Assembly: GCA_964454335.1 (NCBI GenBank)
Contig: CAYVVT010000001.1
Location: 432,083 to 496,082 of the forward strand
Source of the DNA: an uncultured Lentisphaeria bacterium
GTDB lineage: Bacteria; Fidelibacterota; UBA8477; JABMPR01
Direction: 5' to 3'
Length of the DNA: 64,000 bases
In this document: piece after piece, positions 1-64,000 of the stretch
Numbering within the stretch: the stretch's first letter is position 1
How the letters are laid out: every line of letters begins with the position of its first letter
The notes under the pieces: model-generated
What the model was told of the DNA's origin: nothing
Database searches by the model: none
The model's input: the letters and a program-made list of their open reading frames with translations, nothing else
Program-made: the position numbers and the translations under genes

Positions 1-2157
1 ATCAGGGATACCCGGGATTATCGTGATATTCAGAGTGACCTGGATTGGAATGGCGTATGGGAAGCTGCTGCACAGCGAACAGCAGACCAATGGAGCTTTG
101 AGATGTTCATTCCCTACTCCCAGTTACGCTTTGACAAACGAGACAGCTATACCTGGGGAGTTAACTTCAAGCGCTATATCCTATCCAACGCTGAAAATGA
201 TTATTTCGTCATGGTACCCAAGGATGAAAGTGGTTTTTTCTCTCACTTTGGCTATCTGACTGGCATCAAGGGGATCAAACCACCAGCGCGTCTCTTCATC
301 TCACCCTACGTCATGGCGAAGCAGAATGAATTTGTGGGTGTGAAAAACAGCCCATTCGAGAAAGAATTGCGCACAACCGGCAATCTTGGAGTCGACATCA
401 AATATGGTCTTTCAGGTAATCTTACCCTGGACTTGGCTGTCAATCCTGATTTCGGTCAGGCGGAGGTGGATCCAGCTGTCATCAATCTTTCTGCTTTCGA
501 AACCTATTATTCTGAAAAACGCACCTTCTTTCTGGAGGGTGCCGACATCTTCCGCTTCGGATCGAATCCCACCGGAGGTGTCTGGGGTTGTTGGTGGAGT
601 GGTCCAACCATTTTCTACAGTCGGCGTATCGGACGTCAGCCAGCAGGGAATCCCACACGTTCCGGTGAGGCGTTCATCCCCGAGCAATCAACGATCCTGG
701 GTGCTGCCAAAGTGAGTGGCAAGATCCGGAATTGGTCAGTGGGCAGTATCAGCGCCTTGACCCAGAAAGAATACGCACTGATAGACTCATCTGGAGTACG
801 CCTTGAGAAAGAAGAGATCGAACCCCCGAGCTACTATGGGATATACCGTGGGCTGGGTTCTTTCAATGACGGTCAGCAGGGACTTGGTTTCATCTTCACC
901 CATGTTCATCGTAATCAGGACCAATCCATTCTGACGGATATTAATAACGATCAGGCCGTCGCAGCAGGTGTTGACGGATGGACCTATCTGGGAAAGGACC
1001 AACAGTGGGCCTTTATGGGTAATACCGTCATCTCACAGGTTCAGGGTACCCGAGAACGCGTCTCAGCCTTGCAACAATCCTCAAGTCACTACTATCAGCG
1101 TCCCGATTATGAATCAGTAGACCTCGATACCAATCGTACCAGTCTGAGTGGTTTCGCCAGTCGCTTTGGCTTACGCACCATCGGGGGAAATTTTCATGCC
1201 CAGGCTGCACTGGGGATAAAATCCCCAGGTTTTAACGTCAACGATCTGGGCTACAACTCCCATGGCAATATTATTAACGCGAGTACCGTCGTAGGGTACC
1301 AGTGGCTGGACCCAACCAGTTGGTTCCGCGAACTTCGGTGGTACGGGATGACCTCGCGGAACTTTGACTTCGACGGGAACAGGGTCTTCGCCCAGTACTA
1401 CACAACTGTCAGCCTCCAACTCCTGAATTACTGGTCTATCGGCGGGAATCTGCAAGTCTCACCTGAAGGCCTGGACCTAACCGCAACCCGGGGTGGTCCG
1501 CTACTGGGATACCCGGCGTTTTTAATAACAAACTTTAATTTACACACCGATTCGCGAAAAGATCTGCGCGGTGGTTGTTATGTCAGTTTGATGGATTACA
1601 AGGATGGGAGCTTCAGTCATAGTCTGGGGAGTTGGGTGGTCATCAAGCCGGCTCAATCCTTGAGGATCACGCTCTCGATGGATCTTCGAGACAAGGATGA
1701 TCAACATCATTGGGTTGACAATATCGTTGATGACCAGTCTGTTTATGGCTACCATTACATTTTCTCTGATCTTGATTATACTGAAGTATCGACGTCAGTA
1801 CGGCTTGACTGGGGATTGACCCCCACACTTTCCATACAAGGCTATTTTCAGCCTTTCCTGGCAGTGGCAGATTACCGGAATCCCAAGGAGCTTGCTGAGG
1901 CTGCAAGCTATGAATACAGTCCTTATGCATACGATGATTCTGATCTCGATTTCAACAGCAAATCCTTCCGGGGTAACATGGTACTAAGATGGGAATATCA
2001 ACCCGGTTCACTCCTGTACATTGTGTGGACACAAAACCGGGCTAACTATGATGATCCCGGAGAGTTCGACCTGCGGAGGGATCTGAGGTCACTAAGTGGC
2101 GAGAGATCGGATCACATCTTCTATATCAAGCTTTCACACATGTTCAGTGTACTGTAG
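1..2157 (+). CDS. DUF5916-like secreted carbohydrate-binding/hydrolase-family protein. It is 5' partial: the frame is open back to nt 1.
   Basis: The frame stays open from the window start; the translation ...WSFEMFIPYSQLRFDKRDSYTWGVNFKRY... resembles the large DUF5916-type outer-membrane-associated proteins. Confidence 0.55.
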   Translation: MRDTRDYRDIQSDLDWNGVWEAAAQRTADQWSFEMFIPYSQLRFDKRDSYTWGVNFKRYILSNAENDYFVMVPKDESGFFSHFGYLTGIKGIKPPARLFISPYVMAKQNEFVGVKNSPFEKELRTTGNLGVDIKYGLSGNLTLDLAVNPDFGQAEVDPAVINLSAFETYYSEKRTFFLEGADIFRFGSNPTGGVWGCWWSGPTIFYSRRIGRQPAGNPTRSGEAFIPEQSTILGAAKVSGKIRNWSVGSISALTQKEYALIDSSGVRLEKEEIEPPSYYGIYRGLGSFNDGQQGLGFIFTHVHRNQDQSILTDINNDQAVAAGVDGWTYLGKDQQWAFMGNTVISQVQGTRERVSALQQSSSHYYQRPDYESVDLDTNRTSLSGFASRFGLRTIGGNFHAQAALGIKSPGFNVNDLGYNSHGNIINASTVVGYQWLDPTSWFRELRWYGMTSRNFDFDGNRVFAQYYTTVSLQLLNYWSIGGNLQVSPEGLDLTATRGGPLLGYPAFLITNFNLHTDSRKDLRGGCYVSLMDYKDGSFSHSLGSWVVIKPAQSLRITLSMDLRDKDDQHHWVDNIVDDQSVYGYHYIFSDLDYTEVSTSVRLDWGLTPTLSIQGYFQPFLAVADYRNPKELAEAASYEYSPYAYDDSDLDFNSKSFRGNMVLRWEYQPGSLLYIVWTQNRANYDDPGEFDLRRDLRSLSGERSDHIFYIKLSHMFSVL

Positions 2158-2508
2158 CAACCATGCAGCAATCTTCAATTTTATTCCGGTTGAGAATGGT
2201 CCTGGAAAATATCAATTTCTTGAAAACCTGATTGCAGAGCATTCACCAAGACGATCAGGATGGTATATCTGAAGAAGTATCAATCCTTCTACATGTGTCG
2301 GAGAATTGCATAAGGGGCTGGCGATGGCAATCCCTTTTTACTGCACATTTCGGGACACCCAAGGACACCGATTGTCTGATCACATCATTTGGAGCCTTGA
2401 TTACATACTGCATGTATCTAACTTATTATTTTCAATATCTAGAACTTGTCATGGGACAACGGTGAGTGCAAAGCCAGCCTAATTGATCATATTGATAAAG
2501 GATTAATG

Positions 2509-2928
2509 AAAATGAATTTAGTTTATTCCTATTATGTATTGGACATCGTTCATAAAGGCCATCTGATGATGATGCAAAATGCAAAGGCTGTTGCCGGTCC
2601 GGACGGGAAATTGATTGTGGGTATTTTAACCGATGAAGCGGTTATGGAAAAGAAAGCCAAACCGATCCTATCATTCGAAGAACGGCTGGATCTGGCCAAT
2701 GCCATCAAATATGTTGATGTGGTTGTGGCCCAGGAAACCTATTCACCAATACCCAATGTGAAAAATATTAGACCCGATATTCTGATGGAAAGTTCCAGCC
2801 ATACTCCCGAAGCGATTGAGGAGGCACGGGAAGTAATGGCTGGTATGAACGGACGGGTGATCGTGGTCCCCTATTTTCCGCCTCAATCGTCAAGCGGGAT
2901 CAAGGATCGTGTAAAAAACGAGCATTAA
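2509..2928 (+). CDS. Cytidylyltransferase-like nucleotidyltransferase (TagD/HldE-domain-like, HxGH family).
   Basis: MNLVYSYYVLDIVHKGH carries the (T/H)xGH nucleotidyltransferase motif, and the spacing matches glycerol-3-phosphate cytidylyltransferase-type proteins. The start was chosen at an internal Met of ORF 2446..2928. Confidence 0.6.
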   Translation, partial: KMNLVYSYYVLDIVHKGHLMMMQNAKAVAGPDGKLIVGILTDEAVMEKKAKPILSFEERLDLANAIKYVDVVVAQETYSPIPNVKNIRPDILMESSSHTPEAIEEAREVMAGMNGRVIVVPYFPPQSSSGIKDRVKNEH

Positions 2929-3133
2929 TTATTTGTGTATGATCATATTCGAGTTTTAATAATCAGCGTACTAAAAACGACAACCTCACAAACATTCCAG
3001 AAACATATCCTGATTGAACGATCCATAGAGAAAATCGTAGAATATTCCAACGCCACTTCGTCTTCGGTAACAAGTGTAATCTTAAATCAGTAACATACTT
3101 TTTACGGACCGTAATTCTAACAAGGAGAAATAG

Positions 3134-4405
3134 ATGAGTACCGGCAACCAGACCCAATTGGCACAATGGCAAAAGAAAATGTTCTGGATGATGTGGATAA
3201 CATATGCCGCCTTCTATCTAGGGCGGGTAAATATATCGGTGGCCATGCCTGGCATCGCCGAGGAATTCGGTTTAACGAAAACAAACCTGGGAGTTATTTT
3301 AAGCGCCTTGTTTGCAATGTATGCTATCGGACAGTTTATCAATGGACAGTTGGGCGATAAACTTAATTCCCGGTTAATTATAACTGTTGGACTGCTTACA
3401 TCGGCAATATTGAATGTCTTTATGGGACTCACAGGCGGCATTATCGGTCTGATGGTGGTGGTCTGGGGTCTCAATGGATATTTCCAATCGATGGGCTGGG
3501 GCCCGACAGTGAAAGCTATCGCTAATTGGTTTCCTGGTGGTATTCGGGGAAAGATCTCGGGGCGACTAGGAACCAGTTATATCATTGGTGGAGCTCTGTC
3601 CTGGTTGCTGGCCGGTACAATCATCAAGTATCTTGACTGGCGTGCCACTTTCTGGGTACCAGCGCTGATCATGGCTGTTATTGCTATTCATTGGTATCTC
3701 CGAGCCCGAAATGCACCAGAGGAAATCGGTTTACCCACAGTCGAAGAACAGGAACAGGGCATCGCCCGGACCGAAATCCAGGCCGACGAACATATTGGAT
3801 TTCGAAGAACACTGAAAATAACGCTTAGCAATCCCTATATCTGGTTTGCGGCCTTTGGTTTGTTCGGACTGAATATTGTCCGCTATGGCTTCATGAGCTG
3901 GGCGCCGACATATATGTTTGAAGAACAAGGAGCAACCATCTCCATGGCGGCTTATAAAGCAATTGCTTTTCCAGTAGCCGGTGGTCTTGGCGCTATTCTG
4001 GCCGGCTGGGCTTCCGATAAACTGTTCCAGAATCGACGCGCACCGGTTGCTTTTGTAATGCTGATTGCGTTAGCGGTTTTGTGTTATCTGTATCGGATCG
4101 TGCCTGGTGATAATTGGATCATAAGCCTGATCATCCTGCTGTTTATTGGCTTTTTCACATTTGGTCCTCATATACTGATCGTGGCCGCCTTGCCAGCAGA
4201 TCTGGGGTCACGTAAAGCCGCCTCTTCGGTCACCGGATTCATCGATGCCATGGGTTATGCCGGTGCCAGTATTACCGGAGTTGGAACCGGTTATCTGATC
4301 GATAGGTTCAGCTGGGATGCCGCCTTTAATTTTTGGATCTTAGGCGCTATCATGGCAGCTGGAATGATGATATTTGTCTGGAAACATGAACTTAAAAGAG
4401 TTTAG
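3134..4405 (+). CDS. MFS transporter of the organophosphate:Pi antiporter (GlpT/UhpC-like) family.
   Basis: YLGRVNISVAMP is a GlpT/UhpT-type N-terminal motif; the protein has 12 TM-like segments; a strong AAGGAG RBS lies upstream. Confidence 0.8.
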   Translation: MSTGNQTQLAQWQKKMFWMMWITYAAFYLGRVNISVAMPGIAEEFGLTKTNLGVILSALFAMYAIGQFINGQLGDKLNSRLIITVGLLTSAILNVFMGLTGGIIGLMVVVWGLNGYFQSMGWGPTVKAIANWFPGGIRGKISGRLGTSYIIGGALSWLLAGTIIKYLDWRATFWVPALIMAVIAIHWYLRARNAPEEIGLPTVEEQEQGIARTEIQADEHIGFRRTLKITLSNPYIWFAAFGLFGLNIVRYGFMSWAPTYMFEEQGATISMAAYKAIAFPVAGGLGAILAGWASDKLFQNRRAPVAFVMLIALAVLCYLYRIVPGDNWIISLIILLFIGFFTFGPHILIVAALPADLGSRKAASSVTGFIDAMGYAGASITGVGTGYLIDRFSWDAAFNFWILGAIMAAGMMIFVWKHELKRV

Positions 4406-5477
4406 TAAAGGACTTAATCAATTGAGAAAAGTAAGCATGCTGGTCAGTGTATTCTGTTTGAACCTGGGCCTGGTGGAAACACTCTCAGCCCAAGCCACCT
4501 TCCAGTTTACGATTCAATCCTGGGGTACATATACAACTTATGACAGATATGAATTGAATGCAGACTCATCAGCCCTGGTATTGGATGAAACGACCACACA
4601 ATTGGGTGCTGGAATTCGCAGAGCTCGCCTGAGAGGCAAAATGACCAAAGGCAAGGTCGACGCATTTATTCAGTATGATGCACTCTCTGCATACGTGGTG
4701 GACGCCCAGATAGATTATAATTTCAATGACAATTTTAAAATGAGACTGGGGCGCTTTGTAGGCGCCGGCAGCCAAGCAGGAGGGCACACATCCCATACAG
4801 CCATTGATTTTGCTGAAAGATCAATGGTCGGTAGATTGTGGGCCAGTGCAGTGAGCCGTTCAGATTATAGAACTTACGGGATGGCTGTAATTGGAAAATT
4901 CAACAACCTCAACTACCAGATATTGGCTCAAAATGGTGATGGTTCATTAAACCTCAAGCCGTATGGTACATCATCAAGTCACTCGGATGAGGATACTGGC
5001 AGCATTCCGCAGTTGGATTTTGCAGTGTCAACAGCCATTGGGGATGCGATAAATATCGGTCTGCACTATGGCTTACCAAATGCGGATCGTGTTAATGTCT
5101 CTTCGGCAACCGGGTTCTTATATTTTAAACCGAACAATTACGCCAAAGGGAAATTCAGAGGAAAGTTTGATTTTGCACAGGTAGTGAATCATGCAAGCGA
5201 CCAGGCAGCCACCTCCCTGGGATGGGGTGTGGGTTGTTTTTATAGATTGTCATCAAACATGGAATTGGGAGCTGGTTTTCAACAGTGGGATCCAAGTACA
5301 GATACAGAAAATGATGCTTTCGGTAATATCCTGATCGGTGCTACATACTCGCCTGATCCGGATCAATGGAAAGACTCTCTATTTAAATTGATTGCTACTT
5401 TCAAAACATCTGAAGTTGAAAATGAACCACTCGATCCACTGGTGATCCATCTTGTATGGCAAGCATATATGCATTAA
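4386..5477 (+). CDS. Outer-membrane porin-like beta-barrel protein, possibly a phosphate/anion-selective porin.
   Basis: It has a signal peptide (MNLKEFSKGLNQLRKVSMLVSVFCLNLGLVETLSAQA), alternating amphipathic beta-strand character and an aromatic C-terminus. Confidence 0.45.
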   Translation: MNLKEFSKGLNQLRKVSMLVSVFCLNLGLVETLSAQATFQFTIQSWGTYTTYDRYELNADSSALVLDETTTQLGAGIRRARLRGKMTKGKVDAFIQYDALSAYVVDAQIDYNFNDNFKMRLGRFVGAGSQAGGHTSHTAIDFAERSMVGRLWASAVSRSDYRTYGMAVIGKFNNLNYQILAQNGDGSLNLKPYGTSSSHSDEDTGSIPQLDFAVSTAIGDAINIGLHYGLPNADRVNVSSATGFLYFKPNNYAKGKFRGKFDFAQVVNHASDQAATSLGWGVGCFYRLSSNMELGAGFQQWDPSTDTENDAFGNILIGATYSPDPDQWKDSLFKLIATFKTSEVENEPLDPLVIHLVWQAYMH

Positions 5478-5673
5478 GTACTGGATGAATTCACAATAGT
5501 TCTTCTCCAGATCCTCAAATTGGGTCGAGGCAATGGAACTTGTAGATAAAAGAAATATTTACAAGCGTCTCCAGAAATAACACATAATCCTCCAAAGCCA
5601 GCGCTGAGACTTTGATCTCCCACATTCTTTCACGATACTTTAACTGTATCCAGCAAAAGTACCCGGGAACGGT

Positions 5674-6249
5674 ATGGGACCTTTCAACTGCCCTGAATGC
5701 AAACAATCCCTGGACCAGAAGAAAATGTGGCAATCCCGCTACAAGTGCCCGGAATGCTCCGCAGATCTGAGTGAGTTATTCGTCGAGGAATCCATTCTTA
5801 CACCTCCCTACGATTGGGACAAGGTGGATGCCGGAGAACACTCCATCCTGAAGTCAGAGTTGGAGCAGAAAGAGACAGAGCCGGAGGTAGACACTGGAAT
5901 CATCTCTGCCGTGAAGGCGAAACGTCCGTGGACGGATCCCTGGGTTCTGGGCAGAACCATTCCTGTCGCCCTGCTGATCCTGGCTGTTCTGAATATGCCG
6001 CCCTGGTATTACTATCCTGTTCTACGTGTTGTCGTATCCCTTACAGCAGCGGTGGCAGCCTATATCTCACTGGTCACCGGACTGGTAAGACCCATGATCG
6101 TGTGGGGGGTCCTGGCAATCTTTTACAATCCGATCTCACCCATTTTCATCTTCACCAGGCAGACCTGGGTATTCATCCACCTGGTCTCGGCGATCCTGTT
6201 CATGTTCCTGCCTTACAACGGTTCTTCTGCTAGTCTGAAACGGCAGTAA
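5674..6249 (+). CDS. Hypothetical membrane protein with an N-terminal zinc ribbon (CPEC...CPEC) and 3-4 C-terminal TM helices.
   Basis: Two CxxC pairs at the N-terminus are followed by hydrophobic segments; there is no recognisable family. Confidence 0.4.
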   Translation: MGPFNCPECKQSLDQKKMWQSRYKCPECSADLSELFVEESILTPPYDWDKVDAGEHSILKSELEQKETEPEVDTGIISAVKAKRPWTDPWVLGRTIPVALLILAVLNMPPWYYYPVLRVVVSLTAAVAAYISLVTGLVRPMIVWGVLAIFYNPISPIFIFTRQTWVFIHLVSAILFMFLPYNGSSASLKRQ

Positions 6250-6373
6250 AACACCTCTGTTCCGAGACATTTTACATACAGAAGATTGTTAATATTCTAG
6301 CCGCATTCATCCCCAATGGCAAAATCTGTAGTGATTGCCATTACGCAATTCTCGTTTTTCTAATTCCAGAATC

Positions 6374-6652
6374 ATGCTAGCATCAGCGTATGTGGTGGAA
6401 GTCGCACCGCCTTTGGCGTTGCTTACAGCAGAACGCTCCCTTGCGGAATCGTTCTGCACTGAATGCGTGCTTAACTCGGAACATATGCTAGCATCAGCGT
6501 ATGTGGTGGAAGTCGTAAAATGCCTCTGCTCAGAGGCATTTTACTTACAGAAGAATGCACCCATTTCGGCTGCATTCTTCCCAACAGAAACGAACTGCAA
6601 AGATAACTGGCTTGTTTCGCCGTATATACTAGCCTTGAATTATGTGGTGGAA
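6374..6652 (+). promoter_or_regulatory. Three spaced direct repeats (atgctagcat...tatgtggtggaa) plus a perfect hairpin, upstream of and overlapping the start of the ABC exporter operon.
   Basis: The 31-nt repeat atgctagcatcagcgtatgtggtggaagtcg occurs at 6374 and 6485, and a partial copy lies at 6631-6652 overlapping the ABC gene ATG. The hairpin aaaatgcctctg-ctc-cagaggcatttt is at 6517-6544. Confidence 0.5.
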
Positions 6653-8432
6653 TGAGGATTTTGGGCAGGAGGGTGACAGCTATCGGACTTACTCTTTCCG
6701 GGAGTTGGTCAGGGGTGTCTATCCCTATGTAAAGCCCTACAACCGGATCTTCTTCTTCGCGCTGGGCTGGGCTTTTTTCGGGGTGCTGCTGGTGCTGTTG
6801 CAGCCCCTGATCCTCAAGCACATCATCGACAGCAATATTCCGAATCAGGATTTTCGCGCTCTGACCATCTCTGCGGGGCTCTACCTGGGAACCATGATAT
6901 TGTCGGCCATCTTCGGCTTCTACAGCAACTGGATGGCCCAGAAAGCCGGAACCTATGCGGTGAACGATCTCAAGGTCTCACTCTTTGCTCATGTATTGAA
7001 ACTTGGACTACCCTTCGCGGAGTCCACCGCCGTGGGGAAACTGGTAAGCCGCATCGAGGCGGATCCCCAACGCATCATCGCAGTGACCTCCACCATGGCC
7101 CAACGGCTGCTCATGAGTTTCGGGATGATCATCGGGGCCTTCGTGATCCTGGCCTCGGTGGATGTGCGCTTTCTCATCATCACCCTGGCCGTCTTTCCCG
7201 TCGTCATCATCGGGGCCTGGTGGTCCTTCAGCTATTTCCGGCCCTGGTGGCGCAAGGACCGAGAGAAGTTCTCGGAAATGCTGGGAGTGCTGGCGGAGTT
7301 CGTTCGGGCCGCCGGGATCCTGCAGGTGTTCAACCGCACCGGCTGGGCAATCAACCGGGTCAGGAAAGCAACCCAGGACTTCAACCGCTTCAGCATCAAG
7401 GTGAGCTGGGTGAACTACGGCATCTTCCAGGGTCTGGGCTTCATGGAGGTGGCCGCCACGGTGATCGTCCTCATCTTTGGCGTGAAATGGGTGAATGAAG
7501 GAACGCTGACGGTGGGTGCCCTGGTGCTCTTCGCCCAGTACATCGCCCAGATCTACTGGCCCATCTGGATCTTCACAGAACAGATCGCCCAGCTGCAGTC
7601 CGCCGGAGGAGCGGCCGACCGTATTTTCTCTACCCTGGAATCAGATCCCTATATCGAATCCCCTGATGATCCAAAACCGTTGCCGGATATCATCGAAAGT
7701 ATTCGCTTCCAGAATGTCAGCTTCGGCTATGATGATGAGACCACCGTCATCGAGGATATGAGTTTTGAGATCAAGGGCGGTGACCAGATCGCCTTCGTGG
7801 GACCTACCGGCGGCGGTAAGTCAACGGTGATCAATCTGCTGTGCCGTTTCCGGGATCCGTATGATGGGCGCATCCTGCTGAATGGTATCGACATCCAGGA
7901 TTTTGATGTAGCTGAATACCGCCGACGATTCGGATTGGTGCTCCAGGACCTGTTCCTGTTCCCGGCGCCCATCGAAGAGAATCTCCGGGCATTCAGGGAG
8001 GAGATCCCACAGGCCAAACTGGAGGATGCTGCCCACCTCACGGACATCCATAATGCCATTCTCACCAAAAAAGAAGGCTATCAGATGGTTCTCAAAGAAA
8101 GCGGTGAGGGATTCTCCTACGGCCAGCGGCAGTTGATGGCCTTTGCCCGGGCACTCACGGTTCAACCCCAGATCCTGGTACTGGACGAAGCCACCTCCTC
8201 TGTGGACCCCGGCACAGAATTGCGTATCCAGGCCACCCTCAAGAAGCTCACCGAGAACCGGACCTCCTTCCTGGTGGCGCACCGCCTGAGCACCATCCGT
8301 CGAGCCACACGGATCATGGTCATCGAGGACGGCAGGATCGTGGAATCCGGCAGTCACGAAGAACTGCTTGAGCAGGATGGTGTCTATGCCGACCTGCTGG
8401 CTCATGCCGATCCGGACAGGGAGATGCTCTGA
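6642..8432 (+). CDS. ABC exporter, fused permease-ATPase. This is subunit 1 of a heterodimer and carries a degenerate signature (FSYGQ).
   Basis: Six N-terminal TM segments; Walker A GPTGGGKST; Walker B ILVLDEATS; H-loop present; the ABC signature reads FSYGQRQ instead of LSGGQ. Confidence 0.9.
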   Translation: MWWNEDFGQEGDSYRTYSFRELVRGVYPYVKPYNRIFFFALGWAFFGVLLVLLQPLILKHIIDSNIPNQDFRALTISAGLYLGTMILSAIFGFYSNWMAQKAGTYAVNDLKVSLFAHVLKLGLPFAESTAVGKLVSRIEADPQRIIAVTSTMAQRLLMSFGMIIGAFVILASVDVRFLIITLAVFPVVIIGAWWSFSYFRPWWRKDREKFSEMLGVLAEFVRAAGILQVFNRTGWAINRVRKATQDFNRFSIKVSWVNYGIFQGLGFMEVAATVIVLIFGVKWVNEGTLTVGALVLFAQYIAQIYWPIWIFTEQIAQLQSAGGAADRIFSTLESDPYIESPDDPKPLPDIIESIRFQNVSFGYDDETTVIEDMSFEIKGGDQIAFVGPTGGGKSTVINLLCRFRDPYDGRILLNGIDIQDFDVAEYRRRFGLVLQDLFLFPAPIEENLRAFREEIPQAKLEDAAHLTDIHNAILTKKEGYQMVLKESGEGFSYGQRQLMAFARALTVQPQILVLDEATSSVDPGTELRIQATLKKLTENRTSFLVAHRLSTIRRATRIMVIEDGRIVESGSHEELLEQDGVYADLLAHADPDREML

Positions 8433-10153
8433 TGGCCATCATGACCGCCACCAGACACGTCCTGGGCTGGTTCAGTCCATACTGGCGGAAACGCTGGAAG
8501 GGCATGCTGGGTCTCGTGGGTATCACCGTGGTCAGTATCGCCCTGGGAACGGCCTATCCCGTGATCTTCAAGTTCGTCATCGATTCGCTGGTGGAAGGAC
8601 AGAGCACAACAGACGTCCGATTCTTTGTCTGGCTGATCCTCATCGTAGGTGTGGCCAGAACCATTACCCGCTGGATCCTGCCGTCTTCACGCTATATGAT
8701 GAACCTCCTCATCGGGATGGACATAAAACTCTTTCATTTTGACAATCTGCTTAAAAAGGATCCGGCCTTCTTCGGACGTTACCGTTCCGGGGATCTCATC
8801 ACCCGCTTTTCGGACGATATCGACGGGGAGATCAAGCTGAACTGGTTTGCCGCCTCCGGTGTCATGCGGCCCATCGAGGCAGGTTTCACCCTGCTGTTCT
8901 CCATCGGCGTCATGCTGCTGCTGCACTGGAAGCTTACCCTGCTGGCCATCGCGCCGCTGCCCTTCATCGTGTGGATCATGAGCAAGACCGAGCACATGCA
9001 GCACACAGCCTATACCCGCCGGCAGGAGACCATCTCATTGACGAACAACATCCTGGAAAGCGCTTTCTCCGGGATCCGCATCGTCATCGGTTTCGTCATG
9101 GAGCAGGCCCAGGAGAAGCTGTTCAGAGCCAACATGGAAGAACGCAAAAAGGCCGAGGAACGGGTGATCTTCACCCGCTCCATCCTGGAGAGCGTGGGCA
9201 GTCTCATCAATCAGGTGGGGCTGGTGGTGGTGCTATTCGTGGGCGGCTTCTATGTCATCAATGGCGGCATCACGCTGGGGGATTTCTATGCCTTCATCGC
9301 CTATATGACGGGCATCACCGAACCCATCTGGACCATCTCCTGGTTCTTTGTCTCTCTCAAAATGGCAGAAACCTCTGTTGAACGCCTGGAGGAGATCGAG
9401 CAAAGTGAGAACCGTAAGGAGCGGTCAGGTCATTTTGCTGAGGAACAGAAGAAAATTAAACTCGAGGTGAATGACCTGCATTTCAGATTCCCGGAGGACA
9501 AGAAGTCCGTGATCAACGGTGTGAGCTTCAAGGCAAAAGCTGGGGAGAAGATCGGGATCGTTGGAGAGGTGGGTTCCGGGAAGACGGTCCTGCTCAAACT
9601 GATCTCGGGCTGGTTCTCACCGGATGTGGGCCGGGTGAATGTGAATGGCTATGAACTGGATGCCCTGGATGACGAGGCTCGGGCAGGAACAGTCGGATAT
9701 GTACCCCAGGACATTGAACTCTTCAGCGGGACCGTGGCGGATAACATCACCATGGGTCGCGAGGGTTTTCAGAGTCTGGAATCCGTGAATGAGATCGCCG
9801 TCATCGGTGAGGAGCTGGATCCGGAGAAGAAGCTGGAGCAGGGCGGTGTAGGTCTCAGTGGGGGACAACGCGCTCGAGTTGCGCTGGCGCGGGCGTTTTT
9901 CGGTGATACGCCGGTGTATATTTTCGATGATGTGACCTCGGCGCTGGATCTCAATACGGAGAAGATCCTGTGGCGGAACATCAACAGCTCTTACGTTAAT
10001 GCTCTGTTCCTGGTCGCCACACATCGGGAGGCAACAGCAGCCGAGATGGATCGGATCGTGTGGATCCGGGATGGGGAGATCTTTTGTGAGGGTGTGCATG
10101 AGGAGCTCCTGGCGGAGCAGCCGGGGTATCGGTCACTGTTTGCCCACGAGTAG
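8432..10153 (+). CDS. ABC exporter, fused permease-ATPase. This is subunit 2 of the heterodimer; its Walker B has DD in place of DE.
   Basis: Walker A GEVGSGKT; signature LSGGQRARV; Walker B VYIFDDVTSALD with the catalytic Glu replaced by Asp. The start overlaps the stop of the upstream gene (TGATG). Confidence 0.9.
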   Translation: MAIMTATRHVLGWFSPYWRKRWKGMLGLVGITVVSIALGTAYPVIFKFVIDSLVEGQSTTDVRFFVWLILIVGVARTITRWILPSSRYMMNLLIGMDIKLFHFDNLLKKDPAFFGRYRSGDLITRFSDDIDGEIKLNWFAASGVMRPIEAGFTLLFSIGVMLLLHWKLTLLAIAPLPFIVWIMSKTEHMQHTAYTRRQETISLTNNILESAFSGIRIVIGFVMEQAQEKLFRANMEERKKAEERVIFTRSILESVGSLINQVGLVVVLFVGGFYVINGGITLGDFYAFIAYMTGITEPIWTISWFFVSLKMAETSVERLEEIEQSENRKERSGHFAEEQKKIKLEVNDLHFRFPEDKKSVINGVSFKAKAGEKIGIVGEVGSGKTVLLKLISGWFSPDVGRVNVNGYELDALDDEARAGTVGYVPQDIELFSGTVADNITMGREGFQSLESVNEIAVIGEELDPEKKLEQGGVGLSGGQRARVALARAFFGDTPVYIFDDVTSALDLNTEKILWRNINSSYVNALFLVATHREATAAEMDRIVWIRDGEIFCEGVHEELLAEQPGYRSLFAHE

Positions 10154-10177
10154 GTTCAAACCTCCCAACGCACAAAT

Positions 10178-10590
10178 ATCCAGTTTCAAATTTCAAACGT
10201 CGGGTTGACGAACGTGGAGTGGTCGGCAATCCATACACGTCAGTAAAACCACGACCCGTCTCATCCCTTCTTTTTGAGGGATCAAAAAGAAGCACCCGCC
10301 TTCGCTTGCAGCTCCGGCGTGGCACGAAAAATCCTCCATTTCAGTTTTACCAGGGAAGCATCTGGGGCTGTTAATCAGCTTTGTTGCGGCAGAATTGAAA
10401 CTCGCTCGTTTCACTCCCTCAGACAACAATTCTGCTGCTTGCTCCCTTCGCTGATACAGCCATCCATCTGCTTCCCAAGGAGGTATTCGATGTTGAGTGC
10501 CAGGGCGCTAAGACGAGTGTAGCCCTCAGTCATTGCGAGGAGGGCAGAACTCACGGTTGGAGTTCTGAATGACGTGGCAATCTCCTCAGC
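10178..10590. repeat. Structured intergenic repeat unit, copy R1.
   Basis: It shares the head motif (cagtttcaaatttcaaac), the hairpin cttctttttg...caaaaagaag, the core ...cagggaagcatctggggctgttaatcagc...gcggcagaattgaaactcgctcg...cagacaacaattctgctgc...cttcccaag and the tail ...gttgagtgccagggcgctaag...cagtcattgcgag with the other copies. Confidence 0.8.
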
Positions 10591-10778
10591 AAACCTCGCG
10601 TATGTTGGTTAGTCCAGAAACCCGTCAAACCACCGGACAAGCATCGTTAATTCACCCTCGTTTGCTCATCAGTAGCTGTAATGCTAACTTATAGGCGTTC
10701 CCACTGGAGCTTCCTGCTGTAACCATTCTCACTCATTCTCAAAGCTGTACGATGACAAAGCATTGCAGGGGGATTGAT

Positions 10779-11819
10779 ATGTTCGATCTATCGAGACGCA
10801 AGTTCATCAAGTCCGGCTTCTATGCCGTCATGGGTAGTATGCTGTCGGTTTTCAGTTCGACGGGCTGCAGTATGCTGGGGAAGGGGAGGAAAGACTTCGT
10901 ACCCGGTTACCTGGAATTGCACAGCAGCGGGGAGCTAAAGAAGCGGGGCGATATGCTCTGGGAGATGATGGAGACCTGTGAGCTGTGTCCGCGACTCTGC
11001 GGGGTGAACAAGCTCAAGGGCGAAAAGGGATTCTGTGAGGCCAACGATAAACTGGAGATCACGGCCCATCATCCCCACTTTGGGGAAGAGCGGCCGTTGG
11101 TGGGTGTCGGTGGCAGCGGGACGATCTTCCTGACGAACTGCGGTCTACGCTGCGTCTTCTGCATCAACTGGGAGATCAGCCAGGGTGGTGTCGGCATGAA
11201 GGAGAGCCTCGAGAGATGCGCCGATATGATGCTGGAACTCCAGGACCGGGGTTGTCCCAACATCAATTTCGTCACACCCACGCACTATTCAGCGCATATC
11301 GTCAAGGCCGTGGATATTGCTGCGAGCAAAGGGCTGAATGTTCCGCTGGTTTGGAATACCTGTGGCTGGGAACGGGTGGTGATCCTGCAGATCCTGGACG
11401 GGATCGTCGATATCTATCTGCCGGATTTCAAGTATTCCGATAACGAGAGTGCCATCAAGTATTCATCCGGATCGGCAAGCTATGTCGAAGATACACAGCA
11501 GGCGCTGCTGGAGATGAACCGCCAGGTGGGAGTTGCCAAACCTGGACTCTTTGGGTTGATGCAGAGGGGTCTGATGATCCGGCATCTGGTAATGCCCAAC
11601 GATGTCAGCGGGACCAAGGGCGTCATCGACTGGATCGCGGAAAATCTGCCCAAGGATACCTATTTCAATCTGATGTCCCAGTACCGGCCCATGTACAAGG
11701 CGGCTGAGTATCCCAAGATCTCCCGGAGGCTTACCCGGGAGGAGTATGCCGAGGCGGTTAGATGGGTTAAGGAGGCCGGGTTGACGAATGTGGATATCCA
11801 GGGGATGAGTTTCTTCTAG
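10779..11819 (+). CDS. Radical SAM enzyme (AmmeMemoRadiSam / PFL-activase-like) with an N-terminal twin-arginine lipoprotein-like signal.
   Basis: CELCPRLCGVNKLKGEKGFC followed by NCGLRCVFCINWEISQ (CxxxCxxC); N-terminus MFDLSRRKFIKSGFYAVMGSMLSVFSSTGCS. Confidence 0.8.
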   Translation: MFDLSRRKFIKSGFYAVMGSMLSVFSSTGCSMLGKGRKDFVPGYLELHSSGELKKRGDMLWEMMETCELCPRLCGVNKLKGEKGFCEANDKLEITAHHPHFGEERPLVGVGGSGTIFLTNCGLRCVFCINWEISQGGVGMKESLERCADMMLELQDRGCPNINFVTPTHYSAHIVKAVDIAASKGLNVPLVWNTCGWERVVILQILDGIVDIYLPDFKYSDNESAIKYSSGSASYVEDTQQALLEMNRQVGVAKPGLFGLMQRGLMIRHLVMPNDVSGTKGVIDWIAENLPKDTYFNLMSQYRPMYKAAEYPKISRRLTREEYAEAVRWVKEAGLTNVDIQGMSFF

Positions 11820-11844
11820 AGTACCGATTTTACCAAGAACACAA

Positions 11845-12294
11845 TTTTCCAATTTCAAGTTTCAAACTTTGGATTGACCAACTGGATGTGGTTGGTAATC
11901 CATATTCGATGGTTCGCTGAGGAATTGGGATCCTTCTTCTTTTTGACGCGCCAAAAAGAAACAAAAAGCGTTTTTTTCTCACCTAACCAGGGAAGCATCT
12001 GGGGCTGTTATGCAGCTTAGTCGCGGCAGAATTGAAACTCGCTCGTTTCACTCCCTCAGACAACAATTCTGCTGCTCGCTCCCTTCGCTGATACAGCCAT
12101 CCATCTACTTCCCATGCGGGTATTCGATGTTGAGTGCCAGGGCGCTAAGGTGAGTGTAGCCCTCAGTCATTGCGAGCGCAGCGTGGCAATCTCGCCAGCG
12201 GACGACTTTGACACTTTGCGTTACGAGCAATGATCATCTGCCCAGGTCTGATCTCCAATTAACTCCAGCTCAACACAGTTCGATCAAATCCCGG
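11845..12294. repeat. Structured intergenic repeat unit, copy R2 (a full unit of about 450 bp, in tandem with R3).
   Basis: Over 85% identical to R1, R3 and R5 across head, hairpins, core and tail. Confidence 0.85.
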
Positions 12295-12295
12295 G

Positions 12296-12645
12296 ATTTC
12301 AAATTTCCAGTTTCTAGTTTCGAACTTTGGTTTGACTAACGTGGTATGCTTTGCAGCCCATATTCGATGGTTCGCTGAGGGATTGGGTTCCTTCTTCTTT
12401 TTGACGCGCCAAAAAGAAGCAAAAAGCGCTTTTTCTCACCTAACCAGGGAAGCATCTGGGGCTGTTAATCAGCTTAGTCGCGGCAGAATTGAAACTCGCT
12501 CGTTTCACTCCCTCAGACAACAATTCTGCTGCTCGCTCCCTTCGCTGATACAGCCATCCATCTGCTTCCCAAGCAGGCATTCGTTGTTGAGTGCCAGGGC
12601 ACTAAGACGAGTGTATCTCTCGGTCATTGTAATGCGGCCATAAAT
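12296..12645. repeat. Structured intergenic repeat unit, copy R3 (tandem, with a truncated tail).
   Basis: Near-identical to the R2 core; directly abuts R2. Confidence 0.85.
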
Positions 12646-12923
12646 GCCAGCGGCATATATGGCCAACGAAGCAACCCTCTCCGAATAGAGCTGTTCTATG
12701 GCAATGTTTTAAAAGATCCGACCCGGGAACTGCCATACTTAATGATCGGCCCCTACGCGAACACATCGATCAGACCAAACAAATTTCAATTTCACACATC
12801 CTCATTCTGGAATCCCCTCCCGCCTGCTGCAGGATCCAATCTTCTCCTAAAATCACGTTTTTCCCCAGCCCCCATGCTCTAACTTATTCTAAAGTATTCA
12901 ACTCATTGGTATCGGGGGATAGT

Positions 12924-15900
12924 GTGAAAAAATCCAGACGGTCATTTCCGGTTTCAACGATTTCATTGTCGGCAATTTCAGTGATTTTCCTGCTGGCATT
13001 CGTGACTGCAGGTCATGCGCAGCGTGTGACAGACGTGGAAGCTCTGCAAGCATTCAGTCAGGAGAAGCAGTTGGAATGGCAGGCGGCGCGAGCTGAGATC
13101 GAAGAGTACGCTCGGGCGAACAACATCCCTATCCAACAGATCCTTTTGGACGGCACTACCCTGGAGATCCAACGCCTGGTGAACGGGATCCCCATTTTCT
13201 ATATCACACATAACGCCAATGCGGCCATAACTACCCGTACAGACGAACTCTATCCCGGTGGGGATGCCGGTCTCAGTCTCAGCGGATCCGGATATGACAA
13301 GCTTGGTATCTGGGATGCGGATCAGGTGCGTTCCACACACGATGAGATGACTGGCCGGGTGACCTATGGTGACAGTGAGACCACACTGCATTATCACGCC
13401 ACCCATTGCGCCGGGACCCTCATCGCCAGTGGATCCACCGCCAGCGCCAAGGGTATGGCCTATGCTGCCGATCTCACCTCCTACGACTGGAGTTCGGACA
13501 TCTCGGAGATGTCATCCGCTGCCGCCAATGATCTGGAACTTTCAAATCACTCCTACGGCAGCAGCTCCGGTTGGGTAGGAAGTACCGCCTGGTACGGTGA
13601 TACCGGCGTGGACCAGGACGAATGCTATTACTTCGGCTTCTATAATCAGGATGCCCGGGACTATGATCATATCGCGTACCTGGCACCCTATTACCTTATT
13701 GTGAAATCCGCCGGCAACGACCGCAACGATGACGCTCCCAGCGAAGGAACAGCACACAGCCATAACGGTAGCGGTACCTATACCGACACCCATAACGACG
13801 ACGGACATGACAGCGGGTACGACACGATGCCCTTCGAGGCTGTGGCCAAGAATATTCTCACTGTGGGTGCTGTCTATGATGTCGCCAACTATACCCAGGC
13901 TTCCGATGTGACCATGTCGTCCTTCAGCAACTGGGGCCCGGCCGACGATGGCCGTATCAAGCCGGACCTGGTGGCCAACGGTATCAGCGTTTACTCCTGC
14001 CTGGAAACCGCCAACGATGCCTATGGATCTCTTTCCGGTACTTCCCAGGCCTCACCAAATGCCTGCGGAACTCTGGTCCTGCTGCAGCAGCATTATCAGA
14101 ATACCCATAGCACCAATGTGATGCGTTCAGCCACGCTGAAAGCCCTGGCGATCCACACTGCCGATGAAGCCGGGTCCAATACAGGGCCTGATTATGCCTT
14201 TGGCTGGGGATTGCTGAATGCCGAAGCGGCAGCCGACATCATCAGTGATGACGAGAATTATGGTTCCATTGCAGAATTGAACCTCTCCAGCGGCGAAAGC
14301 TATTCCCGGACCGTTACTGCCACAGGCAGCGATCCACTGAGAGTAACCGTGGTGTGGACCGATCCGCCGGGAACACCGGTATCGGCCTCACTGGATCCCA
14401 CGACGGCCATGCTGGTAAATGACCTGGACCTGCGGATCACCAAAGACGCCAGCACCTACTATCCCTGGAAGCTGGACAGGAGCAATCCAGCCAATGCCGC
14501 CACCAACAGCGCCGAGAATGACATCGATAACGTGGAGCAGGTCTATATTGCCAGTCCATCGAACGCAAGCTACACCATAGTGGTGGATCATGACGGCAGC
14601 CTTACGGGAGATTCACAGGATTTCTCCATCATAGTTTCCGGGCATTCATCCTCTTCCAGCGCCCCTGGTTGCTCTGACGGTCTTATCGGAATCAGTGACG
14701 GTGCTACCGATGTAGCAGTACAAACCGTCCTCCAATGGGAAGAGGTTGAAAGCGCCACGAGCTACGACCTCTATTTCGGTACGGACAATCCGCCCACCAG
14801 CGTGGTGAATGGTAGCAACCAGACCACGACTTCCTACAGCCCCTCACTGGCGTTGAATACGACCTATTACATCAAGATACTTCCAAAGAACACGCACGGG
14901 ACTGCCAGCGGGTGTGCGGTGTGGTCCTTCTCCGTGGGCTCAAAGATCCTGGAGGAGGATTTCGACGACTTCCTGGTGATCGGTACCGATAACAACTGGA
15001 CCAATGGCTCAGGTGACGATTTCGACTGGTCGGTGAATGTGGGCAGCACACCTTCAGGCAGTACAGGACCTTCCGGTGACCACAGCACAGGCTCCGATAC
15101 CTACCTTTTCACCGAATCCTCCGATCCCAACTATCCAGATAAGACCGCCTATCTGCTGAGTCCCAGCTTTGATCTGAGCAGCTCATCCAATCCCACCCTG
15201 GAGTTCTGGTATCACATGTACGGTTCCACCATGGGGGAACTCTATGTCGATGTCTATGCCAACAGCAGCTGGAACAACGCTGTCTGGAGCCTGACGGGCG
15301 ATCAGGGCAATTCCTGGTCTGTGGCGGTGGTGGATCTATCGGCATACAAAGCCTACTCCGATCAGCAGCTTCGGTTTCGGGCAGTGACGGACGGTTTCCG
15401 CAGTGACATGGCCGTCGATGATGTCACCGTCCGCAGTGAGGCATTCTACACCTTTACCGGCGGCAGCACATCGGCGCACACCTTCCCGAACACCGGGGCG
15501 ATCCTGCAGTTCACCTCCGCCAACAGCGGCGATGTCAACATCACGGCCATCAAGAACAATTCTGATCCCGGTGTGAACGGCTCCCTGCCCGAAGGGGTCG
15601 TAAACAGTTCGAGTGAACGTTACTGGGACCTGATCCTCAATTCCGGAAGCGCGGACGGTATTTATGCACTTACTCTGGACCTGGATGGCATGATGGGGAT
15701 CAGTGACTATTCCACCCTGAAGCTGCTCAAACGTGCCAACAGCAGCGGTGCCTGGGCAGTGGCCGGTACCAATGCCTATGCTGGATCCGGAACCTCTGTG
15801 AAATGGACGGGGATCAGCAGTGGTTTCTCCCAATTCGGCATCGGTGGGGCCAGCGATAACAGCCTGCCGGTGGTCCTGACGTCCTTCGCAGCGGAAGCAG

Positions 15901-16475
15901 TGCAGGGAGCGATCATATTGAGCTGGGTCACCGGCAGCGAGATCGAGAACCTGGGCTTCATTCTCGAACGTCGCGAATATCCTGAAGGTGCCTGGATCGA
16001 GATTGCGCATTATCAGGATCAACCGGAGTTGCGAGGGCAGGGGAGTAGCACGGCAGGGTACGCCTATTCCTTCCGTGATGCCGCGATCGTTCCAGGAAAG
16101 AGATACGACTACCGTCTAGCGGCCGTGGATTATCAGGGTAGCAGGGAGTATCAAGGGATGATTGTCACTGGTGTGACCCTGAACGCTGTCCTGCCTACGG
16201 ACTACACCCTGAAACAGAATTACCCGAATCCATTCAATCCCAGTACAGCCATCACATATGACCTGCCGGAAGATGTCAGGATAAGGATTCAGATCTTCGA
16301 TATGAACGGCCGTGAAATTGTCCTGCTTGTCGAAGGCCGGCAACCTGCAGGCTCCTATGATCTGCTCTGGAATGGCCAGGATCATTGGGGAGAATCGGTA
16401 GCACCAGGTGTCTACTTCTGCCACCTCCAAGCCGGTGATTTCTCGCAGACGATCAAGATGGTAGTGCTGAAATAG
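12924..16475 (+). CDS. Subtilisin-like serine protease (peptidase S8) with a MAM domain and a T9SS C-terminal sorting domain.
   Basis: HATHCAGT (His motif) and GTSQASPNACG (Ser motif); MAM-like block ...DDFDWSVNVGS...YLFTESS...LEFWYHMYGSTMGELYVDV; C-terminus NYPNPFNPSTAITYDL...VVLK; signal peptide after the GTG start. Confidence 0.9.
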   Translation: MKKSRRSFPVSTISLSAISVIFLLAFVTAGHAQRVTDVEALQAFSQEKQLEWQAARAEIEEYARANNIPIQQILLDGTTLEIQRLVNGIPIFYITHNANAAITTRTDELYPGGDAGLSLSGSGYDKLGIWDADQVRSTHDEMTGRVTYGDSETTLHYHATHCAGTLIASGSTASAKGMAYAADLTSYDWSSDISEMSSAAANDLELSNHSYGSSSGWVGSTAWYGDTGVDQDECYYFGFYNQDARDYDHIAYLAPYYLIVKSAGNDRNDDAPSEGTAHSHNGSGTYTDTHNDDGHDSGYDTMPFEAVAKNILTVGAVYDVANYTQASDVTMSSFSNWGPADDGRIKPDLVANGISVYSCLETANDAYGSLSGTSQASPNACGTLVLLQQHYQNTHSTNVMRSATLKALAIHTADEAGSNTGPDYAFGWGLLNAEAAADIISDDENYGSIAELNLSSGESYSRTVTATGSDPLRVTVVWTDPPGTPVSASLDPTTAMLVNDLDLRITKDASTYYPWKLDRSNPANAATNSAENDIDNVEQVYIASPSNASYTIVVDHDGSLTGDSQDFSIIVSGHSSSSSAPGCSDGLIGISDGATDVAVQTVLQWEEVESATSYDLYFGTDNPPTSVVNGSNQTTTSYSPSLALNTTYYIKILPKNTHGTASGCAVWSFSVGSKILEEDFDDFLVIGTDNNWTNGSGDDFDWSVNVGSTPSGSTGPSGDHSTGSDTYLFTESSDPNYPDKTAYLLSPSFDLSSSSNPTLEFWYHMYGSTMGELYVDVYANSSWNNAVWSLTGDQGNSWSVAVVDLSAYKAYSDQQLRFRAVTDGFRSDMAVDDVTVRSEAFYTFTGGSTSAHTFPNTGAILQFTSANSGDVNITAIKNNSDPGVNGSLPEGVVNSSSERYWDLILNSGSADGIYALTLDLDGMMGISDYSTLKLLKRANSSGAWAVAGTNAYAGSGTSVKWTGISSGFSQFGIGGASDNSLPVVLTSFAAEAVQGAIILSWVTGSEIENLGFILERREYPEGAWIEIAHYQDQPELRGQGSSTAGYAYSFRDAAIVPGKRYDYRLAAVDYQGSREYQGMIVTGVTLNAVLPTDYTLKQNYPNPFNPSTAITYDLPEDVRIRIQIFDMNGREIVLLVEGRQPAGSYDLLWNGQDHWGESVAPGVYFCHLQAGDFSQTIKMVVLK

Positions 16476-16631
16476 AGTGGAAGTACGCCAGCAAGTAAGC
16501 CAGGTTTATGTTGATCTTTAAATGATACAGAGCCAGGAATTCACATCCAGATCACCTGCGATTTGAATTCTGCTAGATAATCCCTTATCTTCCAGTTCGT
16601 TACGTTGGATTTGAGCTTCGGCAGGGTATTG

Positions 16632-17072
16632 ATGTATAACGGGCTTGGTCACCAGTCTCCCCCCGCTTCCCGGCGCTTCTCGCCGGCCTTTTCCCTCGTG
16701 GAATTGATGATCGTCATCGTGATCATGGGCATTCTCGCGGCTATCGCTATTCCCGTTTACTATGACAATGTCGACCGGGCCATTCTGGCCGAATCCGATG
16801 CAGCTATGGGTTCCATACGTAATTATCTCGTGGTCTACTATGGGACGAACGGTATGTATTCCATTCAGCTATTCGATGCCTATGTCATTGGGAAGAGCTG
16901 GAACGAGATCAAACCCGGTGAACTCAACGGGCAGTTCTTCCGGGACTCGTCCTTCTACTATTACTGCTGGGATGGGATCAATTATTTCCTCATCGCTCAG
17001 AAAGGTCAGCCGAATCCTCTCTGGCGGACGCTGGATCAGAATGGGGATTTCGAGAGTTGGCCCAACCTGTGA
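16632..17072 (+). CDS. Prepilin-type N-terminal cleavage/methylation domain protein (type IV pilin or T2SS pseudopilin-like), paralog 1.
   Basis: AFSLVELMIVIVIMGILAAIAIPVY is a class III signal and pilin helix. Confidence 0.65.
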   Translation: MYNGLGHQSPPASRRFSPAFSLVELMIVIVIMGILAAIAIPVYYDNVDRAILAESDAAMGSIRNYLVVYYGTNGMYSIQLFDAYVIGKSWNEIKPGELNGQFFRDSSFYYYCWDGINYFLIAQKGQPNPLWRTLDQNGDFESWPNL

Positions 17073-17156
17073 ACGCGATTCGCTTGACCGGCGTAGCCCA
17101 AAGGGCGTAGACGGGTGAATCGCTAATCGGTTGGACAACCTGTATTGATTATCAAC

Positions 17157-17337
17157 CCATATTCGATGTTGAGTGCCAGGGCACTAAGACTAGTTTAGCC
17201 CTCAGTCATTGCCAGCACAGCGTGGCAATCTCGCCAACGGACCACTCTGACACTTTGCATTACGAACAATGCCCACCTACCCAGGTCTGATCCAAGAATC
17301 ACTCCTGATCAACACGTTTCGATCAAAGCGCATGTTC
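17157..17337. repeat. Structured repeat, tail fragment R4.
   Basis: It matches the tail of R2 (gttgagtgccagggcactaag...gcgtggcaatctcgcca...gttcgatcaaa). Confidence 0.75.
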
Positions 17338-17675
17338 TCAAATTTCCAGTTTCAAGTTTCCAACATTGGTTTGACCAACTGGAAGTGGTTGGCAATCCAT
17401 ATTCGATGGTTCGCTGAGGAATTGGGATCCTTCTTCTTTTTGACGCGCCTAAAAGAAGCATATAGCGCTTTTTTCTCACCTAACCGGGGAAGCATCTGGG
17501 GCTGTTAATCAGCTTTGTCGCGGCAGAATTAAAACTCGCTCGGCGAAGGTCGCGCCGGAGTTAGAAGAACGAAGCCGGACGGCTCGCTCAGACAGCAATT
17601 CCGCTAGTCACTCACATCTTTGAATCATCCGTATAGATACTTCCCAAGTATGCCGCTATGTTTTGCACCAGGACG
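17338..17675. repeat. Structured repeat unit R5 (head plus core, with a roughly 35-nt insertion expanding the central hairpin).
   Basis: Head caaatttccagtttcaagtttc, hairpin ttcttctttttgacgcgcctaaaagaag, core with an inserted ggcgaaggtcgcgccggagttagaagaacgaagccgg. Confidence 0.8.
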
Positions 17676-17842
17676 TTAATACTCGTAGAGCCTGGACGGA
17701 TTTTATCCGCATTCTCAGCGCGTAGCATATAATTCAGATTCAACAGATTGAATTTGGCGTTTCTCTATGCATACCTGCTGCTATAACTTTCAAATAAGAG
17801 ACAAAAGCACTTATTCGAAAACTTCCTTGACAGGAGTCAAAC

Positions 17843-20593
17843 ATGACTCGAATTCTGATCATAGACGATGAACCACAGGTAAGGGAATTGATCTGCGACC
17901 TGCTGAACACCCATTTCCCCGAAGCCATCATCGACCAAGCCGACACCGGCGAGGAAGGACTGGAGATCGTTGACCGGCATATACCGGATCTGATCTTCGT
18001 GGATCTCAAGCTTCCAGAAATGGACGGGCTTGAGATCTGCAGTCAATTGCGATCCCGAGAAGCAACCCGCCACACCCCAATCGTAATTGCCTCGGGATTT
18101 CTTGAGGATAGTGAAAGCCGGGCAAAAGGTCTGAATGCGGGTGCGGATGCATTTTTACGAAAGCCCTTTGATGGTGCTGAAATGGCTGCCCTGGTGCGTG
18201 CCCTGCTCAGACTGAAAAAGGCGGAACTGCAACTACTTGATGAAAATATCATGCTGGAGAAACTGGTGCAGGAGAGAACCGCTGAATTGGAAAGTTCACG
18301 GGCAGATTATCAAGATCTGTTTGATCATGCCCCGGATCCCTTTCTTGAGATCGATGCTGCTACCCGCAAGATCGTGAGAGTCAATCAGACGGCCACTCGC
18401 TTACTGGGTGGTGCGGAAGCTCTTCAGGGGAGTAGTGTCGAATCCATCCTGCACACGGACAGTCGGGCTGCCGTCGCGAGGATGCTGGATGAATTGTGGA
18501 CGACCGGTAGGTCGCAGGTTCTCCAAGTAAAAGCGCTGACAACTGAAAATGATATCTTGCACGCCAGCCTGAACACAACCGTGGGGTGTGATGATTCCAA
18601 CAGGATCATCTGCTACAGGATGATCCTTCGGGATATAACTGAAAGCATTAAAACAGAGACCCGCATCGATCAACAGCGGCGGCAGGCACAGCAGGTCCTG
18701 GATACTGCCAGCGTCATGCTTACTCTCTTGAACAAAAACGGTGAGATCGAACTTATCAACCGCAAAGGATGTGAGATCCTGGGCTATGAGGAGCAGAATC
18801 TGCTGGGCAAAGATTGGTTCAAAATTGCCATTCCAGCTAGACAGCGCAAGGAGATCAAGGGGGTCTTCGAGCAGATCATGGCCAACGATATTGAACCTGT
18901 AAAATTTTATGAGAACCGGGTCGTGAACAGATCTGGTGAAGAACACCTGATAGCGTTTCATAACACCCTGGTATTTGATGAACACAAGCAGATCACAGGG
19001 GTGTTATCCTCAGGGGAAGATATCACAGAGAAGCACAAGGCAGAAAAAGCCATCCTGGAAAGTGAGGAGCGCTTTCGGGCCCTGTTCCATTATTCGCCGG
19101 ATGCACTTTACCTCAATGATCTGAAAGGCAATTTCATTGACGGAAATCGGGCAGCAGAGAAAATTACCGGTTATAAGAAGGAAGAGCTTGTCGGTAAAAG
19201 TTTTCTCACCCTTAATCTTTTACCATCCAATCAGATCGTCAAGGCCTCAAAGCTGCTTGCCAAGAACCTGACGGGTAGAAAAACCGGACCTGACGATTTT
19301 ACCCTGAGAAGAAAAGATGGAACCCTGGTGGAACTGGAGATCCAGACCTTTCCCATAAAACTCCAGAATCGTGCAACTGTACTAGGCTCTGCCCGGGATG
19401 TGACAAAACGGAAAAAGACCGAACGGAAGATGGAACAGGCTCTGCAGGAGGCCGAGAACTCCAACCGGGTGAAAAACCTGTTCCTGGAGAATATGTCTCA
19501 CGAGATCCGGACACCTCTGAATTCCATCCTGGGATTTGCTGAGATTCTCAATGACCGATTGGGGCGGCATCTTGACAAGGATGAACACTTTATGTTCACC
19601 TCAATAAAGGCAAGTGGCGAACGTCTTCTGCGCACGGTCCACGAAGTCCTGGATATCGCACAGTTCGAGGCGGGAACCATGATCACCACACCGGAGAAAT
19701 TGACATTATCTGATCTGGTTCGGAATGTTGTGGCTGAATACAGGGAGATCGCGACTGAGAAAGGATTGGAACTGACCTACACTGATACGGCAGGTGAACT
19801 CCAACTTATGCTGGATGGAGATACCATTTACAAGGCCATCTCACACCTGGTACACAATGCAGTTAAATATTCCGATGAGGGTAGCGTTCGTTTACAGTTA
19901 TATGCTGAAGCAGGGGAATATCGACTCAGCATCGGAGATACAGGTATTGGCATGTCAGCAGAATACATTGAGAATATCTATGATGCCTTCTCACAGGAGA
20001 GTACAGGGTACACAAAGAAATATCAGGGTCTGGGCCTGGGTTTGGCGCTGACAAAACGCTACCTGGACGCAAACAAGGTGAACCTGTCATTTGAGAGCAA
20101 GAAGGATCAGGGAACAACATTCCTATTGACCTTCAGCAGTGCACTGGAGGTCAAGGGGGAAACTGGGACAACCCCCGTTCCTGATGAGCAAGTAGGCGAG
20201 ACACCTGTGGATGAGAGATTCAAATACACCATCCTGGTAGTTGAGGATGATATCCCATCCCAGTTGCTGCTAAAACACCTTCTGGCGGATAACCACCAGC
20301 TCCACTACGCAAAATCAGTGGTTGAAGCACGCCGATGTTTAAAGGAGAATAAGATCGACCTGGTAATCCTCGATCTCTCCCTCCTTGGCAATGAGGACGG
20401 CCTCGATCTGGTGCATCATATGCAGAAAAACAAATCACACAGAGATATCCCGGTGATCGCAGTGACCGCTCACGCGTTTACCCAGGACAGAAAGAATGTA
20501 CTGGAAGCCGGTTGCGTTGAGTTCATTACCAAACCTGTAACTGGTGATGATGTTAAGAATGTGATCGAGCGGATCTTAAGATCTGGCGAGTGA
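17843..20593 (+). CDS. Hybrid sensor histidine kinase with an N-terminal receiver, three PAS domains, HisKA, HATPase_c and a C-terminal receiver.
   Basis: Receiver block IIDDEP...DLIFVDLKLPEMDG; H-box NMSHEIRTPLNSILGF; G-box GDTGIGM; C-terminal receiver VVEDD...VILDLSL. Confidence 0.9.
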   Translation: MTRILIIDDEPQVRELICDLLNTHFPEAIIDQADTGEEGLEIVDRHIPDLIFVDLKLPEMDGLEICSQLRSREATRHTPIVIASGFLEDSESRAKGLNAGADAFLRKPFDGAEMAALVRALLRLKKAELQLLDENIMLEKLVQERTAELESSRADYQDLFDHAPDPFLEIDAATRKIVRVNQTATRLLGGAEALQGSSVESILHTDSRAAVARMLDELWTTGRSQVLQVKALTTENDILHASLNTTVGCDDSNRIICYRMILRDITESIKTETRIDQQRRQAQQVLDTASVMLTLLNKNGEIELINRKGCEILGYEEQNLLGKDWFKIAIPARQRKEIKGVFEQIMANDIEPVKFYENRVVNRSGEEHLIAFHNTLVFDEHKQITGVLSSGEDITEKHKAEKAILESEERFRALFHYSPDALYLNDLKGNFIDGNRAAEKITGYKKEELVGKSFLTLNLLPSNQIVKASKLLAKNLTGRKTGPDDFTLRRKDGTLVELEIQTFPIKLQNRATVLGSARDVTKRKKTERKMEQALQEAENSNRVKNLFLENMSHEIRTPLNSILGFAEILNDRLGRHLDKDEHFMFTSIKASGERLLRTVHEVLDIAQFEAGTMITTPEKLTLSDLVRNVVAEYREIATEKGLELTYTDTAGELQLMLDGDTIYKAISHLVHNAVKYSDEGSVRLQLYAEAGEYRLSIGDTGIGMSAEYIENIYDAFSQESTGYTKKYQGLGLGLALTKRYLDANKVNLSFESKKDQGTTFLLTFSSALEVKGETGTTPVPDEQVGETPVDERFKYTILVVEDDIPSQLLLKHLLADNHQLHYAKSVVEARRCLKENKIDLVILDLSLLGNEDGLDLVHHMQKNKSHRDIPVIAVTAHAFTQDRKNVLEAGCVEFITKPVTGDDVKNVIERILRSGE

Positions 20594-20634
20594 TCTTTCA
20601 GGACCGGATTCAGAAATATCGGAACCGGGATCCA

Positions 20635-20955
20635 TCATTGCTCTCTGCCTATCGTTTCAATCATGCGGTTGATGGTCTCAGGCTCGATGGGGGCGAACTG
20701 ATCGATGCGATCATCGATACGCTTGAAGACCGCCATCATCCTGTAGAAGAGGTCGTGGCTGTGTTTCGGTCCCGCCAGGAAATCCAATGCGCCGGCAGTA
20801 ATGGCCACCGGCATGACCAGCACATCCAGTATGGCTTCTGCACCGGACTTCAATAAGAAGATGGCCAGATCACTGAGGAGCCGGGCTCTTCCAACCTTCG
20901 GTAGTCTGATTTCTCCCAATCCCCAGGGCTTCTTCGTCCTTTGATCTGTATTCAT
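20635..20955 (-). CDS. Hypothetical small protein (106 aa), translationally coupled to the upstream amidase gene.
   Basis: Its ATG overlaps the amidase stop (TGATG); no family was recognised. Confidence 0.35.
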   Translation of the reverse strand: MNTDQRTKKPWGLGEIRLPKVGRARLLSDLAIFLLKSGAEAILDVLVMPVAITAGALDFLAGPKHSHDLFYRMMAVFKRIDDRIDQFAPIEPETINRMIETIGREQ

Positions 20956-22592
20956 CAGCTTGCCTCGTATTCCACGGTGTCCCGGAATTGTGGTGCCTGC
21001 CGGTGCCGGCTGGCCTGTTCGTAGGCAAAGGCAACTTTCAGCAACAGTGGTTCTGACCAGGCGGTGCTGAAGAATGATAACCCAACGGGGAGACCGTGAA
21101 CAAAACCCATGGGTACTGTGATGTTTGGATAGCCGGCCCGAGCCGCGGCGGAGGAACTGGCACCCAGGAAGTGATCGCCGTTGATCCAGTCGGTGAACCA
21201 GGCGGGTCCTCCGGTTGGTGCGATGATGAGATCGACCTCGTGTTTCGCCAGGGTGGCATCGATGCCGTCCCTGCCAGCCAGACGTTTTACCTTTTTCAGC
21301 GCCTGCTTGTATTCCTTGCTGCCCAGATCGCCTTTGGCCTGGGACTTGATGAGGATCTCCTGACCGAAATAGGGAAGCTCGGTATCGGCGTTTGCTTCAT
21401 TGAAGGCAATGAGCTGTTCAAGCGTCTTTACCCCGGCTGTTGGTCCTCTTGAAGCGAAATAGATGTTGAGGTCCGCCTTGAACTCGTAAAGCAGAACATC
21501 GTAGGAGGCTGAGCCATAGTCGCCCTTGGTGACGATGTCGGCCTCATCAACGAGTTCGGCACCCTGATCTTTCATCAACGCTACAGCCTCCTCCATCAGA
21601 GCATCGACACCCTCATGATAGCCCATAAGATTGCGGGCGATGCCTATGCGACTGCCTTTGAGACCCTCAGGATCAAGAAAACGCGTGTAATCACTGTGGA
21701 TCCTGTCCTGATGATCCTGAGTGATGGGATCCTGCGGATCAGGTCCTGCCAGAGCGCTGAGGAGGATGGCGCCGTCCCTCACCGTACGAGCCATGGGTCC
21801 CGCGGTGTCCTGGGTGTGGGCGATGGGGATGATACCGCTACGGCTTAGCATTCCCAGGGTCGGTTTGATCCCTACGATACCATTCTGGTGGGAAGGACAG
21901 ACCACCGAGCCGTTGGTCTCTGTTCCAATGGCAGCAGCGCATAAATTGGCTGAAGCTGCAACTCCCGAACCTGAGCTGGATCCGCAGGGATTCCGGTCCA
22001 GGGCGTAGGGATTGTGGGTCTGACCACCCCGGCCACTCCAACCGCTGGTGGATTTCTCAGAGCGGAAATTGGCCCACTCACTCAAATTGGTCTTCCCCAG
22101 CAGCACTGCTCCCGCCGCCCTGAGACGTTCGACGATGTGAGCGTCGTCCGCTGGGCGGGTATCCGTTAAGGCGAGTGATCCAGCCGTGGCGAGCATCTGG
22201 TCGGCTGTATCGATATTGTCCTTGATCATGATGGGAATACCGTGCAGTGGTCCCCGGATCCTACCAGAGGCCCTTTCCTCATCGAGTTTATCGGCGATCT
22301 CCAGTGCCTGTGGATTCACCTCGATGACAGCGTTCAGGGATGGCCCGGAACGATCGACATCTTCGATGCGCTGGAGGTAGGCTTTCGTGATGGATCTGGC
22401 GGTATGTTTACCGCTTTCCATGACCTCACTGAATTGAGCGAATGTCCATTCGTGAAATTCAAACTCGGGTATGGCAGCAGGTTGTTTCTCCCCTGCTCCG
22501 GATGAGCCTTCCGGAGCACAGGTTATCATTCCACCAATCGCCAAGGTAGAGCCGCCCAGGGCGCTGAGTTTGATGAAGTCACGTCGATGCAT
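20955..22592 (-). CDS. Amidase-signature family amidase with a TAT signal peptide.
   Basis: N-terminus MHRRDFIKLSALGG (TAT); amidase signature GGSSSGSGVAASANLCAAAIGTETNGS. Confidence 0.85.
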   Translation of the reverse strand: MHRRDFIKLSALGGSTLAIGGMITCAPEGSSGAGEKQPAAIPEFEFHEWTFAQFSEVMESGKHTARSITKAYLQRIEDVDRSGPSLNAVIEVNPQALEIADKLDEERASGRIRGPLHGIPIMIKDNIDTADQMLATAGSLALTDTRPADDAHIVERLRAAGAVLLGKTNLSEWANFRSEKSTSGWSGRGGQTHNPYALDRNPCGSSSGSGVAASANLCAAAIGTETNGSVVCPSHQNGIVGIKPTLGMLSRSGIIPIAHTQDTAGPMARTVRDGAILLSALAGPDPQDPITQDHQDRIHSDYTRFLDPEGLKGSRIGIARNLMGYHEGVDALMEEAVALMKDQGAELVDEADIVTKGDYGSASYDVLLYEFKADLNIYFASRGPTAGVKTLEQLIAFNEANADTELPYFGQEILIKSQAKGDLGSKEYKQALKKVKRLAGRDGIDATLAKHEVDLIIAPTGGPAWFTDWINGDHFLGASSSAAARAGYPNITVPMGFVHGLPVGLSFFSTAWSEPLLLKVAFAYEQASRHRQAPQFRDTVEYEAS

Positions 22593-22699
22593 GGCATGTC
22601 TCCTTGCGGATGGAGTTTTGATTGGATTTTGGGGGTAACTTAGGCTGAGGTAGGGTGGTTGTCAGGTGTTTGGTTCGGGATAGCCGGATTACGTTTGGT

Positions 22700-22945
22700 G
22701 GTTAGTGACTGCAGCTCCGTTTAACATGTTGTTACTTTTTGAGGGAGCAAAAAGTAACCAAAAACTCCTTTCTTTACGCACATACTGGAAAGCATCTGTC
22801 GTCTGGTATTCAACTTGTTCGCTGTGGAATCGAAACTCGCTCACATGCGTTCGCTCAGACAGTGATTCCACTATTCGCTCACTGCGTTGAACCAGACTGG
22901 ACAGATACTTCCCAAGTAGGTATGCCACGTATCGCACCAGGACAA
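22700..22945. repeat. Structured repeat unit R6, a divergent copy showing compensatory stem changes.
   Basis: Hairpin gttactttttgagggagcaaaaagtaac against cttctttttg...caaaaagaag in other copies; stem gtggaatcg...cagtgattccac against gcagaattg...caattctgc. Confidence 0.75.
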
Positions 22946-22976
22946 GAACAAACAATCCTAAATTCGGAATCCTTGA

Positions 22977-25328
22977 TTATGTGAGCGGCCAGAAGATGGG
23001 GAGCAGGAACAGAGAGATCAGCAGCAGCAGGAGGACCAGGGGAAGGCCCACCTTTGTGTAGTCGGTGAAGCGATATCCACCAAGACCCATGACCAGGAGG
23101 TTGACCGGGTGACCCACGGGACTGAGGAAGGCACTTGAGGCGCCCAGAGCGACAACCATGAGCAGCGCATGAGGCGAGTAGGACATCTCCAGGGCCGTGC
23201 TCAGGGCAATGGGGGCCATGATGACGGCCACCACAGCGGTGGGCATGATCTGGGCTGCCAGGGCGGTGATGATGAAAATACCGGCGATGATGCCGAGTGG
23301 ACCGAGGAATTCGATGGATCCCAGGACGCTATGCGCAATGAGAGCGGTTGCGCCGGACTTCTGCATGGCCAGACCCACGCCCAGCATACTGGCGATGAGA
23401 AAGATTGCCTTCCACTCGATGGCACGATAGAAATCCTCCATTGTGAGGCAGCGCGTGAGAACCATCAAGGCTGCACCCACAGGTGCGGCGATGTAGATGG
23501 GCAGCAGTCCAAACCCTACCGTGGCAAGGACACTCAATTCAATACCGGCGGCAATAGGGGCTTTGGGTTTGTCATAGATCTCTTCCTGCATACCGGTAAG
23601 CACCAGGAAGTCCTGGTCCTCGTGAAGTTCTGCCAGATCCTCCCTGGCCCCATAGACCAGGAGGGCATCCCCGGGTTGCAGGACCATGTCACGCAGCGCT
23701 GTGCGATAAGCCCGATCCTGACGCCAGATGGCCAGTACCGTCAGGCCATATTCTTCACGGAAATCGAGTTCGCCGATGGTTTTTCCCAGTACCGACGTGC
23801 GGGGCGCCAGGATGATCTCGGCGACCCCCACTTCATCAGATTCGAGCCGATCCAGGTCCTCCTCACGCTGGTCTTCCAGAATGAGTTCCTGGAGTCCGGC
23901 CAGAATGTCCAGGTTCTGTGGTTGGCCCAGAACGATGAAGATATCATTCTCCTCGAGAACGAAATCAATTCCCGGTATGAAAATGACCTCATTTCCACGG
24001 GCGATGCCCAGGACATTGATCCCCAGGGCGTCCTTGAGATGGCTTTCACCAAGATTCTTGCCCACCAGGGCAGATCCTTCCGGGATGGCGATCCCCATGA
24101 TCTGCCGGTGCAGCTTGTACTTGAAGGCCACGTCCCGGGGTGAAAGACGCTGGAAGTCAGTGAACTGACCCTCTTCGGCCAGAGCCTCGATCTTGTCATC
24201 GAATCCCATGGCCACCAGGACATCGTCCTCGTGGAGACGGTATTCGCGGAGTTTGGACCATTTGACATGATCCTCACGCTGGATGGCCAGGATGTTCACA
24301 TTGAAATCCCGGCGGAAACCGGCTTCGATGAGGGTGCGTCCCAAAAGGGGTGAGAGTGCTTTTACCTTGATCTCGGCAAATGAGAGTGAGCGTGCGATCA
24401 GATGTTCACTGAGAAGGAAACCGCGTTTCAGCTCCAGGTGTTTCCAATTCCGCAGGGTCTCCAATTGCTCCACCCGGCCTTCCACCAGCAGTTTGTCGCC
24501 TTCCTGCAGTTCGGAATTGGGTCCTGGTGCCAGCATTGACTTCTCACGCCGAATAATAGCAAGAACGTTGAACCCGATGGCTGATCCCAGACGGCTTTCC
24601 GCCAGGTTCTTGCCGGTGAGCGGGGATCCTTCAGGGATGGTAAGTGTCTGCAGCCGAGCCTGGAGCTCATACTGACGTTTCATGATGTCAGCGAGACTGG
24701 TATCACGGTCAACAGGTTTATGTGGCAGCAGACGCTTGCCCAGGGTCACCATGTAAAGGATTCCCAGGCTCAGGACCACCAGGCCAAGCGGGGTAAAGTC
24801 AAAAATATTGTAGGGACGAAACCCGGCATCCTGCAGAGTGCCGCTGATGAGCAGGTTTGGAGCGGTTCCGATGAGGGTCGTCAGGCCTCCCAGCAGAGAA
24901 GCAAAAGCCAGGGGGATCAATAGCCGGGATGGTGAATTCTTGGTGGCATGCGCGATGCTGATGACCACCGGCAGAAGCAGTGCAGCCACACCGATGTTGT
25001 TCATGATCCCTGAGAACAATCCTACAGTGACCATGATAACCACCATGAGGCGGCCTTCATTCTTACCGGCCAGTTTGAGGATCTGTTGTCCTACGATCTG
25101 TGCCACACCGGTTCGCACCAGACCAGCACTGAGAACAAGAACCGCGGCTATAGTCACTACGGCATGATTGCTGAAACCAGCCAGGGCTTCGTCATGGGTG
25201 ATGATCCCGAATACAGCCAGGATCAGCAGGGCACTGAAGGCTACCAGGTCCACCCGCAGCCATTCCGTCACAAAGAAGAGTACCGCTGCTGCAAGCGTTG
25301 CCAGGACGAATATGATAGAGACTGTCAT
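22977..25328 (-). CDS. SLC13/DASS-family permease with four central TrkA-C (RCK_C) domains.
   Basis: N- and C-terminal polytopic membrane halves flank repeated roughly 70-aa TrkA-C-like blocks (e.g. ...GDKLLVEGRVEQLE...). Confidence 0.8.
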   Translation of the reverse strand: MTVSIIFVLATLAAAVLFFVTEWLRVDLVAFSALLILAVFGIITHDEALAGFSNHAVVTIAAVLVLSAGLVRTGVAQIVGQQILKLAGKNEGRLMVVIMVTVGLFSGIMNNIGVAALLLPVVISIAHATKNSPSRLLIPLAFASLLGGLTTLIGTAPNLLISGTLQDAGFRPYNIFDFTPLGLVVLSLGILYMVTLGKRLLPHKPVDRDTSLADIMKRQYELQARLQTLTIPEGSPLTGKNLAESRLGSAIGFNVLAIIRREKSMLAPGPNSELQEGDKLLVEGRVEQLETLRNWKHLELKRGFLLSEHLIARSLSFAEIKVKALSPLLGRTLIEAGFRRDFNVNILAIQREDHVKWSKLREYRLHEDDVLVAMGFDDKIEALAEEGQFTDFQRLSPRDVAFKYKLHRQIMGIAIPEGSALVGKNLGESHLKDALGINVLGIARGNEVIFIPGIDFVLEENDIFIVLGQPQNLDILAGLQELILEDQREEDLDRLESDEVGVAEIILAPRTSVLGKTIGELDFREEYGLTVLAIWRQDRAYRTALRDMVLQPGDALLVYGAREDLAELHEDQDFLVLTGMQEEIYDKPKAPIAAGIELSVLATVGFGLLPIYIAAPVGAALMVLTRCLTMEDFYRAIEWKAIFLIASMLGVGLAMQKSGATALIAHSVLGSIEFLGPLGIIAGIFIITALAAQIMPTAVVAVIMAPIALSTALEMSYSPHALLMVVALGASSAFLSPVGHPVNLLVMGLGGYRFTDYTKVGLPLVLLLLLISLFLLPIFWPLT

Positions 25329-25379
25329 GGTCGATTATGGTCAGTGATCTGTTTGAAGTTACGATGGGGTGGGGGAAGT

Positions 25380-25945
25380 TCAAGGGTTGGCACCGGGGGT
25401 GCAGGATAGTAAACCGGATCAACACCTCAATGTTGTGGTTTGTATATGTATCATTTTCTCCCTTCATTTTGAAGCGGCAAAAAGAAGCAAAAACCGCCTT
25501 CTCAGGGTTAATCCTTTCCAAGCAGGTATTCGTTGCCAAAATCCAGGACGTTCAAGCCTCAATCGAGAAGATTGCCTGAGAATTCCCCAAGCGGGGCTTT
25601 GTTCTGAGGGGTCGACACTTCAGTGTTGTGGTTTGATTATGTATCGGTTAAACCCTTCTTTTTGAAGGATCGAAAAGAAGTTAAAAATCCTTTTGCGCCA
25701 GAGATCGGATTGTGACTGTCACCGTTCATTCCGCCATGAAGCTGAAACTCGCCCTACCGGGCTTCAAACAACAGCTTCATTTCCGCTCCAATTCACGGGA
25801 CAGTCATGCTATCCGCTTTCGATTGCGCTTACCGAGCAGGTTCTCTATGCAAAGCATCAGGACTTATGAACTCCTTTGTCATTTCGAGAAAGCCAGAACT
25901 CCCTGTAGGGATTCTGGATGACGAAGCAACCTGCTAAGTGTCCCA
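25380..25945. repeat. Structured repeat region R7: a duplicated head hairpin, then a core and tail with compensatory substitutions.
   Basis: There are two acacNtcaNtgttgtggtttg...ttcNttttg...aaaagaag sub-units. Stem tgaagctgAAACTCGC...AAACAACAgcttca corresponds to gcagaattgAAACTCGC...CAGACAACAattctgc elsewhere. The tail is homologous to the R1 tail. Confidence 0.7.
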
Positions 25946-26042
25946 CCAAGGTTTCTGCTATTGAACATGATTGGATGCTTATAACCACAATCATCCATCC
26001 ACCACCCTGGCGGGATTCAGTTTTCTATCATACATTTCGTAG

Positions 26043-26474
26043 ATGGACTCAGCTTTTGGTAAGAACCATTCTACGCAATCTGCCTTTTCCCTGGTAGAGC
26101 TGATGATCGTCATCGTGATCATTGGTCTTCTGGCGGCTATCGCGGTACCTGTGTATAACAAGAATGTGGAACACGCCATTCGGGCTGAGGGGGAGGCCGC
26201 ACTGGGATCGATCCGCACGCAGGTACTGGTGTATTATGGTGAACACGGTCACTTTCCAGTGGAAGATCTGTCACGGGTGGTAACCCAGAGCTGGCACAGC
26301 ATCAAAGAGGGCGAACTAGATGGACGCTACTTCTCAGAATCGTCCTATTACTACCAGTGTTTTGACGGTGTCGACTATCTCATCGGTCTGCATCGTGGAG
26401 AAGTCATGGAACTGCACCGCTCGCTGAACCAGGATGGCCAATACGAGAACTGGGACCTTAGTGTGGATGAGTAG
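26043..26474 (+). CDS. Prepilin-type N-terminal cleavage/methylation domain protein, paralog 2.
   Basis: QSAFSLVELMIVIVIIGLLAAIAVPVY; roughly 45% identical to the 16632..17072 product. Confidence 0.65.
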   Translation: MDSAFGKNHSTQSAFSLVELMIVIVIIGLLAAIAVPVYNKNVEHAIRAEGEAALGSIRTQVLVYYGEHGHFPVEDLSRVVTQSWHSIKEGELDGRYFSESSYYYQCFDGVDYLIGLHRGEVMELHRSLNQDGQYENWDLSVDE

Positions 26475-26539
26475 AGATACAGCATCTAAACTGACCAAAT
26501 CGGTCCCTCATCTCCCATAGCAGAATCATATATTTTGGT

Positions 26540-29152
26540 ATGCGTCACCTATTGATCGTTCTGATTTTGTCCATTTCGCTGCTAAAGGCGACCCCGGTAT
26601 ATTTTGCCTACCTCTGGCATATGCATCAGCCGATCTATTACCCAGGCGAAACCATCGTAGAGACGGAAACAGCAGGACACTACGAGTATTCTGTCATCGG
26701 GATCCACACAGACCGGACCGGACCGTATACCTCCTGGGTGCGGGATGCCATCGAAGCCGGCATGGACGCCGGCCTTGGTCAGCTGGGTGCGTCTGTGAGC
26801 TTCTCAGGTTCGCTCATAGAAAACCTGAATGTCCTGGAAGCCAACGGGACCGAGGCATTCACCAACTGGACTAACGACTGGATCTGGAGCCTTGCCCAGA
26901 CGACCACCCAGGGGAATCCGAGACTGGACCTGGTACGCTTTGGCTACTTCCACCCGCTGATGGCGCTCATTGACCAGACTTCCATATCTGAGCAGATCAT
27001 CAGCCATGGAGATCTGGCGAGTCCCATATTCCAAATCGCCACTCACTCCAGGGGGATCTTTCCTCCTGAGAATGCCTTTATGCTGCAGATGATCCCCGCG
27101 CTGGTGGAGAATGAGATAGACTGGGTCCTGGTGGATAACATCCATTTCGAACGGGCCACGCAGGGTTATCCCTATTCAACGGGCAGTAACCTGGTGGTCC
27201 CCAATCCGGCCGAACAGCTCAATCCAGATCCCGGTGATTGGCAGCAATTGAACGGCTTGTGGTGCCCTTCCGCCATCTCAGCCCAATGGGCTCACCAACC
27301 CCACTATGCAGCATATGTGGATCCCTCAACAGGGCTTGAAAGCCGTGTGGTCGTCGTACCTGCCTCACGGTACATCGGTACCGAAGACGCCCGGGGCGGT
27401 TATGGTGCTCTGCAGTACGAGACGGTATTCTCACAACTCGAAGCCGCAAACACGGATCCTGATCACCCCATCCTGGTGGTCATGGCCCACGACGGGGACA
27501 ACCATGGCGGTGGTACCTATTCATATTACCACAATAATTTCCAGCAGATGGTCGCCTGGCTCAGTGCCAACTCCGAACGCTTCGTCTGTACCACCATTCA
27601 GGACTACCTGGACCAGTTCCTCCCGGATCCCGACGATGTCATCCACGTGGAACCGGGCAGCTGGAGCGGCGCGGACAACGGGGACCCTGAATTCAAGAAA
27701 TGGAATGCAGATCCCCATGGCGGTTATTCGCCCGATCAGAACAGTTGGGCGGTGATGACAGCGGCCAACAACCTGGTGAGGCAGGCCGAAGGTGTATCGC
27801 CATCGGATCCAGCCCTGGAAACGGCCAGACGCTATCTGCACATGGGTCAGGGCAGCGACTACTGGTACTGGGACTGGTCGCAGGGCGGGATCTGGGATAC
27901 CCACCCAACCCGAGCTGCAAATCTGGCGATTACGAGTATTCAGCATCTTCTGGGGAATGCCCCTGAGGTCCAACCGCCGTCACTCTACCTGCCCCAACGC
28001 GAACCCTATAATCCCGGGGGTATGGAATGGGACAATCCACAGAGCAGTGATTTCCAGGTCTGGACCCTGGTCTATGACTGGACCGGTCTGGACAGTGTGT
28101 GGCTTTATGTCCGCGAGGATCAGGACGGCTTCAATGATCCGCAGACCATCGACAATGAGACATTCTCTGGAGGACCAGATGCAGGAGAATGGCTCGGCAT
28201 CGAGATGTCGGCAACGGTACTTGAACCACAGACCAATGTGGATCCCCTGGTCATCGCGGATCTGTACACAGCCCAGGTCGAGGGTTTTGAGAACGTCCTG
28301 CTTGACTACTATGTCCGGGCGGTAGATCCCTGGGGTAATGCAGCCACTTCCATCATCCAGCATGTATATGTGGGTGATCTGGGGGGCGGTGGCCCGGACG
28401 GCTACGTGATGGACGGCATCCTGGATGATGCTGCCGACCTTGTATTGGAATCCGACGAGCTCTTCCTATACGCACACACTGACGGTGAACAGGTCTATCT
28501 GGCAGCAAATTCCGCAGCGGAGATCGATGAAGACGTGTTCATCGTGGTGGCGAATCAGCCAGGTCCCATGGTCCCGGCGTTCTGGGCCAAAGCTGGACAG
28601 GTCTCGTTGTGGGAAGCCTACCTGGGGAATGAAAGCACCAACAGCTGGTCCGGCTGGTTCGATACCCAACAGGGGATCGACAACGCCACCGGTGAAGTTC
28701 TGGAAGGGATCTACCAGTTGAATGATCCTCCACCGGACAACCTCTATCTTGCTATGGTCACCTACGAGACGCAGGATGGGGGAGAATTGCTGCGACAGCT
28801 GCCCGTGGGCAACGATGACATCAATCTGGATGCGGCTGAGTACCTGGCGTGGCCTATCGATGTCATCACCGGGTTGAGCTCACACCAGCCCCATTCATTT
28901 GAGATCAGCATCTATCCCAATCCAGGGAATTTTCAGCAGATCATTCAGGTAAGAACGATCCAGGAGGATGTCCTGAGGATATCCCTGTACAACATACTGG
29001 GACAGCAGGTAATGGCGTGGGATGAAGAGTTGCCGGCCGGCGAGCATCATTTGAAACTCCGATCTGCAAAACCTCTGTCATCAGGGGTCTATCTGCTCAG
29101 GGTGGAAGGTCGGGACACCAACCAGCTCAGTAAATTGATCCGCATGAACTAG
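26540..29152 (+). CDS. GH57-like glycoside hydrolase with a T9SS C-terminal sorting domain.
   Basis: GH57-like conserved regions: WHMHQP (region I), FPPENAF (region III-like), MAHDGDNHGGG (region IV-like, HDxGxxxG), GQGSDYWYW (region V-like). Signal peptide. The C-terminus ISIYPNPGNFQQII...LIRMN is the T9SS CTD. Confidence 0.6.
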   Translation: MRHLLIVLILSISLLKATPVYFAYLWHMHQPIYYPGETIVETETAGHYEYSVIGIHTDRTGPYTSWVRDAIEAGMDAGLGQLGASVSFSGSLIENLNVLEANGTEAFTNWTNDWIWSLAQTTTQGNPRLDLVRFGYFHPLMALIDQTSISEQIISHGDLASPIFQIATHSRGIFPPENAFMLQMIPALVENEIDWVLVDNIHFERATQGYPYSTGSNLVVPNPAEQLNPDPGDWQQLNGLWCPSAISAQWAHQPHYAAYVDPSTGLESRVVVVPASRYIGTEDARGGYGALQYETVFSQLEAANTDPDHPILVVMAHDGDNHGGGTYSYYHNNFQQMVAWLSANSERFVCTTIQDYLDQFLPDPDDVIHVEPGSWSGADNGDPEFKKWNADPHGGYSPDQNSWAVMTAANNLVRQAEGVSPSDPALETARRYLHMGQGSDYWYWDWSQGGIWDTHPTRAANLAITSIQHLLGNAPEVQPPSLYLPQREPYNPGGMEWDNPQSSDFQVWTLVYDWTGLDSVWLYVREDQDGFNDPQTIDNETFSGGPDAGEWLGIEMSATVLEPQTNVDPLVIADLYTAQVEGFENVLLDYYVRAVDPWGNAATSIIQHVYVGDLGGGGPDGYVMDGILDDAADLVLESDELFLYAHTDGEQVYLAANSAAEIDEDVFIVVANQPGPMVPAFWAKAGQVSLWEAYLGNESTNSWSGWFDTQQGIDNATGEVLEGIYQLNDPPPDNLYLAMVTYETQDGGELLRQLPVGNDDINLDAAEYLAWPIDVITGLSSHQPHSFEISIYPNPGNFQQIIQVRTIQEDVLRISLYNILGQQVMAWDEELPAGEHHLKLRSAKPLSSGVYLLRVEGRDTNQLSKLIRMN

Positions 29153-29253
29153 AACCACTCTCGTCTTTAAAACTGGAAAAATGCCGTGTGGACGACAATT
29201 ACCGTACTGCGGGGATGATAGTTTTCTGCGAGCATGAAGGAAGGAAAGAGACT

Positions 29254-30126
29254 ATGCGCAGGGGTATGATCAGGACGGTTGGCGTAGAGGAAAATGTTCC
29301 CAGCAGACACCTGTGGGGGATCTTGGGGACTCTCCTGTTGTCCGCTGCCAGCCTGACGGCCCAAGATTACGAGGTGGGGGGTTTTCTCAGCTCCGAGACC
29401 TTGAATGCCCCCATGACCATCTGTGCCAACGGCAGCGGCGAGACCACGATCAACGAATTGCTCAGCAGTACGGATGAGTACCCAAGGGCCGTCTGGATCG
29501 CCTTTTTCGCCTCCTGGTGAGGAAGCTGTCGGAACGAGATCGTCGATCTCGAGGAATACCACCAGAATATGTATGACCAGGGGCTGCGGATCATCAGTCT
29601 GGGCAGAACCTGGAATCAGCCCTACAGCTGCAGCGGCTGGGCCGATCTGGGTGCCACGTACCCTCTGGTAGACGATGAATTGACCCAATACTGGGATGAT
29701 TTCGGGCTGGGGATCGTACCCACCAATGTCATCATTGACGTCGATGGCCAGGTCCGTTTCAACTCTATCGGCTTCAACGAAAATCTCATTGCACCCATCC
29801 TGGAAGAATTGCTGGGGCCGGTGGACACTGCAGAGATCCCGACTCCAGAAACATTCATTCTGATCAGTAACTATCCCAATCCCTTTAATGCGGGGACAAA
29901 GATAGAATTCTCATTGGAAGAAGCCCGGGACATCAGGCTGGTGGTGAGGAATATCAGCGGTCAAGAGGTTGCCATGCTGCATGAAGGTTATCTCCCAGCG
30001 GGAAACCAGACCTTCAGCTGGGATGGATACGGTGATAATACTGCCGTGCTGTCAAGTGGGATCTATCTCCTTCAACTGCGCGCTGGCCCTCAGGTGCATT
30101 CTCACAAACTGTTGTTGAATAAATAG
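29254..30126 (+). CDS. Thioredoxin-fold (TlpA/redoxin-like) selenoprotein with a UxxC active site and a T9SS C-terminal sorting domain; the in-frame TGA lies at 29518-29520.
   Basis: ORFs 29188..29520 and 29569..30126 share one frame and are separated only by TGA. Read through, the join gives ...AVWIAFFASW-U-GSCRNEIVDLEEY..., the WCxxC redoxin motif with Sec at the first Cys. A hairpin lies 15 nt downstream. The C-terminus is NYPNPFNAGTKIEF...LLLNK. Confidence 0.7.
29521..29555 (+). promoter_or_regulatory. Candidate bacterial SECIS hairpin immediately 3' of the UGA codon.
   Basis: cgagatc-gtc-gatctcg (a 7-bp stem with a 3-nt G/U-containing loop) begins 15 nt after TGA. Confidence 0.45.
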
Positions 30127-30175
30127 CTATTCCCCAAGGTGAATCCCGGTTAATTTTTCCCAGGACCTGAGGGTT

Positions 30176-30583
30176 ATGGGTATATCCACCACCAAAGATC
30201 AAGATCGTGGTATCATCATTCACAAAGTCGATGGTTCGGTAACCATTGCTGAAATACTGAATGCGATGAACCTGACGACCCGGCCTGAATTCTACGCCAA
30301 GACCACCTGGACCCTGTGGGATTTTACAGAAGCCGCACTTGATATTTTCGACCTGAAGGAGGCTAAAGAGGTCAGTCAATCCATGCAGGATCTGTCAGAT
30401 CATTTCTTTGACGGTGCTGTTGCCGTGGCCGTAAGGAGCAAGCTGGAATATGGCTTCGCCAGAGTGATCACCGGCTTTGCCGGAGAGATGCCCTACGACA
30501 TCAAGATCTCCCAGGATCTGCAGGAGGCTCTGACCTGGCTGCTTGAACACAAAGCCATGGCTGAAAAAAACACATCGAGCTGA
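30176..30583 (+). CDS. Hypothetical protein (135 aa) just downstream of the selenoprotein.
   Basis: An ORF with a plausible start and good coding character; no family was recognised. Confidence 0.4.
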   Translation: MGISTTKDQDRGIIIHKVDGSVTIAEILNAMNLTTRPEFYAKTTWTLWDFTEAALDIFDLKEAKEVSQSMQDLSDHFFDGAVAVAVRSKLEYGFARVITGFAGEMPYDIKISQDLQEALTWLLEHKAMAEKNTSS

Positions 30584-30630
30584 TACTGCCATCACCACCG
30601 TCGGCGGTGAGAAACATTCCGTAATCAACT

Positions 30631-31203
30631 TCAACTGGAACCAACATTAAAGATCTCAAGTGGAGGAATTGCATAGCTTTTCAGTTCCCGATCTACGTTT
30701 CTTGATCGCGGATAATACTGATCCAGATTAGACCAGAACACATTGCTGTGATTGGGAACCTCGGTGTGAACCAATTCGTGCAGCAGAACATAATCAATGA
30801 GGTGTGAGGGCAGGATGACAAGGGCGGCATTCAGGCTGATGGTGCCACTGCTGGAGCAGGATGCCCAGCGGCTCGATTGGCGACGAAGAGACAATCGCTT
30901 GTATGAGAATGGCGTTCCCGCGGCGAGGGTCTCCATTCGCATGAATAGTTCCTCACGGATCTCCTCGCGGGATCGTGCCGGCGTCAGCGCAATCCTTTGA
31001 AGTGTATTCTTTTCGATCTGTGCCACAGCGATCAGATGCCTTTCGAGCCAGGTCTGCCTGGATTCCAGGAACTTCTGGATCCTGGACTCGGAGAATCCCC
31101 GGGGGGCATGCACCTCGGCTCCGATGAATGGTTTTACGGTTATTCGAAGCCGGCGCAGCTTTGGTTTGATCAGGATCTTCGGGGTGGTTTTCATAGGCAT
31201 GGA
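30631..31203 (-). CDS. YgjP-like (DUF45/SprT-like) zinc metallohydrolase.
   Basis: HELVHTEVPNHS is an HExxH motif in a YgjP-type context; the start was chosen at MPMKTTPKILIKPKLRRLRITV. Confidence 0.7.
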   Translation of the reverse strand, partial: SMPMKTTPKILIKPKLRRLRITVKPFIGAEVHAPRGFSESRIQKFLESRQTWLERHLIAVAQIEKNTLQRIALTPARSREEIREELFMRMETLAAGTPFSYKRLSLRRQSSRWASCSSSGTISLNAALVILPSHLIDYVLLHELVHTEVPNHSNVFWSNLDQYYPRSRNVDRELKSYAIPPLEIFNVGSS

Positions 31204-31284
31204 GGATAACACCGAATTTTCTGATTGGGGAGAAATTGATTGTACTTCTAAAGTTTGCAGCGAGATCGAGTGGCAATTCAACCA

Positions 31285-31520
31285 TGTGAATCAGTACTTC
31301 TTTTTGATGCGCCAAAAAGAAGCAAAAGGCGCTCTTCTACAATTGACCAGGAAAGCATCTGGTGCAATCAATCAACTCATTCGCGGTAGAATTGAAACTC
31401 ACCCCGGTAGTACCGGGGCTCAGACAACAATTCTGCTTCCCGCTCACTCATTGTTGACGCCCTCCGGCTGCTTCCCAAGCAGGTTTGTTTTGTTGAATGC
31501 CGGGGTGGAGATCCGGGAGG
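31285..31520. repeat. Structured repeat unit R8, a core copy with an alternative central hairpin.
   Basis: cttctttttgatgcgccaaaaagaag, then ...gcggtagaattgaaactcaccccggtagtaccggggctcagacaacaattctgc..., ending cttcccaagcagg. Confidence 0.75.
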
Positions 31521-31618
31521 TCATCCCAAGTAACCCAATGGCGGGATTCAATCTTTGAATTCAAAACGAAAAGGGCCAGCCACCGGCCAGCCCCTCGCAA
31601 CAAAGGAGTTCTTGCGAA

Positions 31619-32425
31619 CTAGAGAGCTATGGGTTCAAGGTTCTCTTTTTCGATATCCTTGAAATAATTGACGGTGCCGACCTTGAGTTCGTATGTGGCA
31701 TCCTCGTCACAGACCACCATGGATCTGGGGTGCAGCTGCAGAACGGAAGCTGTCCACATGTGATTGACACCTTCCTCGATCATCTTGTGCAGCGCCCGGG
31801 CCTTGCCGTGACCGTTGACGATGAGTAGGACCTCCTTGGAATCGGTGACCGTACCAACGCCCACCGTGAGCGCCAGACGCGGAACCTTATCCGGATCATT
31901 GTCAAAGAAACGGGAATTGGCAACGCGCGTATCATAGGTAAGGGTTTTGATCCGGGTACGTGAGTACAGTGAAGAACCAGGCTCATTGAATGCGATATGG
32001 CCGTCTGGACCGATCCCGCCGAGGAAGAGCTGGATGCCGCCCATGGTATCGATCTTGCGCTCGAAACGTTTGCATTCCGCCACCAGGTCCTCAGCATTGC
32101 CGTTGAGGATGTTGATATTCTCCTCGGGGATGCCGATCTGACTGAAAAGGTTCTGACGCATAAAGGTGTGGTAACTCTCCGGATGTCCCTCGGGGATGCC
32201 GACATATTCGTCCATGTTGAAGGTCATCACATTCTCAAAGGAAACCTTCCCCTGGTTCACCAATTTGACCATCTCCTTATATGTGCCCATGGGAGAAGAG
32301 CCGGTGGGGAGTCCCAACACGTAGGGATTATCCTTTGTCGGCGCATATTTATTGATCTTCCGGGCGATGTAATGCGCCGTCCACTTGCTCAAGTGGTCAT
32401 AGTCGGGTTGAATGATGAGTCGCAT
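31619..32425 (-). CDS. nagB: Glucosamine-6-phosphate deaminase.
   Basis: MRLIIQPDYDHLSKWTAHYIARKIN...LGLPTGSSPMGTYKEMV...MDEYVG matches the NagB family. Confidence 0.9.
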   Translation of the reverse strand: MRLIIQPDYDHLSKWTAHYIARKINKYAPTKDNPYVLGLPTGSSPMGTYKEMVKLVNQGKVSFENVMTFNMDEYVGIPEGHPESYHTFMRQNLFSQIGIPEENINILNGNAEDLVAECKRFERKIDTMGGIQLFLGGIGPDGHIAFNEPGSSLYSRTRIKTLTYDTRVANSRFFDNDPDKVPRLALTVGVGTVTDSKEVLLIVNGHGKARALHKMIEEGVNHMWTASVLQLHPRSMVVCDEDATYELKVGTVNYFKDIEKENLEPIAL

Positions 32426-32445
32426 GTTCCACTCCTTGTTGAAAG

Positions 32446-34416
32446 CTACGAGAGCTTCTGCTGTATTGCTTGAAACCGCTCATCGAGAACAGTGATCTGT
32501 TGATGGATCCCTGCTGTGAACGCTTCATTTTCCACATTCCCCCGAACGGCTGTGAAATCAGCCTCCTTGTGACCATCGATTCCGAAGCCGGTCTGGATGA
32601 CAGCACCGAATTCCTTCTCCGCATCCATGAGCACCATGTTCAGCAGTTTCCGTGAGGACTTCTGCCATTTCTCAAAGAACAGGAGTAGATCCGCTCTGGA
32701 GATACTGTTGAGATCCTGGTCATAGACCCGGGTGAATTGGTTGAGGATCCAGTTCCATTCATCCGCAGCATAGGCCGTATGCAATTCCTGGAAGCCTGCC
32801 AGCAGAGCGGATTGATCGCCGACCTCGATACTCTTGATGGTATCCAGAAGGGAACCCAGCCGATCCTGATCGCAGAGCAGTCCTGATACATCTACCCAAT
32901 CCGCTTCGCCCGGTGTCGCAGTCTCATCAGGAGTGAGGGCCTGGTGAACAGTGTCCTTGTCCGACAGCAGGCGTTCAGCGATAATGTCTCCGAAATACTT
33001 ATCCAGGATCATGGCGTAGTAACGACTGCAGGTCTTCAGCAGCAGGCGTTTGATGATGATCCCGTTGTGGGTGATGGCGTCCTGGCTGCGGGGTGTTTCC
33101 TGGTAGAGCTTCATCAAAGTTTCACGACCCCTGATCACCTTCTGGACTGTGTAGGGGGAAAGCACCTCGAAATGCAACTGGTCAAGTCTGTCATCATGAG
33201 CACGCCGATCACGCTGGGGCCATTTGGCGCCATCACGAAAGGTCCCTACGGTGAAATAATTCATGGCCGGAATAAGCGCTGATCTGCCGTCCTCCTCGTT
33301 CACGTAGGAGAAAGGCATGTCGCCGGTGTCGAAATTCTGATAATGCTTGCCCATGACCACGCTGAAGGCGCCCACCCGGCTGGGCCAGAGCAGATAGGAG
33401 AAGGATCCGGTCTTGCAGCCGCGTTCTAGAATGCCCTGGTGCACCGGCCCCAGCTTGTAAAGATGGTTGCTCTGGTTGGACCCGCTGCCAGCATTGAAAA
33501 AGGAGGTCATTCCCGCAATGAGCAAAGTTGACCGGTGATGTGTAACCGTATATGGACCGGCAAACAGGGCCACTGCCTCAGAATGGAAACCCTCAGAGTT
33601 GGCGAAGATCAGTGTATTCTCAGCGGAGAATTGCCTGCCGATGCGACAGCCCTCCCCGATGAGTGTAGCCGTCAATAGCGCGCCATCCTCAACCTGTGAT
33701 CCCTGCTGGATGATGAAATGCTTGGCGATGACACCTTCACCGACAAGTGATGGAGATTCCTTTGAGGAAACGACGCTGCCATTCTCCATAGCCTGTACGC
33801 CAGTCAACCTGGCAAAGGGTCCCACAAGCACGTCCTTCAACGAGCTGCAGTTCTGGATGATCGCATTGGCACCGATATAGGCAGTATCCGACCTCACCGA
33901 ATCAGTAAATGCATCAGCAAGAGCGTTCAGTGATTTCACCAATTCCTCATCATGTCGATAGAGAGCGGTGACATATGCGATCTGAGCACTGGTCAAGGCC
34001 GTCATCTTGAGTTCACGGCCCCCGCCCTCATTCAGGGCCTCGATCTCATGCCCGTTGCCAAAGGTGGCGTCGCGGGAACATGCGATGGAGCCCACATTCT
34101 CGATGAGGACCTGGTCGGCGATCTCAAGATTGGACAGCCAGCCGGAGACATTGGAGATATGACAGTTATCCCCGAGCGAGATATTGTTCAAATTGGAATC
34201 GAAGATGCCGCAATAACGGATGACACCGTCGTCCAGATCGATCTCGCCGTCGAGACGACCTAGCCTGATGTTCCCGCGGAAAACCGTACCGGCCACACGC
34301 CGGGCATCAAAGCCTTCCGTCACCTGTACAGATTCCCAGTTGTCTGTCCAGCATCCATTCTGACGCATGAGCTTGATCTCTTCGGCAGAAAGCGGGCGGT
34401 ATAGATCAGCGGGCAT
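32446..34416 (-). CDS. DUF4954-like hexapeptide-repeat (left-handed beta-helix) protein linked to nagB.
   Basis: A 656-aa protein with repetitive beta-helix-like segments; nagB-adjacent architecture as in FCB-group genomes. Confidence 0.55.
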   Translation of the reverse strand: MPADLYRPLSAEEIKLMRQNGCWTDNWESVQVTEGFDARRVAGTVFRGNIRLGRLDGEIDLDDGVIRYCGIFDSNLNNISLGDNCHISNVSGWLSNLEIADQVLIENVGSIACSRDATFGNGHEIEALNEGGGRELKMTALTSAQIAYVTALYRHDEELVKSLNALADAFTDSVRSDTAYIGANAIIQNCSSLKDVLVGPFARLTGVQAMENGSVVSSKESPSLVGEGVIAKHFIIQQGSQVEDGALLTATLIGEGCRIGRQFSAENTLIFANSEGFHSEAVALFAGPYTVTHHRSTLLIAGMTSFFNAGSGSNQSNHLYKLGPVHQGILERGCKTGSFSYLLWPSRVGAFSVVMGKHYQNFDTGDMPFSYVNEEDGRSALIPAMNYFTVGTFRDGAKWPQRDRRAHDDRLDQLHFEVLSPYTVQKVIRGRETLMKLYQETPRSQDAITHNGIIIKRLLLKTCSRYYAMILDKYFGDIIAERLLSDKDTVHQALTPDETATPGEADWVDVSGLLCDQDRLGSLLDTIKSIEVGDQSALLAGFQELHTAYAADEWNWILNQFTRVYDQDLNSISRADLLLFFEKWQKSSRKLLNMVLMDAEKEFGAVIQTGFGIDGHKEADFTAVRGNVENEAFTAGIHQQITVLDERFQAIQQKLS

Positions 34417-35200
34417 CCTGGTTCCTTTCCTTGCTGACGATGACTTTTAGTTCATAAGGTTCACCGCGATAGAATCCCTCCAGGTATTCCACGGGATTAT
34501 TGTCCGTGCTGTAGGTGGTCCCACGGAGGCGCAGGATGGGATTTCGGACCTTGATATCCAGTCGCCGGGCTACTCGTTCGGTAGCCAGGCCGGGTTGGAT
34601 GCTGTGATCAGCCCGGGAGACGATGACACCATGGGCATTCTCAAGATACTGATAGATGGAGGTGTCCTGGGGCATACCCTTCTTCAGCAGGTCCGCGCCA
34701 TAGGTCTGGGGCAGGTAGGAGGTTTCAAGTGCAAATGGTGTATCCTCCAGAATTCTCACCCGGCGGATGAAGATCAAGGGTTCCCCGGGTTCGATTCCCA
34801 GGCCGGTGTAAGCCAGCTCGTGTTTGTCAAAGGATTCGATCTTCTTGATTTCCAGTAATTCAGAATGGGCCTCATAACCCAGGCGATCCATTTCTGCTGT
34901 AAAGCCCTCCAGCTTCAGCAGCATCTGGGTATGCGGAGCATGGTTCACAAAGGTACCTTCACCGCGACGGACGTACAGCAGCCCCTCACGGGTCAGTTCC
35001 TGCAATGCCTGCCGCACAGTCATTCTGCTGATATCGAAGGCGGAGGTGAGCTCGTTCTCAGAAGGGATCTGTTCACCCGGTTTCAGCAATGAGCTATTGA
35101 TCAGGTCCTTCAGGATATCCCGGACCTGTATGTAAAGCGGTGTGAAGGACCGTTTATCCAGGGCATAGCCCTGAAGGAGACTGGATTCAGAGGCTGTCAT
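34406..35200 (-). CDS. GntR/HutC-family transcriptional regulator (NagR-like) with a UTRA effector domain.
   Basis: HTH block YIQVRDILKDLINSSLLKPGEQIPSENELTSAFDISRMTVRQAL; the start ATG sits 4 nt after the ACP stop. Confidence 0.8.
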   Translation of the reverse strand: MTASESSLLQGYALDKRSFTPLYIQVRDILKDLINSSLLKPGEQIPSENELTSAFDISRMTVRQALQELTREGLLYVRRGEGTFVNHAPHTQMLLKLEGFTAEMDRLGYEAHSELLEIKKIESFDKHELAYTGLGIEPGEPLIFIRRVRILEDTPFALETSYLPQTYGADLLKKGMPQDTSIYQYLENAHGVIVSRADHSIQPGLATERVARRLDIKVRNPILRLRGTTYSTDNNPVEYLEGFYRGEPYELKVIVSKERNQDAR

Positions 35201-35204
35201 GACA

Positions 35205-35450
35205 TCAATGCTGTTCCTGGATGACCCGGTCAATGAAAGTGACGGCGGCCCCGACATTCTTTACAGCCAGAGCTGCATCTTCATCCATCTCGATGTCGAA
35301 TTCCTCTTCAAAGGCCGCCACCAGTTCGATGGATTGCATGGAATCGGCGCCCAGATCCTCCACGAAACGGGAGTCGGCCTGGATGATGGCGGCATCGATC
35401 TTGAGCAGCTCGGCCACAACATTCTTCAAACGTGTCTGTGTATCGGACAT
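35205..35450 (-). CDS. Acyl carrier protein-like small protein.
   Basis: DLGADSMQSIELVAAFEEEFDIEMDED is the phosphopantetheine-attachment region of ACPs; a GAGG RBS is present. Confidence 0.75.
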   Translation of the reverse strand: MSDTQTRLKNVVAELLKIDAAIIQADSRFVEDLGADSMQSIELVAAFEEEFDIEMDEDAALAVKNVGAAVTFIDRVIQEQH

Positions 35451-35451
35451 T

Positions 35452-36648
35452 CTAAACCTCATTCGTCAATTGATAGGTGTCCCTGGCGATGGCCAGTTCC
35501 TCGTTGGTGGGGATCACGTAGATCCCGACTATTGAATCCTGAGTGTGCACCGAGCCCTCCCGACCTTCGCAGTCTCGGTTCAGCTGCTTATCGAGGATGA
35601 TGCCCAGGCCATCCAGGTTTCCCAGGATGCGTGCGCGCATAACTGCACCACCCTCGCCGATCCCGCCGGTGAAGATGACGGCATCCACGTGATTGAGAAC
35701 GGCCATATAGCCGCCGATGTATTTGCGGACCCGATAGGCGAAGATATCCAGCGCCATGCCGGCGGCTGTATCTCCACTCCCGGCACGTTCCTCCAGATCC
35801 CGGACATCGTTGGAGCTGCCGGAAAGTCCAAGCAATCCGGACTTCTTGTTGAGAATGAGGCTGATCTCCTCACGCTTGTAGCCCTTACGCTGCAGATAGA
35901 GCAGGATCTCAGGATCCAGGTCGCCGCTACGGGTACCCATCACCAGACCCTCGAGAGGGGTCAGTCCCATGCTGGTATCAACGGAGAGTCCATTCTCAAT
36001 GGCCGTGATGGAACTACCGTTCCCCAGATGACAGGTGATGACATTCACCCCGTACCTGTCATGGTCAGTGAGTTCGGCATAGCGACGTGCCACGAAACGG
36101 TGGGAGATACCATGGAATCCATAGCGGCGGATGCGGTATTTCTCGTACAGCTCATGCGGTAGTGCGTAGCGATATGCCTTGGGCGGCAGGCTCTGATGAA
36201 AGGCGGTATCAAAACAGGCTACCTGAGGGATGTCACCGAAGATCTTGCGAGAGGTCTGAATACCGCTGAGGTTGGGTGGATTGTGCAGGGGAGCCAGATC
36301 GAAACAGGCTTCTACTCCGGCCTCCAACTCGTCGTCGATGAGTACAGATCCGGTGTAGGCCTCGCCACCGTGGACCACACGGTGGCCGCAGGCATTGACC
36401 TCTGCCAGTCCCTGCAGAACACCCTTCTCCGCATGGGTTATCATGGCGGTGATGATCTCGAACCCGGCGGTGTAATTCTTGACAGGCATGTGATAGCTGA
36501 TCTCACCACGTTTAGAAAGCTGGGAAGCCTCGGAATCATTTTTGCCGATACGCTCAATGAGACCGCTGGCCACCTGCTCCTCAGACGGCATGTCAAAGAG
36601 CCTGTACTTGATGGACGAGCTCCCGCAGTTGAAGACCAGGACCATCAT
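35452..36648 (-). CDS. ackA: Acetate kinase.
   Basis: VLVFNCGSSSIKYRLFDM... and the rest match the acetate/propionate kinase family. Confidence 0.9.
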   Translation of the reverse strand: MMVLVFNCGSSSIKYRLFDMPSEEQVASGLIERIGKNDSEASQLSKRGEISYHMPVKNYTAGFEIITAMITHAEKGVLQGLAEVNACGHRVVHGGEAYTGSVLIDDELEAGVEACFDLAPLHNPPNLSGIQTSRKIFGDIPQVACFDTAFHQSLPPKAYRYALPHELYEKYRIRRYGFHGISHRFVARRYAELTDHDRYGVNVITCHLGNGSSITAIENGLSVDTSMGLTPLEGLVMGTRSGDLDPEILLYLQRKGYKREEISLILNKKSGLLGLSGSSNDVRDLEERAGSGDTAAGMALDIFAYRVRKYIGGYMAVLNHVDAVIFTGGIGEGGAVMRARILGNLDGLGIILDKQLNRDCEGREGSVHTQDSIVGIYVIPTNEELAIARDTYQLTNEV

Positions 36649-37643
36649 GCGGGATCAGCTCCCTGCGCATGGACGGCGGTGATAGCACTGACGGCCACAA
36701 GATCCTGGACACTGGCGCCGCGGCTCATGTCATTCACCGGTTTGGCAAAACCCTGGAGTATGGGTCCTATCGCTTTTGCGTCGGCCATGTACTGCACAAG
36801 CTTGTAACCGATGTTGGCAGAATCCAGATCCGGAAAAACGAGTACGTTGGCCTGTCCGGCAACTGTGCTTTCCTTGACCTTCTTGGCTGCAACAGAGGGA
36901 ATGATAGCGGCGTCAAGCTGGAGTTCACCGTCCATGTTGTATGCTGGACGTGCTGCTTTCGCCAGAGCCAGAGCCTCCAGGACCTTATCAACATCCGCAT
37001 GGCTGGCAGATCCTTTCGTGGAGAAAGAAAGAAACGCGATCTGAGGATCGGTTCCCAGAAGCTTGCTGGCATTGTCCCCGGCTGCGACAGCTATCTCTGA
37101 CAGCTGGCGTGCATCCGGTTGGATGGCAACCGCGGGATCGGCGAATACAAAAACCTTATCATCGCCCCCTTGAAAATGTGGGACGATCATGATGAAAAAA
37201 CTGGATGGTGTTGACAAGCCTTGCTGGAAGCCGACAGTGAGTGTAGCCGTTTGAATGACCAGACTGGTAGCGGTCCTTATCCCGGCGACCATGCCATCGG
37301 CGTAGCCATTCCGGAGCATCATACCCGCAAAAGACAGGGGTTTCCGCACCAGTTTATGGGCGATGGCCTCACGCATATCCCGGGAGTGGGCATAGTCCGA
37401 GGTGAATTCTGCAAGGAGTGATTCGTCATGATTGCTCTGGATGCTGAGCCCGGTGATGTCCACATCTGCCTCAGCCGCAGCTGCTTCGATATCCTCGGGG
37501 ATGCCCACCAGAATCGGATCCGCAATATTCTGATCACTGATGAGACGTGCAGCCTGAAGGATGCGGCTATCGACTGATTCCGGAAATACGATCCGCTGGG
37601 GATTTGAACCGGCCCGCTGTATGAAGGTCTGAATGATATCCAT
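36645..37643 (-). CDS. pta: Phosphate acetyltransferase (short form).
   Basis: A ~330-aa Pta/Ptb-family protein; 4-nt overlap with ackA. Confidence 0.85.
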   Translation of the reverse strand: MDIIQTFIQRAGSNPQRIVFPESVDSRILQAARLISDQNIADPILVGIPEDIEAAAAEADVDITGLSIQSNHDESLLAEFTSDYAHSRDMREAIAHKLVRKPLSFAGMMLRNGYADGMVAGIRTATSLVIQTATLTVGFQQGLSTPSSFFIMIVPHFQGGDDKVFVFADPAVAIQPDARQLSEIAVAAGDNASKLLGTDPQIAFLSFSTKGSASHADVDKVLEALALAKAARPAYNMDGELQLDAAIIPSVAAKKVKESTVAGQANVLVFPDLDSANIGYKLVQYMADAKAIGPILQGFAKPVNDMSRGASVQDLVAVSAITAVHAQGADPA

Positions 37644-38019
37644 GCCGCTTCCTTTTGCCTGTCAACAGCACATGTTAACATGTCTAGACAAGTTTCGAAA
37701 GCAGAACAGTGTTAGTTAATTGTACTTTATTAACAAACGTGAGTAGGGATTATACTGATAAAATGAATGTATATAATTGATATTATGAGAATTATAGAAT
37801 TCAAGGTGTGTAGGTGAGGTGCAGAATTGACTGAAAATATGCCTGGGTGCTACTCCGAAATCTATGAGGCGAGAGGAATCTCCAATCGTGTTTTCCCGAA
37901 GTAATTCTGGGCATTTCGACTTGCCCTTCACAGCTTGACCAAAGCATCTGATCCTTCGATACAACCTGCCAACGGCGGGTTGCCCAGGATGAATTGACAT
38001 CGTTAGTCCACATAAACGG

Positions 38020-38048
38020 AAAGGCCGCTGGGACAGCGGCCTTTTTCA
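38020..38048. terminator. Strong rho-independent terminator hairpin, usable on either strand.
   Basis: aggccgctg-gga-cagcggcct followed by ttttt on the + strand and preceded by an A-run (a T-run on the - strand). Confidence 0.6.
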
Positions 38049-38217
38049 TGGTTCCGTAAGCTTCTGTTATAGGCTAGGCAGATAGTCTGGTAGCAGAAGT
38101 CATGGTTTCAAAGTTCCCCTGGCGATCGTCGACCTACGATCGACTCAGGTACTGGAAGTATAAGACATTCTGCAAATCCCGGATTGATCCCGGTCACCGG
38201 TCTGATCCAGATCACAT

Positions 38218-38907
38218 CTAGAGTCCGATCCCGATGATCAGGCGCCATTCACTGCCGTGGTCATCTGACGTTGGGAACAGGTAGCCAAGTGACATCCACA
38301 GATGTTCACCGCCGTGGGAGAGGGTGGGCCCAAGCAGGCTGTGATCCGGCTCGACCTTCAACTCCAATCCAGCACCCCAGTGCTTGAAGAACTGATAACC
38401 CAGACCGGCGACATGTTCGAATTTTGTCTCGGTCTCATCTTCCTCGAACTCTATTTCGAATATAGGATTGTAGGCCATGTACCAGTTTCCCCGGGATCGT
38501 CCCAGAATGAGCTTCAACTCGAGTTCATGTTCCTCGAACTGGGCATCACGCTTGTACTCGGCATACAGTAAAGGATCGACAAACCACTTGCCACGTTCAC
38601 CTAGACGATAGCGGGAACGGATCTTGAATCCGTCATAGCCGATCCCGCTGGTGGAATCGTAACTGAATACATTGTAGAAACCCATATCGAAGTGATCGGT
38701 CATGCCGATCTCCAGCTCCGTTTGCAGGGAAACACCACTGATGTACTTCCCATCCGGATCCCACTTGACTGTGTGATAGTATTCAAGTTCGGCTTCACCG
38801 CGATGCATGCTCATGTACTCGTAGGTCCAAACGAAATGACGTTGGTCGGCCTCGATATTCGCCGGGAGCAGCACAAGTAACAGAAGCGGGGTGAAATTCT
38901 TCAACAT
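38218..38907 (-). CDS. Hypothetical secreted protein, possibly a small outer-membrane beta-barrel.
   Basis: Signal peptide MLKNFTPLLLLVLLPANIEA; alternating aromatic/hydrophilic pattern. Confidence 0.5.
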   Translation of the reverse strand: MLKNFTPLLLLVLLPANIEADQRHFVWTYEYMSMHRGEAELEYYHTVKWDPDGKYISGVSLQTELEIGMTDHFDMGFYNVFSYDSTSGIGYDGFKIRSRYRLGERGKWFVDPLLYAEYKRDAQFEEHELELKLILGRSRGNWYMAYNPIFEIEFEEDETETKFEHVAGLGYQFFKHWGAGLELKVEPDHSLLGPTLSHGGEHLWMSLGYLFPTSDDHGSEWRLIIGIGL

Positions 38908-39040
38908 TCTTCATTTCTCCAAATCCTGTGGCATAAGAAGCCATTATCCCGCTTCCGGATCGCACGAGAAAGTAAATGCGAATAATTCTCATTACCAAAT
39001 AGAAAATCACAGTTTTCAGAGTCTGGGAGTAAACAGTGTA

Positions 39041-41134
39041 CTAGTCGAGTTTACAGAATTTTTCCACCCGCTCCTGGTCACCGAAGATGATGAGTTGATC
39101 GTCCTGCTGCATCTTGTCAGTGGCTACCGGCATTCTATCCTGATTCTCACCGTCTACAACCCGACGAATGAGCAGGATCTCGATACGGTGCTTCTTGCGC
39201 ACATTCATTTCCATAATGCTGCGGCCGATGAATCTGGAAGGTGGGTTGATCTTGGCCATCAGGAATCCCGGCATGACTTCCATTTCTTCATGATCGTGAC
39301 GGTGGATGTATTTCATCGAGGTGGCAATGGCTTGTGCGGATTGCGATTTCAGCAGCTGCTCCTGGTACTTCTCCAGGATGCCGCTGCGCTCTACCTGGCC
39401 GGTAAGTTTTCCCTGGTTGTCAACCACTGGCAGAGCTTCCAGATCCAGCTGTGTCATAAGCCGCAGAGCGTGGTGCAAGGGCGTGGAATCTGTGATTGTC
39501 TCAAAATGGACGTTCATGACCTCCTTCACCACGGTATCCGATGCCACTTGCTCATGATGATCCAGAAAACGCCGGACGCTGTTCTGTGTAATGATCCCTT
39601 CGAGGACGCCCTCTTCATCTAGAACATATAGGTTGATCTCCTTGGACTTGGCCATGAGCTGCAGAAGGCTGGCCAGTGGCAAATCATCCTGCACACTCTT
39701 GACCATGAGCTGCTTCACGTGCTCCACCTCGATGCGATCCAGGACATTGCGATCACGTCCACCGGAGATGTCAATACCCCGGCGTTTCAATTTCAGCGTG
39801 TAAATGGTACCATCCTGCAGCTTGGAGGTGATGATCGTGGCCAGGATGCTGGCGATCATCAGCGGCAGGATCACAGAATATTCCGAGGTCATCTCGAAGA
39901 TGATCAGTACCGCGGTGACAGGGGCATTGGTCGTCGCCGCCACCATGGCAGCCATCCCCACCAGGGCATAGGCTCCCGAACTGGCTGTGATCGCAGGAAA
40001 AAGTGAATGTGTATAGAGACCAAAAGCTGATCCCAGCATGGCGCCGATGAACAGAGAGGGTGCGAACACTCCTCCTGAAGCACCATATCCCAAAGACAGG
40101 CTGGTGGCCAGGATCTTGGCAAAGATGAGGATGGTCACCATGATCACAGGCAGGGCACCCACAAGCACCAGGTCGATGGTGTCCAATCCAACTCCCATAG
40201 TGTGTGGCATAAAGGAAGCCAGACCTCCAAGGATTGCTCCGCCGATGATGGCTTTGAACTCATTGGGAACCCGCCAGCGATCGAAGCCGTCCTCCGCCAG
40301 ATACAATGTTTTGATGAAAAGCCAGCCCGCCAGACCCACCAGGATTCCCAGTATGGCATAGAAGATCAGTTCCCAGGGGGACTGAAGGCTGTACATGGGC
40401 GGCGTAAAGGCCGGGAAATCGCCTTCAATGCTGCGGCTGATCACTGTACCAAAAACCGAGGCCACGATGATAGGACCGATGGAGGCCACCGAGAAATCAC
40501 CCAGGATCACCTCGCTGGCAAAGATCGCCCCGGCGATGGGGGCATTGAAGGTTGCGGCAATACCGGCTGCAGCACCACATCCAATGAAGGTTTTCATACG
40601 GCGTGAGGACACCTGAAAGAGCTGTCCCACAATAGATCCGAAGGAGGATCCGATCTGGACGATAGGTCCCACGCGTCCCACAGAAGCTCCGGAGGCAATT
40701 GACATGGCGGAGGCCAGGGTCTTTACCAGCGCCACACGTACACGGATGAACCCGTTCTTGCGTGCAACGGCATCCATCACCTCCGGGACACCATGACCTT
40801 CCGCTTCCCGAGAGAACCGTGAGGCCAGGAATACAACAACAGCACCGACGCCAGCCGGAACCAGTATCTTCCGCCACAGGGGGGCATCGGCAACAGTCTG
40901 GTAAAAGAATCCATAGCCCCAGAACAACTGCTGTAACTGGAATATCAATTCCTTGAAACCGGACACGATGAGCCCTGCCGACACACCGATCAACACAGCC
41001 ATGGACAACACAAAGAGTTGATCAAAGGACTTCAACCGCATAAGAACCTTCTGCAGGATGGCATAGGATTCCCGACGCCTGCGCAGGTACCAGCGCAGGC
41101 GATGGATCCGTTCCTGTGATAAATTTTCTTTCAT
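39041..41134 (-). CDS. ClC-family chloride channel / H+-Cl- antiporter with a C-terminal CBS pair and a TrkA-C domain.
   Basis: GHGVPEVM, GSSFGSIVG and GGVFAPSLFIGAMLGSAFG are ClC selectivity motifs; CBS and RCK_C-like sequences sit at the C-terminus. Confidence 0.85.
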   Translation of the reverse strand: MKENLSQERIHRLRWYLRRRRESYAILQKVLMRLKSFDQLFVLSMAVLIGVSAGLIVSGFKELIFQLQQLFWGYGFFYQTVADAPLWRKILVPAGVGAVVVFLASRFSREAEGHGVPEVMDAVARKNGFIRVRVALVKTLASAMSIASGASVGRVGPIVQIGSSFGSIVGQLFQVSSRRMKTFIGCGAAAGIAATFNAPIAGAIFASEVILGDFSVASIGPIIVASVFGTVISRSIEGDFPAFTPPMYSLQSPWELIFYAILGILVGLAGWLFIKTLYLAEDGFDRWRVPNEFKAIIGGAILGGLASFMPHTMGVGLDTIDLVLVGALPVIMVTILIFAKILATSLSLGYGASGGVFAPSLFIGAMLGSAFGLYTHSLFPAITASSGAYALVGMAAMVAATTNAPVTAVLIIFEMTSEYSVILPLMIASILATIITSKLQDGTIYTLKLKRRGIDISGGRDRNVLDRIEVEHVKQLMVKSVQDDLPLASLLQLMAKSKEINLYVLDEEGVLEGIITQNSVRRFLDHHEQVASDTVVKEVMNVHFETITDSTPLHHALRLMTQLDLEALPVVDNQGKLTGQVERSGILEKYQEQLLKSQSAQAIATSMKYIHRHDHEEMEVMPGFLMAKINPPSRFIGRSIMEMNVRKKHRIEILLIRRVVDGENQDRMPVATDKMQQDDQLIIFGDQERVEKFCKLD

Positions 41135-41275
41135 GCAGTTTCCCGGATTGGCGGCAAAATAATCTTCATCGCCGATTCTTCCCAGTCGCTATTCTTCTAT
41201 CAGAATGACAGTGATCGAGTTTAAATTACATCCGTATTGGAGAATCTGATGAGTGATCCAACATCATTTCGGGGG

Positions 41276-42655
41276 ATGCGGATCCTGATCCTTGTCCTAT
41301 CTATGATCATGACAGTTGGGGTGTTTGCCCAGGATGTCCCGGTGGACAGTCTGGCAGCCTATCGCCAATTGCTGGAGACCGCCCTTCTCGATATGAAGAT
41401 CAGTCACGAGGAACGCGCCCTGCTTAATGTGGCCGGGATGCAGCACAACGTGTCTATTGACAGGATGAAAGCACTTGAGGACGAGATCCTGGGAAGTCTG
41501 GAGAAGCCTCTCGACCAATCTGGTCGCTGGCCGCTTGTGGCCCAGAACATGGCCCTGGGTGCGGGTCTGTACGGCTGGGCGATCCCAGAGGTCCTGAATG
41601 CCACCGACGATAAATGGGTCATAGGGAGTGAAATGGTCTCACTGGGTGCGTCATTCTACCTCACATATCGTTTCACAGAGGACATGACAATCAACCATGC
41701 CAGGGCGCAAGTGCTCCGTTCCGGCGCTTTACTGGGACTGCGGTATGGCCTGGGTTTAAGCAGCATATTCGAGCTTAGTCTAGAGGAAGATGAAGACATC
41801 GGACTGGAGAGAGATAAGAGAGCCCTGCTCCTCATGATGACCGCAACGCCGCTGGGAATGGTCCTGGCTGATCGGAGCTACCAGAAGGAGTTGCCAAACC
41901 ATGGTCAGGCCTGGATCCAGGATCTCTGGGGAATTGTTGCCGGGGTGACTGCGATGTCTTTTTATACCCTTATCGAAGAATCACCAGACGAACCTGATTT
42001 TGGTATTGATGATACGGAAGATTGGGGTGAAGCAACGGCAGACTGGGGTGATGCGGAATGGGCGGCTCACGATTCACTCTGGGAGGAATATGACCGGGAG
42101 TATGATGCTTTCGCCAGAAGGCGCACCATGCTGGAACTGCCGGTATATCCCCTGGGGATCTACTGGGGATTGCGTTATACCCGGGATGATCCCCAGACCT
42201 TCGGTGACGCCTTGATGCTTTATCAGGGATACGGAGCAGGCTGGCTATACAGCATTTTGACCCTGGAGTTACTCATCGGTGTTGACAACATGAGTGAGGG
42301 TGCCTTCCTCTCCACTGCCAGTCTGGGGGCTATCGGGGGGATCTATGCCTATGACCGGATGATCCGTCCATACGACTACACCTTCGGCCAATTCTTTCTC
42401 TCATCGCTGGGTACTGCCTCCGGTTTCGCCTTCGGTTTTGGGTTGAGCATCATGGCGGATATCATGGATCAGCAGATCGGAGCGCTCCCGGTCATCGCAG
42501 GCGGTGTAGCTGGCACATACCTGACACAGGGCATTCTTGATCTCCAGCCTGCTGGTTCGCTCTCGGAGAATGGCAGGGGGACACAGCTGGATATCCTGCC
42601 CTATTATTCAATGCGATCAGGACAATATGGTCTGACACTCTCCTTAAGCTTATAA
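41276..42655 (+). CDS. Hypothetical secreted/membrane protein with repeated glycine-zipper-like segments.
   Basis: Signal peptide MRILILVLSMIMTVGVFAQD; no family was recognised. Confidence 0.45.
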   Translation: MRILILVLSMIMTVGVFAQDVPVDSLAAYRQLLETALLDMKISHEERALLNVAGMQHNVSIDRMKALEDEILGSLEKPLDQSGRWPLVAQNMALGAGLYGWAIPEVLNATDDKWVIGSEMVSLGASFYLTYRFTEDMTINHARAQVLRSGALLGLRYGLGLSSIFELSLEEDEDIGLERDKRALLLMMTATPLGMVLADRSYQKELPNHGQAWIQDLWGIVAGVTAMSFYTLIEESPDEPDFGIDDTEDWGEATADWGDAEWAAHDSLWEEYDREYDAFARRRTMLELPVYPLGIYWGLRYTRDDPQTFGDALMLYQGYGAGWLYSILTLELLIGVDNMSEGAFLSTASLGAIGGIYAYDRMIRPYDYTFGQFFLSSLGTASGFAFGFGLSIMADIMDQQIGALPVIAGGVAGTYLTQGILDLQPAGSLSENGRGTQLDILPYYSMRSGQYGLTLSLSL

Positions 42656-42753
42656 TTCCACTGTGGATAAAATTCGGGATAATCTCAGTTGGGCCTGGCT
42701 CTGGCTCGTGCAGTCCCTGCGCCGTTCAACACGGAAACAAGGTGAAGTAATCG

Positions 42754-43271
42754 AGGTAAATATGACGAAAACAGCATTGGATTGGATCTTCAGCCGACGA
42801 AGCATTCGTAAATATCATCCCATGGCGGTGGAAGTTGAAAAGGTCGATCTCATTCTCAAAGCAGCCATGGCCGCACCATCCGCAAATAATTCCAAACCCT
42901 GGCATTTTGTCGTGATGCAGGATCGATCACGACTCGATGAGATCGCCACGACCCATCCCTATGCCAAGATGGTCTATGAAGCCCCGCTGGTGATCGCCGT
43001 CTGTGGCGAGGTCAAGCTGTCGAAGAAATACTGGGTGCAGGATTGTTCCGCCGCCACACAGAATATCCTGCTAGCCGCCAGGACTCTTGGATTGGGATCC
43101 GTATGGCTTGGGGTTCATCCCCGGTTGAAACGCAAGGAAAGCCTGAAAGAATTGTTGAGGATCCCGGAAGGTGTTGAGATCCTCTCTATGGTGGCCATTG
43201 GCTATGGTGCAGAGGAGAAGGAAGCCAGGACACAATATGATCCATCTCGGGTGAGACAGGAGGAGTGGTAG
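42754..43271 (+). CDS. Nitroreductase-family protein.
   Basis: RRSIRKY...AAMAAPSANNSKPWHFVV matches the nitroreductase fold. Confidence 0.8.
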
Positions 43272-43359
43272 CAATAATTGAATACAGAATGTCAAAGGAG
43301 CGTTAATGACGAACCGTTCTAAGTTCGACATTCCTTGCTTGATATTCTGAGTCCAATCA

Positions 43360-44424
43360 ATGCAAACACCACGAGCCATACTGCACCTGGACCTCGATGC
43401 TTTTTTCTGTGCCGTCGAGGTTCTGAAGGATCCCAGCCTGGAAGGGCTGCCTCTGGTTGTGGGTGGCAGTTCCAAAACCCGGGGTGTGGTGGCGGCGGCA
43501 TCCTACCCTGCACGGGAATACGGCATCCATTCTGCCATGCCCATGATCGAAGCCCACCGGCGCTGCAAGGACCTGGTGGTTCGGGGATCCAACTTCAAAG
43601 CCTACCGCATGTATTCCAAGATCGTCATGGGCATCCTGCGCAGTGAATCGGACGTCATTCAGCAGGTGAGTGTTGACGAGGCCTATCTCGATCTCAGTTC
43701 GAAGGTCGAGGAGTGGGTTGAGGCCTCGGAGATCGCCAGGAAGGTCCAGCTGAAGATCTCCAGGGATATCGGTCTGTCTGCCTCCGTGGGCATCGCAACC
43801 AACAAGATGTTGGCCAAGATCGCCTCGGATTTCCAGAAGCCCAATGGACTCACCGTTGTTCCCCCGGGTACGGAGGAGGATTTCCTGGCGCCGCTGTCAG
43901 TGAAGAAGATCCCGGGGATCGGACCCAAGAGCACGGAGAAACTGGCCAAATATGGTATTCTCACCGTGGCTGATCTGCGTACCCTCACCAAAGAACAGCT
44001 TGAGAGACGATTTGGGAAATTTGGCCGTGGTATGTACCGCTGGGCCCGAGGGATAGATGATCGACCAGTTCATGAAGGTCATGAAGCCAAATCAGTCAGC
44101 ACTGAAAGAACCTTCTCTACAGACATATCTGATGAAAATGAGTTGATGGAGATCCTGGAGAATCTGAGCCACAAAGTTGCCGATCACCTGGACAAGGACA
44201 ATCGTGCAGGCTCGACCGTGACCATCAAGATGCGCTATGCTGATTTCTCCACTTACACTCGACAGCATACCGGTATCGAAGCCATATGGGAGGGGAGCCG
44301 GATCTACGACATCGCACGACGACTGTTCACGCGGAACTGGATCCCGGGAGCTGCGGTCAGGTTGTTAGGAGTCGGTGTAAGCCACTTCACCGAGCGGAAA
44401 GGGCAACTCAGGCTGGATCTGTGA
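43360..44424 (+). CDS. dinB: DNA polymerase IV.
   Basis: ILHLDLDAFFCAVEVL...LPLVVGG... is Y-family polymerase. Confidence 0.9.
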   Translation: MQTPRAILHLDLDAFFCAVEVLKDPSLEGLPLVVGGSSKTRGVVAAASYPAREYGIHSAMPMIEAHRRCKDLVVRGSNFKAYRMYSKIVMGILRSESDVIQQVSVDEAYLDLSSKVEEWVEASEIARKVQLKISRDIGLSASVGIATNKMLAKIASDFQKPNGLTVVPPGTEEDFLAPLSVKKIPGIGPKSTEKLAKYGILTVADLRTLTKEQLERRFGKFGRGMYRWARGIDDRPVHEGHEAKSVSTERTFSTDISDENELMEILENLSHKVADHLDKDNRAGSTVTIKMRYADFSTYTRQHTGIEAIWEGSRIYDIARRLFTRNWIPGAAVRLLGVGVSHFTERKGQLRLDL

Positions 44425-44539
44425 AATCAGTAGCATGGAGTAAAGGAATACAGGAGCATGCCGCGCTGATGTTCATCGAGCATAGGCGGGTAAGGGAGTA
44501 AAGGAGCGCTAGCGCTACCTCATTTTTCAAAGCTAAGTC

Positions 44540-45124
44540 TCAAAGATCCTTCAATTCAGCATAGCGGTAGCAGCTCACCTCATGGTCATTCACCATCCCC
44601 ACGGCCTGCATATGGGCGTACATCACCGTGGTGCCCAGGAATTTGAAGCCCATGGTCTTCAGGTTCCTGGCGATCTCATCCGAAAGCTCGGTGCTGGCAG
44701 GGATATCACCCATGCGCTGCCAGGTGTTCACCTGTGGCTTACCGTCAACGAAGGCCCACAGATAATTACAGAATGAACCATGCTCAGCAGCCACCTCCAG
44801 GAATCGTTGGGCATTGTTGATGGTGGCCCTGATCTTCAACTGGTTGCGAACGATGCCCGCATTTCCCAACAGCTCCTGGACTTTCTGCTCATCATAGCGA
44901 GCGACTTTCTCCACGACGAACTGGTCAAAGGCCAGCCGAAAATTTTCCCGCTTCCGCAAGATGATCTCCCAACTCAATCCGGCCTGGAAGGCTTCCAGGG
45001 TGAGAAACTCGAACATGAGCTGGTCGTCCCGAACGGGAACACCCCATTCCTCGTCATGATATTCTCGATAGAAATCCTTATCGAGATTGACCCACTGACA
45101 GCGTTGTTTACCATCATTATGCAT
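44540..45124 (-). CDS. tag: DNA-3-methyladenine glycosylase I.
   Basis: CQWVNLDKDFYREYHDEEWGVPVRDDQLMFEFLTLEAFQAGLSW matches the Tag family. Confidence 0.9.
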   Translation of the reverse strand: MHNDGKQRCQWVNLDKDFYREYHDEEWGVPVRDDQLMFEFLTLEAFQAGLSWEIILRKRENFRLAFDQFVVEKVARYDEQKVQELLGNAGIVRNQLKIRATINNAQRFLEVAAEHGSFCNYLWAFVDGKPQVNTWQRMGDIPASTELSDEIARNLKTMGFKFLGTTVMYAHMQAVGMVNDHEVSCYRYAELKDL

Positions 45125-45193
45125 TAAACCACCGCATTCCCGCTATTAATGACGGAAAGCTATTCATTTAATCCGTAATTCTTAATTCCTAAT

Positions 45194-45886
45194 TCAGTCG
45201 GGGTGGACCATGGGAACGAATCGAACCGGAATAATGGTCTGCTGTTTGATCTTGCCACTCTCAGTCTTGCGCAGGGTCTTGAGCTCCTGGTAGTAATCAC
45301 CCACAGGCAGCACCATGATCCCACCAGGCCTGAGCTGCTCGACAAGAGCCTGGGGGATTTCCGGTGGTGCAGCCGTGACAATGATACGATCAAAAGGGGC
45401 GTGTTCAGGCCAGCCCTTGTACCCGTCGCCCCATCTGACGGTTACATTCTCGTAGCCCAGAGCTTTGAGCCGGGCAGCTGAGCTGTCGGCCAGCACCTCG
45501 ATGATCTCGATGGTGTAGACCTCCCGGGCAAGTTTTGACAGAATGGCCGCTTGGTATCCAGAACCGGTGCCAATCTCCAGGACCTTTTCCTTTCCGGTCA
45601 GTTCGAGTTGATCGGTCATGAGCCCCACGATGTATGGCTGTGATATCGTCTGACGTTCCCCGATGGGCAGGGCATGATCCTGGTAGGCATGGATGCGCCA
45701 GGCAGGTGGCACGAATAGGTGTCGGGGTGTTGTACGCATGACCTCCAGTACTGCAGGATCAGACACATCCCGGGACTGGATCTGGGTCCTGACCATTGCT
45801 GCGGCATCTGCTTTCCAGCCTTCCTGTGCCTGGCAGGATATCACAAAACACAGCAGGATGATGGGATATTTGGATCTGAGAGTCAT
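45194..45886 (-). CDS. pcm: Protein-L-isoaspartate O-methyltransferase with an N-terminal signal/lipoprotein-like peptide.
   Basis: TISQPYIVGLMTDQLEL...VLEIGTGSGYQAAILS; the start was chosen at MTLRSKYPIILLCFVISCQA to avoid a 98-nt overlap with the upstream gene. Confidence 0.85.
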   Translation of the reverse strand: MTLRSKYPIILLCFVISCQAQEGWKADAAAMVRTQIQSRDVSDPAVLEVMRTTPRHLFVPPAWRIHAYQDHALPIGERQTISQPYIVGLMTDQLELTGKEKVLEIGTGSGYQAAILSKLAREVYTIEIIEVLADSSAARLKALGYENVTVRWGDGYKGWPEHAPFDRIIVTAAPPEIPQALVEQLRPGGIMVLPVGDYYQELKTLRKTESGKIKQQTIIPVRFVPMVHPD

Positions 45887-45905
45887 GTCGGCTCCTCTCT
45901 GCTGA

Positions 45906-56006: not shown

Positions 56007-57239
56007 CTACCTGTCCAGGAAGGCCTCGAGCTCATTCAGGTCCGGCGGCAGGGTCTGCAGCTCCGGGAGAGCTGCTTGTGCGTGGGGGATGTCTTTCAAA
56101 CCGGAGCCTGTGATAAGCAGCACCAGCTTTTCCTCAGATTCAAGCCGCCCTTCGCTTTGCAGCCGGAGAAGTCCGGCCATGACGGAAACTGCTGCCGGTT
56201 CAGCAAAAAGGCCGAATTCAGCTGCCAGGATCTGCTGTGCTGCCAGGATCTCCTCATCAGTTACGGTGATGCCGAAACCACCGCTCTGCCGAATGCTCAT
56301 GCGGGCTTTCTCCCCATCCCGGGGGAGATCGACTGAAATGCTGTCTGCAATGGTATTGGACGATACGGACCGGATGGGATCGTCATGATCCAGGCTGTTC
56401 ACAATGGCGGCCGATCCTTCAGCCTGTACGGCCACCAGCTGTGGAATGCTTTCGATCCAACCAAGCTTGAACAGGTCCTCAAATCCACGGTACAGCCCGC
56501 TGATGATGCAGCCGTCACCCACCGGCACCAGGACCCGGTCAGGAACCTCCCAATCCAACTGTTCGGCGATCTCCAGTGCTGCCGTTTTCTTGCCTTCGGC
56601 CAGGATGGGATTGATACCGGTATTGCGGCAGTAGTAGCCCCGTCGTTCGGCGAGATCGCGAGCCAGGTCGAAGGCAGTATCATAGTTGGCTTCAATGGGC
56701 AGCAAGCTCGCACCATGTTGTCGGATCTGTACCAGCTTGGCCGGTGGTGCATCAGCTGGAATACAAAGAATGGCACGTTTGCCATGATAGGCAGACAGAC
56801 AGGCCAGGGATGCTCCGGCGTTGCCAGTAGAGGCCGCGATGATGGTATCCAGGCCCATCTCATCCGCATGCTGAATACCCAGGGCCGAGGCCCGGTCCTT
56901 CAAAGAAAGACTGGGCAGTCGTGTATCATCCTTGATCCACAACTCTCTCATACCATATCTGACAGCTGCATCGGGAAATGGTATAAGCGGGGTGTTGCCC
57001 ACGGTGAGGCCTCTGCGCTCAGGTCTCTGATTCACTGGCAACAAGGGTAGGTAGCGCCAGATGGATCTATCGGTTTCGGTCTGCAGATCGGCTTTTGTCC
57101 AACGGTCCCGGATATGATCGTAATCAAATACGAAGGTCAGATTGTGTCCGCACTCCTGACAGACATAGGAGTAGGGGTCCACGCCCAGTTCACTGTGACA
57201 GTGGATGCATTCCAGCTTGAGGATGGCTTCCCGGTCCAT
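56007..57239 (-). CDS. Threonine synthase-like fold-type II PLP enzyme with an N-terminal zinc ribbon.
   Basis: CIHCHSEL...CQECGHNL zinc ribbon; a SLKDRAS PLP-lysine region. Confidence 0.6.
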   Translation of the reverse strand: MDREAILKLECIHCHSELGVDPYSYVCQECGHNLTFVFDYDHIRDRWTKADLQTETDRSIWRYLPLLPVNQRPERRGLTVGNTPLIPFPDAAVRYGMRELWIKDDTRLPSLSLKDRASALGIQHADEMGLDTIIAASTGNAGASLACLSAYHGKRAILCIPADAPPAKLVQIRQHGASLLPIEANYDTAFDLARDLAERRGYYCRNTGINPILAEGKKTAALEIAEQLDWEVPDRVLVPVGDGCIISGLYRGFEDLFKLGWIESIPQLVAVQAEGSAAIVNSLDHDDPIRSVSSNTIADSISVDLPRDGEKARMSIRQSGGFGITVTDEEILAAQQILAAEFGLFAEPAAVSVMAGLLRLQSEGRLESEEKLVLLITGSGLKDIPHAQAALPELQTLPPDLNELEAFLDR

Positions 57240-58714
57240 TACTCGTATTGCTTGCGCAATCCAGTCCGTTCGTTGAATGCACGGATGCGTTCATCCCAGA
57301 TGTCTTTCTGGGCATAGCGCTGTGACCAGTAGTTCCTGTCGTACCATTGGGCATCCAGCTCCTCGGCGGTTTTCCCCTGCTGCTCCACCCAGGTGAAGTA
57401 TTTCAGGTTATGCATTCGTTTCCGGTCGTAGTAGGAAAGCTCCAGGACACCTTCAGTGGAATTACCCAGCAAACGGCGTTCAAAATCCACCTGGGCCTGC
57501 ACGGGGGAGTAATCTCCTTCTGCCTCTCGGGCTTCTTCCAGTCGCGAACCGTACATTTCCATGGAATCGGTTGCCACCGTGAAAACGATATCGTTGGAAT
57601 CGAATTCATAGTAGCGGGCCATCTTGATAGCCCCGAGGATATTGGCGATACTGGAGATACCCAGGAGGTCCAGCCTATCCACCAGTTCACCACTGATACC
57701 GGTGGATCTCAGGAATTCCTTACCACTGGGTTCGTTGAATAATCGAATAAGGTTCATGGGCAGGTCATCATCGATCCCGATGACCATATCCATATTGCGC
57801 AGGTTGTGGATCCAGGGCACATGTTTGTCACCGATACCCTCGATACGATGGCCGCCATAGCCGTTGTATAGCAGTGTCGGCACCTGCAGGGCCTCCCCAG
57901 CGGCGATCTTAATGGATGGGAAGTGCTCCCGGAGGTAATCGCCGCAGCCCAGTGTGCCGGCCGATCCCTGGGTGAGGAACAATCCACTGAACCGGCTTTC
58001 GGCAGAGCCCTGCTGGTTGTAGACCTCCTGCATGGCTGGCCCGGTTACAGCATAATGCCACAGTGAGTTACCGATCTCTTCAAACTGGTTCAGCACGACG
58101 ATCTGGTCGCCACGCTCTTTCAACAGTTCATGGACCTTATCATAGATCTCTTTGACGTTGGCTTCACCTCCCGGTGTCCTGATCACCTCGGCCTCTACCT
58201 CGTCCAGCCATTCAAAACGTTCTTTTGACATTTCCTCGGGGAGTACCGCGATTGCCGGGCAATCCAGGAGCCGACTGTTATAGGCACCTCCGCGGCAATA
58301 GTTACCGGTGGAGGGCCACAGAGCCTTCTGACGTGTTGGATCGAAGTGGCCGTTCACCAGCTTCTCCACCAGGGGACCGAAGGTCGCCCCTACCTTGTGC
58401 GCACCGGTTGGGAAGAATTTCCCCAACAGAACGATGATGCGCGCTTCGACACCGCTGAGCTCACTCGGCAGTTCCAGGAAGTTGACCCCTCCATAGCCAC
58501 CGCCATGTGACACCGGTTCGTTCTTCCAGGTTATGCGGAAAAGGTTCCGGGGATTGATATCCCAGAGACCAATATCCTTCAGCTCAGCTTTGATACCTGC
58601 CGGGACCAGCTCCGGATTGGCCATCTCCTCATAGGTGGGAATGATGATATTCCTCTCGCGGCAGCGCTGGATGGTATTCTCAAGGATCGTTTCGCTTGTG
58701 TGCATGCTGTTCAT
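57239..58714 (-). CDS. Fold-type II PLP-dependent enzyme (TrpB/CysK-like), 491 aa, specificity unknown.
   Basis: FPTGAHKVGATFGP matches the TrpB-like PLP-lysine motif xTGxHK, and TQGSAGTLGCG is a glycine-rich PLP phosphate loop. Confidence 0.55.
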   Translation of the reverse strand: MNSMHTSETILENTIQRCRERNIIIPTYEEMANPELVPAGIKAELKDIGLWDINPRNLFRITWKNEPVSHGGGYGGVNFLELPSELSGVEARIIVLLGKFFPTGAHKVGATFGPLVEKLVNGHFDPTRQKALWPSTGNYCRGGAYNSRLLDCPAIAVLPEEMSKERFEWLDEVEAEVIRTPGGEANVKEIYDKVHELLKERGDQIVVLNQFEEIGNSLWHYAVTGPAMQEVYNQQGSAESRFSGLFLTQGSAGTLGCGDYLREHFPSIKIAAGEALQVPTLLYNGYGGHRIEGIGDKHVPWIHNLRNMDMVIGIDDDLPMNLIRLFNEPSGKEFLRSTGISGELVDRLDLLGISSIANILGAIKMARYYEFDSNDIVFTVATDSMEMYGSRLEEAREAEGDYSPVQAQVDFERRLLGNSTEGVLELSYYDRKRMHNLKYFTWVEQQGKTAEELDAQWYDRNYWSQRYAQKDIWDERIRAFNERTGLRKQYE

Positions 58715-58717
58715 CCC

Positions 58718-59896
58718 CTATACCAGGCCGCTGAGATCGAAGACATCTGTCAGGGGCCGGTTTTGATGATCGAAAGCTGTCAGGTACATCATGGCAGCGA
58801 TGACAAATGGTTTGTAGCTGGCTTCCAGATAGGTATCACGCCGGTACTTCTCGAACACATCCTTACTCACCTCCCCATGCTCGCAGCTGACGTCGGTGAT
58901 ATCAGCGGGCAGACAATGCATGTAGAGGGCTTCACCATCTTTTGTCAGCTTCATCTTCTCTGCGTCACACTCCCAGTCCGTGAAGCGGGCGTTGTTGGCC
59001 AGGCACTCCTGTTCGAGACGCTGGAGCCCCGGCTTATCGGCAGCATTCAACAAGGCCGTACGTTCCTCCATGACATGGAAGGGTGCCCAGGACTTGGGAT
59101 ATACGATATCCGCGCCACTGAAGGCCGCTTCCATACTGTTCACGATCTCAAAGGAACCTCCGCCGGATGCTGCCTGCTCTTTCGCACGACCCTGGACTTC
59201 GGGGATCAGGCCATAACCTTCGGGATATGCCAGAGTGATGTCCATACCAAAACGGGTGAGCAAACCGATGATGCCCTGCGGCACGGAAAGGGGCTTCCCA
59301 TAACTGGGTGAATAAGCCCAGGTCATGGCCAGTTTTTTCCCCTGCAGGGTTTCCAGACTACCAAAATGCTTGATGAGCCAGGCCAGGTCTGCCATGCTCT
59401 GAGTGGGATGATCGATGTCGCACTGCAGGTTGATCAGGCCGGGTCGCTGGTGCAGCACGCCTTCTTCATATCCGGCCTGTACGGCTTCAGAAACCTCAAC
59501 CATGTAGCTGTGGCCTTCTCCCAGATACATGTCGTCCCGGATACCAATGATCCGAGCCAGGAATGAGATCATATTGGCGGTTTCCCGGACAGTCTCTCCG
59601 TGGGAAACCTGTGATTTTTCCTCGTCCAGATCTGAGACAGCCAGCCCCATGGCATTCGCAGCAGACGCGAAGCTGAATCTCGTACGCGTTGACTTATCCC
59701 GAAAAAGGGATACCGCCAGACCGTCGTGAAAAACCTGCATTGGTTTTCCCCTTGCATGCAGGCTCCGCAGGAATTCTGCCAGATGCAGAGTTGCTTTTAA
59801 TTCATCATCGGTCTTGTCCCAGGTGAGCAAAAAATCCGCCCCATATCCTCTGATATCCTGGTTATCAAATTCGGCAGCAAGTTCGTTCAGGTTCAT
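58718..59896 (-). CDS. ygeW: YgeW-like carbamoyltransferase (oxamate carbamoyltransferase-like).
   Basis: STRTR carbamoyl-phosphate binding motif; 392 aa, which fits the YgeW subfamily size rather than the 310-330 aa of OTC/ATC. Confidence 0.75.
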   Translation of the reverse strand: MNLNELAAEFDNQDIRGYGADFLLTWDKTDDELKATLHLAEFLRSLHARGKPMQVFHDGLAVSLFRDKSTRTRFSFASAANAMGLAVSDLDEEKSQVSHGETVRETANMISFLARIIGIRDDMYLGEGHSYMVEVSEAVQAGYEEGVLHQRPGLINLQCDIDHPTQSMADLAWLIKHFGSLETLQGKKLAMTWAYSPSYGKPLSVPQGIIGLLTRFGMDITLAYPEGYGLIPEVQGRAKEQAASGGGSFEIVNSMEAAFSGADIVYPKSWAPFHVMEERTALLNAADKPGLQRLEQECLANNARFTDWECDAEKMKLTKDGEALYMHCLPADITDVSCEHGEVSKDVFEKYRRDTYLEASYKPFVIAAMMYLTAFDHQNRPLTDVFDLSGLV

Positions 59897-59917
59897 AGTA
59901 TTGATATTATCCCCATT

Positions 59918-60868
59918 CTATTCATTGGTGATGTGGGTCCCGGTTTCCCCGGCCAATGCTCTTTCAATGTTCTCCGGGCTGGTTATGATGGTGCGTTGAC
60001 CCCCGCTCTTCAGGAAGTTCACGGCAGCCTGGATCTTTGGAGCCATACTGCCGGCACCAAAATGGATCCCTTCCGCCAGATATTGCTCTGCCTGGGTGAC
60101 CGTCATCGAATCGATCCAGTGCTCGTCGGCTTTACCATAATGCAGGGCGACCTGATCCACATCTGTACTGATGATGAACAGTTCGGCGCCGAGATTACTG
60201 GCCAGTAAGGCGGCTGAAAGATCCTTGTCAATCACTGCCGCAACGCCCTTGAGCAGTCCATTTTCCTTGCGGATGACGGGAATACCGCCGCCCCCCACCG
60301 CGATGACGATGACCCCGGCATTGAGCAGATCACGGATAGCCTGCTCCTCCAGGATCTTCATGGGTATGGGCGAGGGGATCACCCGGCGCCAGCCACGGCC
60401 GGCATCCTCCACCACATTCCATCCATCTTCATCAGCGTGTTTCCGGGCCTTAGCCTCCTCCATGAACGAGCCGATGGGCTTGCTGGGGGTCTGAAAAGCC
60501 GGATCAGATGGATCCACCTCAACCTGGGTCACAATGGTGACAGCCTGTTTGTTCAACCCGAATTGCTGAAAATCGTTCTGCAGGTTCTGCTGCAGGGCGT
60601 AGCCGATGGCACCCTGAGTGTCGGCGACACAGGCATCTACCGGTACCTGGTGCAATTCACCTGCTGATAGCTCTGAGCGCCTGAGGATGAAGCCGACCTG
60701 AGGGCCATTGCCATGGGCGATGACCACATCCCAGCCATCCTGGATGAGTGAGACCACATGATCACAGGTCTCCTTGGCGGCGATGTACTGGTCCCTTACC
60801 GTCTGATGATAGCGGTCCTTGATGAGGGAGTTACCGCCGATGGCAATGACTGCTAGCCGGGCGGACAT
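59918..60868 (-). CDS. Carbamate kinase.
   Basis: LAVIAIGGNSL...VVIAHGNGPQVG is the carbamate kinase family. Confidence 0.85.
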   Translation of the reverse strand: MSARLAVIAIGGNSLIKDRYHQTVRDQYIAAKETCDHVVSLIQDGWDVVIAHGNGPQVGFILRRSELSAGELHQVPVDACVADTQGAIGYALQQNLQNDFQQFGLNKQAVTIVTQVEVDPSDPAFQTPSKPIGSFMEEAKARKHADEDGWNVVEDAGRGWRRVIPSPIPMKILEEQAIRDLLNAGVIVIAVGGGGIPVIRKENGLLKGVAAVIDKDLSAALLASNLGAELFIISTDVDQVALHYGKADEHWIDSMTVTQAEQYLAEGIHFGAGSMAPKIQAAVNFLKSGGQRTIITSPENIERALAGETGTHITNE

Positions 60869-60887
60869 TATATAATCCTCCAATTGT

Positions 60888-61841
60888 TCATTCCATGGCT
60901 CCCAGTACCAGGGACAGCAGAGCCATTCTCATGACCACACCATTGAATGCTTCAACCCAGTAACGCTGGTGACGGGTACCATCTACATCTGGAGTGAGCT
61001 CATCCATACGGGGCAGTGAGTGCAGGACAATTGCGTCCGCTTTGCCCTTATCCCGCAGCAGGGCCTGGGTGACCTGGTATTCCTTGGGTGTCAGTCCTTT
61101 ATCCTCGGTGGCCTCATCCCGGCTCACGGTATAGTCTGCCTGGACCACGGGCTCCATGTAAATGACATCCACTTTGTCGATGACTTCGTGGACGCTCTCC
61201 GCTACAGAATAGCGGGTACCCATGGCCGTGATCTCTTTTTCGAACTCTGGCAGCAATGACATGTCCTCCGGCGCGACGACAAAGGCCTCAGCATCGAATT
61301 GTGACAGGGCATAGAGAATGGAATGCATGGTGCGCATGCGCATATCACCGACCAGCAGGTACTTCAGACCGTCCAGGCTCCCCATCTCTGTGTGGATCGT
61401 GTATAGATCCGTAAGGACCTGCGTCGGGTGCTCGCCCCAGCCGTCCCCGCAATTGATCACCGGTACCGACGACCATTTGGCGGCTTCATGCGGAGCCCCC
61501 TGTTGGAAATGACGAATGGCGATGACGTCGCCGTAATATTCCAGCATGTGAAAGGTGTCCTTTAGGGACTCCTGGTAGAAATCCCCAGCCCGGGTCATCT
61601 TTGCATCGGAGAAGCCCAGGACATGCCCCCCAAGACGATGCATGGCTGCTTCAGTAGCCAGACGGGTTCGGGTACTGGGTTGGTAGAAAGCCGTCAGCAG
61701 GGTCTTTTCTGCAAGCAGGTCAGTATTGCATCGATTGTAAGCGTGTGGTTTCAACCGGTCTGCAACCTCGAAGACACGTTCATATTCATGCCGTTCGAAA
61801 TCCTTAAGTGATAGAATATCCCTTCCTGCAAAACTTCTCAT
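60888..61841 (-). CDS. Carbamoyltransferase of the ATCase/OTCase superfamily (a second one).
   Basis: STRTR, HPTQ and HSLP motifs; 317 aa. Confidence 0.75.
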   Translation of the reverse strand: MRSFAGRDILSLKDFERHEYERVFEVADRLKPHAYNRCNTDLLAEKTLLTAFYQPSTRTRLATEAAMHRLGGHVLGFSDAKMTRAGDFYQESLKDTFHMLEYYGDVIAIRHFQQGAPHEAAKWSSVPVINCGDGWGEHPTQVLTDLYTIHTEMGSLDGLKYLLVGDMRMRTMHSILYALSQFDAEAFVVAPEDMSLLPEFEKEITAMGTRYSVAESVHEVIDKVDVIYMEPVVQADYTVSRDEATEDKGLTPKEYQVTQALLRDKGKADAIVLHSLPRMDELTPDVDGTRHQRYWVEAFNGVVMRMALLSLVLGAME

Positions 61842-61870
61842 AGATCCTCCTTCAAATATTTAAATCTTTA

Positions 61871-63166
61871 TCAGTTTTTCATTTTCTTCCAGAGCTGAGC
61901 TGCCGCTTTACGGGCTTCAGCCAGAATTGCAGCTTCATCGATATCGATCCAATCGCCGTCACGTCTGCGAAATACACCATTGGTCATGACGTCCCTGGGT
62001 TCACCGAGACCCCACAGGAGATGCGAGTTAACATTCCGTGCTGCGAGTGGTGTTCTGCCGGGATAATCATAGAATGCCATATCAGCGGGATGTCCGGTGG
62101 TGATCTGTCCAATGGCATAGCCAAACAGTTTGCTGGCGATGGTGGCGTTATTCCCGAACAAAAGTTGCAGATAGTCATGGGTATATTCGGATGAAGCGGC
62201 ACGGATCAGAGTGCCCTCTTTTGCTTCTGCCAGCATGTTGAATTGCATTCCATCAGTTCCCAGACCGGCCTTCAACCCATAAATGGAATCACTGGCCAGA
62301 ATACCCACGCGGTTGTTGGCGTTGGAGGTGGGATTATGAATGAGACTGATCTGCCGTCGTTTGAGCGTATCCACATCTACATCCCTGAGGTGGATCCCGT
62401 GTGCGATGACCGAATACTTGTTCAATAGACCGAACTTGTCCAGCCGATCCACAACTGAGGCGTATTCCTTGGTCTGGGCATCGGCCTCGTCGGCCTCATC
62501 CTCGGAGAGGTGAATATGGATACCAACCCCATGCAATGCTGAGAGCCGGTTCTTGATCTCCATCAGGGATTCGTCGGACAGGGTGAAAGAGGCGTGCAGA
62601 CCGAGCAGGGGCAGCACCATGGGATCGTCCTCATATTTCTTGACGGCAGCCACATTTGCGTCCAGCTGCTGATGAAAGATCTTTGCGCCGTCCCGGTCTG
62701 AGGACTCAAAGGCGATGGCGATACGGATTCCCAGGTTTTTCGCTTCGGCTACGAGCATGTCAAGAACACCTGGAACAGCCTTCGGGCTTGAATGATGATC
62801 AAAAATGGTGGTGCAGCCCCAGCGAAGACTCTCGAGTAAACCGGTTCTGAATGAAATCCTGATCAGGTCTTTGTCCAGAGCACGGTCCAGAGGCCACCAG
62901 ATCCTCTCTAGGATATTGACGAAGTTCTGTGGCTTTTCTGTGGGTGGGGGCATTCCCAGTGCCAGTGTGGAATACAGGTGGGTGTGGGTATTGATCATGC
63001 CGGGCAGCACCAGTCGGCCCTGCATATCCAGGATCTCGGATTTGCTCCGTTTGATGGGATCCGGGCGAATGGTCTTGATCTTACCGGCATCGATCTCAAT
63101 GGCCCCATTCTCAATTAAATCCTGTTCCTGGAGCGGGTCGATGATCTTCAGGTTGTTTAACCACAT
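61871..63166 (-). CDS. ssnA: SsnA-like aminohydrolase.
   Basis: RIWWPLDRALDKD, GCTTIFDHHSSP, IHIHLSEDEAD and LGTDGMQFNM closely parallel E. coli SsnA blocks. Confidence 0.8.
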   Translation of the reverse strand: MWLNNLKIIDPLQEQDLIENGAIEIDAGKIKTIRPDPIKRSKSEILDMQGRLVLPGMINTHTHLYSTLALGMPPPTEKPQNFVNILERIWWPLDRALDKDLIRISFRTGLLESLRWGCTTIFDHHSSPKAVPGVLDMLVAEAKNLGIRIAIAFESSDRDGAKIFHQQLDANVAAVKKYEDDPMVLPLLGLHASFTLSDESLMEIKNRLSALHGVGIHIHLSEDEADEADAQTKEYASVVDRLDKFGLLNKYSVIAHGIHLRDVDVDTLKRRQISLIHNPTSNANNRVGILASDSIYGLKAGLGTDGMQFNMLAEAKEGTLIRAASSEYTHDYLQLLFGNNATIASKLFGYAIGQITTGHPADMAFYDYPGRTPLAARNVNSHLLWGLGEPRDVMTNGVFRRRDGDWIDIDEAAILAEARKAAAQLWKKMKN

Positions 63167-63170
63167 TGGT

Positions 63171-64000
63171 TCAGACTCCCCCTTCGGTGTTGTCTAAAAG
63201 TTCTAGGATCATTTCGGGATGCATGGGAATGTGATCCACAGGCCTCTTGATTGCATTGCTCACTGCATTTGCGATCGCTGCTGCCGTGGGTATGATGGCT
63301 GGTTCACCAATCCCCTTGGCCCCCCAGGGACCCAGCGGCTCAGGATCCTCAACGATAATTGTCTCTATTTCACCGACATCTGCCGCAGTGGGCAGCAGAT
63401 AGGTGCTCAGATTGTCGTTCATAACTTCACCACCACTGTATTGCAGGTCTTCGGTCACAGCCCAGCCGATGCCCTGGACCGTGCCGCCCTCTACCTGTGC
63501 TTCCAGACCGGCGGGATTGATGGCCCGGCCAACATCGTGGGCTGCCCAGATCTTTTGCACACGAACGCGCCCGGTGATGGTGTCCACCTGTACGGCGGCA
63601 ATATGAGTGGCGTAGGAATAGGTGAAGTAGGCTTCGCCTACCCCTTTTTTTGCATCATAGGTCAATTCCGGGACATGCCACCAGCCAAGGCTTTCCATGT
63701 TGAGATTGTTCAGAAAAAGGAAGTCCGCAATCTCCTTCAGGGAGGTCTGCTTTCCTGATCCCTTATCATGGGCAATTCCCTGTGAAAGTTCCACCGACTC
63801 CGCTTCACAGTTCATCAGGCGGGCTGCGGCATCGATGATACCGGCTCGTAGTTGACGGGCGGCATCACGAATGGCGTTCCCGGTCATCATCACGTTCCGA
63901 CTGGCTACCGAGGGTCCGCTGTCCGGGACCTGGTGCGTATCGGTGGGCAGCACATGGATGTCTTCGATCCGGATACCCAGTGCTTCGGCCGCCATCTGCG
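63171..64000 (-). CDS. Molybdopterin-binding subunit of a second xanthine-dehydrogenase-family enzyme. Only the C-terminal part lies in the window; the gene continues past its 3' edge.
   Basis: The C-terminal Mo-hydroxylase domain (…GIGEPAIIPTAAAIANAV…) with the frame open to the window end. Confidence 0.8.
   Translation of the reverse strand, partial: QMAAEALGIRIEDIHVLPTDTHQVPDSGPSVASRNVMMTGNAIRDAARQLRAGIIDAAARLMNCEAESVELSQGIAHDKGSGKQTSLKEIADFLFLNNLNMESLGWWHVPELTYDAKKGVGEAYFTYSYATHIAAVQVDTITGRVRVQKIWAAHDVGRAINPAGLEAQVEGGTVQGIGWAVTEDLQYSGGEVMNDNLSTYLLPTAADVGEIETIIVEDPEPLGPWGAKGIGEPAIIPTAAAIANAVSNAIKRPVDHIPMHPEMILELLDNTEGGV

Follow-up and report, generated by a model that had tools for sequence, protein, structure and literature searches.

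What kind of element recurs in the intergenic DNA around positions 10,178 to 12,645 of this 64-kb stretch (the window) of an uncultivated Marinimicrobia bacterium, for which a first-pass annotation had suggested a new structured ncRNA or a MITE-like family? That the window holds a family of intergenic, modular, hairpin-forming and non-coding repeats is confirmed: self-BLAST aligns c2 with c3 over 331 nt (90%, E 3e-127), the c1 and c2 cores over 191 nt (94%, E 4e-82), c7 with c3 over 210 nt (76%, E 3e-37) and c5 with c2 over 191 nt (69%, E 5e-11), while repeat-finding on the window returns the same families, a 23-base gapped core pattern occurs five times against 0.00 expected from shuffles, and the c2/c3 tandem recurs in an independent assembly (L038). 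The motifs quoted in the first-pass annotation were all recovered at the positions it gave or no more than a few bases away, far above chance. We favor, with a probability of about one half, the reading that the units are BIME/REP-like non-autonomous mosaic repeats that carry a new hairpin module and are probably mobilized in trans.

Rather than one element, the units are mosaics of separable modules (at least four): a (GTTTCAA)n heptad array, a hairpin A, an A/T-rich hairpin B, a rod-shaped core of ~130 nt, a short hairpin and a CGTC-superfamily REP palindrome, which appear in varying combinations and are joined at a recurrent 9-mer, TATTCGATG. Seven copies bear a core, one lacks it and one is tail-only, all in the same orientation (plus strand) between housekeeping genes. 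Copies c1 to c4 were delimited by self-BLAST, motif scanning and a covariance model (R1) trained solely on window copies. The full mosaic unit c1 (10178-10590) comprises heptads (10183-10196), hairpin B (10267-10292), core (10350-10480), TATTCGATG (10484-10492), the short hairpin AGTGCC/GGCGCT (10496-10509) and a REP with a long inserted hairpin (10529-10582). In c2, likewise a full unit (11845-12294), heptads (11852-11865), hairpin A (~11873-11902) and TATTCGATG (11903-11911) precede hairpin B (11936-11961), a palindrome (11963-11976) and the core (11987-12117), followed by a second TATTCGATG (12121-12129), the short hairpin (12133-12146), a canonical REP (12166-12191) and a spacer. Its tandem partner c3 had been drawn as 12296-12645 and is real, with an end that extends to ~12675; it consists of four heptads (12296-12323), TATTCGATG (12361-12369), hairpin B (12394-12419), palindrome (12421-12434), core (12444-12574), short hairpin (12590-12603) and a REP variant of the form GTCATTGTAAT-[hairpin]-GAAGCAACC (~12617-12672).

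Two further stretches annotated as single units do contain the repeat, each resolving into two parts. Within 17157-17675, a tail-only fragment (17160-17327; 84.5% identical over 168 nt to the c2 tail) starts with TATTCGATG (17160-17168) and continues through the short hairpin (17172-17185), REP (17205-17230) and spacer to abut the head of c4 (17338-17675), where heptads (17342-17362), TATTCGATG (17400-17408), hairpin B (17433-17458) and a palindrome variant (17460-17473) lead to a core (17484-17649) whose apical hairpin is ~35 nt longer and which has no canonical tail. Within 25380-25945, repeat-finding and motif scanning identify a core-less copy, c6a (25416-25560), in which hairpin B (25462-25487) is fused straight to the post-core sequence CTTTCCAAGCAGGTATTCGTTG; it is followed by a very diverged full unit, c6b (25609-25940), with hairpin B (25655-25680), core (25698-25824) and a REP variant with a TGTC tag (25878-25931), which R1 recovers at 39.4 bits (E 3e-6) with c6b left out of its training set. 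The minimal units c5 (22732-22945; R1 128 bits) and c7 (31295-31510; R1 114 bits), both also found by self-BLAST, are each flanked on both sides by minus-strand genes; c5 consists of a hairpin B variant, TTACTTTTTG/CAAAAAGTAA (22732-22757), and a core (22784-22917), and c7 of hairpin B (31297-31322) and a core (31347-31480) with the apical hairpin CCCCGG/CCGGGG. Hairpin B plus core, ~215 nt, is the minimal unit common to all seven core-bearing copies. Of the motifs once ascribed to every full unit, hairpin B (CTTCTTTTTG-N6-CAAAAAGAAG) is present in every copy (eight sites), and the palindrome AAAAAGCGCTTTTT occurs in three only, accompanying hairpin B there. The copies contain no conserved ORF, their stops and frame changes differ from one to the next and their substitutions show no third-codon-position excess, so that coding potential was rejected, in agreement with the first-pass annotation.

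The core carries the evidence for conserved structure that had been claimed for the units. Bounded by an outer 8-bp inverted repeat, GGGAAGCA/TGCTTCCC, it keeps its helices through compensatory changes, beyond controls: 89.1% of the paired cells in the alignment can pair, vs. 71.4% in shuffles and ~45% with slid partners, double changes affect 26 of 39 pairs (8 of 9 in the apical helix), and none of 500 shuffles attains the observed pairing scores. With the window copies alone, in an unfitted MAFFT alignment, 90.6% are paired and nine pairs show double changes, and in the c6b stem ATGAAGCTG/CAGCTTCAT every change is compensatory. Sequence is conserved at the apical junction, which reads 5'-YGTCTGAG-[variable hairpin]-GAGTTTC-3' on the minus strand, and at the 3' foot, CAGATGCTTCC, with an apical hairpin of varying length (c4, c7, c6b). 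Contrary to the strand that had been taken as transcribed, it is the minus strand of the core, with TGTCTGAG...GAGTTTC, that folds better (13 of 14 RNA and 8 of 8 DNA comparisons), as in c1 (10350-10480; R1 150 bits; DNA fold -29.2 vs. -27.9 kcal/mol), c2 (11987-12117; 149 bits; RNA fold -55.1 vs. -44.6) and c3 (12444-12574; 157 bits; RNA fold -60.0 vs. -52.8). The wobble bias points the same way (G·U 32 vs. A·C 19), and GGGAAGTA in c2, c4 and c5 pairs as U·G solely on the minus strand; for the whole 365-nt unit, however, the plus strand has the better z-score (-5.3 vs. -2.7). A DNA hairpin would yield the same covariation result as a structured RNA, and strand asymmetry together with covariation suits an RNA equally well. 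Taken at face value, the weak GC skew would make the better-folding strand the template of leading-strand synthesis, a placement that would contradict the prediction from IS200/IS605-type single-strand transposition; we dropped this replication-strand argument because the signal is too weak.

These properties raise the alternative that the core is, or is part of, a new structured ncRNA gene on the minus strand, whose apical junction and CAGAUGCUUCC foot would be the binding site of a protein or target, with the other modules serving as promoter, terminator or passenger repeats and with several copies as in some sRNA families. Strong covariation alongside conserved unpaired junction nucleotides, G·U pairs concentrated on one strand, a length-variable apical hairpin, tandem G·A-type junctions, conservation of the core across two phyla and the sense orientation of c5 and c7 just 3' of minus-strand genes all speak for such a gene, which would be new because it is absent from Rfam: no Rfam 15 family matched at the gathering threshold in the whole window or in seven loci from Comamonadaceae, and even at E<=10 the window and Comamonadaceae copies gave just 13-18-bit noise. 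Its transcriptional context is nevertheless inconsistent, since on the minus strand c1 to c4 are antisense to all flanking genes and c5 and c7 lie in a 3'-UTR position. A scan of the copies for σ70 promoters and intrinsic terminators returned values at or below shuffle expectation, with none of either conserved, and the tandem, truncated and core-deleted copies resemble the behavior of selfish repeats. By-eye readings of GAAAC/CUGAG as a ribozyme, K-turn or CRISPR repeat were dropped; the motif lacks the CUGANGA/GAAA core of the hammerhead, and its bulge and stem geometry do not fit a K-turn.

The distribution of the core beyond the window bears on the same question. In Polaromonas/Comamonadaceae MAGs R1 finds ~12 core copies (23-33 bits), including two at locus L006 that lack the search pattern, and scores none of ~14 chance pattern matches; the same core is present in another phylum. 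L006 has three copies of mixed orientation in 8 kb, with small genes between them, one of them RelE-like, and several Comamonadaceae copies sit ~25 nt behind a terminator-like hairpin on the same, better-folding strand, a further point against an RNA gene. The neighbors of the Comamonadaceae copies include UbiD, PrpD, an FAD oxidase, a Zn peptidase, ISL3, APH, LemA and the RelE-like protein; a conserved neighbor gene, as might mark an RNA gene, was not found. Nor does the core occur in four related Marinimicrobia (~85 kb; L028, L030-L035), an unusual pattern for a functional RNA gene, and the apices of the Comamonadaceae copies hold C-GNA-G triloops, which typify stable DNA minihairpins, not RNA. 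On balance, an ncRNA gene seems to us an unlikely explanation. The distribution supports the view that the units are lineage-restricted, as mobile repeats tend to be. The 17 kb flanking the window hold no copies, BLASTN against PLSDB plasmids with both element types as queries gave no match, and the core pattern has chance coding matches only in metagenome and viral contigs; 123 matches to an apex-only pattern in viral contigs were discarded as chance because they come without flanking stem or foot motif. A literature search linking Polaromonas with an RNA motif found nothing, and one for GTCATTGCGAG returned primers only; a review on MITEs cites the Polaromonas JS666 genome paper for such elements.

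Could the copies instead be inert, immobile and functionless products of recent local segmental duplication of a single intergenic locus? They are confined to 21 kb (10-32 kb of the window) with none in the other 60 kb examined, c1 to c4 are 90-95% identical, and two paralogous pilin-like genes adjoin copies. Yet identity among copies spans 95% to ~50% with base pairing kept via double changes, the DNA flanking each locus is unrelated between loci, modules are found independently of each other, and relatives exist in another phylum. Because of the covariation and the cross-phylum relatives this explanation is largely refuted, and we hold it to be highly improbable.

The tail of the unit was the part said to be unlike known REP or BIME sequences, a statement that the evidence does not support: it holds a palindrome of the CGTC-tagged REP superfamily (Di Nocera et al. 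2013, PMC3733652), which includes Neisseria dRS3 and Rickettsia RPE-4/6, and the units as a whole are arranged as a BIME-like mosaic. The palindrome reads GTCATTGCGAG-CGCAGCG-TGGCAATC, with arms GTCATTGCGAG...GCAATC, is very widespread and is matched 180 times at no fewer than 120 loci in viral contigs, where the middles are C-GNA-G minihairpins. Superfamily members have a stem starting with AT, occur as head-to-head dimers, carry the tags CGTC, TGTC or CCTC and have no known transposase (PMC3733652). In keeping with this, the window tail is a short palindrome whose stem begins A-T, T-A (ATTGC...GCAAT at 12169-12190, 17208-17229 and 10532-10581), its center is C-GNA-G-like or a longer hairpin (CGCAGCG in c2; 30-40 nt in c1, c3 and c6b), it ends in GCAATC(TC), it faces the core apex head-to-head, the units have no attached transposase, and one copy, c6b, has a YGTC-type 5' tag (TGTC, 25877). 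Departures from the superfamily are the AGTC tag of three copies (c1, c2 and the 17160 copy) and the GGTC tag of c3, the often long central hairpin, and a 3' end of CTC where the superfamily has CCA (many of the viral-contig matches show the GCAATCtc variant as well); the superfamily's 4-5-nt loop and CCA tail are absent from the tail module. Five tail REP copies occur in the ~81 kb of genome examined, all within units.

The core itself appears related to this kernel, since the apex of the Comamonadaceae copies is GAG-C(GNA)G-CGA after a TGTC tag, as in a REP, with GNA triloops seen in those copies and not in the window copies. Unlike a REP, it is ~130 nt long, places the tag inside a long rod and has a second conserved block, CAGATGCTTCC; in length and elaboration it goes well beyond any REP described. 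The nesting of REPs inside longer palindromes is documented, as are mosaic intergenic regions; cases of such nesting include the Halothiobacillus neapolitanus palindromes that host CGTC-1 REP dimers, GGGaaGCTT-GAAAaACC--...--GGTaTTTCgAAGC-gCCC (PMC3733652, section 7). Compared by their published description, these resemble the core in that a REP-like hairpin tips a longer palindrome whose foot starts GGGAAGC, an agreement limited to the first 7 bases.

The junction 9-mer occurs exactly seven times, where chance would give a 9-mer ~0.5 times in 128 kb; six of these sites lie at module junctions, and it stands before both the core and the tail module. This invites comparison with integron attC sites, likewise imperfect palindromes that act as folded single strands and keep a single orientation within an array, and a reading of the modules as cassette boundaries or recombinase sites (attC-like, or integrase-less attC clusters) with crossover at TATTCGATG|(G)TT, which would explain tandem units and module shuffling. 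Besides the shared 9-mer, the single orientation of all window copies and the strand-asymmetric folding typical of attC substrates, GTTGAGT after TATTCGATG fits GTTRRRY, and L006 has its three copies separated by small genes. Against it, the ~81 kb contain no integrase, the copies are separated by large housekeeping genes on either strand and not by cassettes, and the L006 copies are of mixed orientation; the core exceeds attC sites in size and complexity, has the foot GGGAAGCA/TGCTTCCC instead of RYYYAAC/GTTRRRY, and is conserved at its apex, whereas attC sites have a conserved foot and a variable center. We judge this origin quite improbable.

Evidence for mobility comes from elsewhere than a resident enzyme. 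Among the window's large ORFs and the gene calls of the 17-kb flanks (~81 kb) there is no transposase, as had been noted for the vicinity of the units, no Y1_Tnp domain or RAYT gene and no other mobilizing gene. Neither an empty site nor a target-site duplication turned up, and mobility is therefore inferred from distribution. All six independent loci share one orientation whatever direction the flanking genes take. The units resemble MITEs, Correia, ERIC, BOX and RUP elements in being non-coding, multi-copy, rod-folding and 100-500 bp long, share modularity with BOX (boxA-boxB-boxC) and, in the 8-bp inverted repeat bounding the core, a MITE feature. Unlike in MITEs, neither a target-site duplication nor a parent IS was found, and the bases outside GGGAAGCA/TGCTTCCC (ACCA... 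/ ...AAGCAGG) are conserved between copies, not duplicated; the window family also differs from all these elements in spanning two phyla with the core alone in common.

Closer parallels are E. coli BIMEs and the Neisseria mosaics (dRS3, Correia and others), in which differing palindromic modules of variable order also occupy intergenic DNA, with tandem and partial units and oppositely oriented neighboring palindromes. The modules and sequences differ, and BIMEs are known to bind IHF or gyrase. REPINs, the RAYT-mobilized doublets, are similarly long, hairpin-forming and non-autonomous, and are thought to be mobilized in trans as single-stranded DNA; in them the arms (REPs) are conserved and the apex varies, unlike the core with its conserved apex and foot and covarying arms. 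On the mosaic-repeat reading that we prefer, the core would be a non-autonomous mobile module acting as a folded single strand, DNA being likelier than RNA, whose conserved junction and foot would be recognized by a factor encoded elsewhere, e.g., a Y1 HUH RAYT-like enzyme. Local spread, with horizontal transfer now and then, would place it in intergenic DNA, invariably on one strand, and recombination between modules would then produce the tandem and chimeric units (the single chimeric unit of L001 may be an assembly collapse); any effect on the host, such as transcript termination or stabilization between genes, would be secondary.

More tentatively, and well short of even odds, the ~130-nt rod may represent a new class of element that works as a folded single strand of DNA or RNA, has passed horizontally between Marinimicrobia and Comamonadaceae and serves a trans-acting enzyme as substrate or guide. 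This hypothetical enzyme could be the missing mobilization system of CGTC-type REPs. Another possibility is that the rod is tied to four-helix-bundle (23S rRNA IVS/Avd-like) cassettes whose heptad flanks supply the "head" of the unit. The supposed head-only copies at 50849 (-) and 51390 (+) in fact flank, in inverted orientation, a four-helix-bundle gene (23S_rRNA_IVP, Pfam E 1.6e-23; minus strand, 50965-51291; N-terminus interrupted): within 50849-51420, heptad arrays lie at 50856-50869 (-) and 51397-51417 (+) and have the same motif as the head of c1 to c4. Inverted (GTTTCAA)n flanks of 23S-rRNA-IVS four-helix-bundle genes occur in two other genomes as well (L039, L294) and are absent around a close homolog (L053); relatives in viral contigs amount to distant Avd-like matches (24-51% identity), uninformative on flanks.

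Repeats of the REP/BIME kind are common, and the REP-type tail is already known; the 130-base rod is previously undescribed. The contribution lies in a CGTC-type palindrome facing, head-to-head, a larger and hitherto undescribed hairpin module; the latter shares the REP kernel, is conserved in two phyla and shows clear strand asymmetry. Should it prove merely a local selfish repeat, it would be a useful annotation for Marinimicrobia and nothing beyond. The sequence and structure model can be used for genome scans, for searches for co-occurring enzymes and for DNA-vs.-RNA tests of the rods, and the link between the (GTTTCAA)n arrays and the four-helix-bundle gene suggests that the very common orphan "IVS protein" genes may travel as small cassettes.

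The repeat search and self-BLAST bore out the intergenic repeat family described in the first-pass annotation, with seven copies sharing a common core and further partial ones, once boundaries were adjusted: c1 (10178-10590), the tandem pair c2 (11845-12294) and c3 (12296-12675), c4 (17338-17675), c5 (22732-22945), c6a (25416-25560), c6b (25609-25940) and c7 (31295-31510), every copy lying on the plus strand as originally written. Identity is 90-95% among c1-c4 and about 70-76% for c5 and c7, c6b is recognised by the covariance model only, and a 23-base gapped pattern derived from the core occurs five times versus 0.00 expected from shuffles. Motif mapping shows each unit to be a mosaic of separable modules: a head of two to four (A/G)TTTCNA heptads, hairpin A, an A/T-rich hairpin B (CTTCTTTTTG-N6-CAAAAAGAAG), the palindrome AAAAAGCGCTTTTT, a core of ~130 nt, a short AGTGCC-AG-GGCACT hairpin and a tail palindrome (GTCATTGCGAG...GCAATC). 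The hairpin-palindrome-core layout previously ascribed to every full unit thus holds for hairpin B, present in all eight units, but not for AAAAAGCGCTTTTT, present in three only; c5 and c7 have no modules besides hairpin B and core, c6a has hairpin B but lacks a core, and 17160-17327 holds a core-less tail. Exactly seven copies of the 9-mer TATTCGATG lie in the window where about 0.5 would be expected; six are at module junctions, preceding either the hairpin-B/core block or the tail block, so that the 'unit' is equally readable as alternating blocks, each starting after the 9-mer.

The locus is reproduced in two JGI assemblies, 3300009332 and 3300009374. The c2/c3 tandem (window 11820-12906) is intact in the latter (L038 18700-19790), whereas the former (L001 1890-2540) carries in its place one chimeric unit with the 5' part of c2 and the 3' part of c3, which reflects either recombination or a collapse of the two units during assembly. 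The source of the window is an uncultivated Candidatus Marinimicrobia bacterium; the SLC13/CitMHS permease at 22977-25328 has its best named homologues in Marinimicrobia MAG proteins (59-64% identity), and an identical protein is found on contigs up to 626 kb. Neighbours of the copies are ordinary (ABC exporters, radical-SAM, an S8 peptidase with T9SS sorting domain, a hybrid histidine kinase, an amidase, the permease, pilin-like proteins, GH57 and YgjP-like), and, as first reported, no transposase, integrase or reverse transcriptase domain occurs in the window's large ORFs or in 17 kb of flanks. The units are indeed non-coding: in each frame some copy has stops, the frame left open in c1, c3 and c7 shifts register across the variable hairpin, and third codon positions are not enriched in substitutions among copies. 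Two pilin-like paralogues with N_methyl motifs (16605-17072 and 26043-26474; repeat family D7, 158 nt at 72% identity) each adjoin a unit, c4 downstream of one and c6 upstream of the other. About 1 kb left of the window start, L038 carries a tRNA-Lys(CTT) gene (5894-5967) whose 3' end is duplicated (AGTCCCTGGCGGTGTACA) about 200 nt further (region 5894-6180), as if an element had once integrated into the tRNA gene and left a scar. Across the whole window, cumulative GC skew climbs weakly until about 44 kb and declines thereafter, near where gene orientation turns from mostly plus to mostly minus; the signal is weak and may mark a replication-related switch.

All copies of the core fold as a rod, with a foot helix (GGGAAGCA/UGCUUCCC), two to three interrupted helices, an apical helix and an apical junction in which conserved unpaired blocks surround a hairpin variable in length and sequence. 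In a 17-sequence alignment fitted to the model, standard pairs fill 89.1% of cells versus 71.4% when shuffled and 33-49% with partners slid; 26 of 39 pairs have changes on both sides, including 8 of 9 in the apical helix (97% pairing), and none of 500 shuffles reaches the observed scores. In the unfitted MAFFT alignment of the six window copies, pairing is still 90.6%, and nine pairs show double changes. Compensatory change beyond the controls upholds the earlier view of the units as structured. The strand opposite to the one first written, the minus strand, folds better: 13 of 14 elements have the lower minimum free energy on it as RNA (-129.6 versus -108.6 kcal/mol in the Comamonadaceae-type L002, -60.3 versus -48.3 in c5) and 8 of 8 as DNA, it has 32 G·U cells versus 19 A·C cells, and the foot of c2, c4 and c5 has a U·G on this strand where the complementary one would have a mismatched A·C. 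The active strand is therefore probably opposite to the one first written, with a junction YGTCTGAG-[hairpin]-GAGTTTC and a 3' foot CAGATGCTTCC; over the whole 365-nt unit z-scores rank the strands oppositely, presumably because of the other hairpins. The foot's 3' strand can alternatively pair with the bases that follow (12561-12577, 22903-22920, 31466-31483) as CTGCTT-CCC-AAGCAG, with a compensatory change in c4 and c5 (TACTT-CCC-AAGTA); this hairpin excludes the foot helix.

An Rfam search of the core returned no family match even at E<=10. When GTDB species genomes were scanned for the core pattern, the matches did not include the source species but comprised ten loci in MAGs of Polaromonas, Comamonadaceae and other betaproteobacteria, which carry the same blocks (AAGCATCTG, GAAACTC, CTCAGACA) in the same layout within a ~200-nt rod. 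A covariance model built solely from six window cores scores these copies at 23-33 bits, finds two extra copies on the betaproteobacterial MAG contig L006 without the search pattern and gives no score to any of about 14 chance matches to the pattern, so that the similarity exceeds the pattern itself. The Comamonadaceae copies are multi-copy and show neither a conserved neighbour gene nor an Rfam match. No core copy occurs in about 85 kb of DNA belonging to four related Marinimicrobia species (permease protein identity 61-68%) or in the 17 kb flanking the window; together with the betaproteobacterial presence this makes the distribution patchy, as for mobile DNA. L006 holds three rods within 8 kb (1507-1613, 3188-3305, 5155-5262), differing in orientation and with small genes in between, one RelE-like. 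Some Polaromonas copies (L018, L002, L004; CTGGCACGCGCACTGCT region) are adjoined by TGGCAC-N5-CTGC, similar to a sigma-54 -24/-12 promoter read on the less well folding strand, and several have a GCTAC-N7-GTAGC hairpin after them.

The tail palindrome belongs to a far wider pattern. GTCATTGCGAG-N(4-34)-AAGCAATC has at least 180 matches at no fewer than 120 loci in viral contigs (L054-L173, e.g. L069, L094, L104); among the matches listed there are up to six per contig, frequently as inverted pairs or tandem arrays, and the middles are mostly CGAAGCG, CGCAGCG, CGTAGCG or CGGAGCG (C-GNA-G), or a longer hairpin. The CGTC-tagged REP superfamily of Di Nocera et al., defined by an unpaired CGTC/TGTC/CCTC tag and a stem opening A-T/T-A, occurs in several phyla, mostly as head-to-head dimers and without a dedicated transposase (PMC3733652). 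On sequence grounds the tail palindrome fits this superfamily through its AT-start stem and the CGCAGCG centre of c2, although the tag of the window copies is AGTC (TGTC in c6b) and they end in CTC rather than CCA. The units, once held to be unlike known REP/BIME elements, are a BIME/REP-like mosaic.

The head heptads likewise recur elsewhere, flanking in inverted orientation a 23S_rRNA_IVP four-helix-bundle gene (50965-51291; Pfam E 1.6e-23), which explains the two 'head-only' copies formerly counted at 50849 and 51390. Inverted GTTTCAA-type arrays also surround homologous genes in another Marinimicrobia MAG (L039 2820-3400) and at L294 430-950, where the gene lies inside an Mnh/Mrp antiporter operon and looks as if inserted; the L053 homologue has no such arrays. 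With the window region (50849-51420), whose gene has a codon-5 stop, three lineages thus carry an Avd-like gene with inverted heptad flanks, and such genes may move about as small cassettes.

A transcript and a folded DNA strand are both consistent with the covariation and wobble asymmetry, and we lean towards the core acting as folded DNA. A consistent transcriptional setting is lacking, with minus-strand c1-c4 antisense to all neighbours and c5 and c7 behind minus-strand genes; no conserved promoter or terminator was found among copies, and all six independent loci keep a single orientation whatever the direction of flanking genes. Most apical hairpins in the Comamonadaceae copies are C-GNA-G triloops (GCA, GAA, GTA), known in nucleic-acid chemistry as exceptionally stable DNA minihairpins, and the preceding TGTC, the triloop and the flanking GAG/CGA make up a kernel that recurs at the centre of the tail CGTC REP. 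This REP and the core apex stand head-to-head, which is how CGTC REP dimers are mostly arranged (PMC3733652). Against folded DNA, the window copies themselves have no GNA loops, no mobilising enzyme was found in the window's large ORFs and 17 kb flanks, no empty site was seen, and the weak GC skew, read literally, would make the favoured strand the template for leading-strand synthesis. We regard it as rather unlikely that the core represents a genuine ncRNA class or serves an unrecognised enzyme system as its substrate. The original observation stands as corrected and its interpretation in part, without the claimed novelty relative to REP/BIME and with the active strand probably opposite to the one written; the units are a non-coding, structured family absent from Rfam and probably mobile, and their new feature is the core rod, together with its occurrence in two phyla.

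Follow-up and report, generated by a model that had tools for sequence, protein, structure and literature searches.

A predicted Tat-exported, membrane-tethered radical SAM enzyme of the PflX-like family

Radical SAM enzymes are regarded as strictly cytoplasmic. Their chemistry depends on SAM and on an electron donor of very low potential, and they must be shielded from oxygen. Among the cytoplasmic enzymes are radical SAM maturases of exported proteins such as the anaerobic sulfatase-maturating enzyme and QhpD. In the HXS system, the radical SAM maturase likewise stays in the cytoplasm and only its substrate carries an export signal (PMC13128918). These maturases are comparable to the protein analyzed here in that radical SAM chemistry is tied to proteins that end in the periplasm, but in those systems the substrate bears the export signal, whereas here the predicted signal is on the enzyme itself. 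Cofactor proteins exported by the twin-arginine (Tat) system include Rieske iron-sulfur proteins, hydrogenase small subunits and the NADP-containing glucose-fructose oxidoreductase. With these our protein has the S/T-R-R-x-F-L-K signal in common and would share folding and cofactor loading before export; in Rieske proteins, in addition, the retained signal anchors the protein, whose domain lies outside. However, none of these proteins is a radical SAM enzyme and none needs a consumable cytoplasmic co-substrate like SAM after export.

Three groups of radical SAM enzymes invite comparison with the catalytic part. The signal-less PflX-like proteins (~300 aa) have the whole catalytic domain in common with our enzyme at 34-51% identity and keep both cysteine motifs (C-x2-C-x3-C-x11-C and CX3CX2C) as well as the core residues (H100, E103, E104, N130, D216, R268 and others), but 114 of 122 sequences start without an N-terminal extension, and we found no gene neighbor that is widely conserved. 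The best structural match is PflA (PDB 3c8f, 3cb8; Foldseek E = 7.5e-7 for 3c8f, the top PDB match; TM-score 0.67 on the target), another small single-domain radical SAM enzyme in which, by reading the sequence, we recognize the same cluster motif and D-x-K and R-H-x-V-x-P-type motifs. PflA differs in being cytoplasmic, in its known partner PflB and in lacking the N-terminal four-cysteine motif; identity is ~12%, and our protein scores far under the cutoffs of the PFLA and glycyl-radical activase models. Finally, AmmeMemoRadiSam enzymes (TIGR04337) have the CxxCPxxC...G.C N-terminal pattern and the overall architecture in common with ours (27% identity over 267 residues, E = 2e-10), but they are without an export signal and have MEMO1/AMMECR1 partners, which we did not find in the window, the whole 64-kb stretch of DNA analyzed here.

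A radical SAM enzyme of the PflX-like family

The enzyme is encoded on the forward strand by a CDS at 10779..11819, stop codon included. The ORF listing gives the ORF as 10752..11819(+), and an alternative in-frame ATG lies at 10752; translation from the in-frame ATG at 10779 yields a 346-aa product. This start is used by the NCBI and ENA gene calls (P0001, 346 aa), one JGI gene call beginning at 10752 instead (P0271, 355 aa). A Shine-Dalgarno-like AGGGGG lies ~7 nt 5' of the ATG at 10779, and the start agrees with the homologs, in which the twin arginine falls at residues 6-7. The identical protein is present on 4-6 public contigs. A promoter/terminator scan around the gene gave nothing exceeding shuffled expectation, and an Rfam search of the flanking repeats gave no match. 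All sequence strings quoted in the original prediction are found in the ORF: MFDLSRRKFIKSGFYAVMGSMLSVFSSTGCS corresponds to residues 1-31, CELCPRLCGVNKLKGEKGFC spans C67 to C86, and NCGLRCVFCINWEISQ contains C121, C125 and C128.

The catalytic domain (F40-F346; 10896..11816, forward strand) is common to signal-less relatives, and distant homologs align with it from query residues 38-66 on. PF04055 matches residues 116-228 with 41 bits against a gathering threshold of 29.5 bits, and within this match lies the radical SAM cluster motif C121-x3-C125-x2-C128 (11139..11162, forward strand), invariant in 86 signal-bearing-clade and 122 more distant relatives. Upstream is a four-cysteine motif, C67-x2-C70-x3-C74-x11-C86 (10977..11036, forward strand), that is invariant in both the signal-bearing and the signal-less clades and is probably an extra metal or cluster site. 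AlphaFold2 models this region at low confidence, as is expected for a metal site modeled without its metal; the model as a whole (mean pLDDT 80, pTM 0.81) has a partial TIM-barrel fold, and the top 50 Foldseek matches in the PDB are all radical SAM enzymes. A sequence search of the PDB with the same protein found no significant match. Both the assignment as a radical SAM enzyme with a CxxxCxxC motif and the recognition of the upstream four-cysteine pattern, made originally from the sequence, are borne out by the PF04055 score, by the PFL-activating-enzyme fold and by the conservation of the cysteines. Signal-bearing and signal-less clades alike keep all seven cluster cysteines together with the conserved core residues, and we regard the enzyme, as judged from these residues, as catalytically intact.

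A search at E up to 0.001 retrieves 5955 relatives. In JGI annotation the close homologs appear as “putative pyruvate formate lyase activating enzyme”, which we take to be the COG1313/PflX family (K04070). Homology to PflX-like relatives is full-length and includes the C-x2-C-x3-C-x11-C motif. The enzyme belongs to this PflX-like family, a sister group of the PFL-activase and AmmeMemoRadiSam enzymes.

The N-terminal signal and its conservation

The protein begins with MFDLSRRKFIK, followed by an 18-residue weakly hydrophobic stretch, Cys30 and the PFL-activase-like core. The twin-arginine motif S5-R6-R7-K8-F9-I10-K11 (10791..10811, forward strand) forms the n-region of the putative signal; it is conserved in close homologs, with R6 and R7 nearly invariant in both homolog alignments (A1 and A2). 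The h-region S12-G29 (SGFYAVMGSMLSVFSSTG; 10812..10865, forward strand) is uncharged and only moderately hydrophobic, its best 13-residue Kyte-Doolittle window reaching 1.5 against a mean of 1.65 for the h-regions of close homologs, a value typical of Tat signals. The uncharged run is 23 residues long (12-26 across the family), and AlphaFold2 models residues 6-27 as helical at low confidence. S27-T28-G29-C30 (10857..10868, forward strand) is a possible lipobox or, alternatively, a signal peptidase I site, and a short basic linker, S31-D39 (SMLGKGRKD; 10869..10895, forward strand), leads from the signal to the catalytic domain; pLDDT is below 50 for residues 23-36.

Comparison with homologs argues that this N-terminus is a genuine Tat targeting signal. 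Among 114 full-length close homologs (65-76% identical), 103 start with [ST]-R-R-x-[FIMV]-[ILV] followed by 12-26 uncharged residues, and a species-level genome scan found the same N-terminus in 581 relatives from ~18 phylum-level lineages. A mis-assigned start, one of the alternatives offered in the original prediction, is contradicted by these alignments: the homologs do not begin at MLWEMMETCELC without an upstream extension, and the twin-arginine N-terminus is conserved. At a core identity of at least 58%, the clade that contains our enzyme has the signal in 72 of 86 sequences, and the signal is, in these comparisons, clade-defining; the clades come from average-linkage clustering on identity, and the monophyly of the signal-bearing clade is approximate. 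Additional signal-bearing lineages occur at 46-52% identity, some of them with classic cleavage sites (for example, between LLLSPSSLHA and a following K). The twin-arginine N-terminus that had originally been read from this one protein is thus conserved in its homologs. It also exceeds chance expectation: in a six-frame scan of the 64 kb (ORFs of at least 100 aa; x-RR-x-hydrophobic-hydrophobic-x plus a hydrophobic stretch) only two sites were found, both at the N-termini of long ORFs. One is the radical SAM gene and the other is an amidase at 20955-22592(-) that starts with MHRRDFIKLSALGG, which indicates that the host organism uses the same style of signal elsewhere.

The charge layout of the family predicts an N-terminus inside and a domain outside, as the N-flank (mean +4.3; +4 in our protein) is more positive than the C-flank (mean +0.8; +1 in our protein) in 100 of 105 sequences. 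Additionally, in a subclade linked to a membrane protein described below, Lys or Arg occurs within the h-regions (for example, NTAKLCFKVGLSAIF), and such weak h-regions suit a Tat signal and not a stable membrane helix. In homologs, signal and linker together occupy 26 to 80 residues before the conserved domain starts, mainly because the linker varies from a few to ~40 residues. Chloroflexota homologs have signals that end in LSSC or LCSC, with a Pro/Thr/Ser-rich tether after them; a lipobox-type Cys with a Pro/Thr-rich tether is a hallmark of exported lipoproteins. In our protein, S-T-G-C satisfies a relaxed PROSITE-type lipobox rule with Ser rather than the usual Leu, Val or Ile at position -3, and a lipobox is plausible here. 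Only ~10 of 105 homologs fit the rule, however, so the lipobox Cys is not a family feature. The earlier description of the signal as “lipoprotein-like” is only loosely apt.

The signal had also been called canonical, and this is true of the motif but less so of its score: the curated Tat model TIGR01409 gives the window N-terminus 13.1 bits, under its cutoff of 16.7 bits. Pfam TAT_signal (PF10518) does not match the window N-terminus. Among 48 family N-termini, TIGR01409 matches 13 when E-values up to a permissive 10 are allowed, and PF10518 matches 8; two family N-termini match the Rieske Tat-signal model, and one distant homolog (P0127) passes TIGR01409 with 20.1 bits. About five clade members, L062, L072 and probably also L036 and L049 among them, are without the signal, and a few others have hydrophobic N-termini without the twin arginine, including one (L045) whose charge layout would keep the domain inside. 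These members suggest that export is not obligatory for the enzyme. Within the h-region, conservation is residue-specific at Y15, G20 and F25, a pattern that hints that this segment may persist in the mature protein.

Gene neighborhood and a recurrent membrane partner

An ABC exporter pair lies upstream of the radical SAM gene, as originally described, but not directly so: 626 bp with a repeat element separate them, and the adjacency is conserved in none of 81 other loci. The exporter pair was rejected as a functional partner on these grounds and is incidental. The only recurrent partner, found in other genomes, carries the label “fused MFS/spermidine synthase” and scores 45-68 bits with NF037959, whose cutoff is 40 bits. 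Its gene lies just upstream in the same orientation in 14 of 82 loci and is also found in four of five further contexts in which both genes overlap, and translation of the radical SAM gene is coupled to it in those genomes. No NF037959-type membrane partner is present in the 64-kb window. The 82 loci yielded no soluble partner whose gene is conserved. In 57 loci longer than 4 kb from the signal-less clade, the only recurrent neighbor is a PPP-type phosphoesterase, downstream in 8, which is uninformative for the substrate.

The membrane partner has 14 membrane helices (7 + 7) by AlphaFold2-defined boundaries, which resolved a layout that a crude consensus segmentation had left ambiguous in the C-terminal half. 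Loops predicted to be cytoplasmic hold ~22 Lys/Arg against ~4 in the other loops, and this bias places the spermidine-synthase-like SAM-fold domain, by prediction, in the periplasm. In this domain the ribose-binding acidic residue is kept and the canonical catalytic Asp pair is missing. We count this partner, with its predicted layout, in favor of an exported enzyme.

Localization of the enzyme and competing readings

On balance we favor the prediction of a Tat-exported, membrane-tethered radical SAM enzyme, and its export out of the cytoplasm is, from the features of the N-terminus, probable. We propose that the enzyme would fold and take up its iron-sulfur clusters in the cytoplasm, that the Tat system would then carry the folded enzyme across the inner membrane, and that it would stay tethered on the outer face of this membrane by its uncleaved signal or, possibly in this organism, by a lipidated Cys30. 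In this position it would act on an envelope or periplasmic substrate by SAM-dependent radical chemistry. The SAM may leave the cytoplasm bound to the enzyme as a cofactor or come from a membrane partner; a periplasmic reductant and a substrate are further presumed parts of the proposal. Radical SAM chemistry requires SAM and a reductant near -450 mV, and no such source of SAM or of a ~-450 mV reductant is known for the periplasm. This we count against export, together with the unconvincing results of the curated Tat models, the few signal-less clade members, the residue conservation in the h-region and the absence of the partner from the window.

The cofactor needs of radical SAM chemistry are also the established knowledge behind the strongest competitor, that the N-terminus is a membrane anchor only and the catalytic domain remains in the cytoplasm with SAM and flavodoxin/ferredoxin, acting on a membrane-associated substrate. 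Such an anchor would account for the clade members with a plain hydrophobic helix in place of the twin-arginine signal, among them L045, where the positive charges come after the helix, as well as for the few members without any signal, the residue-specific h-region conservation, and the few N-termini that match Rieske or PetC signal-anchor models. Rieske-type anchors, however, likewise put the domain outside, and simple anchors are not known to use the exact S/T-R-R-x-F-L-K consensus. The N-in/C-out charge bias in 100 of 105 sequences speaks against a cytoplasmic domain, as do the weak h-regions (mean 1.65), with Lys or Arg in those of the partner-linked subclade, and, in some homologs, either a lipobox cysteine followed by a Pro/Thr tether or a cleavage site of AxA type. 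We consider this reading unlikely.

Less probable still is that the Tat signal is real while the radical reaction takes place in the cytoplasm, where the enzyme would carry out a single modification, on itself or on a bound partner without a signal, and then export this partner as a hitchhiker, with no SAM turnover needed outside. PFL-activase-type enzymes do work on protein substrates with one SAM per activation, the signal-less clade members show that the enzyme can function in the cytoplasm, and Tat exports folded, cofactor-loaded complexes, hitchhiking being established for hydrogenases. Tat export of a heterodimer has been described (PMC10924467). Nevertheless, no gene for a soluble partner was found to be conserved across the 82 loci, the one partner that recurs has 14 membrane helices and cannot hitchhike, and the idea is speculative and without direct support.

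That the enzyme belongs to an AmmeMemoRadiSam system or is a glycyl-radical-enzyme activase is very improbable. The original prediction had placed the protein with AmmeMemoRadiSam/PFL-activase-like enzymes, and the resemblance holds for the CxxCPxxC...GxC N-terminal pattern and the PFL-activase fold but not for membership, since TIGR04337 gives 17.4 bits against a 220-bit cutoff. By comparison, a true member (L043:693-1718(-)), 27% identical to our protein, scores 330, and the activase models (TIGR02494, TIGR02493, NrdG and others) give our protein 12-21 bits against cutoffs of 131-496. We rejected both the radical SAM component of an AmmeMemoRadiSam system and a glycyl-radical-enzyme activase on these family-model tests. 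A true AmmeMemoRadiSam operon does divergently adjoin the Tat-type gene in two related MAGs (L034, L043). In the window, however, the absence of AMMECR1 and MEMO1 partners, already remarked on originally, was confirmed by a tblastn search of the 64 kb with a true MEMO1-type protein and, for AMMECR1, by annotated neighbors and Pfam scans of neighboring ORFs. Likewise, no cognate glycyl radical enzyme was found among the 23 window proteins scanned and none is recurrent in the 82 related loci. Weakest of all, and effectively refuted, is the reading in which the true start lies downstream near M58-M64, close to where the ~300-aa signal-less relatives begin, and the Tat-like segment is a translated 5' leader: the N-terminal extension is conserved as protein in ~18 phyla with the twin arginine at a fixed position, a conserved F-E-P-G-Y-L-x-L-H helix (residues 40-48) upstream of the internal methionines is present even in signal-less relatives, and the Shine-Dalgarno-like AGGGGG stands ahead of the ATG at 10779.

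Returning to predicted export, we tentatively suggest, with some more doubt than for the single enzyme, a widespread and undescribed class of extracytoplasmic radical SAM enzymes that would be Tat-exported in folded form, tethered outside on the inner membrane and active in radical chemistry on the cell envelope, with SAM carried along in bound form or handed over by the 14-helix partner. In the open-access full-text literature we found neither a Tat-signal-bearing or exported radical SAM enzyme nor the partner family described, and only noise on PflX, which is absence of evidence. Most of the carrier species are anaerobes or organisms of sediment and low-oxygen habitats.

Across ~18 phyla, hundreds of species have a conserved Tat signal on an apparently intact radical SAM enzyme, and this challenges the view that these enzymes are strictly cytoplasmic. 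The uncharacterized PflX-like family thereby gains its first cell-biological handle, and part of the family is linked to an equally uncharacterized “fused MFS/spermidine synthase” membrane protein. Were there no export, the Tat consensus would have been reused as a membrane anchor in this family. If export is real, the route by which SAM reaches the periplasm, the reductant of the cluster there and the envelope substrate become testable questions, and an extracytoplasmic class of this kind would mean SAM-based chemistry outside the bacterial cytoplasm.

A conserved twin-arginine N-terminus

The radical SAM ORF (10752..11819, +) is genuine and, read from the in-frame ATG at 10779, encodes a 346-aa protein beginning MFDLSRRKFIKSGFYAVMGSMLSVFSSTGCSMLGKGRKDF. 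The search for its closest homologs, in which Fidelibacterota and Latescibacterota are represented, yielded 120 sequences that are 65-76% identical to the window protein. In 103 of the 114 that are full length, [ST]-R-R-x-[FIMV]-[ILV] opens the protein and is followed by 12-26 uncharged residues (mean Kyte-Doolittle hydropathy 1.65). Using one genome per species, we found 581 relatives, and nearly all of the best 80 carry the same twin-arginine N-terminus; these 80 include Bacteroidota, Balneolales, Ignavibacteriales, Caldithrix, Planctomycetota, Lentisphaeria, Desulfobacterales, Syntrophaceae, Syntrophorhabdaceae, Myxococcota, Gemmatimonadota, Acidobacteriota, Nitrospira, Omnitrophota, Auribacterota, WOR-3, Chloroflexota, Spirochaetaceae and Armatimonadota. 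Clustering of 208 catalytic cores (average linkage, so that monophyly is approximate) splits the relatives sharply. The signal-bearing clade (n = 86; core identity at least 58%) has 72 members with twin-arginine signals, 6 with hydrophobic N-termini without RR, 5 with unclassified extensions and 3 with none, while all other relatives (n = 122; 34-51%) comprise 114 with none, 7 with unclassified extensions and 1 with a twin-arginine signal. In one locus scored as hydrophobic without RR (L051), SRRHFIKSS lies in frame directly 5' of the called start. Further signal-bearing lineages occur at 46-52% identity to the window protein, some with textbook cleavage sites (for example, ITRRDFIK...LLLSPSSLHA, cleaved before K). 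Judged from these comparisons, the predicted twin-arginine N-terminus is real and clade-defining. Scanned in all six frames for a twin-arginine motif plus hydrophobic stretch, the window gave two sites, both at the N-termini of long ORFs. The second belongs to a 544-aa amidase (20955-22592, -; PF01425, 313 bits) that starts MHRRDFIKLSALGG; its Tat-type signal, MHRRDFIKLSALGGSTLAIGGMITC, ends in cysteine and illustrates, within the same genome, what Tat signals of this organism look like.

We favor, with moderate confidence, export of the catalytic domain over a membrane anchor that leaves this domain in the cytoplasm, which we consider unlikely. The N-flank is more positive than the C-flank in 100 of 105 sequences (mean +4.3 vs +0.8), therefore the layout is N-in, C-out; this counts for export, as does the region N-terminal to the conserved domain, which spans 26 to 80 residues across the family. 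The signals of Chloroflexota homologs close with LSSC or LCSC and lead into a Pro/Thr-rich tether, like those of exported lipoproteins. In one subclade (NTAKLCFKVGLSAIF) a Lys or Arg lies inside the h-region, which is compatible with Tat targeting but not with a helix that sits stably in the membrane. Counted against export are L045, a locus whose helix charges would hold the domain inside, a few clade members that truly lack a signal (L062, L072), and the score of the window protein with the curated Tat model TIGR01409 (13.1 bits vs a 16.7-bit cutoff). Curated Tat models perform poorly on this family: of 48 scanned N-termini, TIGR01409 picks up only 13, with a permissive E-value limit of 10, while Pfam TAT_signal picks up 8 and a Rieske Tat-anchor model two. 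Less probable again is that the Tat signal is real but radical chemistry is completed before export. The signal had also been called lipoprotein-like. In the window protein S-T-G-C30 meets only a relaxed lipobox rule, and a lipobox is present in only ~10 of 105 homologs; lipidation of this protein is conceivable from its sequence, yet is not the general mode of the family.

A mis-assigned start explains the Tat-like segment with a probability close to zero. Public gene calls do differ, at 10779 (NCBI/ENA, P0001, 346 aa) vs 10752 (one JGI call, P0271, 355 aa), and the longer call would set the twin-arginine motif nine residues deeper. However, the RR pair occupies residues 6-7 in homologs, in agreement with the 10779 start, and AGGGGG lies ~7 nt 5' of this ATG. 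Homologs do not begin at MLWEMMETCELC without an upstream extension, because the twin-arginine N-terminus is kept in close homologs, in the clade and in other lineages.

A separate radical SAM family

All motifs quoted in the original prediction are present in the translated ORF, where we read an N-terminal cysteine motif (C67-x2-C70-x3-C74-x11-C86) and the radical SAM motif C121-x3-C125-x2-C128 (11139-11162, +). The sole Pfam match is PF04055 Radical_SAM (41 bits vs a 29.5-bit cutoff), and all NCBIfam matches are sub-threshold. The proposed likeness to AmmeMemoRadiSam enzymes and PFL activases holds for motifs and fold, the AlphaFold2 model (pLDDT 80, pTM 0.81) having PFL-activating enzyme 3c8f as its best structural match (E = 7.5e-7), but membership does not: the AmmeMemoRadiSam model TIGR04337 scores 17.4 bits vs a cutoff of 220, and glycyl-radical activase models score 12-21 bits vs 131-496. 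A true AmmeMemoRadiSam enzyme from a related locus, used as a positive control, scores 330 bits with TIGR04337 and shares only 27% identity with the window protein. As predicted, the 64-kb window holds no MEMO1-type gene, nor does it hold a second CX3CX2C ORF, and the chance that the protein is AmmeMemoRadiSam itself is close to nil. From these profile scores and the fold match we infer that the protein functions in the manner of a small enzyme of the PFL-activase or AmmeMemoRadiSam type but belongs to a separate, large, uncharacterised family (5955 relatives with E ≤ 0.001), which we take to be COG1313/PflX and which JGI labels 'putative pyruvate formate lyase activating enzyme'. Signal-bearing and signal-less clades share all seven cysteines and a conserved core that includes H100, E103, E104, N130, N161, N193, D211, D216, R268 and Y302. 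By these residues, the enzyme appears to be intact and working.

Genomic neighbourhood and a membrane partner

The gene stands alone in the window, with spacers of 626 bp upstream and ~1.1 kb downstream, both filled with repeat-element copies. It lies downstream of an ABC exporter pair (6642-10153), and this pairing is not conserved among the loci of relatives compared. The dispersed intergenic repeat (~330-460 nt units, 85-94% identity between copies) flanks the gene with one copy upstream (10173-10535) and two in tandem downstream (11842-12172 and 12300-12629). Partial copies lie at 17160-17542, 22735-22923 and 31297-31505, and its core palindrome, CTTCTTTTTGA-N5-CAAAAAGAAG, is in each copy and further at 25462 and 25655 (7 sites in 64 kb vs 0 expected). 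An Rfam search of the repeat family gave no match. Copy number is polymorphic, since a strain with 99.5% identity (L083) carries a single copy downstream of the gene where the window carries two. A 31-nt direct repeat, ATGCTAGCATCAGCGTATGTGGTGGAAGTCG, occurs at 6374-6404, 6485-6515 and 6626-6656 (two copies identical, one 68%), just 5' of the first ABC exporter gene and extending into its start. An S8 subtilase with a MAM domain (1189 aa; 12906-16475, +) and a GH57-family protein (26540-29152, +) both have Por_Secre_tail, the sorting domain of type IX secretion, at the C-terminus. These proteins, along with acetate kinase and phosphotransacetylase (35452-37643, -), point to a fermentative FCB-group member; the closest named homolog genome is from Fidelibacterota.

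Across 82 loci with the radical SAM gene, the sole recurrent neighbour is a ~765-aa protein encoded immediately upstream on the same strand (14 of 82), often overlapping the radical SAM start; we did not find it within the 64-kb window. This partner passes NF037959, 'fused MFS/spermidine synthase' (45-68 bits vs a 40-bit cutoff), and contains PF01564. In a search based on the partner, a Radical_SAM gene overlaps its stop codon in 4 of 5 further contexts, and all four products begin with twin-arginine signals. The two-gene module, whose genes usually overlap or are closely spaced, is found at L063:4122-7495, L166:5001-8395, L167:5001-8370, L168:1386-4783, L169:5001-8398 and 12 more loci, in MAGs of Desulfobacterales, Chloroflexota, Myxococcota, Spirochaetaceae, Lentisphaeria, Balneolales, Chitinophagales and Nitrospira. 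By AlphaFold2 helix boundaries, a central domain of the partner is flanked by seven membrane helices on either side (7 + 7). In the partner P0272, a hand count gave ~22 Lys/Arg in loops predicted to be cytoplasmic vs ~4 in the others, and per-sequence counts agree; this charge distribution predicts that the spermidine-synthase-like domain lies on the periplasmic side. This domain aligns to Thermus SpeE (1uir, E = 9e-22) and keeps its ribose-binding acidic residue (AELD); unlike SpeE, it has SGGAGG for GGGEG and FIGIMEP for the catalytic IIDLTDP, and the canonical catalytic Asp pair is missing. We read this domain as one with a SAM fold, rather than as a canonical aminopropyltransferase.

Two other neighbours were seen. 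In Bacteroides-labelled MAGs (L034:2009-5649 and L043:693-3404), a true AmmeMemoRadiSam gene (330 bits) adjoins the Tat-type gene divergently, in L034 with a MEMO1-type gene (247 bits); since only 2 of 82 loci show this adjacency, it is probably coincidence. Among the signal-less relatives, one subclade has a ~216-aa PPP-type metallophosphoesterase (GDIHG...GDxxDRG) encoded by the next gene downstream, in the same orientation, at 8 of 57 loci (metagenome loci L098, L106, L126, L135, L139, L150, L154 and L158).

A proposed route out of the cytoplasm

At the level of sequence, we demonstrate that the radical SAM enzyme is intact, that its twin-arginine N-terminus is conserved and defines a clade, and that this N-terminus has an exported-protein topology. 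We propose that the enzyme would fold and load its clusters in the cytoplasm, that Tat would then carry it folded across the membrane, and that it would remain attached to the periplasmic side of the inner membrane, where it would act on a putative envelope substrate. Tat exports cofactor-loaded enzymes, and SAM might, speculatively, leave as a bound cofactor; alternatively, in the partner-bearing subclade, the membrane partner might supply it. Reductant could, equally speculatively, come from the low-potential periplasmic donors that exist in anaerobes, which dominate the carriers. Searches of open-access papers turned up no account of a radical SAM enzyme with a Tat signal, nor of the membrane partner. 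Should export be confirmed, both SAM and the radical SAM reaction would be located beyond the cytoplasm.

Follow-up and report, generated by a model that had tools for sequence, protein, structure and literature searches.

Eight copies of one intergenic repeat lie on the plus strand between 10.2 and 31.6 kb of the window, the 64,000-nt stretch of DNA from an uncultured marine Marinimicrobia bacterium (genome GC content 53%) that we analysed. The sequence bears out the existence of the repeat and shows that pairing in its stems survives many two-sided changes. The family probably consists of small MITE-type mobile elements that are non-autonomous and encode no protein, with an interior fold that is maintained by selection. 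This fold comprises a 5′ head, formed by a U-rich/A-rich hairpin with a loop-linker pseudoknot topology, and an imperfect hairpin of ~125 nt with covarying stems and a conserved apical loop (GAAACTCGC...CTCAGACA).

The eight copies measure ~230-490 bp, fall within 21 kb, and share one orientation irrespective of the direction of the flanking genes, a small sample that represents about five independent insertions. All copies are intergenic and have no reading frame in common. The ORFs overlying them do not keep their frame from copy to copy because indels fall between the copies, and no homologue matches the proteins they would encode. Gene callers had called spurious ORFs across the repeat; a protein database search with the translations of these ORFs returned no candidates. 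Seven of the eight copies are full length, the exception being copy F, which lacks exactly the long hairpin. Copies A, B, and C are ~90% alike, and the seven full copies therefore stand for about four or five independent lineages. The family is modular, with a precise hairpin deletion (F), a chimera (D), a tandem (B and C), and one orphan tail fragment. Divergence between copies of the window reaches ~30%, with pairing nonetheless kept, a pattern more suggestive of paralogues preserved by selection over a long time than of transposition in a recent burst.

Two helices were distinguished in the head. S1 is a U-rich/A-rich hairpin of 10-12 bp, of which the stem top (U5/A5) is invariant and the rest covaries. 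S2 is an additional helix formed between the head-hairpin loop and a segment of 4-6 nt directly 3′ of the A-rich linker. Copy A (10173..10640), identified with nhmmer, has its head at 10267-10292 and its long hairpin at 10353-10476; its S2 partner is gone through a replacement of ~30 nt. Copy B (11842..12172; nhmmer and CM) forms a tandem with copy C, 458 bp from start to start. Copy C (12300..12790) served as reference copy; 42 of its 42 consensus pairs are Watson-Crick pairs. It contains S1 (12394-12403/12410-12419), S2 (12406-12409/12426-12429), the long hairpin (12447-12570, with the inner stem at 12483-12491/12521-12529 and the apical loop at 12492-12520), and an alternative tail hairpin (12561-12577), and the upstream module occurs in an inverted copy at 12751-12769. 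Copy D (17319..17675) is chimeric, with a 5′ half 92% like B and a 3′ half nearest to E. The preliminary description had listed the ~35-nt insertion in its apical loop among the replacements of the central loop. The insertion is present. D, however, is of recombinant origin, pairs worse than any other copy (31 of 42 pairs), and is therefore no example of compensation; in its MFE fold the long hairpin is not formed. Upstream of D, an isolated tail fragment (17148..17211, plus strand) belongs to a duplicated segment that corresponds to the junction between B and C (12121-12420 versus 17160-17459, 84%).

Copy E (22654..22955; nhmmer E=2e-54; CM R1, 194 bits; 39 of 42 consensus pairs Watson-Crick) is neighboured by genes for an amidase (20955-22592) and an SLC13 permease (22977-25328), both on the minus strand. 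Its left end may be GGTGGTTGTCAGG (22654-22666), which by eye is similar to the inverted end of copy A. The head (22731..22768) is composed of S1 and of S2, in which the loop GGAG (22744-22747) pairs with CTCC (22765-22768) 3′ of the linker CCAAAAA. The long hairpin (22787..22912) has the stems GGAAAGCATCTGTC/GACAGATACTTCC, GTCTGG/CCAGAC, TTCAAC/GTTGAA, and the inner stem described below, and its apical loop (22832-22863) contains AAACTCGC...CTCAGACAG. The region 25380-25945, formerly taken for a single copy, in fact holds two, F and G. Copy F (25416..25549) retains the upstream module, the predicted head pseudoknot (S1 25462-25471/25478-25487; S2 GCGG/CCGC), and the tail AAGCAGG (25520-25526); only its two ends are matched by nhmmer, and its CM score is 53 bits. 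Copy G (25608..25947), the most divergent of the full copies, has S1 at 25655-25664/25671-25680, S2 AAGGAT/ATCCTT (25687-25692), the stems TGACTGTC/GACAGTCA (25713-25720/25799-25806) and CCGT/ACGG, and possible end repeats at 25608-25628 and 25927-25947. Copy H (31273..31563) lies between two minus-strand genes. Its head is at 31297-31322 with S2 GCGCC/GGCGC, and its long hairpin, at about 31350-31476, has the inner stem GTAGAATTG/CAATTCTGC with one G·T pair and, as reported before, the perfect hairpin CCCCGGTA/TACCGGGG in the apical loop (31402-31409/31411-31418). Small hairpins flank this copy at 31275-31292 and 31545-31561.

Pairing in the long hairpin and in S1 was tested for the seven full copies with a structure of 42 pairs, using 500 shuffles and slid partners as controls. 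Between 87% and 90% of the cells were paired, compared to 31-55% with slid partners. In the plain MAFFT alignment (A3), 87.4% of the cells were paired (32-53% when slid), and two-sided changes occurred in 15 pairs compared to 5.7 ± 1.8 after shuffling (0/500) and 1-7 with slid partners. The CM-fitted alignment (A5) gave 90.1% paired cells and two-sided changes in 17 pairs (0/500 shuffles); across both alignments, slid partners yielded 0-7 such pairs. These values derive from seven sequences only. With 15-17 pairs found and about 6 expected from shuffling, the compensations exceed random expectation, and selection on structure, as proposed in the preliminary description, is supported by two-sided changes far beyond both controls. 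The individual exchanges listed there were also recovered: the head hairpin CTTCTTTTTG/CAAAAAGAAG (e.g., 12394-12403/12410-12419) becomes GTTACTTTTTG/CAAAAAGTAAC in E (22731-22741/22748-22758), and in place of the inner stem GCAGAATTG/CAATTCTGC copy E has GTGGAATC/GATTCCAC (22824-22831/22864-22871) and copy G has ATGAAGCTG/CAGCTTCAT (25736-25744/25772-25780), while the outer stem of E contains ATCTGTC/GACAGAT within 22787-22800/22900-22912. Internal loops and bulges stay at the same positions across copies. The bases flanking the loop had been called constant, which holds true for AAACTC in 7 of 7 full copies; the 3′ motif is CAGACA in six copies, but CAAACA in G. The conserved bases are apical, and the base of the hairpin (GGGAAGCA/TGCTTCCC) varies.

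S2, which the preliminary description did not include, is present in copies B, C, D, E, F, G, and H and in the distant homologue L005 described below, with six different sequences in register after the A-rich linker (combined permutation p = 2.4e-4). Copy E differs from A-C in the lower pairs of S1 and in S2 with pairing preserved. Compensatory changes maintain the fold in the long hairpin, in S1, and in S2. The head is predicted to adopt an H-type pseudoknot topology; a mirror-image pseudoknot on the opposite strand is equally possible. H-type pseudoknots with an A-rich third loop are known from the preQ1-I aptamer and from viral frameshift sites. The head resembles them in having a hairpin, an A-rich linker, a 3′ segment pairing with the loop, and an invariant junction stem (U5/A5), but differs in that S1 is long (10-12 bp) for a crossing loop of 6-7 nt and in that a ligand, a coding frame, or a 5′-UTR context is lacking, as is an Rfam match. 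The family is not a member of a curated RNA family in Rfam 15: the whole window gave no gathering-level match, and permissive searches with copies A-C, E, and L005 gave chance-level matches only (E of at least 0.3, scores far below gathering). We rejected the idea that the head is an intrinsic terminator composed of a GC helix and a T-run, since the GC-rich homologue has no such T-run and the terminator scan gave no score. A triplex with the T-run as pyrimidine third strand was likewise discounted, judging from the pseudoknot geometry and the non-conservation in L005.

The one distant homologue that we found is located in a Rhodothermales MAG (L005) with ~68% GC. Its head is the same as in the window copies, with the covarying stems GTCCCCTTTTTG/CAAAAAGGGGAC and S2 CCGGC/GCCGG; the inner stem CGAATCG/CGATTCG is at the same position, and the loop motif AAACTCGCTTCGCTCAGACA is that of the window family. 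Terminal inverted repeats of 20 nt (85%) were identified in L005 and of 19 nt (95% complementary; 7118-7136/7599-7617) in L024, where the apical loop is deleted. The 9-bp sequence TGTCATGTG is identical on both flanks in L024 and occurs in a degenerate version in L005. The whole element of ~490 bp is absent from L025, which encodes an identical flanking methyltransferase (P0129), and from the more distant relatives L026-L029. The empty site in L025 is not exact, as 47 nt of degenerate repeats replace the single 9-mer. Terminal inverted repeats, a 9-bp duplication, and presence or absence depending on the strain are hallmarks of a MITE in the homologue, and the hallmarks of a miniature transposable element likewise go beyond the preliminary description.

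The window family is small, has no coding capacity, and is present in multiple copies, as expected for a MITE. Inverted repeats at both ends are clear in the homologue and suggestive in the window, and presence or absence at the same site between close relatives was observed for the homologue only (L024 versus L025). Both halves of the terminal core known from the Rhodothermales element recur in copy A, one at either end: GGGTTGACG (10202-10210) and, in inverted form, GTGGTTTGACGGG (inverted CCCGTCAAACCAC, 10621-10633). The terminal repeats of the window copies are short, and the end repeats of G and H are weaker than those of copy A. Around the window copies no target-site duplication was recognisable, and no empty site was found, the contigs with the same genes all carrying the same copies. 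No transposase with matching ends was detected among the loci examined; the terminal motif occurs at the element itself only and is absent from viral contigs, and a blastn search of plasmid records with the whole elements returned nothing. No further copy lies in the remaining 42 kb of the window or in 17 kb of flanking DNA, of which L013 covers 10 kb on the right and L017 ~7 kb on the left. No element and little synteny were seen around SLC13 permease orthologues (61-68% protein identity) on seven contigs of Marinimicrobia relatives. This patchy distribution counts for mobility. A strict three-block DNA pattern had no match in genome contigs, and its single match in metagenome contigs (L004) proved to be unrelated and due to chance; two patterns gave nothing in viral contigs. 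Literature searches on repeats of Marinimicrobia or Salinibacter yielded nothing relevant.

According to the MITE reading, the elements are presumably moved by a transposase encoded elsewhere in the genome, and the window copies would have moved by the same route as the homologue. The uniform orientation of the eight copies is not predicted by a cut-and-paste DDE element. The fold would act in single-stranded nucleic acid, most likely a transcript, where it may influence how neighbouring messages, or the RNA of the element itself, are processed, stabilised, or terminated, a role that has been suggested for the bcr1, ERIC, and Correia elements; alternatively, it may act in single-stranded DNA during transposition or replication. 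G·T and A·C mismatches are equally common on the plus strand (8 versus 12) and provide no strand signal that would favour RNA over single-stranded DNA. Both strands fold about equally well, with a slightly lower MFE for the minus strand in every copy.

Alternatively, the copies might be non-mobile paralogous small-RNA genes of the chromosome or cis-regulatory RNA elements with plus-strand promoters of their own, acting via the conserved single-stranded apical loop, e.g., by base pairing or protein binding, and stabilised by pseudoknot and long hairpin. Functional RNAs are classically recognised by a conserved loop motif with covarying stems, as found here, and the invariant U5/A5 stem top and A-rich linker of the head resemble RNA pseudoknots with minor-groove triples. 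The common orientation and the occurrence of divergent copies side by side in one genome fit as well, as does a promoter-like sigma-70 site at G (TCGACA-17-GATTAT, 25612-25640), matched by eye by TCAACA-17-GTATAT just upstream of F in register with it. However, no sigma-70-like site was found for A-E or H, the scan detected no terminator downstream of the element, G·U pairs are not in excess over A·C, and Rfam contains no match. Truncated, chimeric, and tandem copies, the inverted ends, 9-bp duplication, and strain-level variability of the homologue, and the deletion in L024 of the supposedly conserved loop also argue against this explanation, which we regard as rather unlikely. A combination of both ideas, in which the element is a mobile carrier of an undescribed structured non-coding RNA that spread horizontally between Marinimicrobia and Rhodothermales and acts in trans via its loop, is unlikely, too. 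If it were true, a pseudoknot plus a ~125-nt hairpin with invariant apical loop would constitute an RNA that might be a partner or regulator of the transposase or a regulatory RNA beneficial to the host, and the fold would explain the persistence of the element rather than being a by-product of palindromic origin.

We consider it quite improbable that the repeats are neutral palindromes with a functionless fold, in which arms are kept complementary by a mutational mechanism, be it template switching within one strand at quasi-palindromes or gene conversion of one arm or copy by another. Equal folding of both strands and mismatches without RNA-type bias would be in agreement with this assumption, as would the precise palindrome excision in copy F, expected for unstable DNA palindromes, and the recombination between copies in D. 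Template switching, however, leaves unexplained a loop helix of 4-6 bp whose partner lies 16 nt downstream and which covaries in six lineages, and it does not account for internal loops and bulges held in place or for an unpaired apical motif conserved between genomes of 53% and ~68% GC. Since pairing is kept beyond the controls and the loop motif is conserved even in the Rhodothermales homologue, neutral drift does not apply to the structure, in line with the preliminary description.

Very improbable is a folded single-stranded DNA substrate of recombination or transposition. attC sites have inverted core sites (RYYYAAC/GTTRRRY) at the hairpin base, form cassette arrays, and lie adjacent to intI; REP/BIME units are G+C-rich hairpins of 20-40 nt with a conserved 5′ tetranucleotide, present in hundreds of copies and associated with a RAYT (Y1 transposase) gene; and IS200/IS605-derived PATEs have subterminal hairpins without terminal inverted repeats or target duplication. 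Strand-specific recognition at the replication fork would account for the same orientation in 8/8 copies, few as the independent insertions are (about five), and the present hairpin shares with attC, which functions strand-specifically, its imperfect pairing, a structure kept more than the sequence, and a variable centre. The attC-like reading of the preliminary description nevertheless fails, as the conserved bases are apical instead of basal, inverted ends and a duplication belong to the element itself, and neither an integron integrase nor a cassette array is present among the Pfam-annotated genes of window and flanks. REP/BIME is contradicted by a unit of 230-490 bp with an A/T-rich head, pseudoknot, and ~125-nt hairpin and by the absence of a Y1 transposase among the annotated window genes, and a PATE by the inverted ends and 9-bp duplication of the homologue; to our knowledge, terminal inverted repeats and 9-bp duplications are not features of attC, REP, or IS200/IS605.

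Among the closest parallels is bcr1 of the Bacillus cereus group, which is MITE-like and transcribed and keeps its RNA fold via compensatory changes (PMC3184786). It is ~155 bp long, has direct repeats of 5 bp, and folds into two stem-loops independent of each other (Klevan et al. 2007, in Delihas 2011; PMC3184786). Both are small non-coding intergenic repeats, bcr1 having flanking direct repeats and a distribution not conserved between strains, and in both the predicted fold is maintained by compensatory base-pair changes with some copies destabilised, here D and F. The two are unrelated in sequence; the present element is larger (up to ~490 bp), has a 9-bp duplication in the homologue, and combines a predicted pseudoknot-type head with a single ~125-nt hairpin with conserved apical loop. 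Transcription has been demonstrated for bcr1 and is putative for the present element. ERIC/IRU of Enterobacteriaceae and the Correia elements (CREE/nemis) of Neisseria are MITEs of 104-157 bp with TA duplications, each confined to one family or genus (PMC3184786). They too lie between genes, form imperfect palindromes along most of the element, have terminal inverted repeats at their ends, and are variably present between strains; they occur in either orientation to genes and form RNA hairpins when co-transcribed. The present family differs in size, in its 9-bp duplication and extra pseudoknot domain, and in its occurrence in both Marinimicrobia and Rhodothermales, which are distant from each other within the FCB group.

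The family most likely belongs to the structured MITE-like intergenic repeats that other bacteria are known to carry (bcr1, ERIC, Correia), and it is absent from Rfam. It represents a sequence-novel structured repeat, supported by covariation, that occurs in Marinimicrobia and Rhodothermales, both of them little studied, and extends the short list of bacterial mobile repeats with a fold under selection. MITEs do not usually have a head of pseudoknot topology or a loop motif shared by distant lineages, and both features offer handles for testing RNA action. For the genome of this Marinimicrobia bacterium, the family accounts for several spurious ORF calls and long intergenic regions, and annotation should mask the repeat or include a model of it.

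The window holds a single family of structured repeats with eight members (copies A to H), all on the plus strand, all intergenic and all within 10.2-31.6 kb. Copies A (10173-10640), B (11842-12172, in tandem with C), C (12300-~12790, used as the reference), D (17319-17675), E (~22654-22955), G (25608-25947, the most divergent full copy) and H (31273-31563) are full-length, and copy F (25416-25549) lacks the long hairpin. The preliminary description had listed 25380-25945 as one copy; repeat sequence is present there, but it represents F plus G. No further copy was found in the remaining 42 kb of the window or in the flanks on contigs of the same organism (10 kb past the right end, ~7 kb past the left end). 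Copy D is a chimera, with a 5′ half 92% like B and a 3′ half nearest E, and an orphan piece of the tail lies at 17148-17211. Upstream of D, the B-C junction is present a second time as a direct repeat of 300 nt (84%; 12121-12420 versus 17160-17459), so that directly repeated copies enclose the S8 peptidase and pilin-like genes (12906-17072) in a composite-like layout. The eight same-orientation copies (8/8) amount to about five independent insertions. Open reading frames of 79 to 119 codons cross the copies at 10274-10522, 12332-12643, 17269-17508, 25337-25579, and 31199-31558, the last three being annotated as genes in public contigs. They have no homologues, share peptide words only because the DNA itself is repeated, and are spurious annotations.

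Stem changes that keep pairing between divergent copies had been reported in the preliminary description, and each was found in the sequence at its place. For the statistics, a nested 42-pair structure was set on copy C, comprising the head hairpin stem S1 and, from the ~125-nt long hairpin, the 9-bp inner stem and four helices of the outer and middle parts. Across the seven copies covered, a small sample in which A, B, and C are ~90% alike, 87.4% of the cells were paired in the MAFFT alignment and 90.1% in the CM-fitted alignment, compared to 32-53% and 31-55%, respectively, with slid partners. Two-sided changes occurred in 15 pairs (MAFFT) and 17 pairs (CM-fitted), compared to 5.7 ± 1.8 and 5.9 ± 1.8 pairs in shuffles (0/500 in both cases) and 1-7 and 0-6 pairs in the slid-partner control. 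The inner stem by itself showed two-sided changes in 7 of 9 pairs with 97% pairing; in copy G, 6 of its 9 pairs differ from those of A-C and pairing is still perfect. Copy D was the worst paired (31/42) and therefore serves as an internal control, not as an example of compensation. With 15-17 such pairs versus ~6 in shuffles, the previously inferred selection on the secondary structure of the repeat is supported.

Absent from that earlier account was a second head helix, S2, in which 4-6 nt following an A-rich linker (usually CAAAAA) pair with the six bases of the head-hairpin loop. Loop and partner read GCGC/GCGT in B, GCGC/GCGC in C and D, GGAG/CTCC in E, GCGG/CCGC in F, AAGGAT/ATCCTT in G, GCGCC/GGCGC in H, and CCGGC/GCCGG in a distant homologue (locus L005), with a combined p of 2.4e-4 in a permissive permutation test. 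The linker hardly varies, and nor does the upper end of S1 (U5/A5); the lower part of S1 and the whole of S2 covary. S1 and S2 together are predicted to adopt an H-type pseudoknot topology. An alternative small hairpin (CTGCTT-CCC-AAGCAG) at the 3′ base of the long hairpin competes with the outer helix, and in D and E one of its G-C pairs has become A-T by a compensated change. In B and C, the pre-head module ATGGTTCGCTGAGGGATTG is 79% complementary to the 3′ conserved part of the apical loop, CACTCCCTCAGACAACAAT (11909-11927 versus 12049-12067 in B, 12367-12385 versus 12506-12524 in C), and in copy G the upstream TGTTGTGGTTTGA could pair with the variant loop TCAAACAACA. This complementarity may reflect a long-range helix, which was not seen in copies E and H.

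The type IX secretion tails of neighbouring genes are consistent with the FCB group. Proteins encoded on metagenome contigs match the SLC13 permease beside the repeat at 100% identity, and the nearest named homologues of this permease belong to Candidatus Marinimicrobia (59-64% identity; 68% for the closest hit without a name). Neighbourhoods of the permease gene in relatives contained no repeat copy, and a strict sequence pattern retrieved nothing real from metagenome or genome collections. With a looser pattern, made of the head and the loop motif, one genome was matched, an uncultured 'Bacteroidetes' MAG (locus L005); the methyltransferase flanking the element places this MAG in the Rhodothermales. 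Against a background of ~68% GC, the L005 element keeps the head with S1 GTCCCCTTTTTG/CAAAAAGGGGAC, the same S2 logic, and an inner stem CGAATCG/CGATTCG positioned as in the window copies, with the loop AAACTCGCTTCGCTCAGACA. The L005 element and the window copies also have in common the tail AAGCAGGCA and a module of TTCGATG plus a hairpin.

In a second strain (L024; methyltransferase 89% identical), the element ends in 19-nt inverted repeats of 95% complementarity (CAATGCCAGTCGCGGGTTG/CAACCCGCGACTGGGATTG) and has the identical 9-bp TGTCATGTG at either side; L005 has the same terminal inverted repeats at 85%. The 'conserved' apical loop is deleted in L024 and the inner stem is kept. In L025, whose methyltransferase is exactly as in L024, the whole ~490-bp segment is absent, and the element is also missing from Longibacter salinarum and other relatives at 70-73% identity. 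The empty site is inexact because the region is built of degenerate short repeats, TGACCCATCACG(C/T)AT and relatives (1300-1410 in L025; 7040-7110 and 7610-7650 in L024). A LexA-methyltransferase operon lies on one side of this insertion site and a photolyase gene on the other, and the number of repeat units differs among strains. Window copy A has the homologue's terminal core at its two ends, one inverted relative to the other (GGGTTGACG at 10202-10210, inverted GTGGTTTGACGGG at 10621-10633). Weaker end repeats occur in copies G, H, and C, and no target duplication was seen around the window copies.

Other repeats lie nearby. To the right of A (10530-10590), B (12165-12200), C (12625-12680), and G (25875-25925) stands a module of GTCATTGCGAG, a variable perfect hairpin or nothing, and GACG(T/A)(G/A)GCAATC. 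The hairpin is GGCAGAACTC/GAGTTCTGAA in A, CCAGAACTCCCT/AGGGATTCTGG in G, and GCGGCCATA.ATGCC/GGCATATATGGCC in C, and is lacking in B; the module looks like a nested repeat carrying its own variable stem. Arrays of the 7-nt unit AATTTCAAGTTTCAAA are found at the left edge of A-D (10175-10197, 11851-11866, 12302-12324, 17341-17363) and, inverted, on both sides (50855-50870, minus; 51396-51418, plus) of a 108-aa minus-strand gene (50965-51291) matching Pfam 23S_rRNA_IVP, a four-helix-bundle protein (E=1.6e-23). These arrays and the gene may represent a separate small mobile cassette, or the unit a shared target or binding site. Two paralogous small proteins (16605-17072 and 26043-26474; 72% DNA identity over 158 nt) have an N-terminal methylation motif like that of type IV pilins (PF07963). 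Each is neighboured by a repeat copy, D lying downstream of the first and F/G upstream of the second, and by a large gene that encodes a type IX secretion tail. The intergenic region 6249-6642 is internally duplicated, in a way not related to the family: ATGCTAGCATCAGCGTATGTGGTGGAAGTCG is present in two copies, as is a terminator-like hairpin whose two versions are similar (..CCTCTG(T/C)TC(C/A)GAG(A/G)CATTTTAC.TACAGAAGA..) and stand ~270 nt apart.

Fold energy and z-scores are similar for both strands. On the plus strand, mismatches in consensus pairs comprise 8 G·T and 12 A·C, so the wobble signature usual for a one-strand RNA is absent. Minus-strand genes flank copies E and H and plus-strand genes flank A-D; mere co-transcription would express different strands at different sites. 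A sigma-70-like promoter was predicted just upstream of F and G only, and no terminator was found after any of the eight copies. The putative pseudoknot speaks for selection acting on a single strand in its folded form, as do the conservation of the unpaired motif and that of the internal loops, and we lean slightly towards RNA as that strand.

The repeat had no match in Rfam 15, and identity with REP/BIME was ruled out on size and composition. IS200/IS605-derived elements lack both inverted ends and duplications, and the repeat is therefore not derived from them. The attC-like reading offered in the preliminary description was rejected, since the repeat, unlike attC, has apical conserved bases and its own inverted ends, and no integrase or cassette array was found among the annotated genes of the window. 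The closest known kind is the structured MITE-like repeat: for bcr1 of the Bacillus cereus group, compensatory changes that maintain the RNA fold have been reported, and ERIC and Correia elements are of the same kind (PMC3184786). The window family has no sequence relation to these three, is larger, has a head of the pseudoknot type, and was found in two FCB lineages that are distant from each other. By this comparison, the repeat is best filed as a new member of the structured MITE-like repeats, a known kind, with 'functional RNA' as one possible reading.

Follow-up and report, generated by a model that had tools for sequence, protein, structure and literature searches.

A TGA-split TlpA/ResA-like gene in a divergent Marinimicrobia bacterium probably encodes an exported selenoprotein with a type IX secretion sorting domain

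Introduction

Is the stop codon that splits a thioredoxin-fold gene at this locus a true stop, or does it encode selenocysteine (Sec)? Within the 64,000-nucleotide stretch of DNA analyzed here (the window), gene callers divide the frame at 29254-30126 of the forward strand into an ORF of 88-101 aa and another of 185 aa (P0001, 29569-30126). A preliminary description, made from the letters of the DNA, had read the two ORFs as one gene for a selenoprotein with a type IX secretion system (T9SS) sorting domain, interrupted by nothing but the TGA at 29518-29520. We find that the codon responsible for the split almost certainly encodes Sec in the active site of a ResA/TlpA-like redox enzyme. We further estimate, with a probability of roughly 0.8, that the host is a divergent bacterium of the Marinimicrobia (Fidelibacterota, FCB group) carrying an intact gene for an exported TlpA/ResA-like selenoenzyme.

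Results

Translation of the whole frame confirmed that the TGA is its sole internal stop in 290 codons. Reading through this codon yields ...AVWIAFFASW*GSCRNEIVDLEEY..., and the resulting product consists of a putative signal peptide, a TlpA/ResA-like thioredoxin fold with the motif W-U-G-S-C, and a T9SS type A sorting domain (Table 1). As had been described, the second ORF begins in the middle of the fold, 17 residues past the redox motif. The gene, including the TGA, is 100% identical in four further assemblies obtained from different samples, and we therefore rejected an assembly error as the source of the stop; identity among all five assemblies is uninformative on the selection acting upon this copy. 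TGA closes 17 of the 39 open frames of at least 250 codons in the window and is the commonest stop there, which indicates a standard genetic code and led us to reject an alternative one. A scan of the window for other TGA-interrupted frames covered 46 candidates, and by position all except 29254-30126 are antisense to known genes or lie at their boundaries. The acetate kinase of the host shares 61-64% identity with proteins from Marinimicrobia MAGs.

Table 1. Positions of the gene and its features in the window, with the basis for each assignment
Feature	Position	Strand	Basis or detail
Selenoprotein gene, complete	29254-30126	+	290 codons including UGA (Sec) at codon 89; stop TAG
Putative Sec-type signal peptide, residues 1-36, MRRGMIRTVGVEENVPSRHLWGILGTLLLSAASLTA/QD	29254-29361	+	Read from sequence; homologue leaders
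TlpA/ResA-like thioredoxin-fold domain ("Prx-like" UxxC class)	29362-29826	+	Pfam, PDB profile search, homologue model
Invariant Cys, C-A-N motif, residue 57	29422-29424	+	Invariant columns C21 and C41 of two family alignments
UGA codon, read as Sec, residue 89, first position of W-U-G-S-C	29518-29520	+	TGA in 79/83 family loci; TGT/TGC in 8 genome-level relatives
Redox motif U-G-S-C, resolving Cys at 29527-29529	29518-29529	+	Sequence; alignment to ResA
Candidate bacterial SECIS, perfect 7-bp stem CGAGAUC/GAUCUCG, apical triloop GUC	29535-29551	+	Folding, -8.5 kcal/mol for the hairpin alone
Glu at Cys+3, aligned with Glu of the ResA CEPCKKE motif	29536-29538	+	ResA 4nmu alignment
Invariant Cys, P-Y-S-C-x-x-W motif, residue 126	29629-29631	+	Invariant column C90
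Invariant Pro, residue 156, thioredoxin-fold cis-proline position	29719-29721	+	Invariant column P120, aligned to ResA Pro
Short linker ahead of the sorting domain	29827-29871	+	
T9SS type A C-terminal sorting domain, residues 207-290, NYPNPFN...LLLNK	29872-30123	+	TIGR04183, Pfam

Profile searches bore out the assignment of the thioredoxin fold. In the read-through product, PF00578 scored 36.0 bits (cut-off 26) and PF08534 scored 32.6 bits (cut-off 26.6), and a search of PDB profiles matched ResA (4nmu, E = 5.7e-16) together with DipZ, DsbE, and TlpA. The AF2 model of P0123, which is the nearest full-length Cys homologue and not the window protein itself, has a pLDDT of 81.6 and aligns to ResA with a TM score of 0.82 and an rmsd of 2.5 Å. 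Given that the NCBIfam equivalog models for ResA, DsbE, and TlpA scored far under their cut-offs, we regard the window protein as a member of the superfamily and not as an orthologue of these proteins. With ResA, TlpA, DsbE (CcmG), and DipZ-C it shares the fold, a redox motif preceded by Trp at the N-terminus of helix 1, the Glu three residues past the second Cys, the cis-Pro loop, and a predicted extracytoplasmic location. It differs from them in the predicted Sec that takes the place of the nucleophilic Cys, in a putative cleavable leader and a T9SS tail that stand in for a membrane anchor, and in two additional cysteines (C-x-N and P-Y-x-C) that are invariant in its family; the latter, Cys57 and Cys126, probably form a structural disulfide. 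No cytochrome-c maturation or DsbD/CcdA gene context was found within the window. Peroxiredoxin chemistry was rejected because the motif is W-U-x-x-C, not T-x-x-U/C. The curated NCBIfam family NF041054 ("ResA-like WAxxUGC motif-containing protein") is likewise ResA-like in fold and Sec-containing in its redox motif, but its motif is UGC where the window protein has UxxC, protein length differs as well, and the match is weak and local (residues 79-167, 23.3 bits, cut-off 300), so that the window protein is not a member.

Family members were retrieved by an exhaustive HMMER (phmmer) search with the 102 aa following the UGA as the query, which matched a marine clade at E values of ~1e-13 to 1e-11 (P0135, 2.4e-13; P0139, 1.5e-12; P0144, 1.4e-11). 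Long multi-repeat matches in the same search (P0126, P0129, and similar) were Listeria-Bacteroides repeat proteins and were set aside as false positives. When a word-indexed protein search was run with the whole read-through protein, nearly all matches were to T9SS tails; with the thioredoxin domain alone, it returned a single distant relative. At the codon aligned with 29518, 79 of the 83 family loci have TGA, L005, L006, and L101 among them, and three have TGT. Eight of nine genome-level relatives have Cys (TGT/TGC) at the Sec position; all are FCB-group MAGs, mostly Neomarinimicrobiota/Fidelibacterota. A profile scan of genomes with a tighter family alignment recovered Cys forms alone, with the window's own genome absent from the matches, and full-length proteins with Cys at this position are P0123, P0125, P0127, P0156, P0184, and P0193. 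UGA 29518 is thus in exact register with the N-terminal, nucleophilic Cys of WCxxC in some homologues and with a further UGA in others. Alignment of homologues for Cys or Sec was a check proposed in the preliminary description, and its outcome upholds the placing of Sec at the first position of the CxxC motif. The family has 13 invariant columns (C-x-N, W-U/C-x-x-C, P-Y-x-C-x-x-W, and cis-Pro included; columns W52, C/U53, and C56 are invariant in addition to those listed in Table 1), and the window protein retains all of them, on both sides of the TGA. Directly after the motif, the window peptide reads R-N-E-I-V, where the family conserves Q-x-E-A-P. The closest relative, L101, has the TGA and also a hairpin and a T9SS tail.

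We also examined how the surrounding genome uses selenium. The selenium-associated molybdenum hydroxylase island noted earlier in the window is real: ygfK/ssnA/ygeW/xdhABC genes occupy about 45.9-64 kb, and the island runs past the window into yqeC, an XdhC/CoxI-type (YqeB-like) gene, and a MobA-like gene, thereby extending to the yqeB/yqeC signature. The yqeB/yqeC pair is a published signature of the selenium-cofactor trait, for which SelD is required (PMC5029168), and the yqeB/yqeC/ygfK island implies that the host would possess SelD. In the 485 kb searched, tblastn with E. coli SelA, SelB, and SelD and ARAGORN found no selA, selB, selD, or tRNA-Sec; the stretch past the right edge of the window contains yqeC and the yqeB-like gene, and no selD.

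Having placed the codon, we turned to the RNA downstream of it. The 7-bp hairpin that had been reported 15 nt past the UGA is present (cgagatc/gtc/gatctcg), with its first base at the 15th nucleotide after the UGA and a UGA-to-loop distance of 21 nt. Taken alone, it has a chance probability of about 2%: of the TGA triplets in the whole window, 1.7% are followed in the right range by a perfect hairpin of at least 7 bp, and recoding the same peptide synonymously produces such a hairpin in 2.3% of cases. The minimum free energy of the 63-nt stretch is ordinary (z = 0.75 compared with shuffles), and 54% of synonymous recodings fold equally well. Family Sec forms have a covarying stem-loop just 3' of the UGA, with a loop of GGC or GGU. 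Pairing is seen in 83.9% of cells, as opposed to 35-45% when the partner is slid, eight of 11 pairs show compensatory changes, and none of 500 shuffles reached the observed score. Cys forms have no such stem-loop, and this includes L038 although the QTEAP peptide is kept there. The covariation in Sec forms and its absence from Cys forms support the earlier view of the hairpin as SECIS-like.

The window hairpin itself is not a copy of the family element, since it lies 4 nt further 3' and its stem sequence is unrelated. The family covariance model R1, run for the window site, gave only noise (E > 1) with no match at 29518 and revealed no other candidate Sec site either, and the Rfam SECIS models did not match the window element at gathering or permissive thresholds. 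In fdhF, a loop G-U is contacted by SelB. Like the E. coli fdhF type of bacterial SECIS and the bSECISearch consensus, the window element is a stem-loop within coding sequence directly 3' of the UGA and has a small G-containing apical loop, but it is very short (7 bp plus a triloop) and lacks a bulged U. A small apical loop with G is a criterion for bacterial SECIS elements (PMC1088965).

The unusual hairpin bears on the question of whether the gene is a recent pseudogene, in which a Cys codon or a formerly functional Sec codon has become a plain stop, the family SECIS has been lost, and the 7-bp hairpin is coincidental. A hairpin unlike the family element and only about 2% unlikely by chance would fit such decay, as would the loss of the conserved QxEAP peptide in this copy. 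The genome-level relatives of the same subclade are all Cys forms, from which a single substitution (TGT to TGA) would lead to the present codon, and no selA, selB, or tRNA-Sec turned up in the 485 kb. We nevertheless consider this reading improbable. The preliminary description had named further frame disruptions and lost downstream conservation as signs of a pseudogene; the 873 nt contain no second disruption, and all 13 invariant residues are kept on either side of the TGA. Moreover, outside the GTDB set the three nearest Sec-position relatives (L101, L005, and L008) all have TGA, which makes TGA probably ancestral here rather than a fresh nonsense mutation. Finally, a perfect hairpin with G as the first loop base is present in the correct window despite the changed peptide, whereas decay predicts the opposite.

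Still less probable, and in our view very unlikely, is that the UGA is decoded otherwise than as Sec, either by near-cognate read-through (Trp, Cys, or Arg) or through reassignment of UGA. Database entries for three family proteins (P0135, P0139, and P0144) do have W at the Sec position. However, the W of P0135 is a gene-calling artifact, as the locus L006 has TGA and translation with table 11 does not give P0135, and loci with the peptide context of P0139 (L052 and L074) have TGA as well. The frequent use of TGA as a terminator in the window also argues against such decoding. The position is that of the catalytic Cys of CxxC, functional only as Cys or Sec, and a covarying stem-loop is the hallmark of SelB-dependent decoding.

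The two ends of the protein concern its destination. In the putative signal peptide, a long n-region with acidic residues precedes the h-region LWGILGTLLLSAASLTA, which is followed by QD at an A-x-A-like site; ATG 29254, ATG 29266, or an upstream GTG are candidate start codons. Homologues have hydrophobic N-terminal leaders, and the AF2 model of P0123 has a helix at residues 4-17. The C-terminal domain starts with NYPNPFNAGTKIEF and scored 36.8 bits with TIGR04183 (T9SS type A sorting domain; cut-off 23), in agreement with the sorting domain originally assigned to it. With the Pfam models, the tail scored 24.8 bits for PF18962, marginally under the cut-off of 27, and 33.7 bits for PF13860 (cut-off 27). 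A beta-sandwich follows a disordered linker in the AF2 model of P0123. Among 56 complete ORFs of the Sec form, at least 34 terminate in the same T9SS tail. Neighboring proteins with such a C-terminal domain (CTD) include an adjacent GH57 protein, an S8 protease, and, in L098, an amidase. These nearby CTD-tailed proteins imply that a T9SS would exist in the host; no T9SS machinery gene (porU/V, sprA, gldKLMN) was seen within the window. From its domain composition, we infer that the window protein is exported by this route.

Alternatively, the protein could be a selenoprotein that is not T9SS cargo, in which case the Ig-like/FlgD-like beta-sandwich at its C-terminus would serve structure or binding and the enzyme would function in the periplasm, as other TlpA/ResA proteins do, with reduction of the DsbD/CcdA type. 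PF18962 scores under its gathering score while the FlgD_ig model scores above its own, DipZ likewise joins a TlpA-like domain to a beta-sandwich domain, and the window holds no gene for the T9SS machinery. A periplasmic location would also remove the problem of a missing reductant. We regard this possibility as unlikely, given that TIGR04183 scored well over its cut-off and that the tail opens with the canonical PNPFN and ends in K, as do hundreds of T9SS-tailed proteins recovered. In addition, the neighboring secreted hydrolases have the same tail, and dockerin/TSP3-like extracellular modules precede the tail in other family members.

Discussion

Our findings suggest the following scheme for a selenoprotein exported through the T9SS. 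The mRNA hairpin at 29535-29551 would draw in SelB loaded with Sec-tRNASec, which would insert selenocysteine at the UGA. The product, with its W-U-G-S-C motif, Glu at Cys+3, cis-Pro, and probable Cys57-Cys126 disulfide, would leave the cytoplasm via the signal peptide and the Sec translocon. The C-terminal sorting domain would then make it a substrate of the type IX secretion system, which would deliver it to the cell surface or release it into the medium. There it may act as a selenol/thiol-based disulfide reductase or isomerase, in which Sec would be the stronger nucleophile and, in an oxidizing compartment, would withstand irreversible over-oxidation. An extracellular Sec enzyme would suggest that Sec is favored where over-oxidation is likely. 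The T9SS-tailed GH57 and S8 protease neighbors may hint at a role in extracellular polymer processing, which is speculation on our part. A Sec-dependent thiol oxidoreductase beyond the outer membrane also raises the question of what re-reduces it; we know of no reductant that serves thioredoxin-fold enzymes in that location.

The selenoprotein itself is not new, and the novelty attached to it in the preliminary description was overstated. The GOS dataset of 2008 already contains the family with U, as "Prx-like 1" and "Prx-like 3" (Zhang & Gladyshev 2008, PMC2398784), GOS/Sargasso UxxC families also appear in Zhang et al. 2005 (PMC1088965), and extracytoplasmic UxxC selenoproteins (DsbA-like, DsbG-like, thiol:disulfide interchange) are a prediction of long standing. 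That the Prx-like 1/3 proteins belong to the same family is seen in signature peptides of family loci, which GOS supplement file 3 lists with U under these two headings (for example, ...FISSFASWUKPCQSEAQTIEE...NQPYSCEEWAEKF... and ...WINLFTSWUPSCQVEAPQTE...). The two share an AhpC-TSA/Redoxin-like, thioredoxin-type UxxC character and the architecture C-x-N ... W-U-x-x-C ... P-Y-x-C-x-x-W, and our searches recovered the same marine relatives independently. The window copy differs in belonging to a divergent "LGRxW" subclade, with about 36-46% identity over the domain, and in having R-N-E-I-V for Q-x-E-A-P together with a repositioned hairpin. The GOS "UGSC-containing protein" family was rejected, as homologues have the generic UxxC motif.

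The T9SS tail and the phylum assignment of the family appear to be undescribed in the literature searched; the 2008 GOS text and supplements searched mention neither a sorting tail of the T9SS nor an origin in the Marinimicrobia (PMC2398784). An abundant marine UxxC family can now be placed in the Marinimicrobia/Fidelibacterota, and most of its members carry extracellular targeting modules (T9SS tail, dockerin/TSP3-like repeats). We tentatively propose, at slightly less than even odds, that this widespread Marinimicrobia/SAR406 family of Sec-containing TlpA-like proteins is the first selenoprotein class recognized as type IX secretion cargo, surface-displayed or released, beyond the known thiol-reducing pathways. 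SAR406 genomes were once listed as "orphan SelD" organisms (PMC5029168); if the proposal is correct, these genomes do decode Sec.

The window copy may also be viewed as a small natural experiment in SECIS turnover, in which a changing peptide was accompanied by the rebuilding of the hairpin in a new register. Public databases hold the window gene and dozens of its relatives in split or truncated form. One fragment of a Sec form is named "T9SS type A sorting domain-containing protein" by NCBI, and some pipelines render the UGA as Trp, so that both the selenium dependence and the redox domain of the family are invisible to database users.

The interrupted reading frame

We place the probability that the window gene is a genuine, intact selenoprotein gene at roughly 0.8 to 0.85. 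As the preliminary description had proposed, two same-frame ORFs parted by nothing but a TGA form one reading frame, 290 codons long, that has no other internal stop and reads ...AVWIAFFASW*GSCRNEIVDLEEY... around that codon. Public gene calls give two pieces, an ORF of 88-101 aa (P0121/P0272) and one of 185 aa (P0001), and the latter starts 17 residues past the redox motif, that is, inside the thioredoxin fold, as had also been stated. Because four further assemblies, each of a different sample, carry the gene without a single base change, TGA included, assembly error was ruled out as the source of the TGA; as evidence on selection, these identical copies are uninformative. Long ORFs in the window end in TGA more often than in any other stop codon (17 of 39); the organism accordingly uses the standard genetic code.

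Features of the window, its protein and neighboring loci
Feature	Position	Strand	Remark
Selenoprotein gene	29254-30126	+	TlpA/ResA-like thioredoxin fold
In-frame TGA	29518-29520	+
Hairpin	29535-29551	+	CGAGAUC-GUC-GAUCUCG
AhpC-TSA	window protein		36 bits, cut-off 26
Redoxin	window protein		32.6 bits, cut-off 26.6
T9SS type A sorting domain, TIGR04183	window protein		36.8 bits, cut-off 23
Pfam Por_Secre_tail	window protein		24.8, threshold 27
Selenium-linked purine-catabolism island	45906-64000, onward in L098:1-10000	-	L098 extends the right edge
YgfK, longest ORF	51428-54931	-	1167 aa
XdhB-like gene	54687-55529	-	upstream of YgfK
Pilin/pseudopilin-like small protein	16605-17072	+	N-terminal methylation motif
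Pilin/pseudopilin-like small protein	26043-26474	+	N-terminal methylation motif
Two tandem ABC exporter genes	6642-10153	+
Radical SAM gene	10752-11819	+
Stretch without long ORF	11819-12906		1.1 kb
S8 subtilase	12906-16475	+	1189 aa; MAM domain, T9SS/FlgD-like tail
Locus of Sec-form homologue P0124	L005:1951-2726

TGA and cysteine codons in relatives

Searched exhaustively with HMMER, the 102 residues following the TGA returned about 200 relatives of two kinds: WCxxC proteins of full length, 270-290 aa (P0123, P0125, P0127, P0156, P0184, P0193), and many ORFs that start just past the redox motif, as would be expected of gene calls truncated by a Sec codon. We rejected P0126, P0129 and some 60 further long matches, each made up of several stretches, as false positives; these Listeria-Bacteroides repeat (Flg_new) proteins summed high scores over query residues about 7-55 (...PYSCSGW...) and could contaminate families that are built automatically. 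Three database proteins carry W at the Sec position (P0135, P0139, P0144); in P0135, the one of the three for which the artefact was confirmed on DNA, the locus (L006) reads IFATW*GGCQTE, the W being TGA translated with another code. Public calls of some Sec forms, apparently made with an alternative code, are full-length proteins with a spurious W-W-x-x-C.

TGA occupies the identical codon in L005 (FFASW*TVCQSE) and in the closest relative, L101 (FFESW*GNCRAEVPHLE). A pattern scan of metagenome contigs found 205 relatives, and 80 loci taken from these, combined with loci from earlier searches, gave 83, in which the motif codon is TGA in 79, TGT in three and lost at a contig end in one. Species-representative genomes hold nine relatives, six of them from Candidatus Neomarinimicrobiota, Fidelibacterota or 'FCB group' MAGs; the motif was read in eight, always as TGT or TGC, and these Cys forms share the signal peptide/Trx/T9SS tail architecture of the window protein. 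Homologues thus carry either TGA or a Cys codon at this position, in line with the earlier proposal that Sec replaces the first Cys of WCxxC. Thirteen columns of the family alignment are invariant (C-x-N, W-[U/C]-x-x-C, G, P-Y-x-C-x-x-W, cis-Pro and Gly); they are spread before and after the TGA, and all 13 are retained in the window protein. With this one stop in the frame, decay into a pseudogene, through further frame disruptions or lost downstream conservation, is unlikely.

Fold and predicted export

When Cys is put in place of the TGA, the AhpC-TSA and Redoxin domains score above their cut-offs, and the family profile matches the solved structures of ResA (4nmu, E = 5.7e-16), the DipZ C-terminal domain, DsbE/CcmG and TlpA, with WCxxC, the cis-Pro and the Glu at the third residue past the second Cys in register, which upholds the thioredoxin-fold assignment. 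The AlphaFold model of P0123, the nearest full-length Cys homologue (pLDDT 81.6), comprises a Trx fold followed, after a disordered linker, by a C-terminal beta-sandwich; its superposition on ResA gives a TM of 0.82 and an rmsd of 2.5 A, and the model further matches Chlorobium DsbE and Mtb DsbF. Sec sits where the N-terminal nucleophilic Cys stands, and a structural disulfide probably links two additional invariant cysteines, residues 57 and 126 in the window protein. With 23 bits versus 300, this protein falls outside the ResA-like WAxxUGC selenoprotein family curated by NCBI.

The T9SS sorting domain described earlier was recovered with TIGR04183, Pfam Por_Secre_tail falling marginally short. 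Among 56 distinct Sec-form ORFs that are complete, a simple motif count puts a PNPFN-type tail at the end of at least 34, and some members carry TSP3- or dockerin-like calcium-binding modules inserted ahead of the tail, suggesting from sequence that extracellular targeting is a family trait. For the window protein, predicted export is very probable and a role as T9SS cargo is probable. T9SS tails also occur on the adjacent GH57 and an S8 protease of the window, and family members may commonly lie among other T9SS cargo genes, as with GH57.

At the P0124 locus, the gene directly upstream encodes 183 aa with a T9SS/FlgD-like tail and abuts the selenoprotein start. One of the window's two small proteins with a prokaryotic N-terminal methylation motif is encoded directly 5' of the T9SS-tailed GH57 gene, which itself precedes the selenoprotein gene.

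Stem-loops downstream of the UGA

A gapless alignment of 46 distinct Sec-form sequences and the window, anchored on the UGA, revealed a family stem-loop with a 4-bp lower stem, a 7-bp upper stem and an apical GGC loop beginning 17 nt past the UGA. Stem variants are compensatory (UCGGA/UCCGA, GCGGA/UCCGC, CAGGA/UCCUG, GUGGA/UCCAC, UCUGA/UCAGA), and synonymous third positions of a Pro codon covary with an upstream non-synonymous position. Paired cells amount to 83.9%, versus 35-45% with the 3' partner slid by 1-3 columns; double changes occur in 8 of 11 stem pairs, and none of 500 shuffles reached the covariation score. Cys forms have no hairpin at this site, and one of them, L038, keeps the QTEAP peptide without it, so the protein sequence does not account for the structure.

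The SECIS-like hairpin reported for the window is present and, like the family element, has the small apical loop containing G of published bacterial SECIS (Zhang et al., 2005; PMC1088965), but it matches neither Rfam nor the family covariance model, which was built without the window sequence. Compared with the family element, it lies 4 nt further 3', its stem sequence is unrelated and its loop is GUC, and the peptide here is C-R-N-E-I-V instead of C-Q-x-E-A-P. Perfect hairpins of at least 7 bp follow 1.7% of window TGA triplets in the right range and arise in 2.3% of synonymous recodings of the window peptide; overall folding energy at the site is ordinary. We read the hairpin as SECIS turnover, in which a hairpin is maintained while its sequence is replaced, and it is the weakest link in the Sec case for the window copy.

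Organism and selenium context

The best named matches of the window acetate kinase are Candidatus Marinimicrobia/Neomarinimicrobiota MAG proteins (61-64% identity). The selenium-associated molybdenum hydroxylase island noted earlier was confirmed in the right third of the window as a purine-catabolic island (ygfK/ssnA/ygeW/carbamate kinase/xdhABC) containing two XdhA/XdhB/XdhC-like sets, YgfK (901 bits, above cut-off), SsnA, YgeW, carbamate kinase, an aspartate/ornithine carbamoyltransferase, two PLP enzymes and an 8-oxoguanine-deaminase-like amidohydrolase. Immediately past the window, L098 adds adenine deaminase, YqeC, a MobA-like gene, a 267-aa protein of unknown kind and an XdhC/CoxI (YqeB-like) gene. 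The yqeB/yqeC pair is the published mark of the Se-cofactor trait, which depends on SelD (PMC5029168). Within 10 kb there is no selD, and neither the window nor the 485 kb of loci searched contains selA, selB or tRNA-Sec. The longest YgfK ORF and the XdhB-like gene upstream of it share about 245 nt; the product in public calls has 1083 aa, and YgfK probably starts at an ATG inside the longest ORF.

In 2016, three single-cell genomes of SAR406 were listed as 'orphan SelD' organisms, with no Sec, SeU or Se-cofactor trait recognised (PMC5029168, Table 1). The abundance of the Sec-form family in the Marinimicrobia phylum points to Sec decoding in at least some of its lineages. Since this family occurs in Marinimicrobia-type contigs and a yqeB/yqeC island is present here, our findings suggest that those listings reflect incomplete genomes and not a new selenium trait.

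Relation to known selenoproteins

Since 2004-2008, genomes and marine metagenomes have yielded UxxC selenoproteins of the 'Prx-like' and 'Trx-like' types. Signature peptides of the family, written with U, appear under 'Prx-like 1' and 'Prx-like 3' in the GOS supplementary sequences (Zhang and Gladyshev, 2008; PMC2398784), so the family was already catalogued as a selenoprotein, and the window protein is a somewhat divergent new member of it. In the literature searched, the family's T9SS tail and Marinimicrobia origin went without recognition, selenoproteins were joined with type IX secretion, Marinimicrobia or SAR406 only in incidental mentions, and a 2026 review never brought up secretion or the periplasm. 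A truncated Sec-form cluster member from a Fidelibacterota MAG (MFQ6605675.1) is named by NCBI only as 'T9SS type A sorting domain-containing protein'. The value of our result lies in an annotation correction and a pointer to extracellular Sec-based thiol chemistry in Marinimicrobia; it introduces no new principle.

Elsewhere in the window, the run from the ABC exporter genes through the radical SAM gene to the S8 subtilase might be a peptide-maturation (RiPP-like) cluster.
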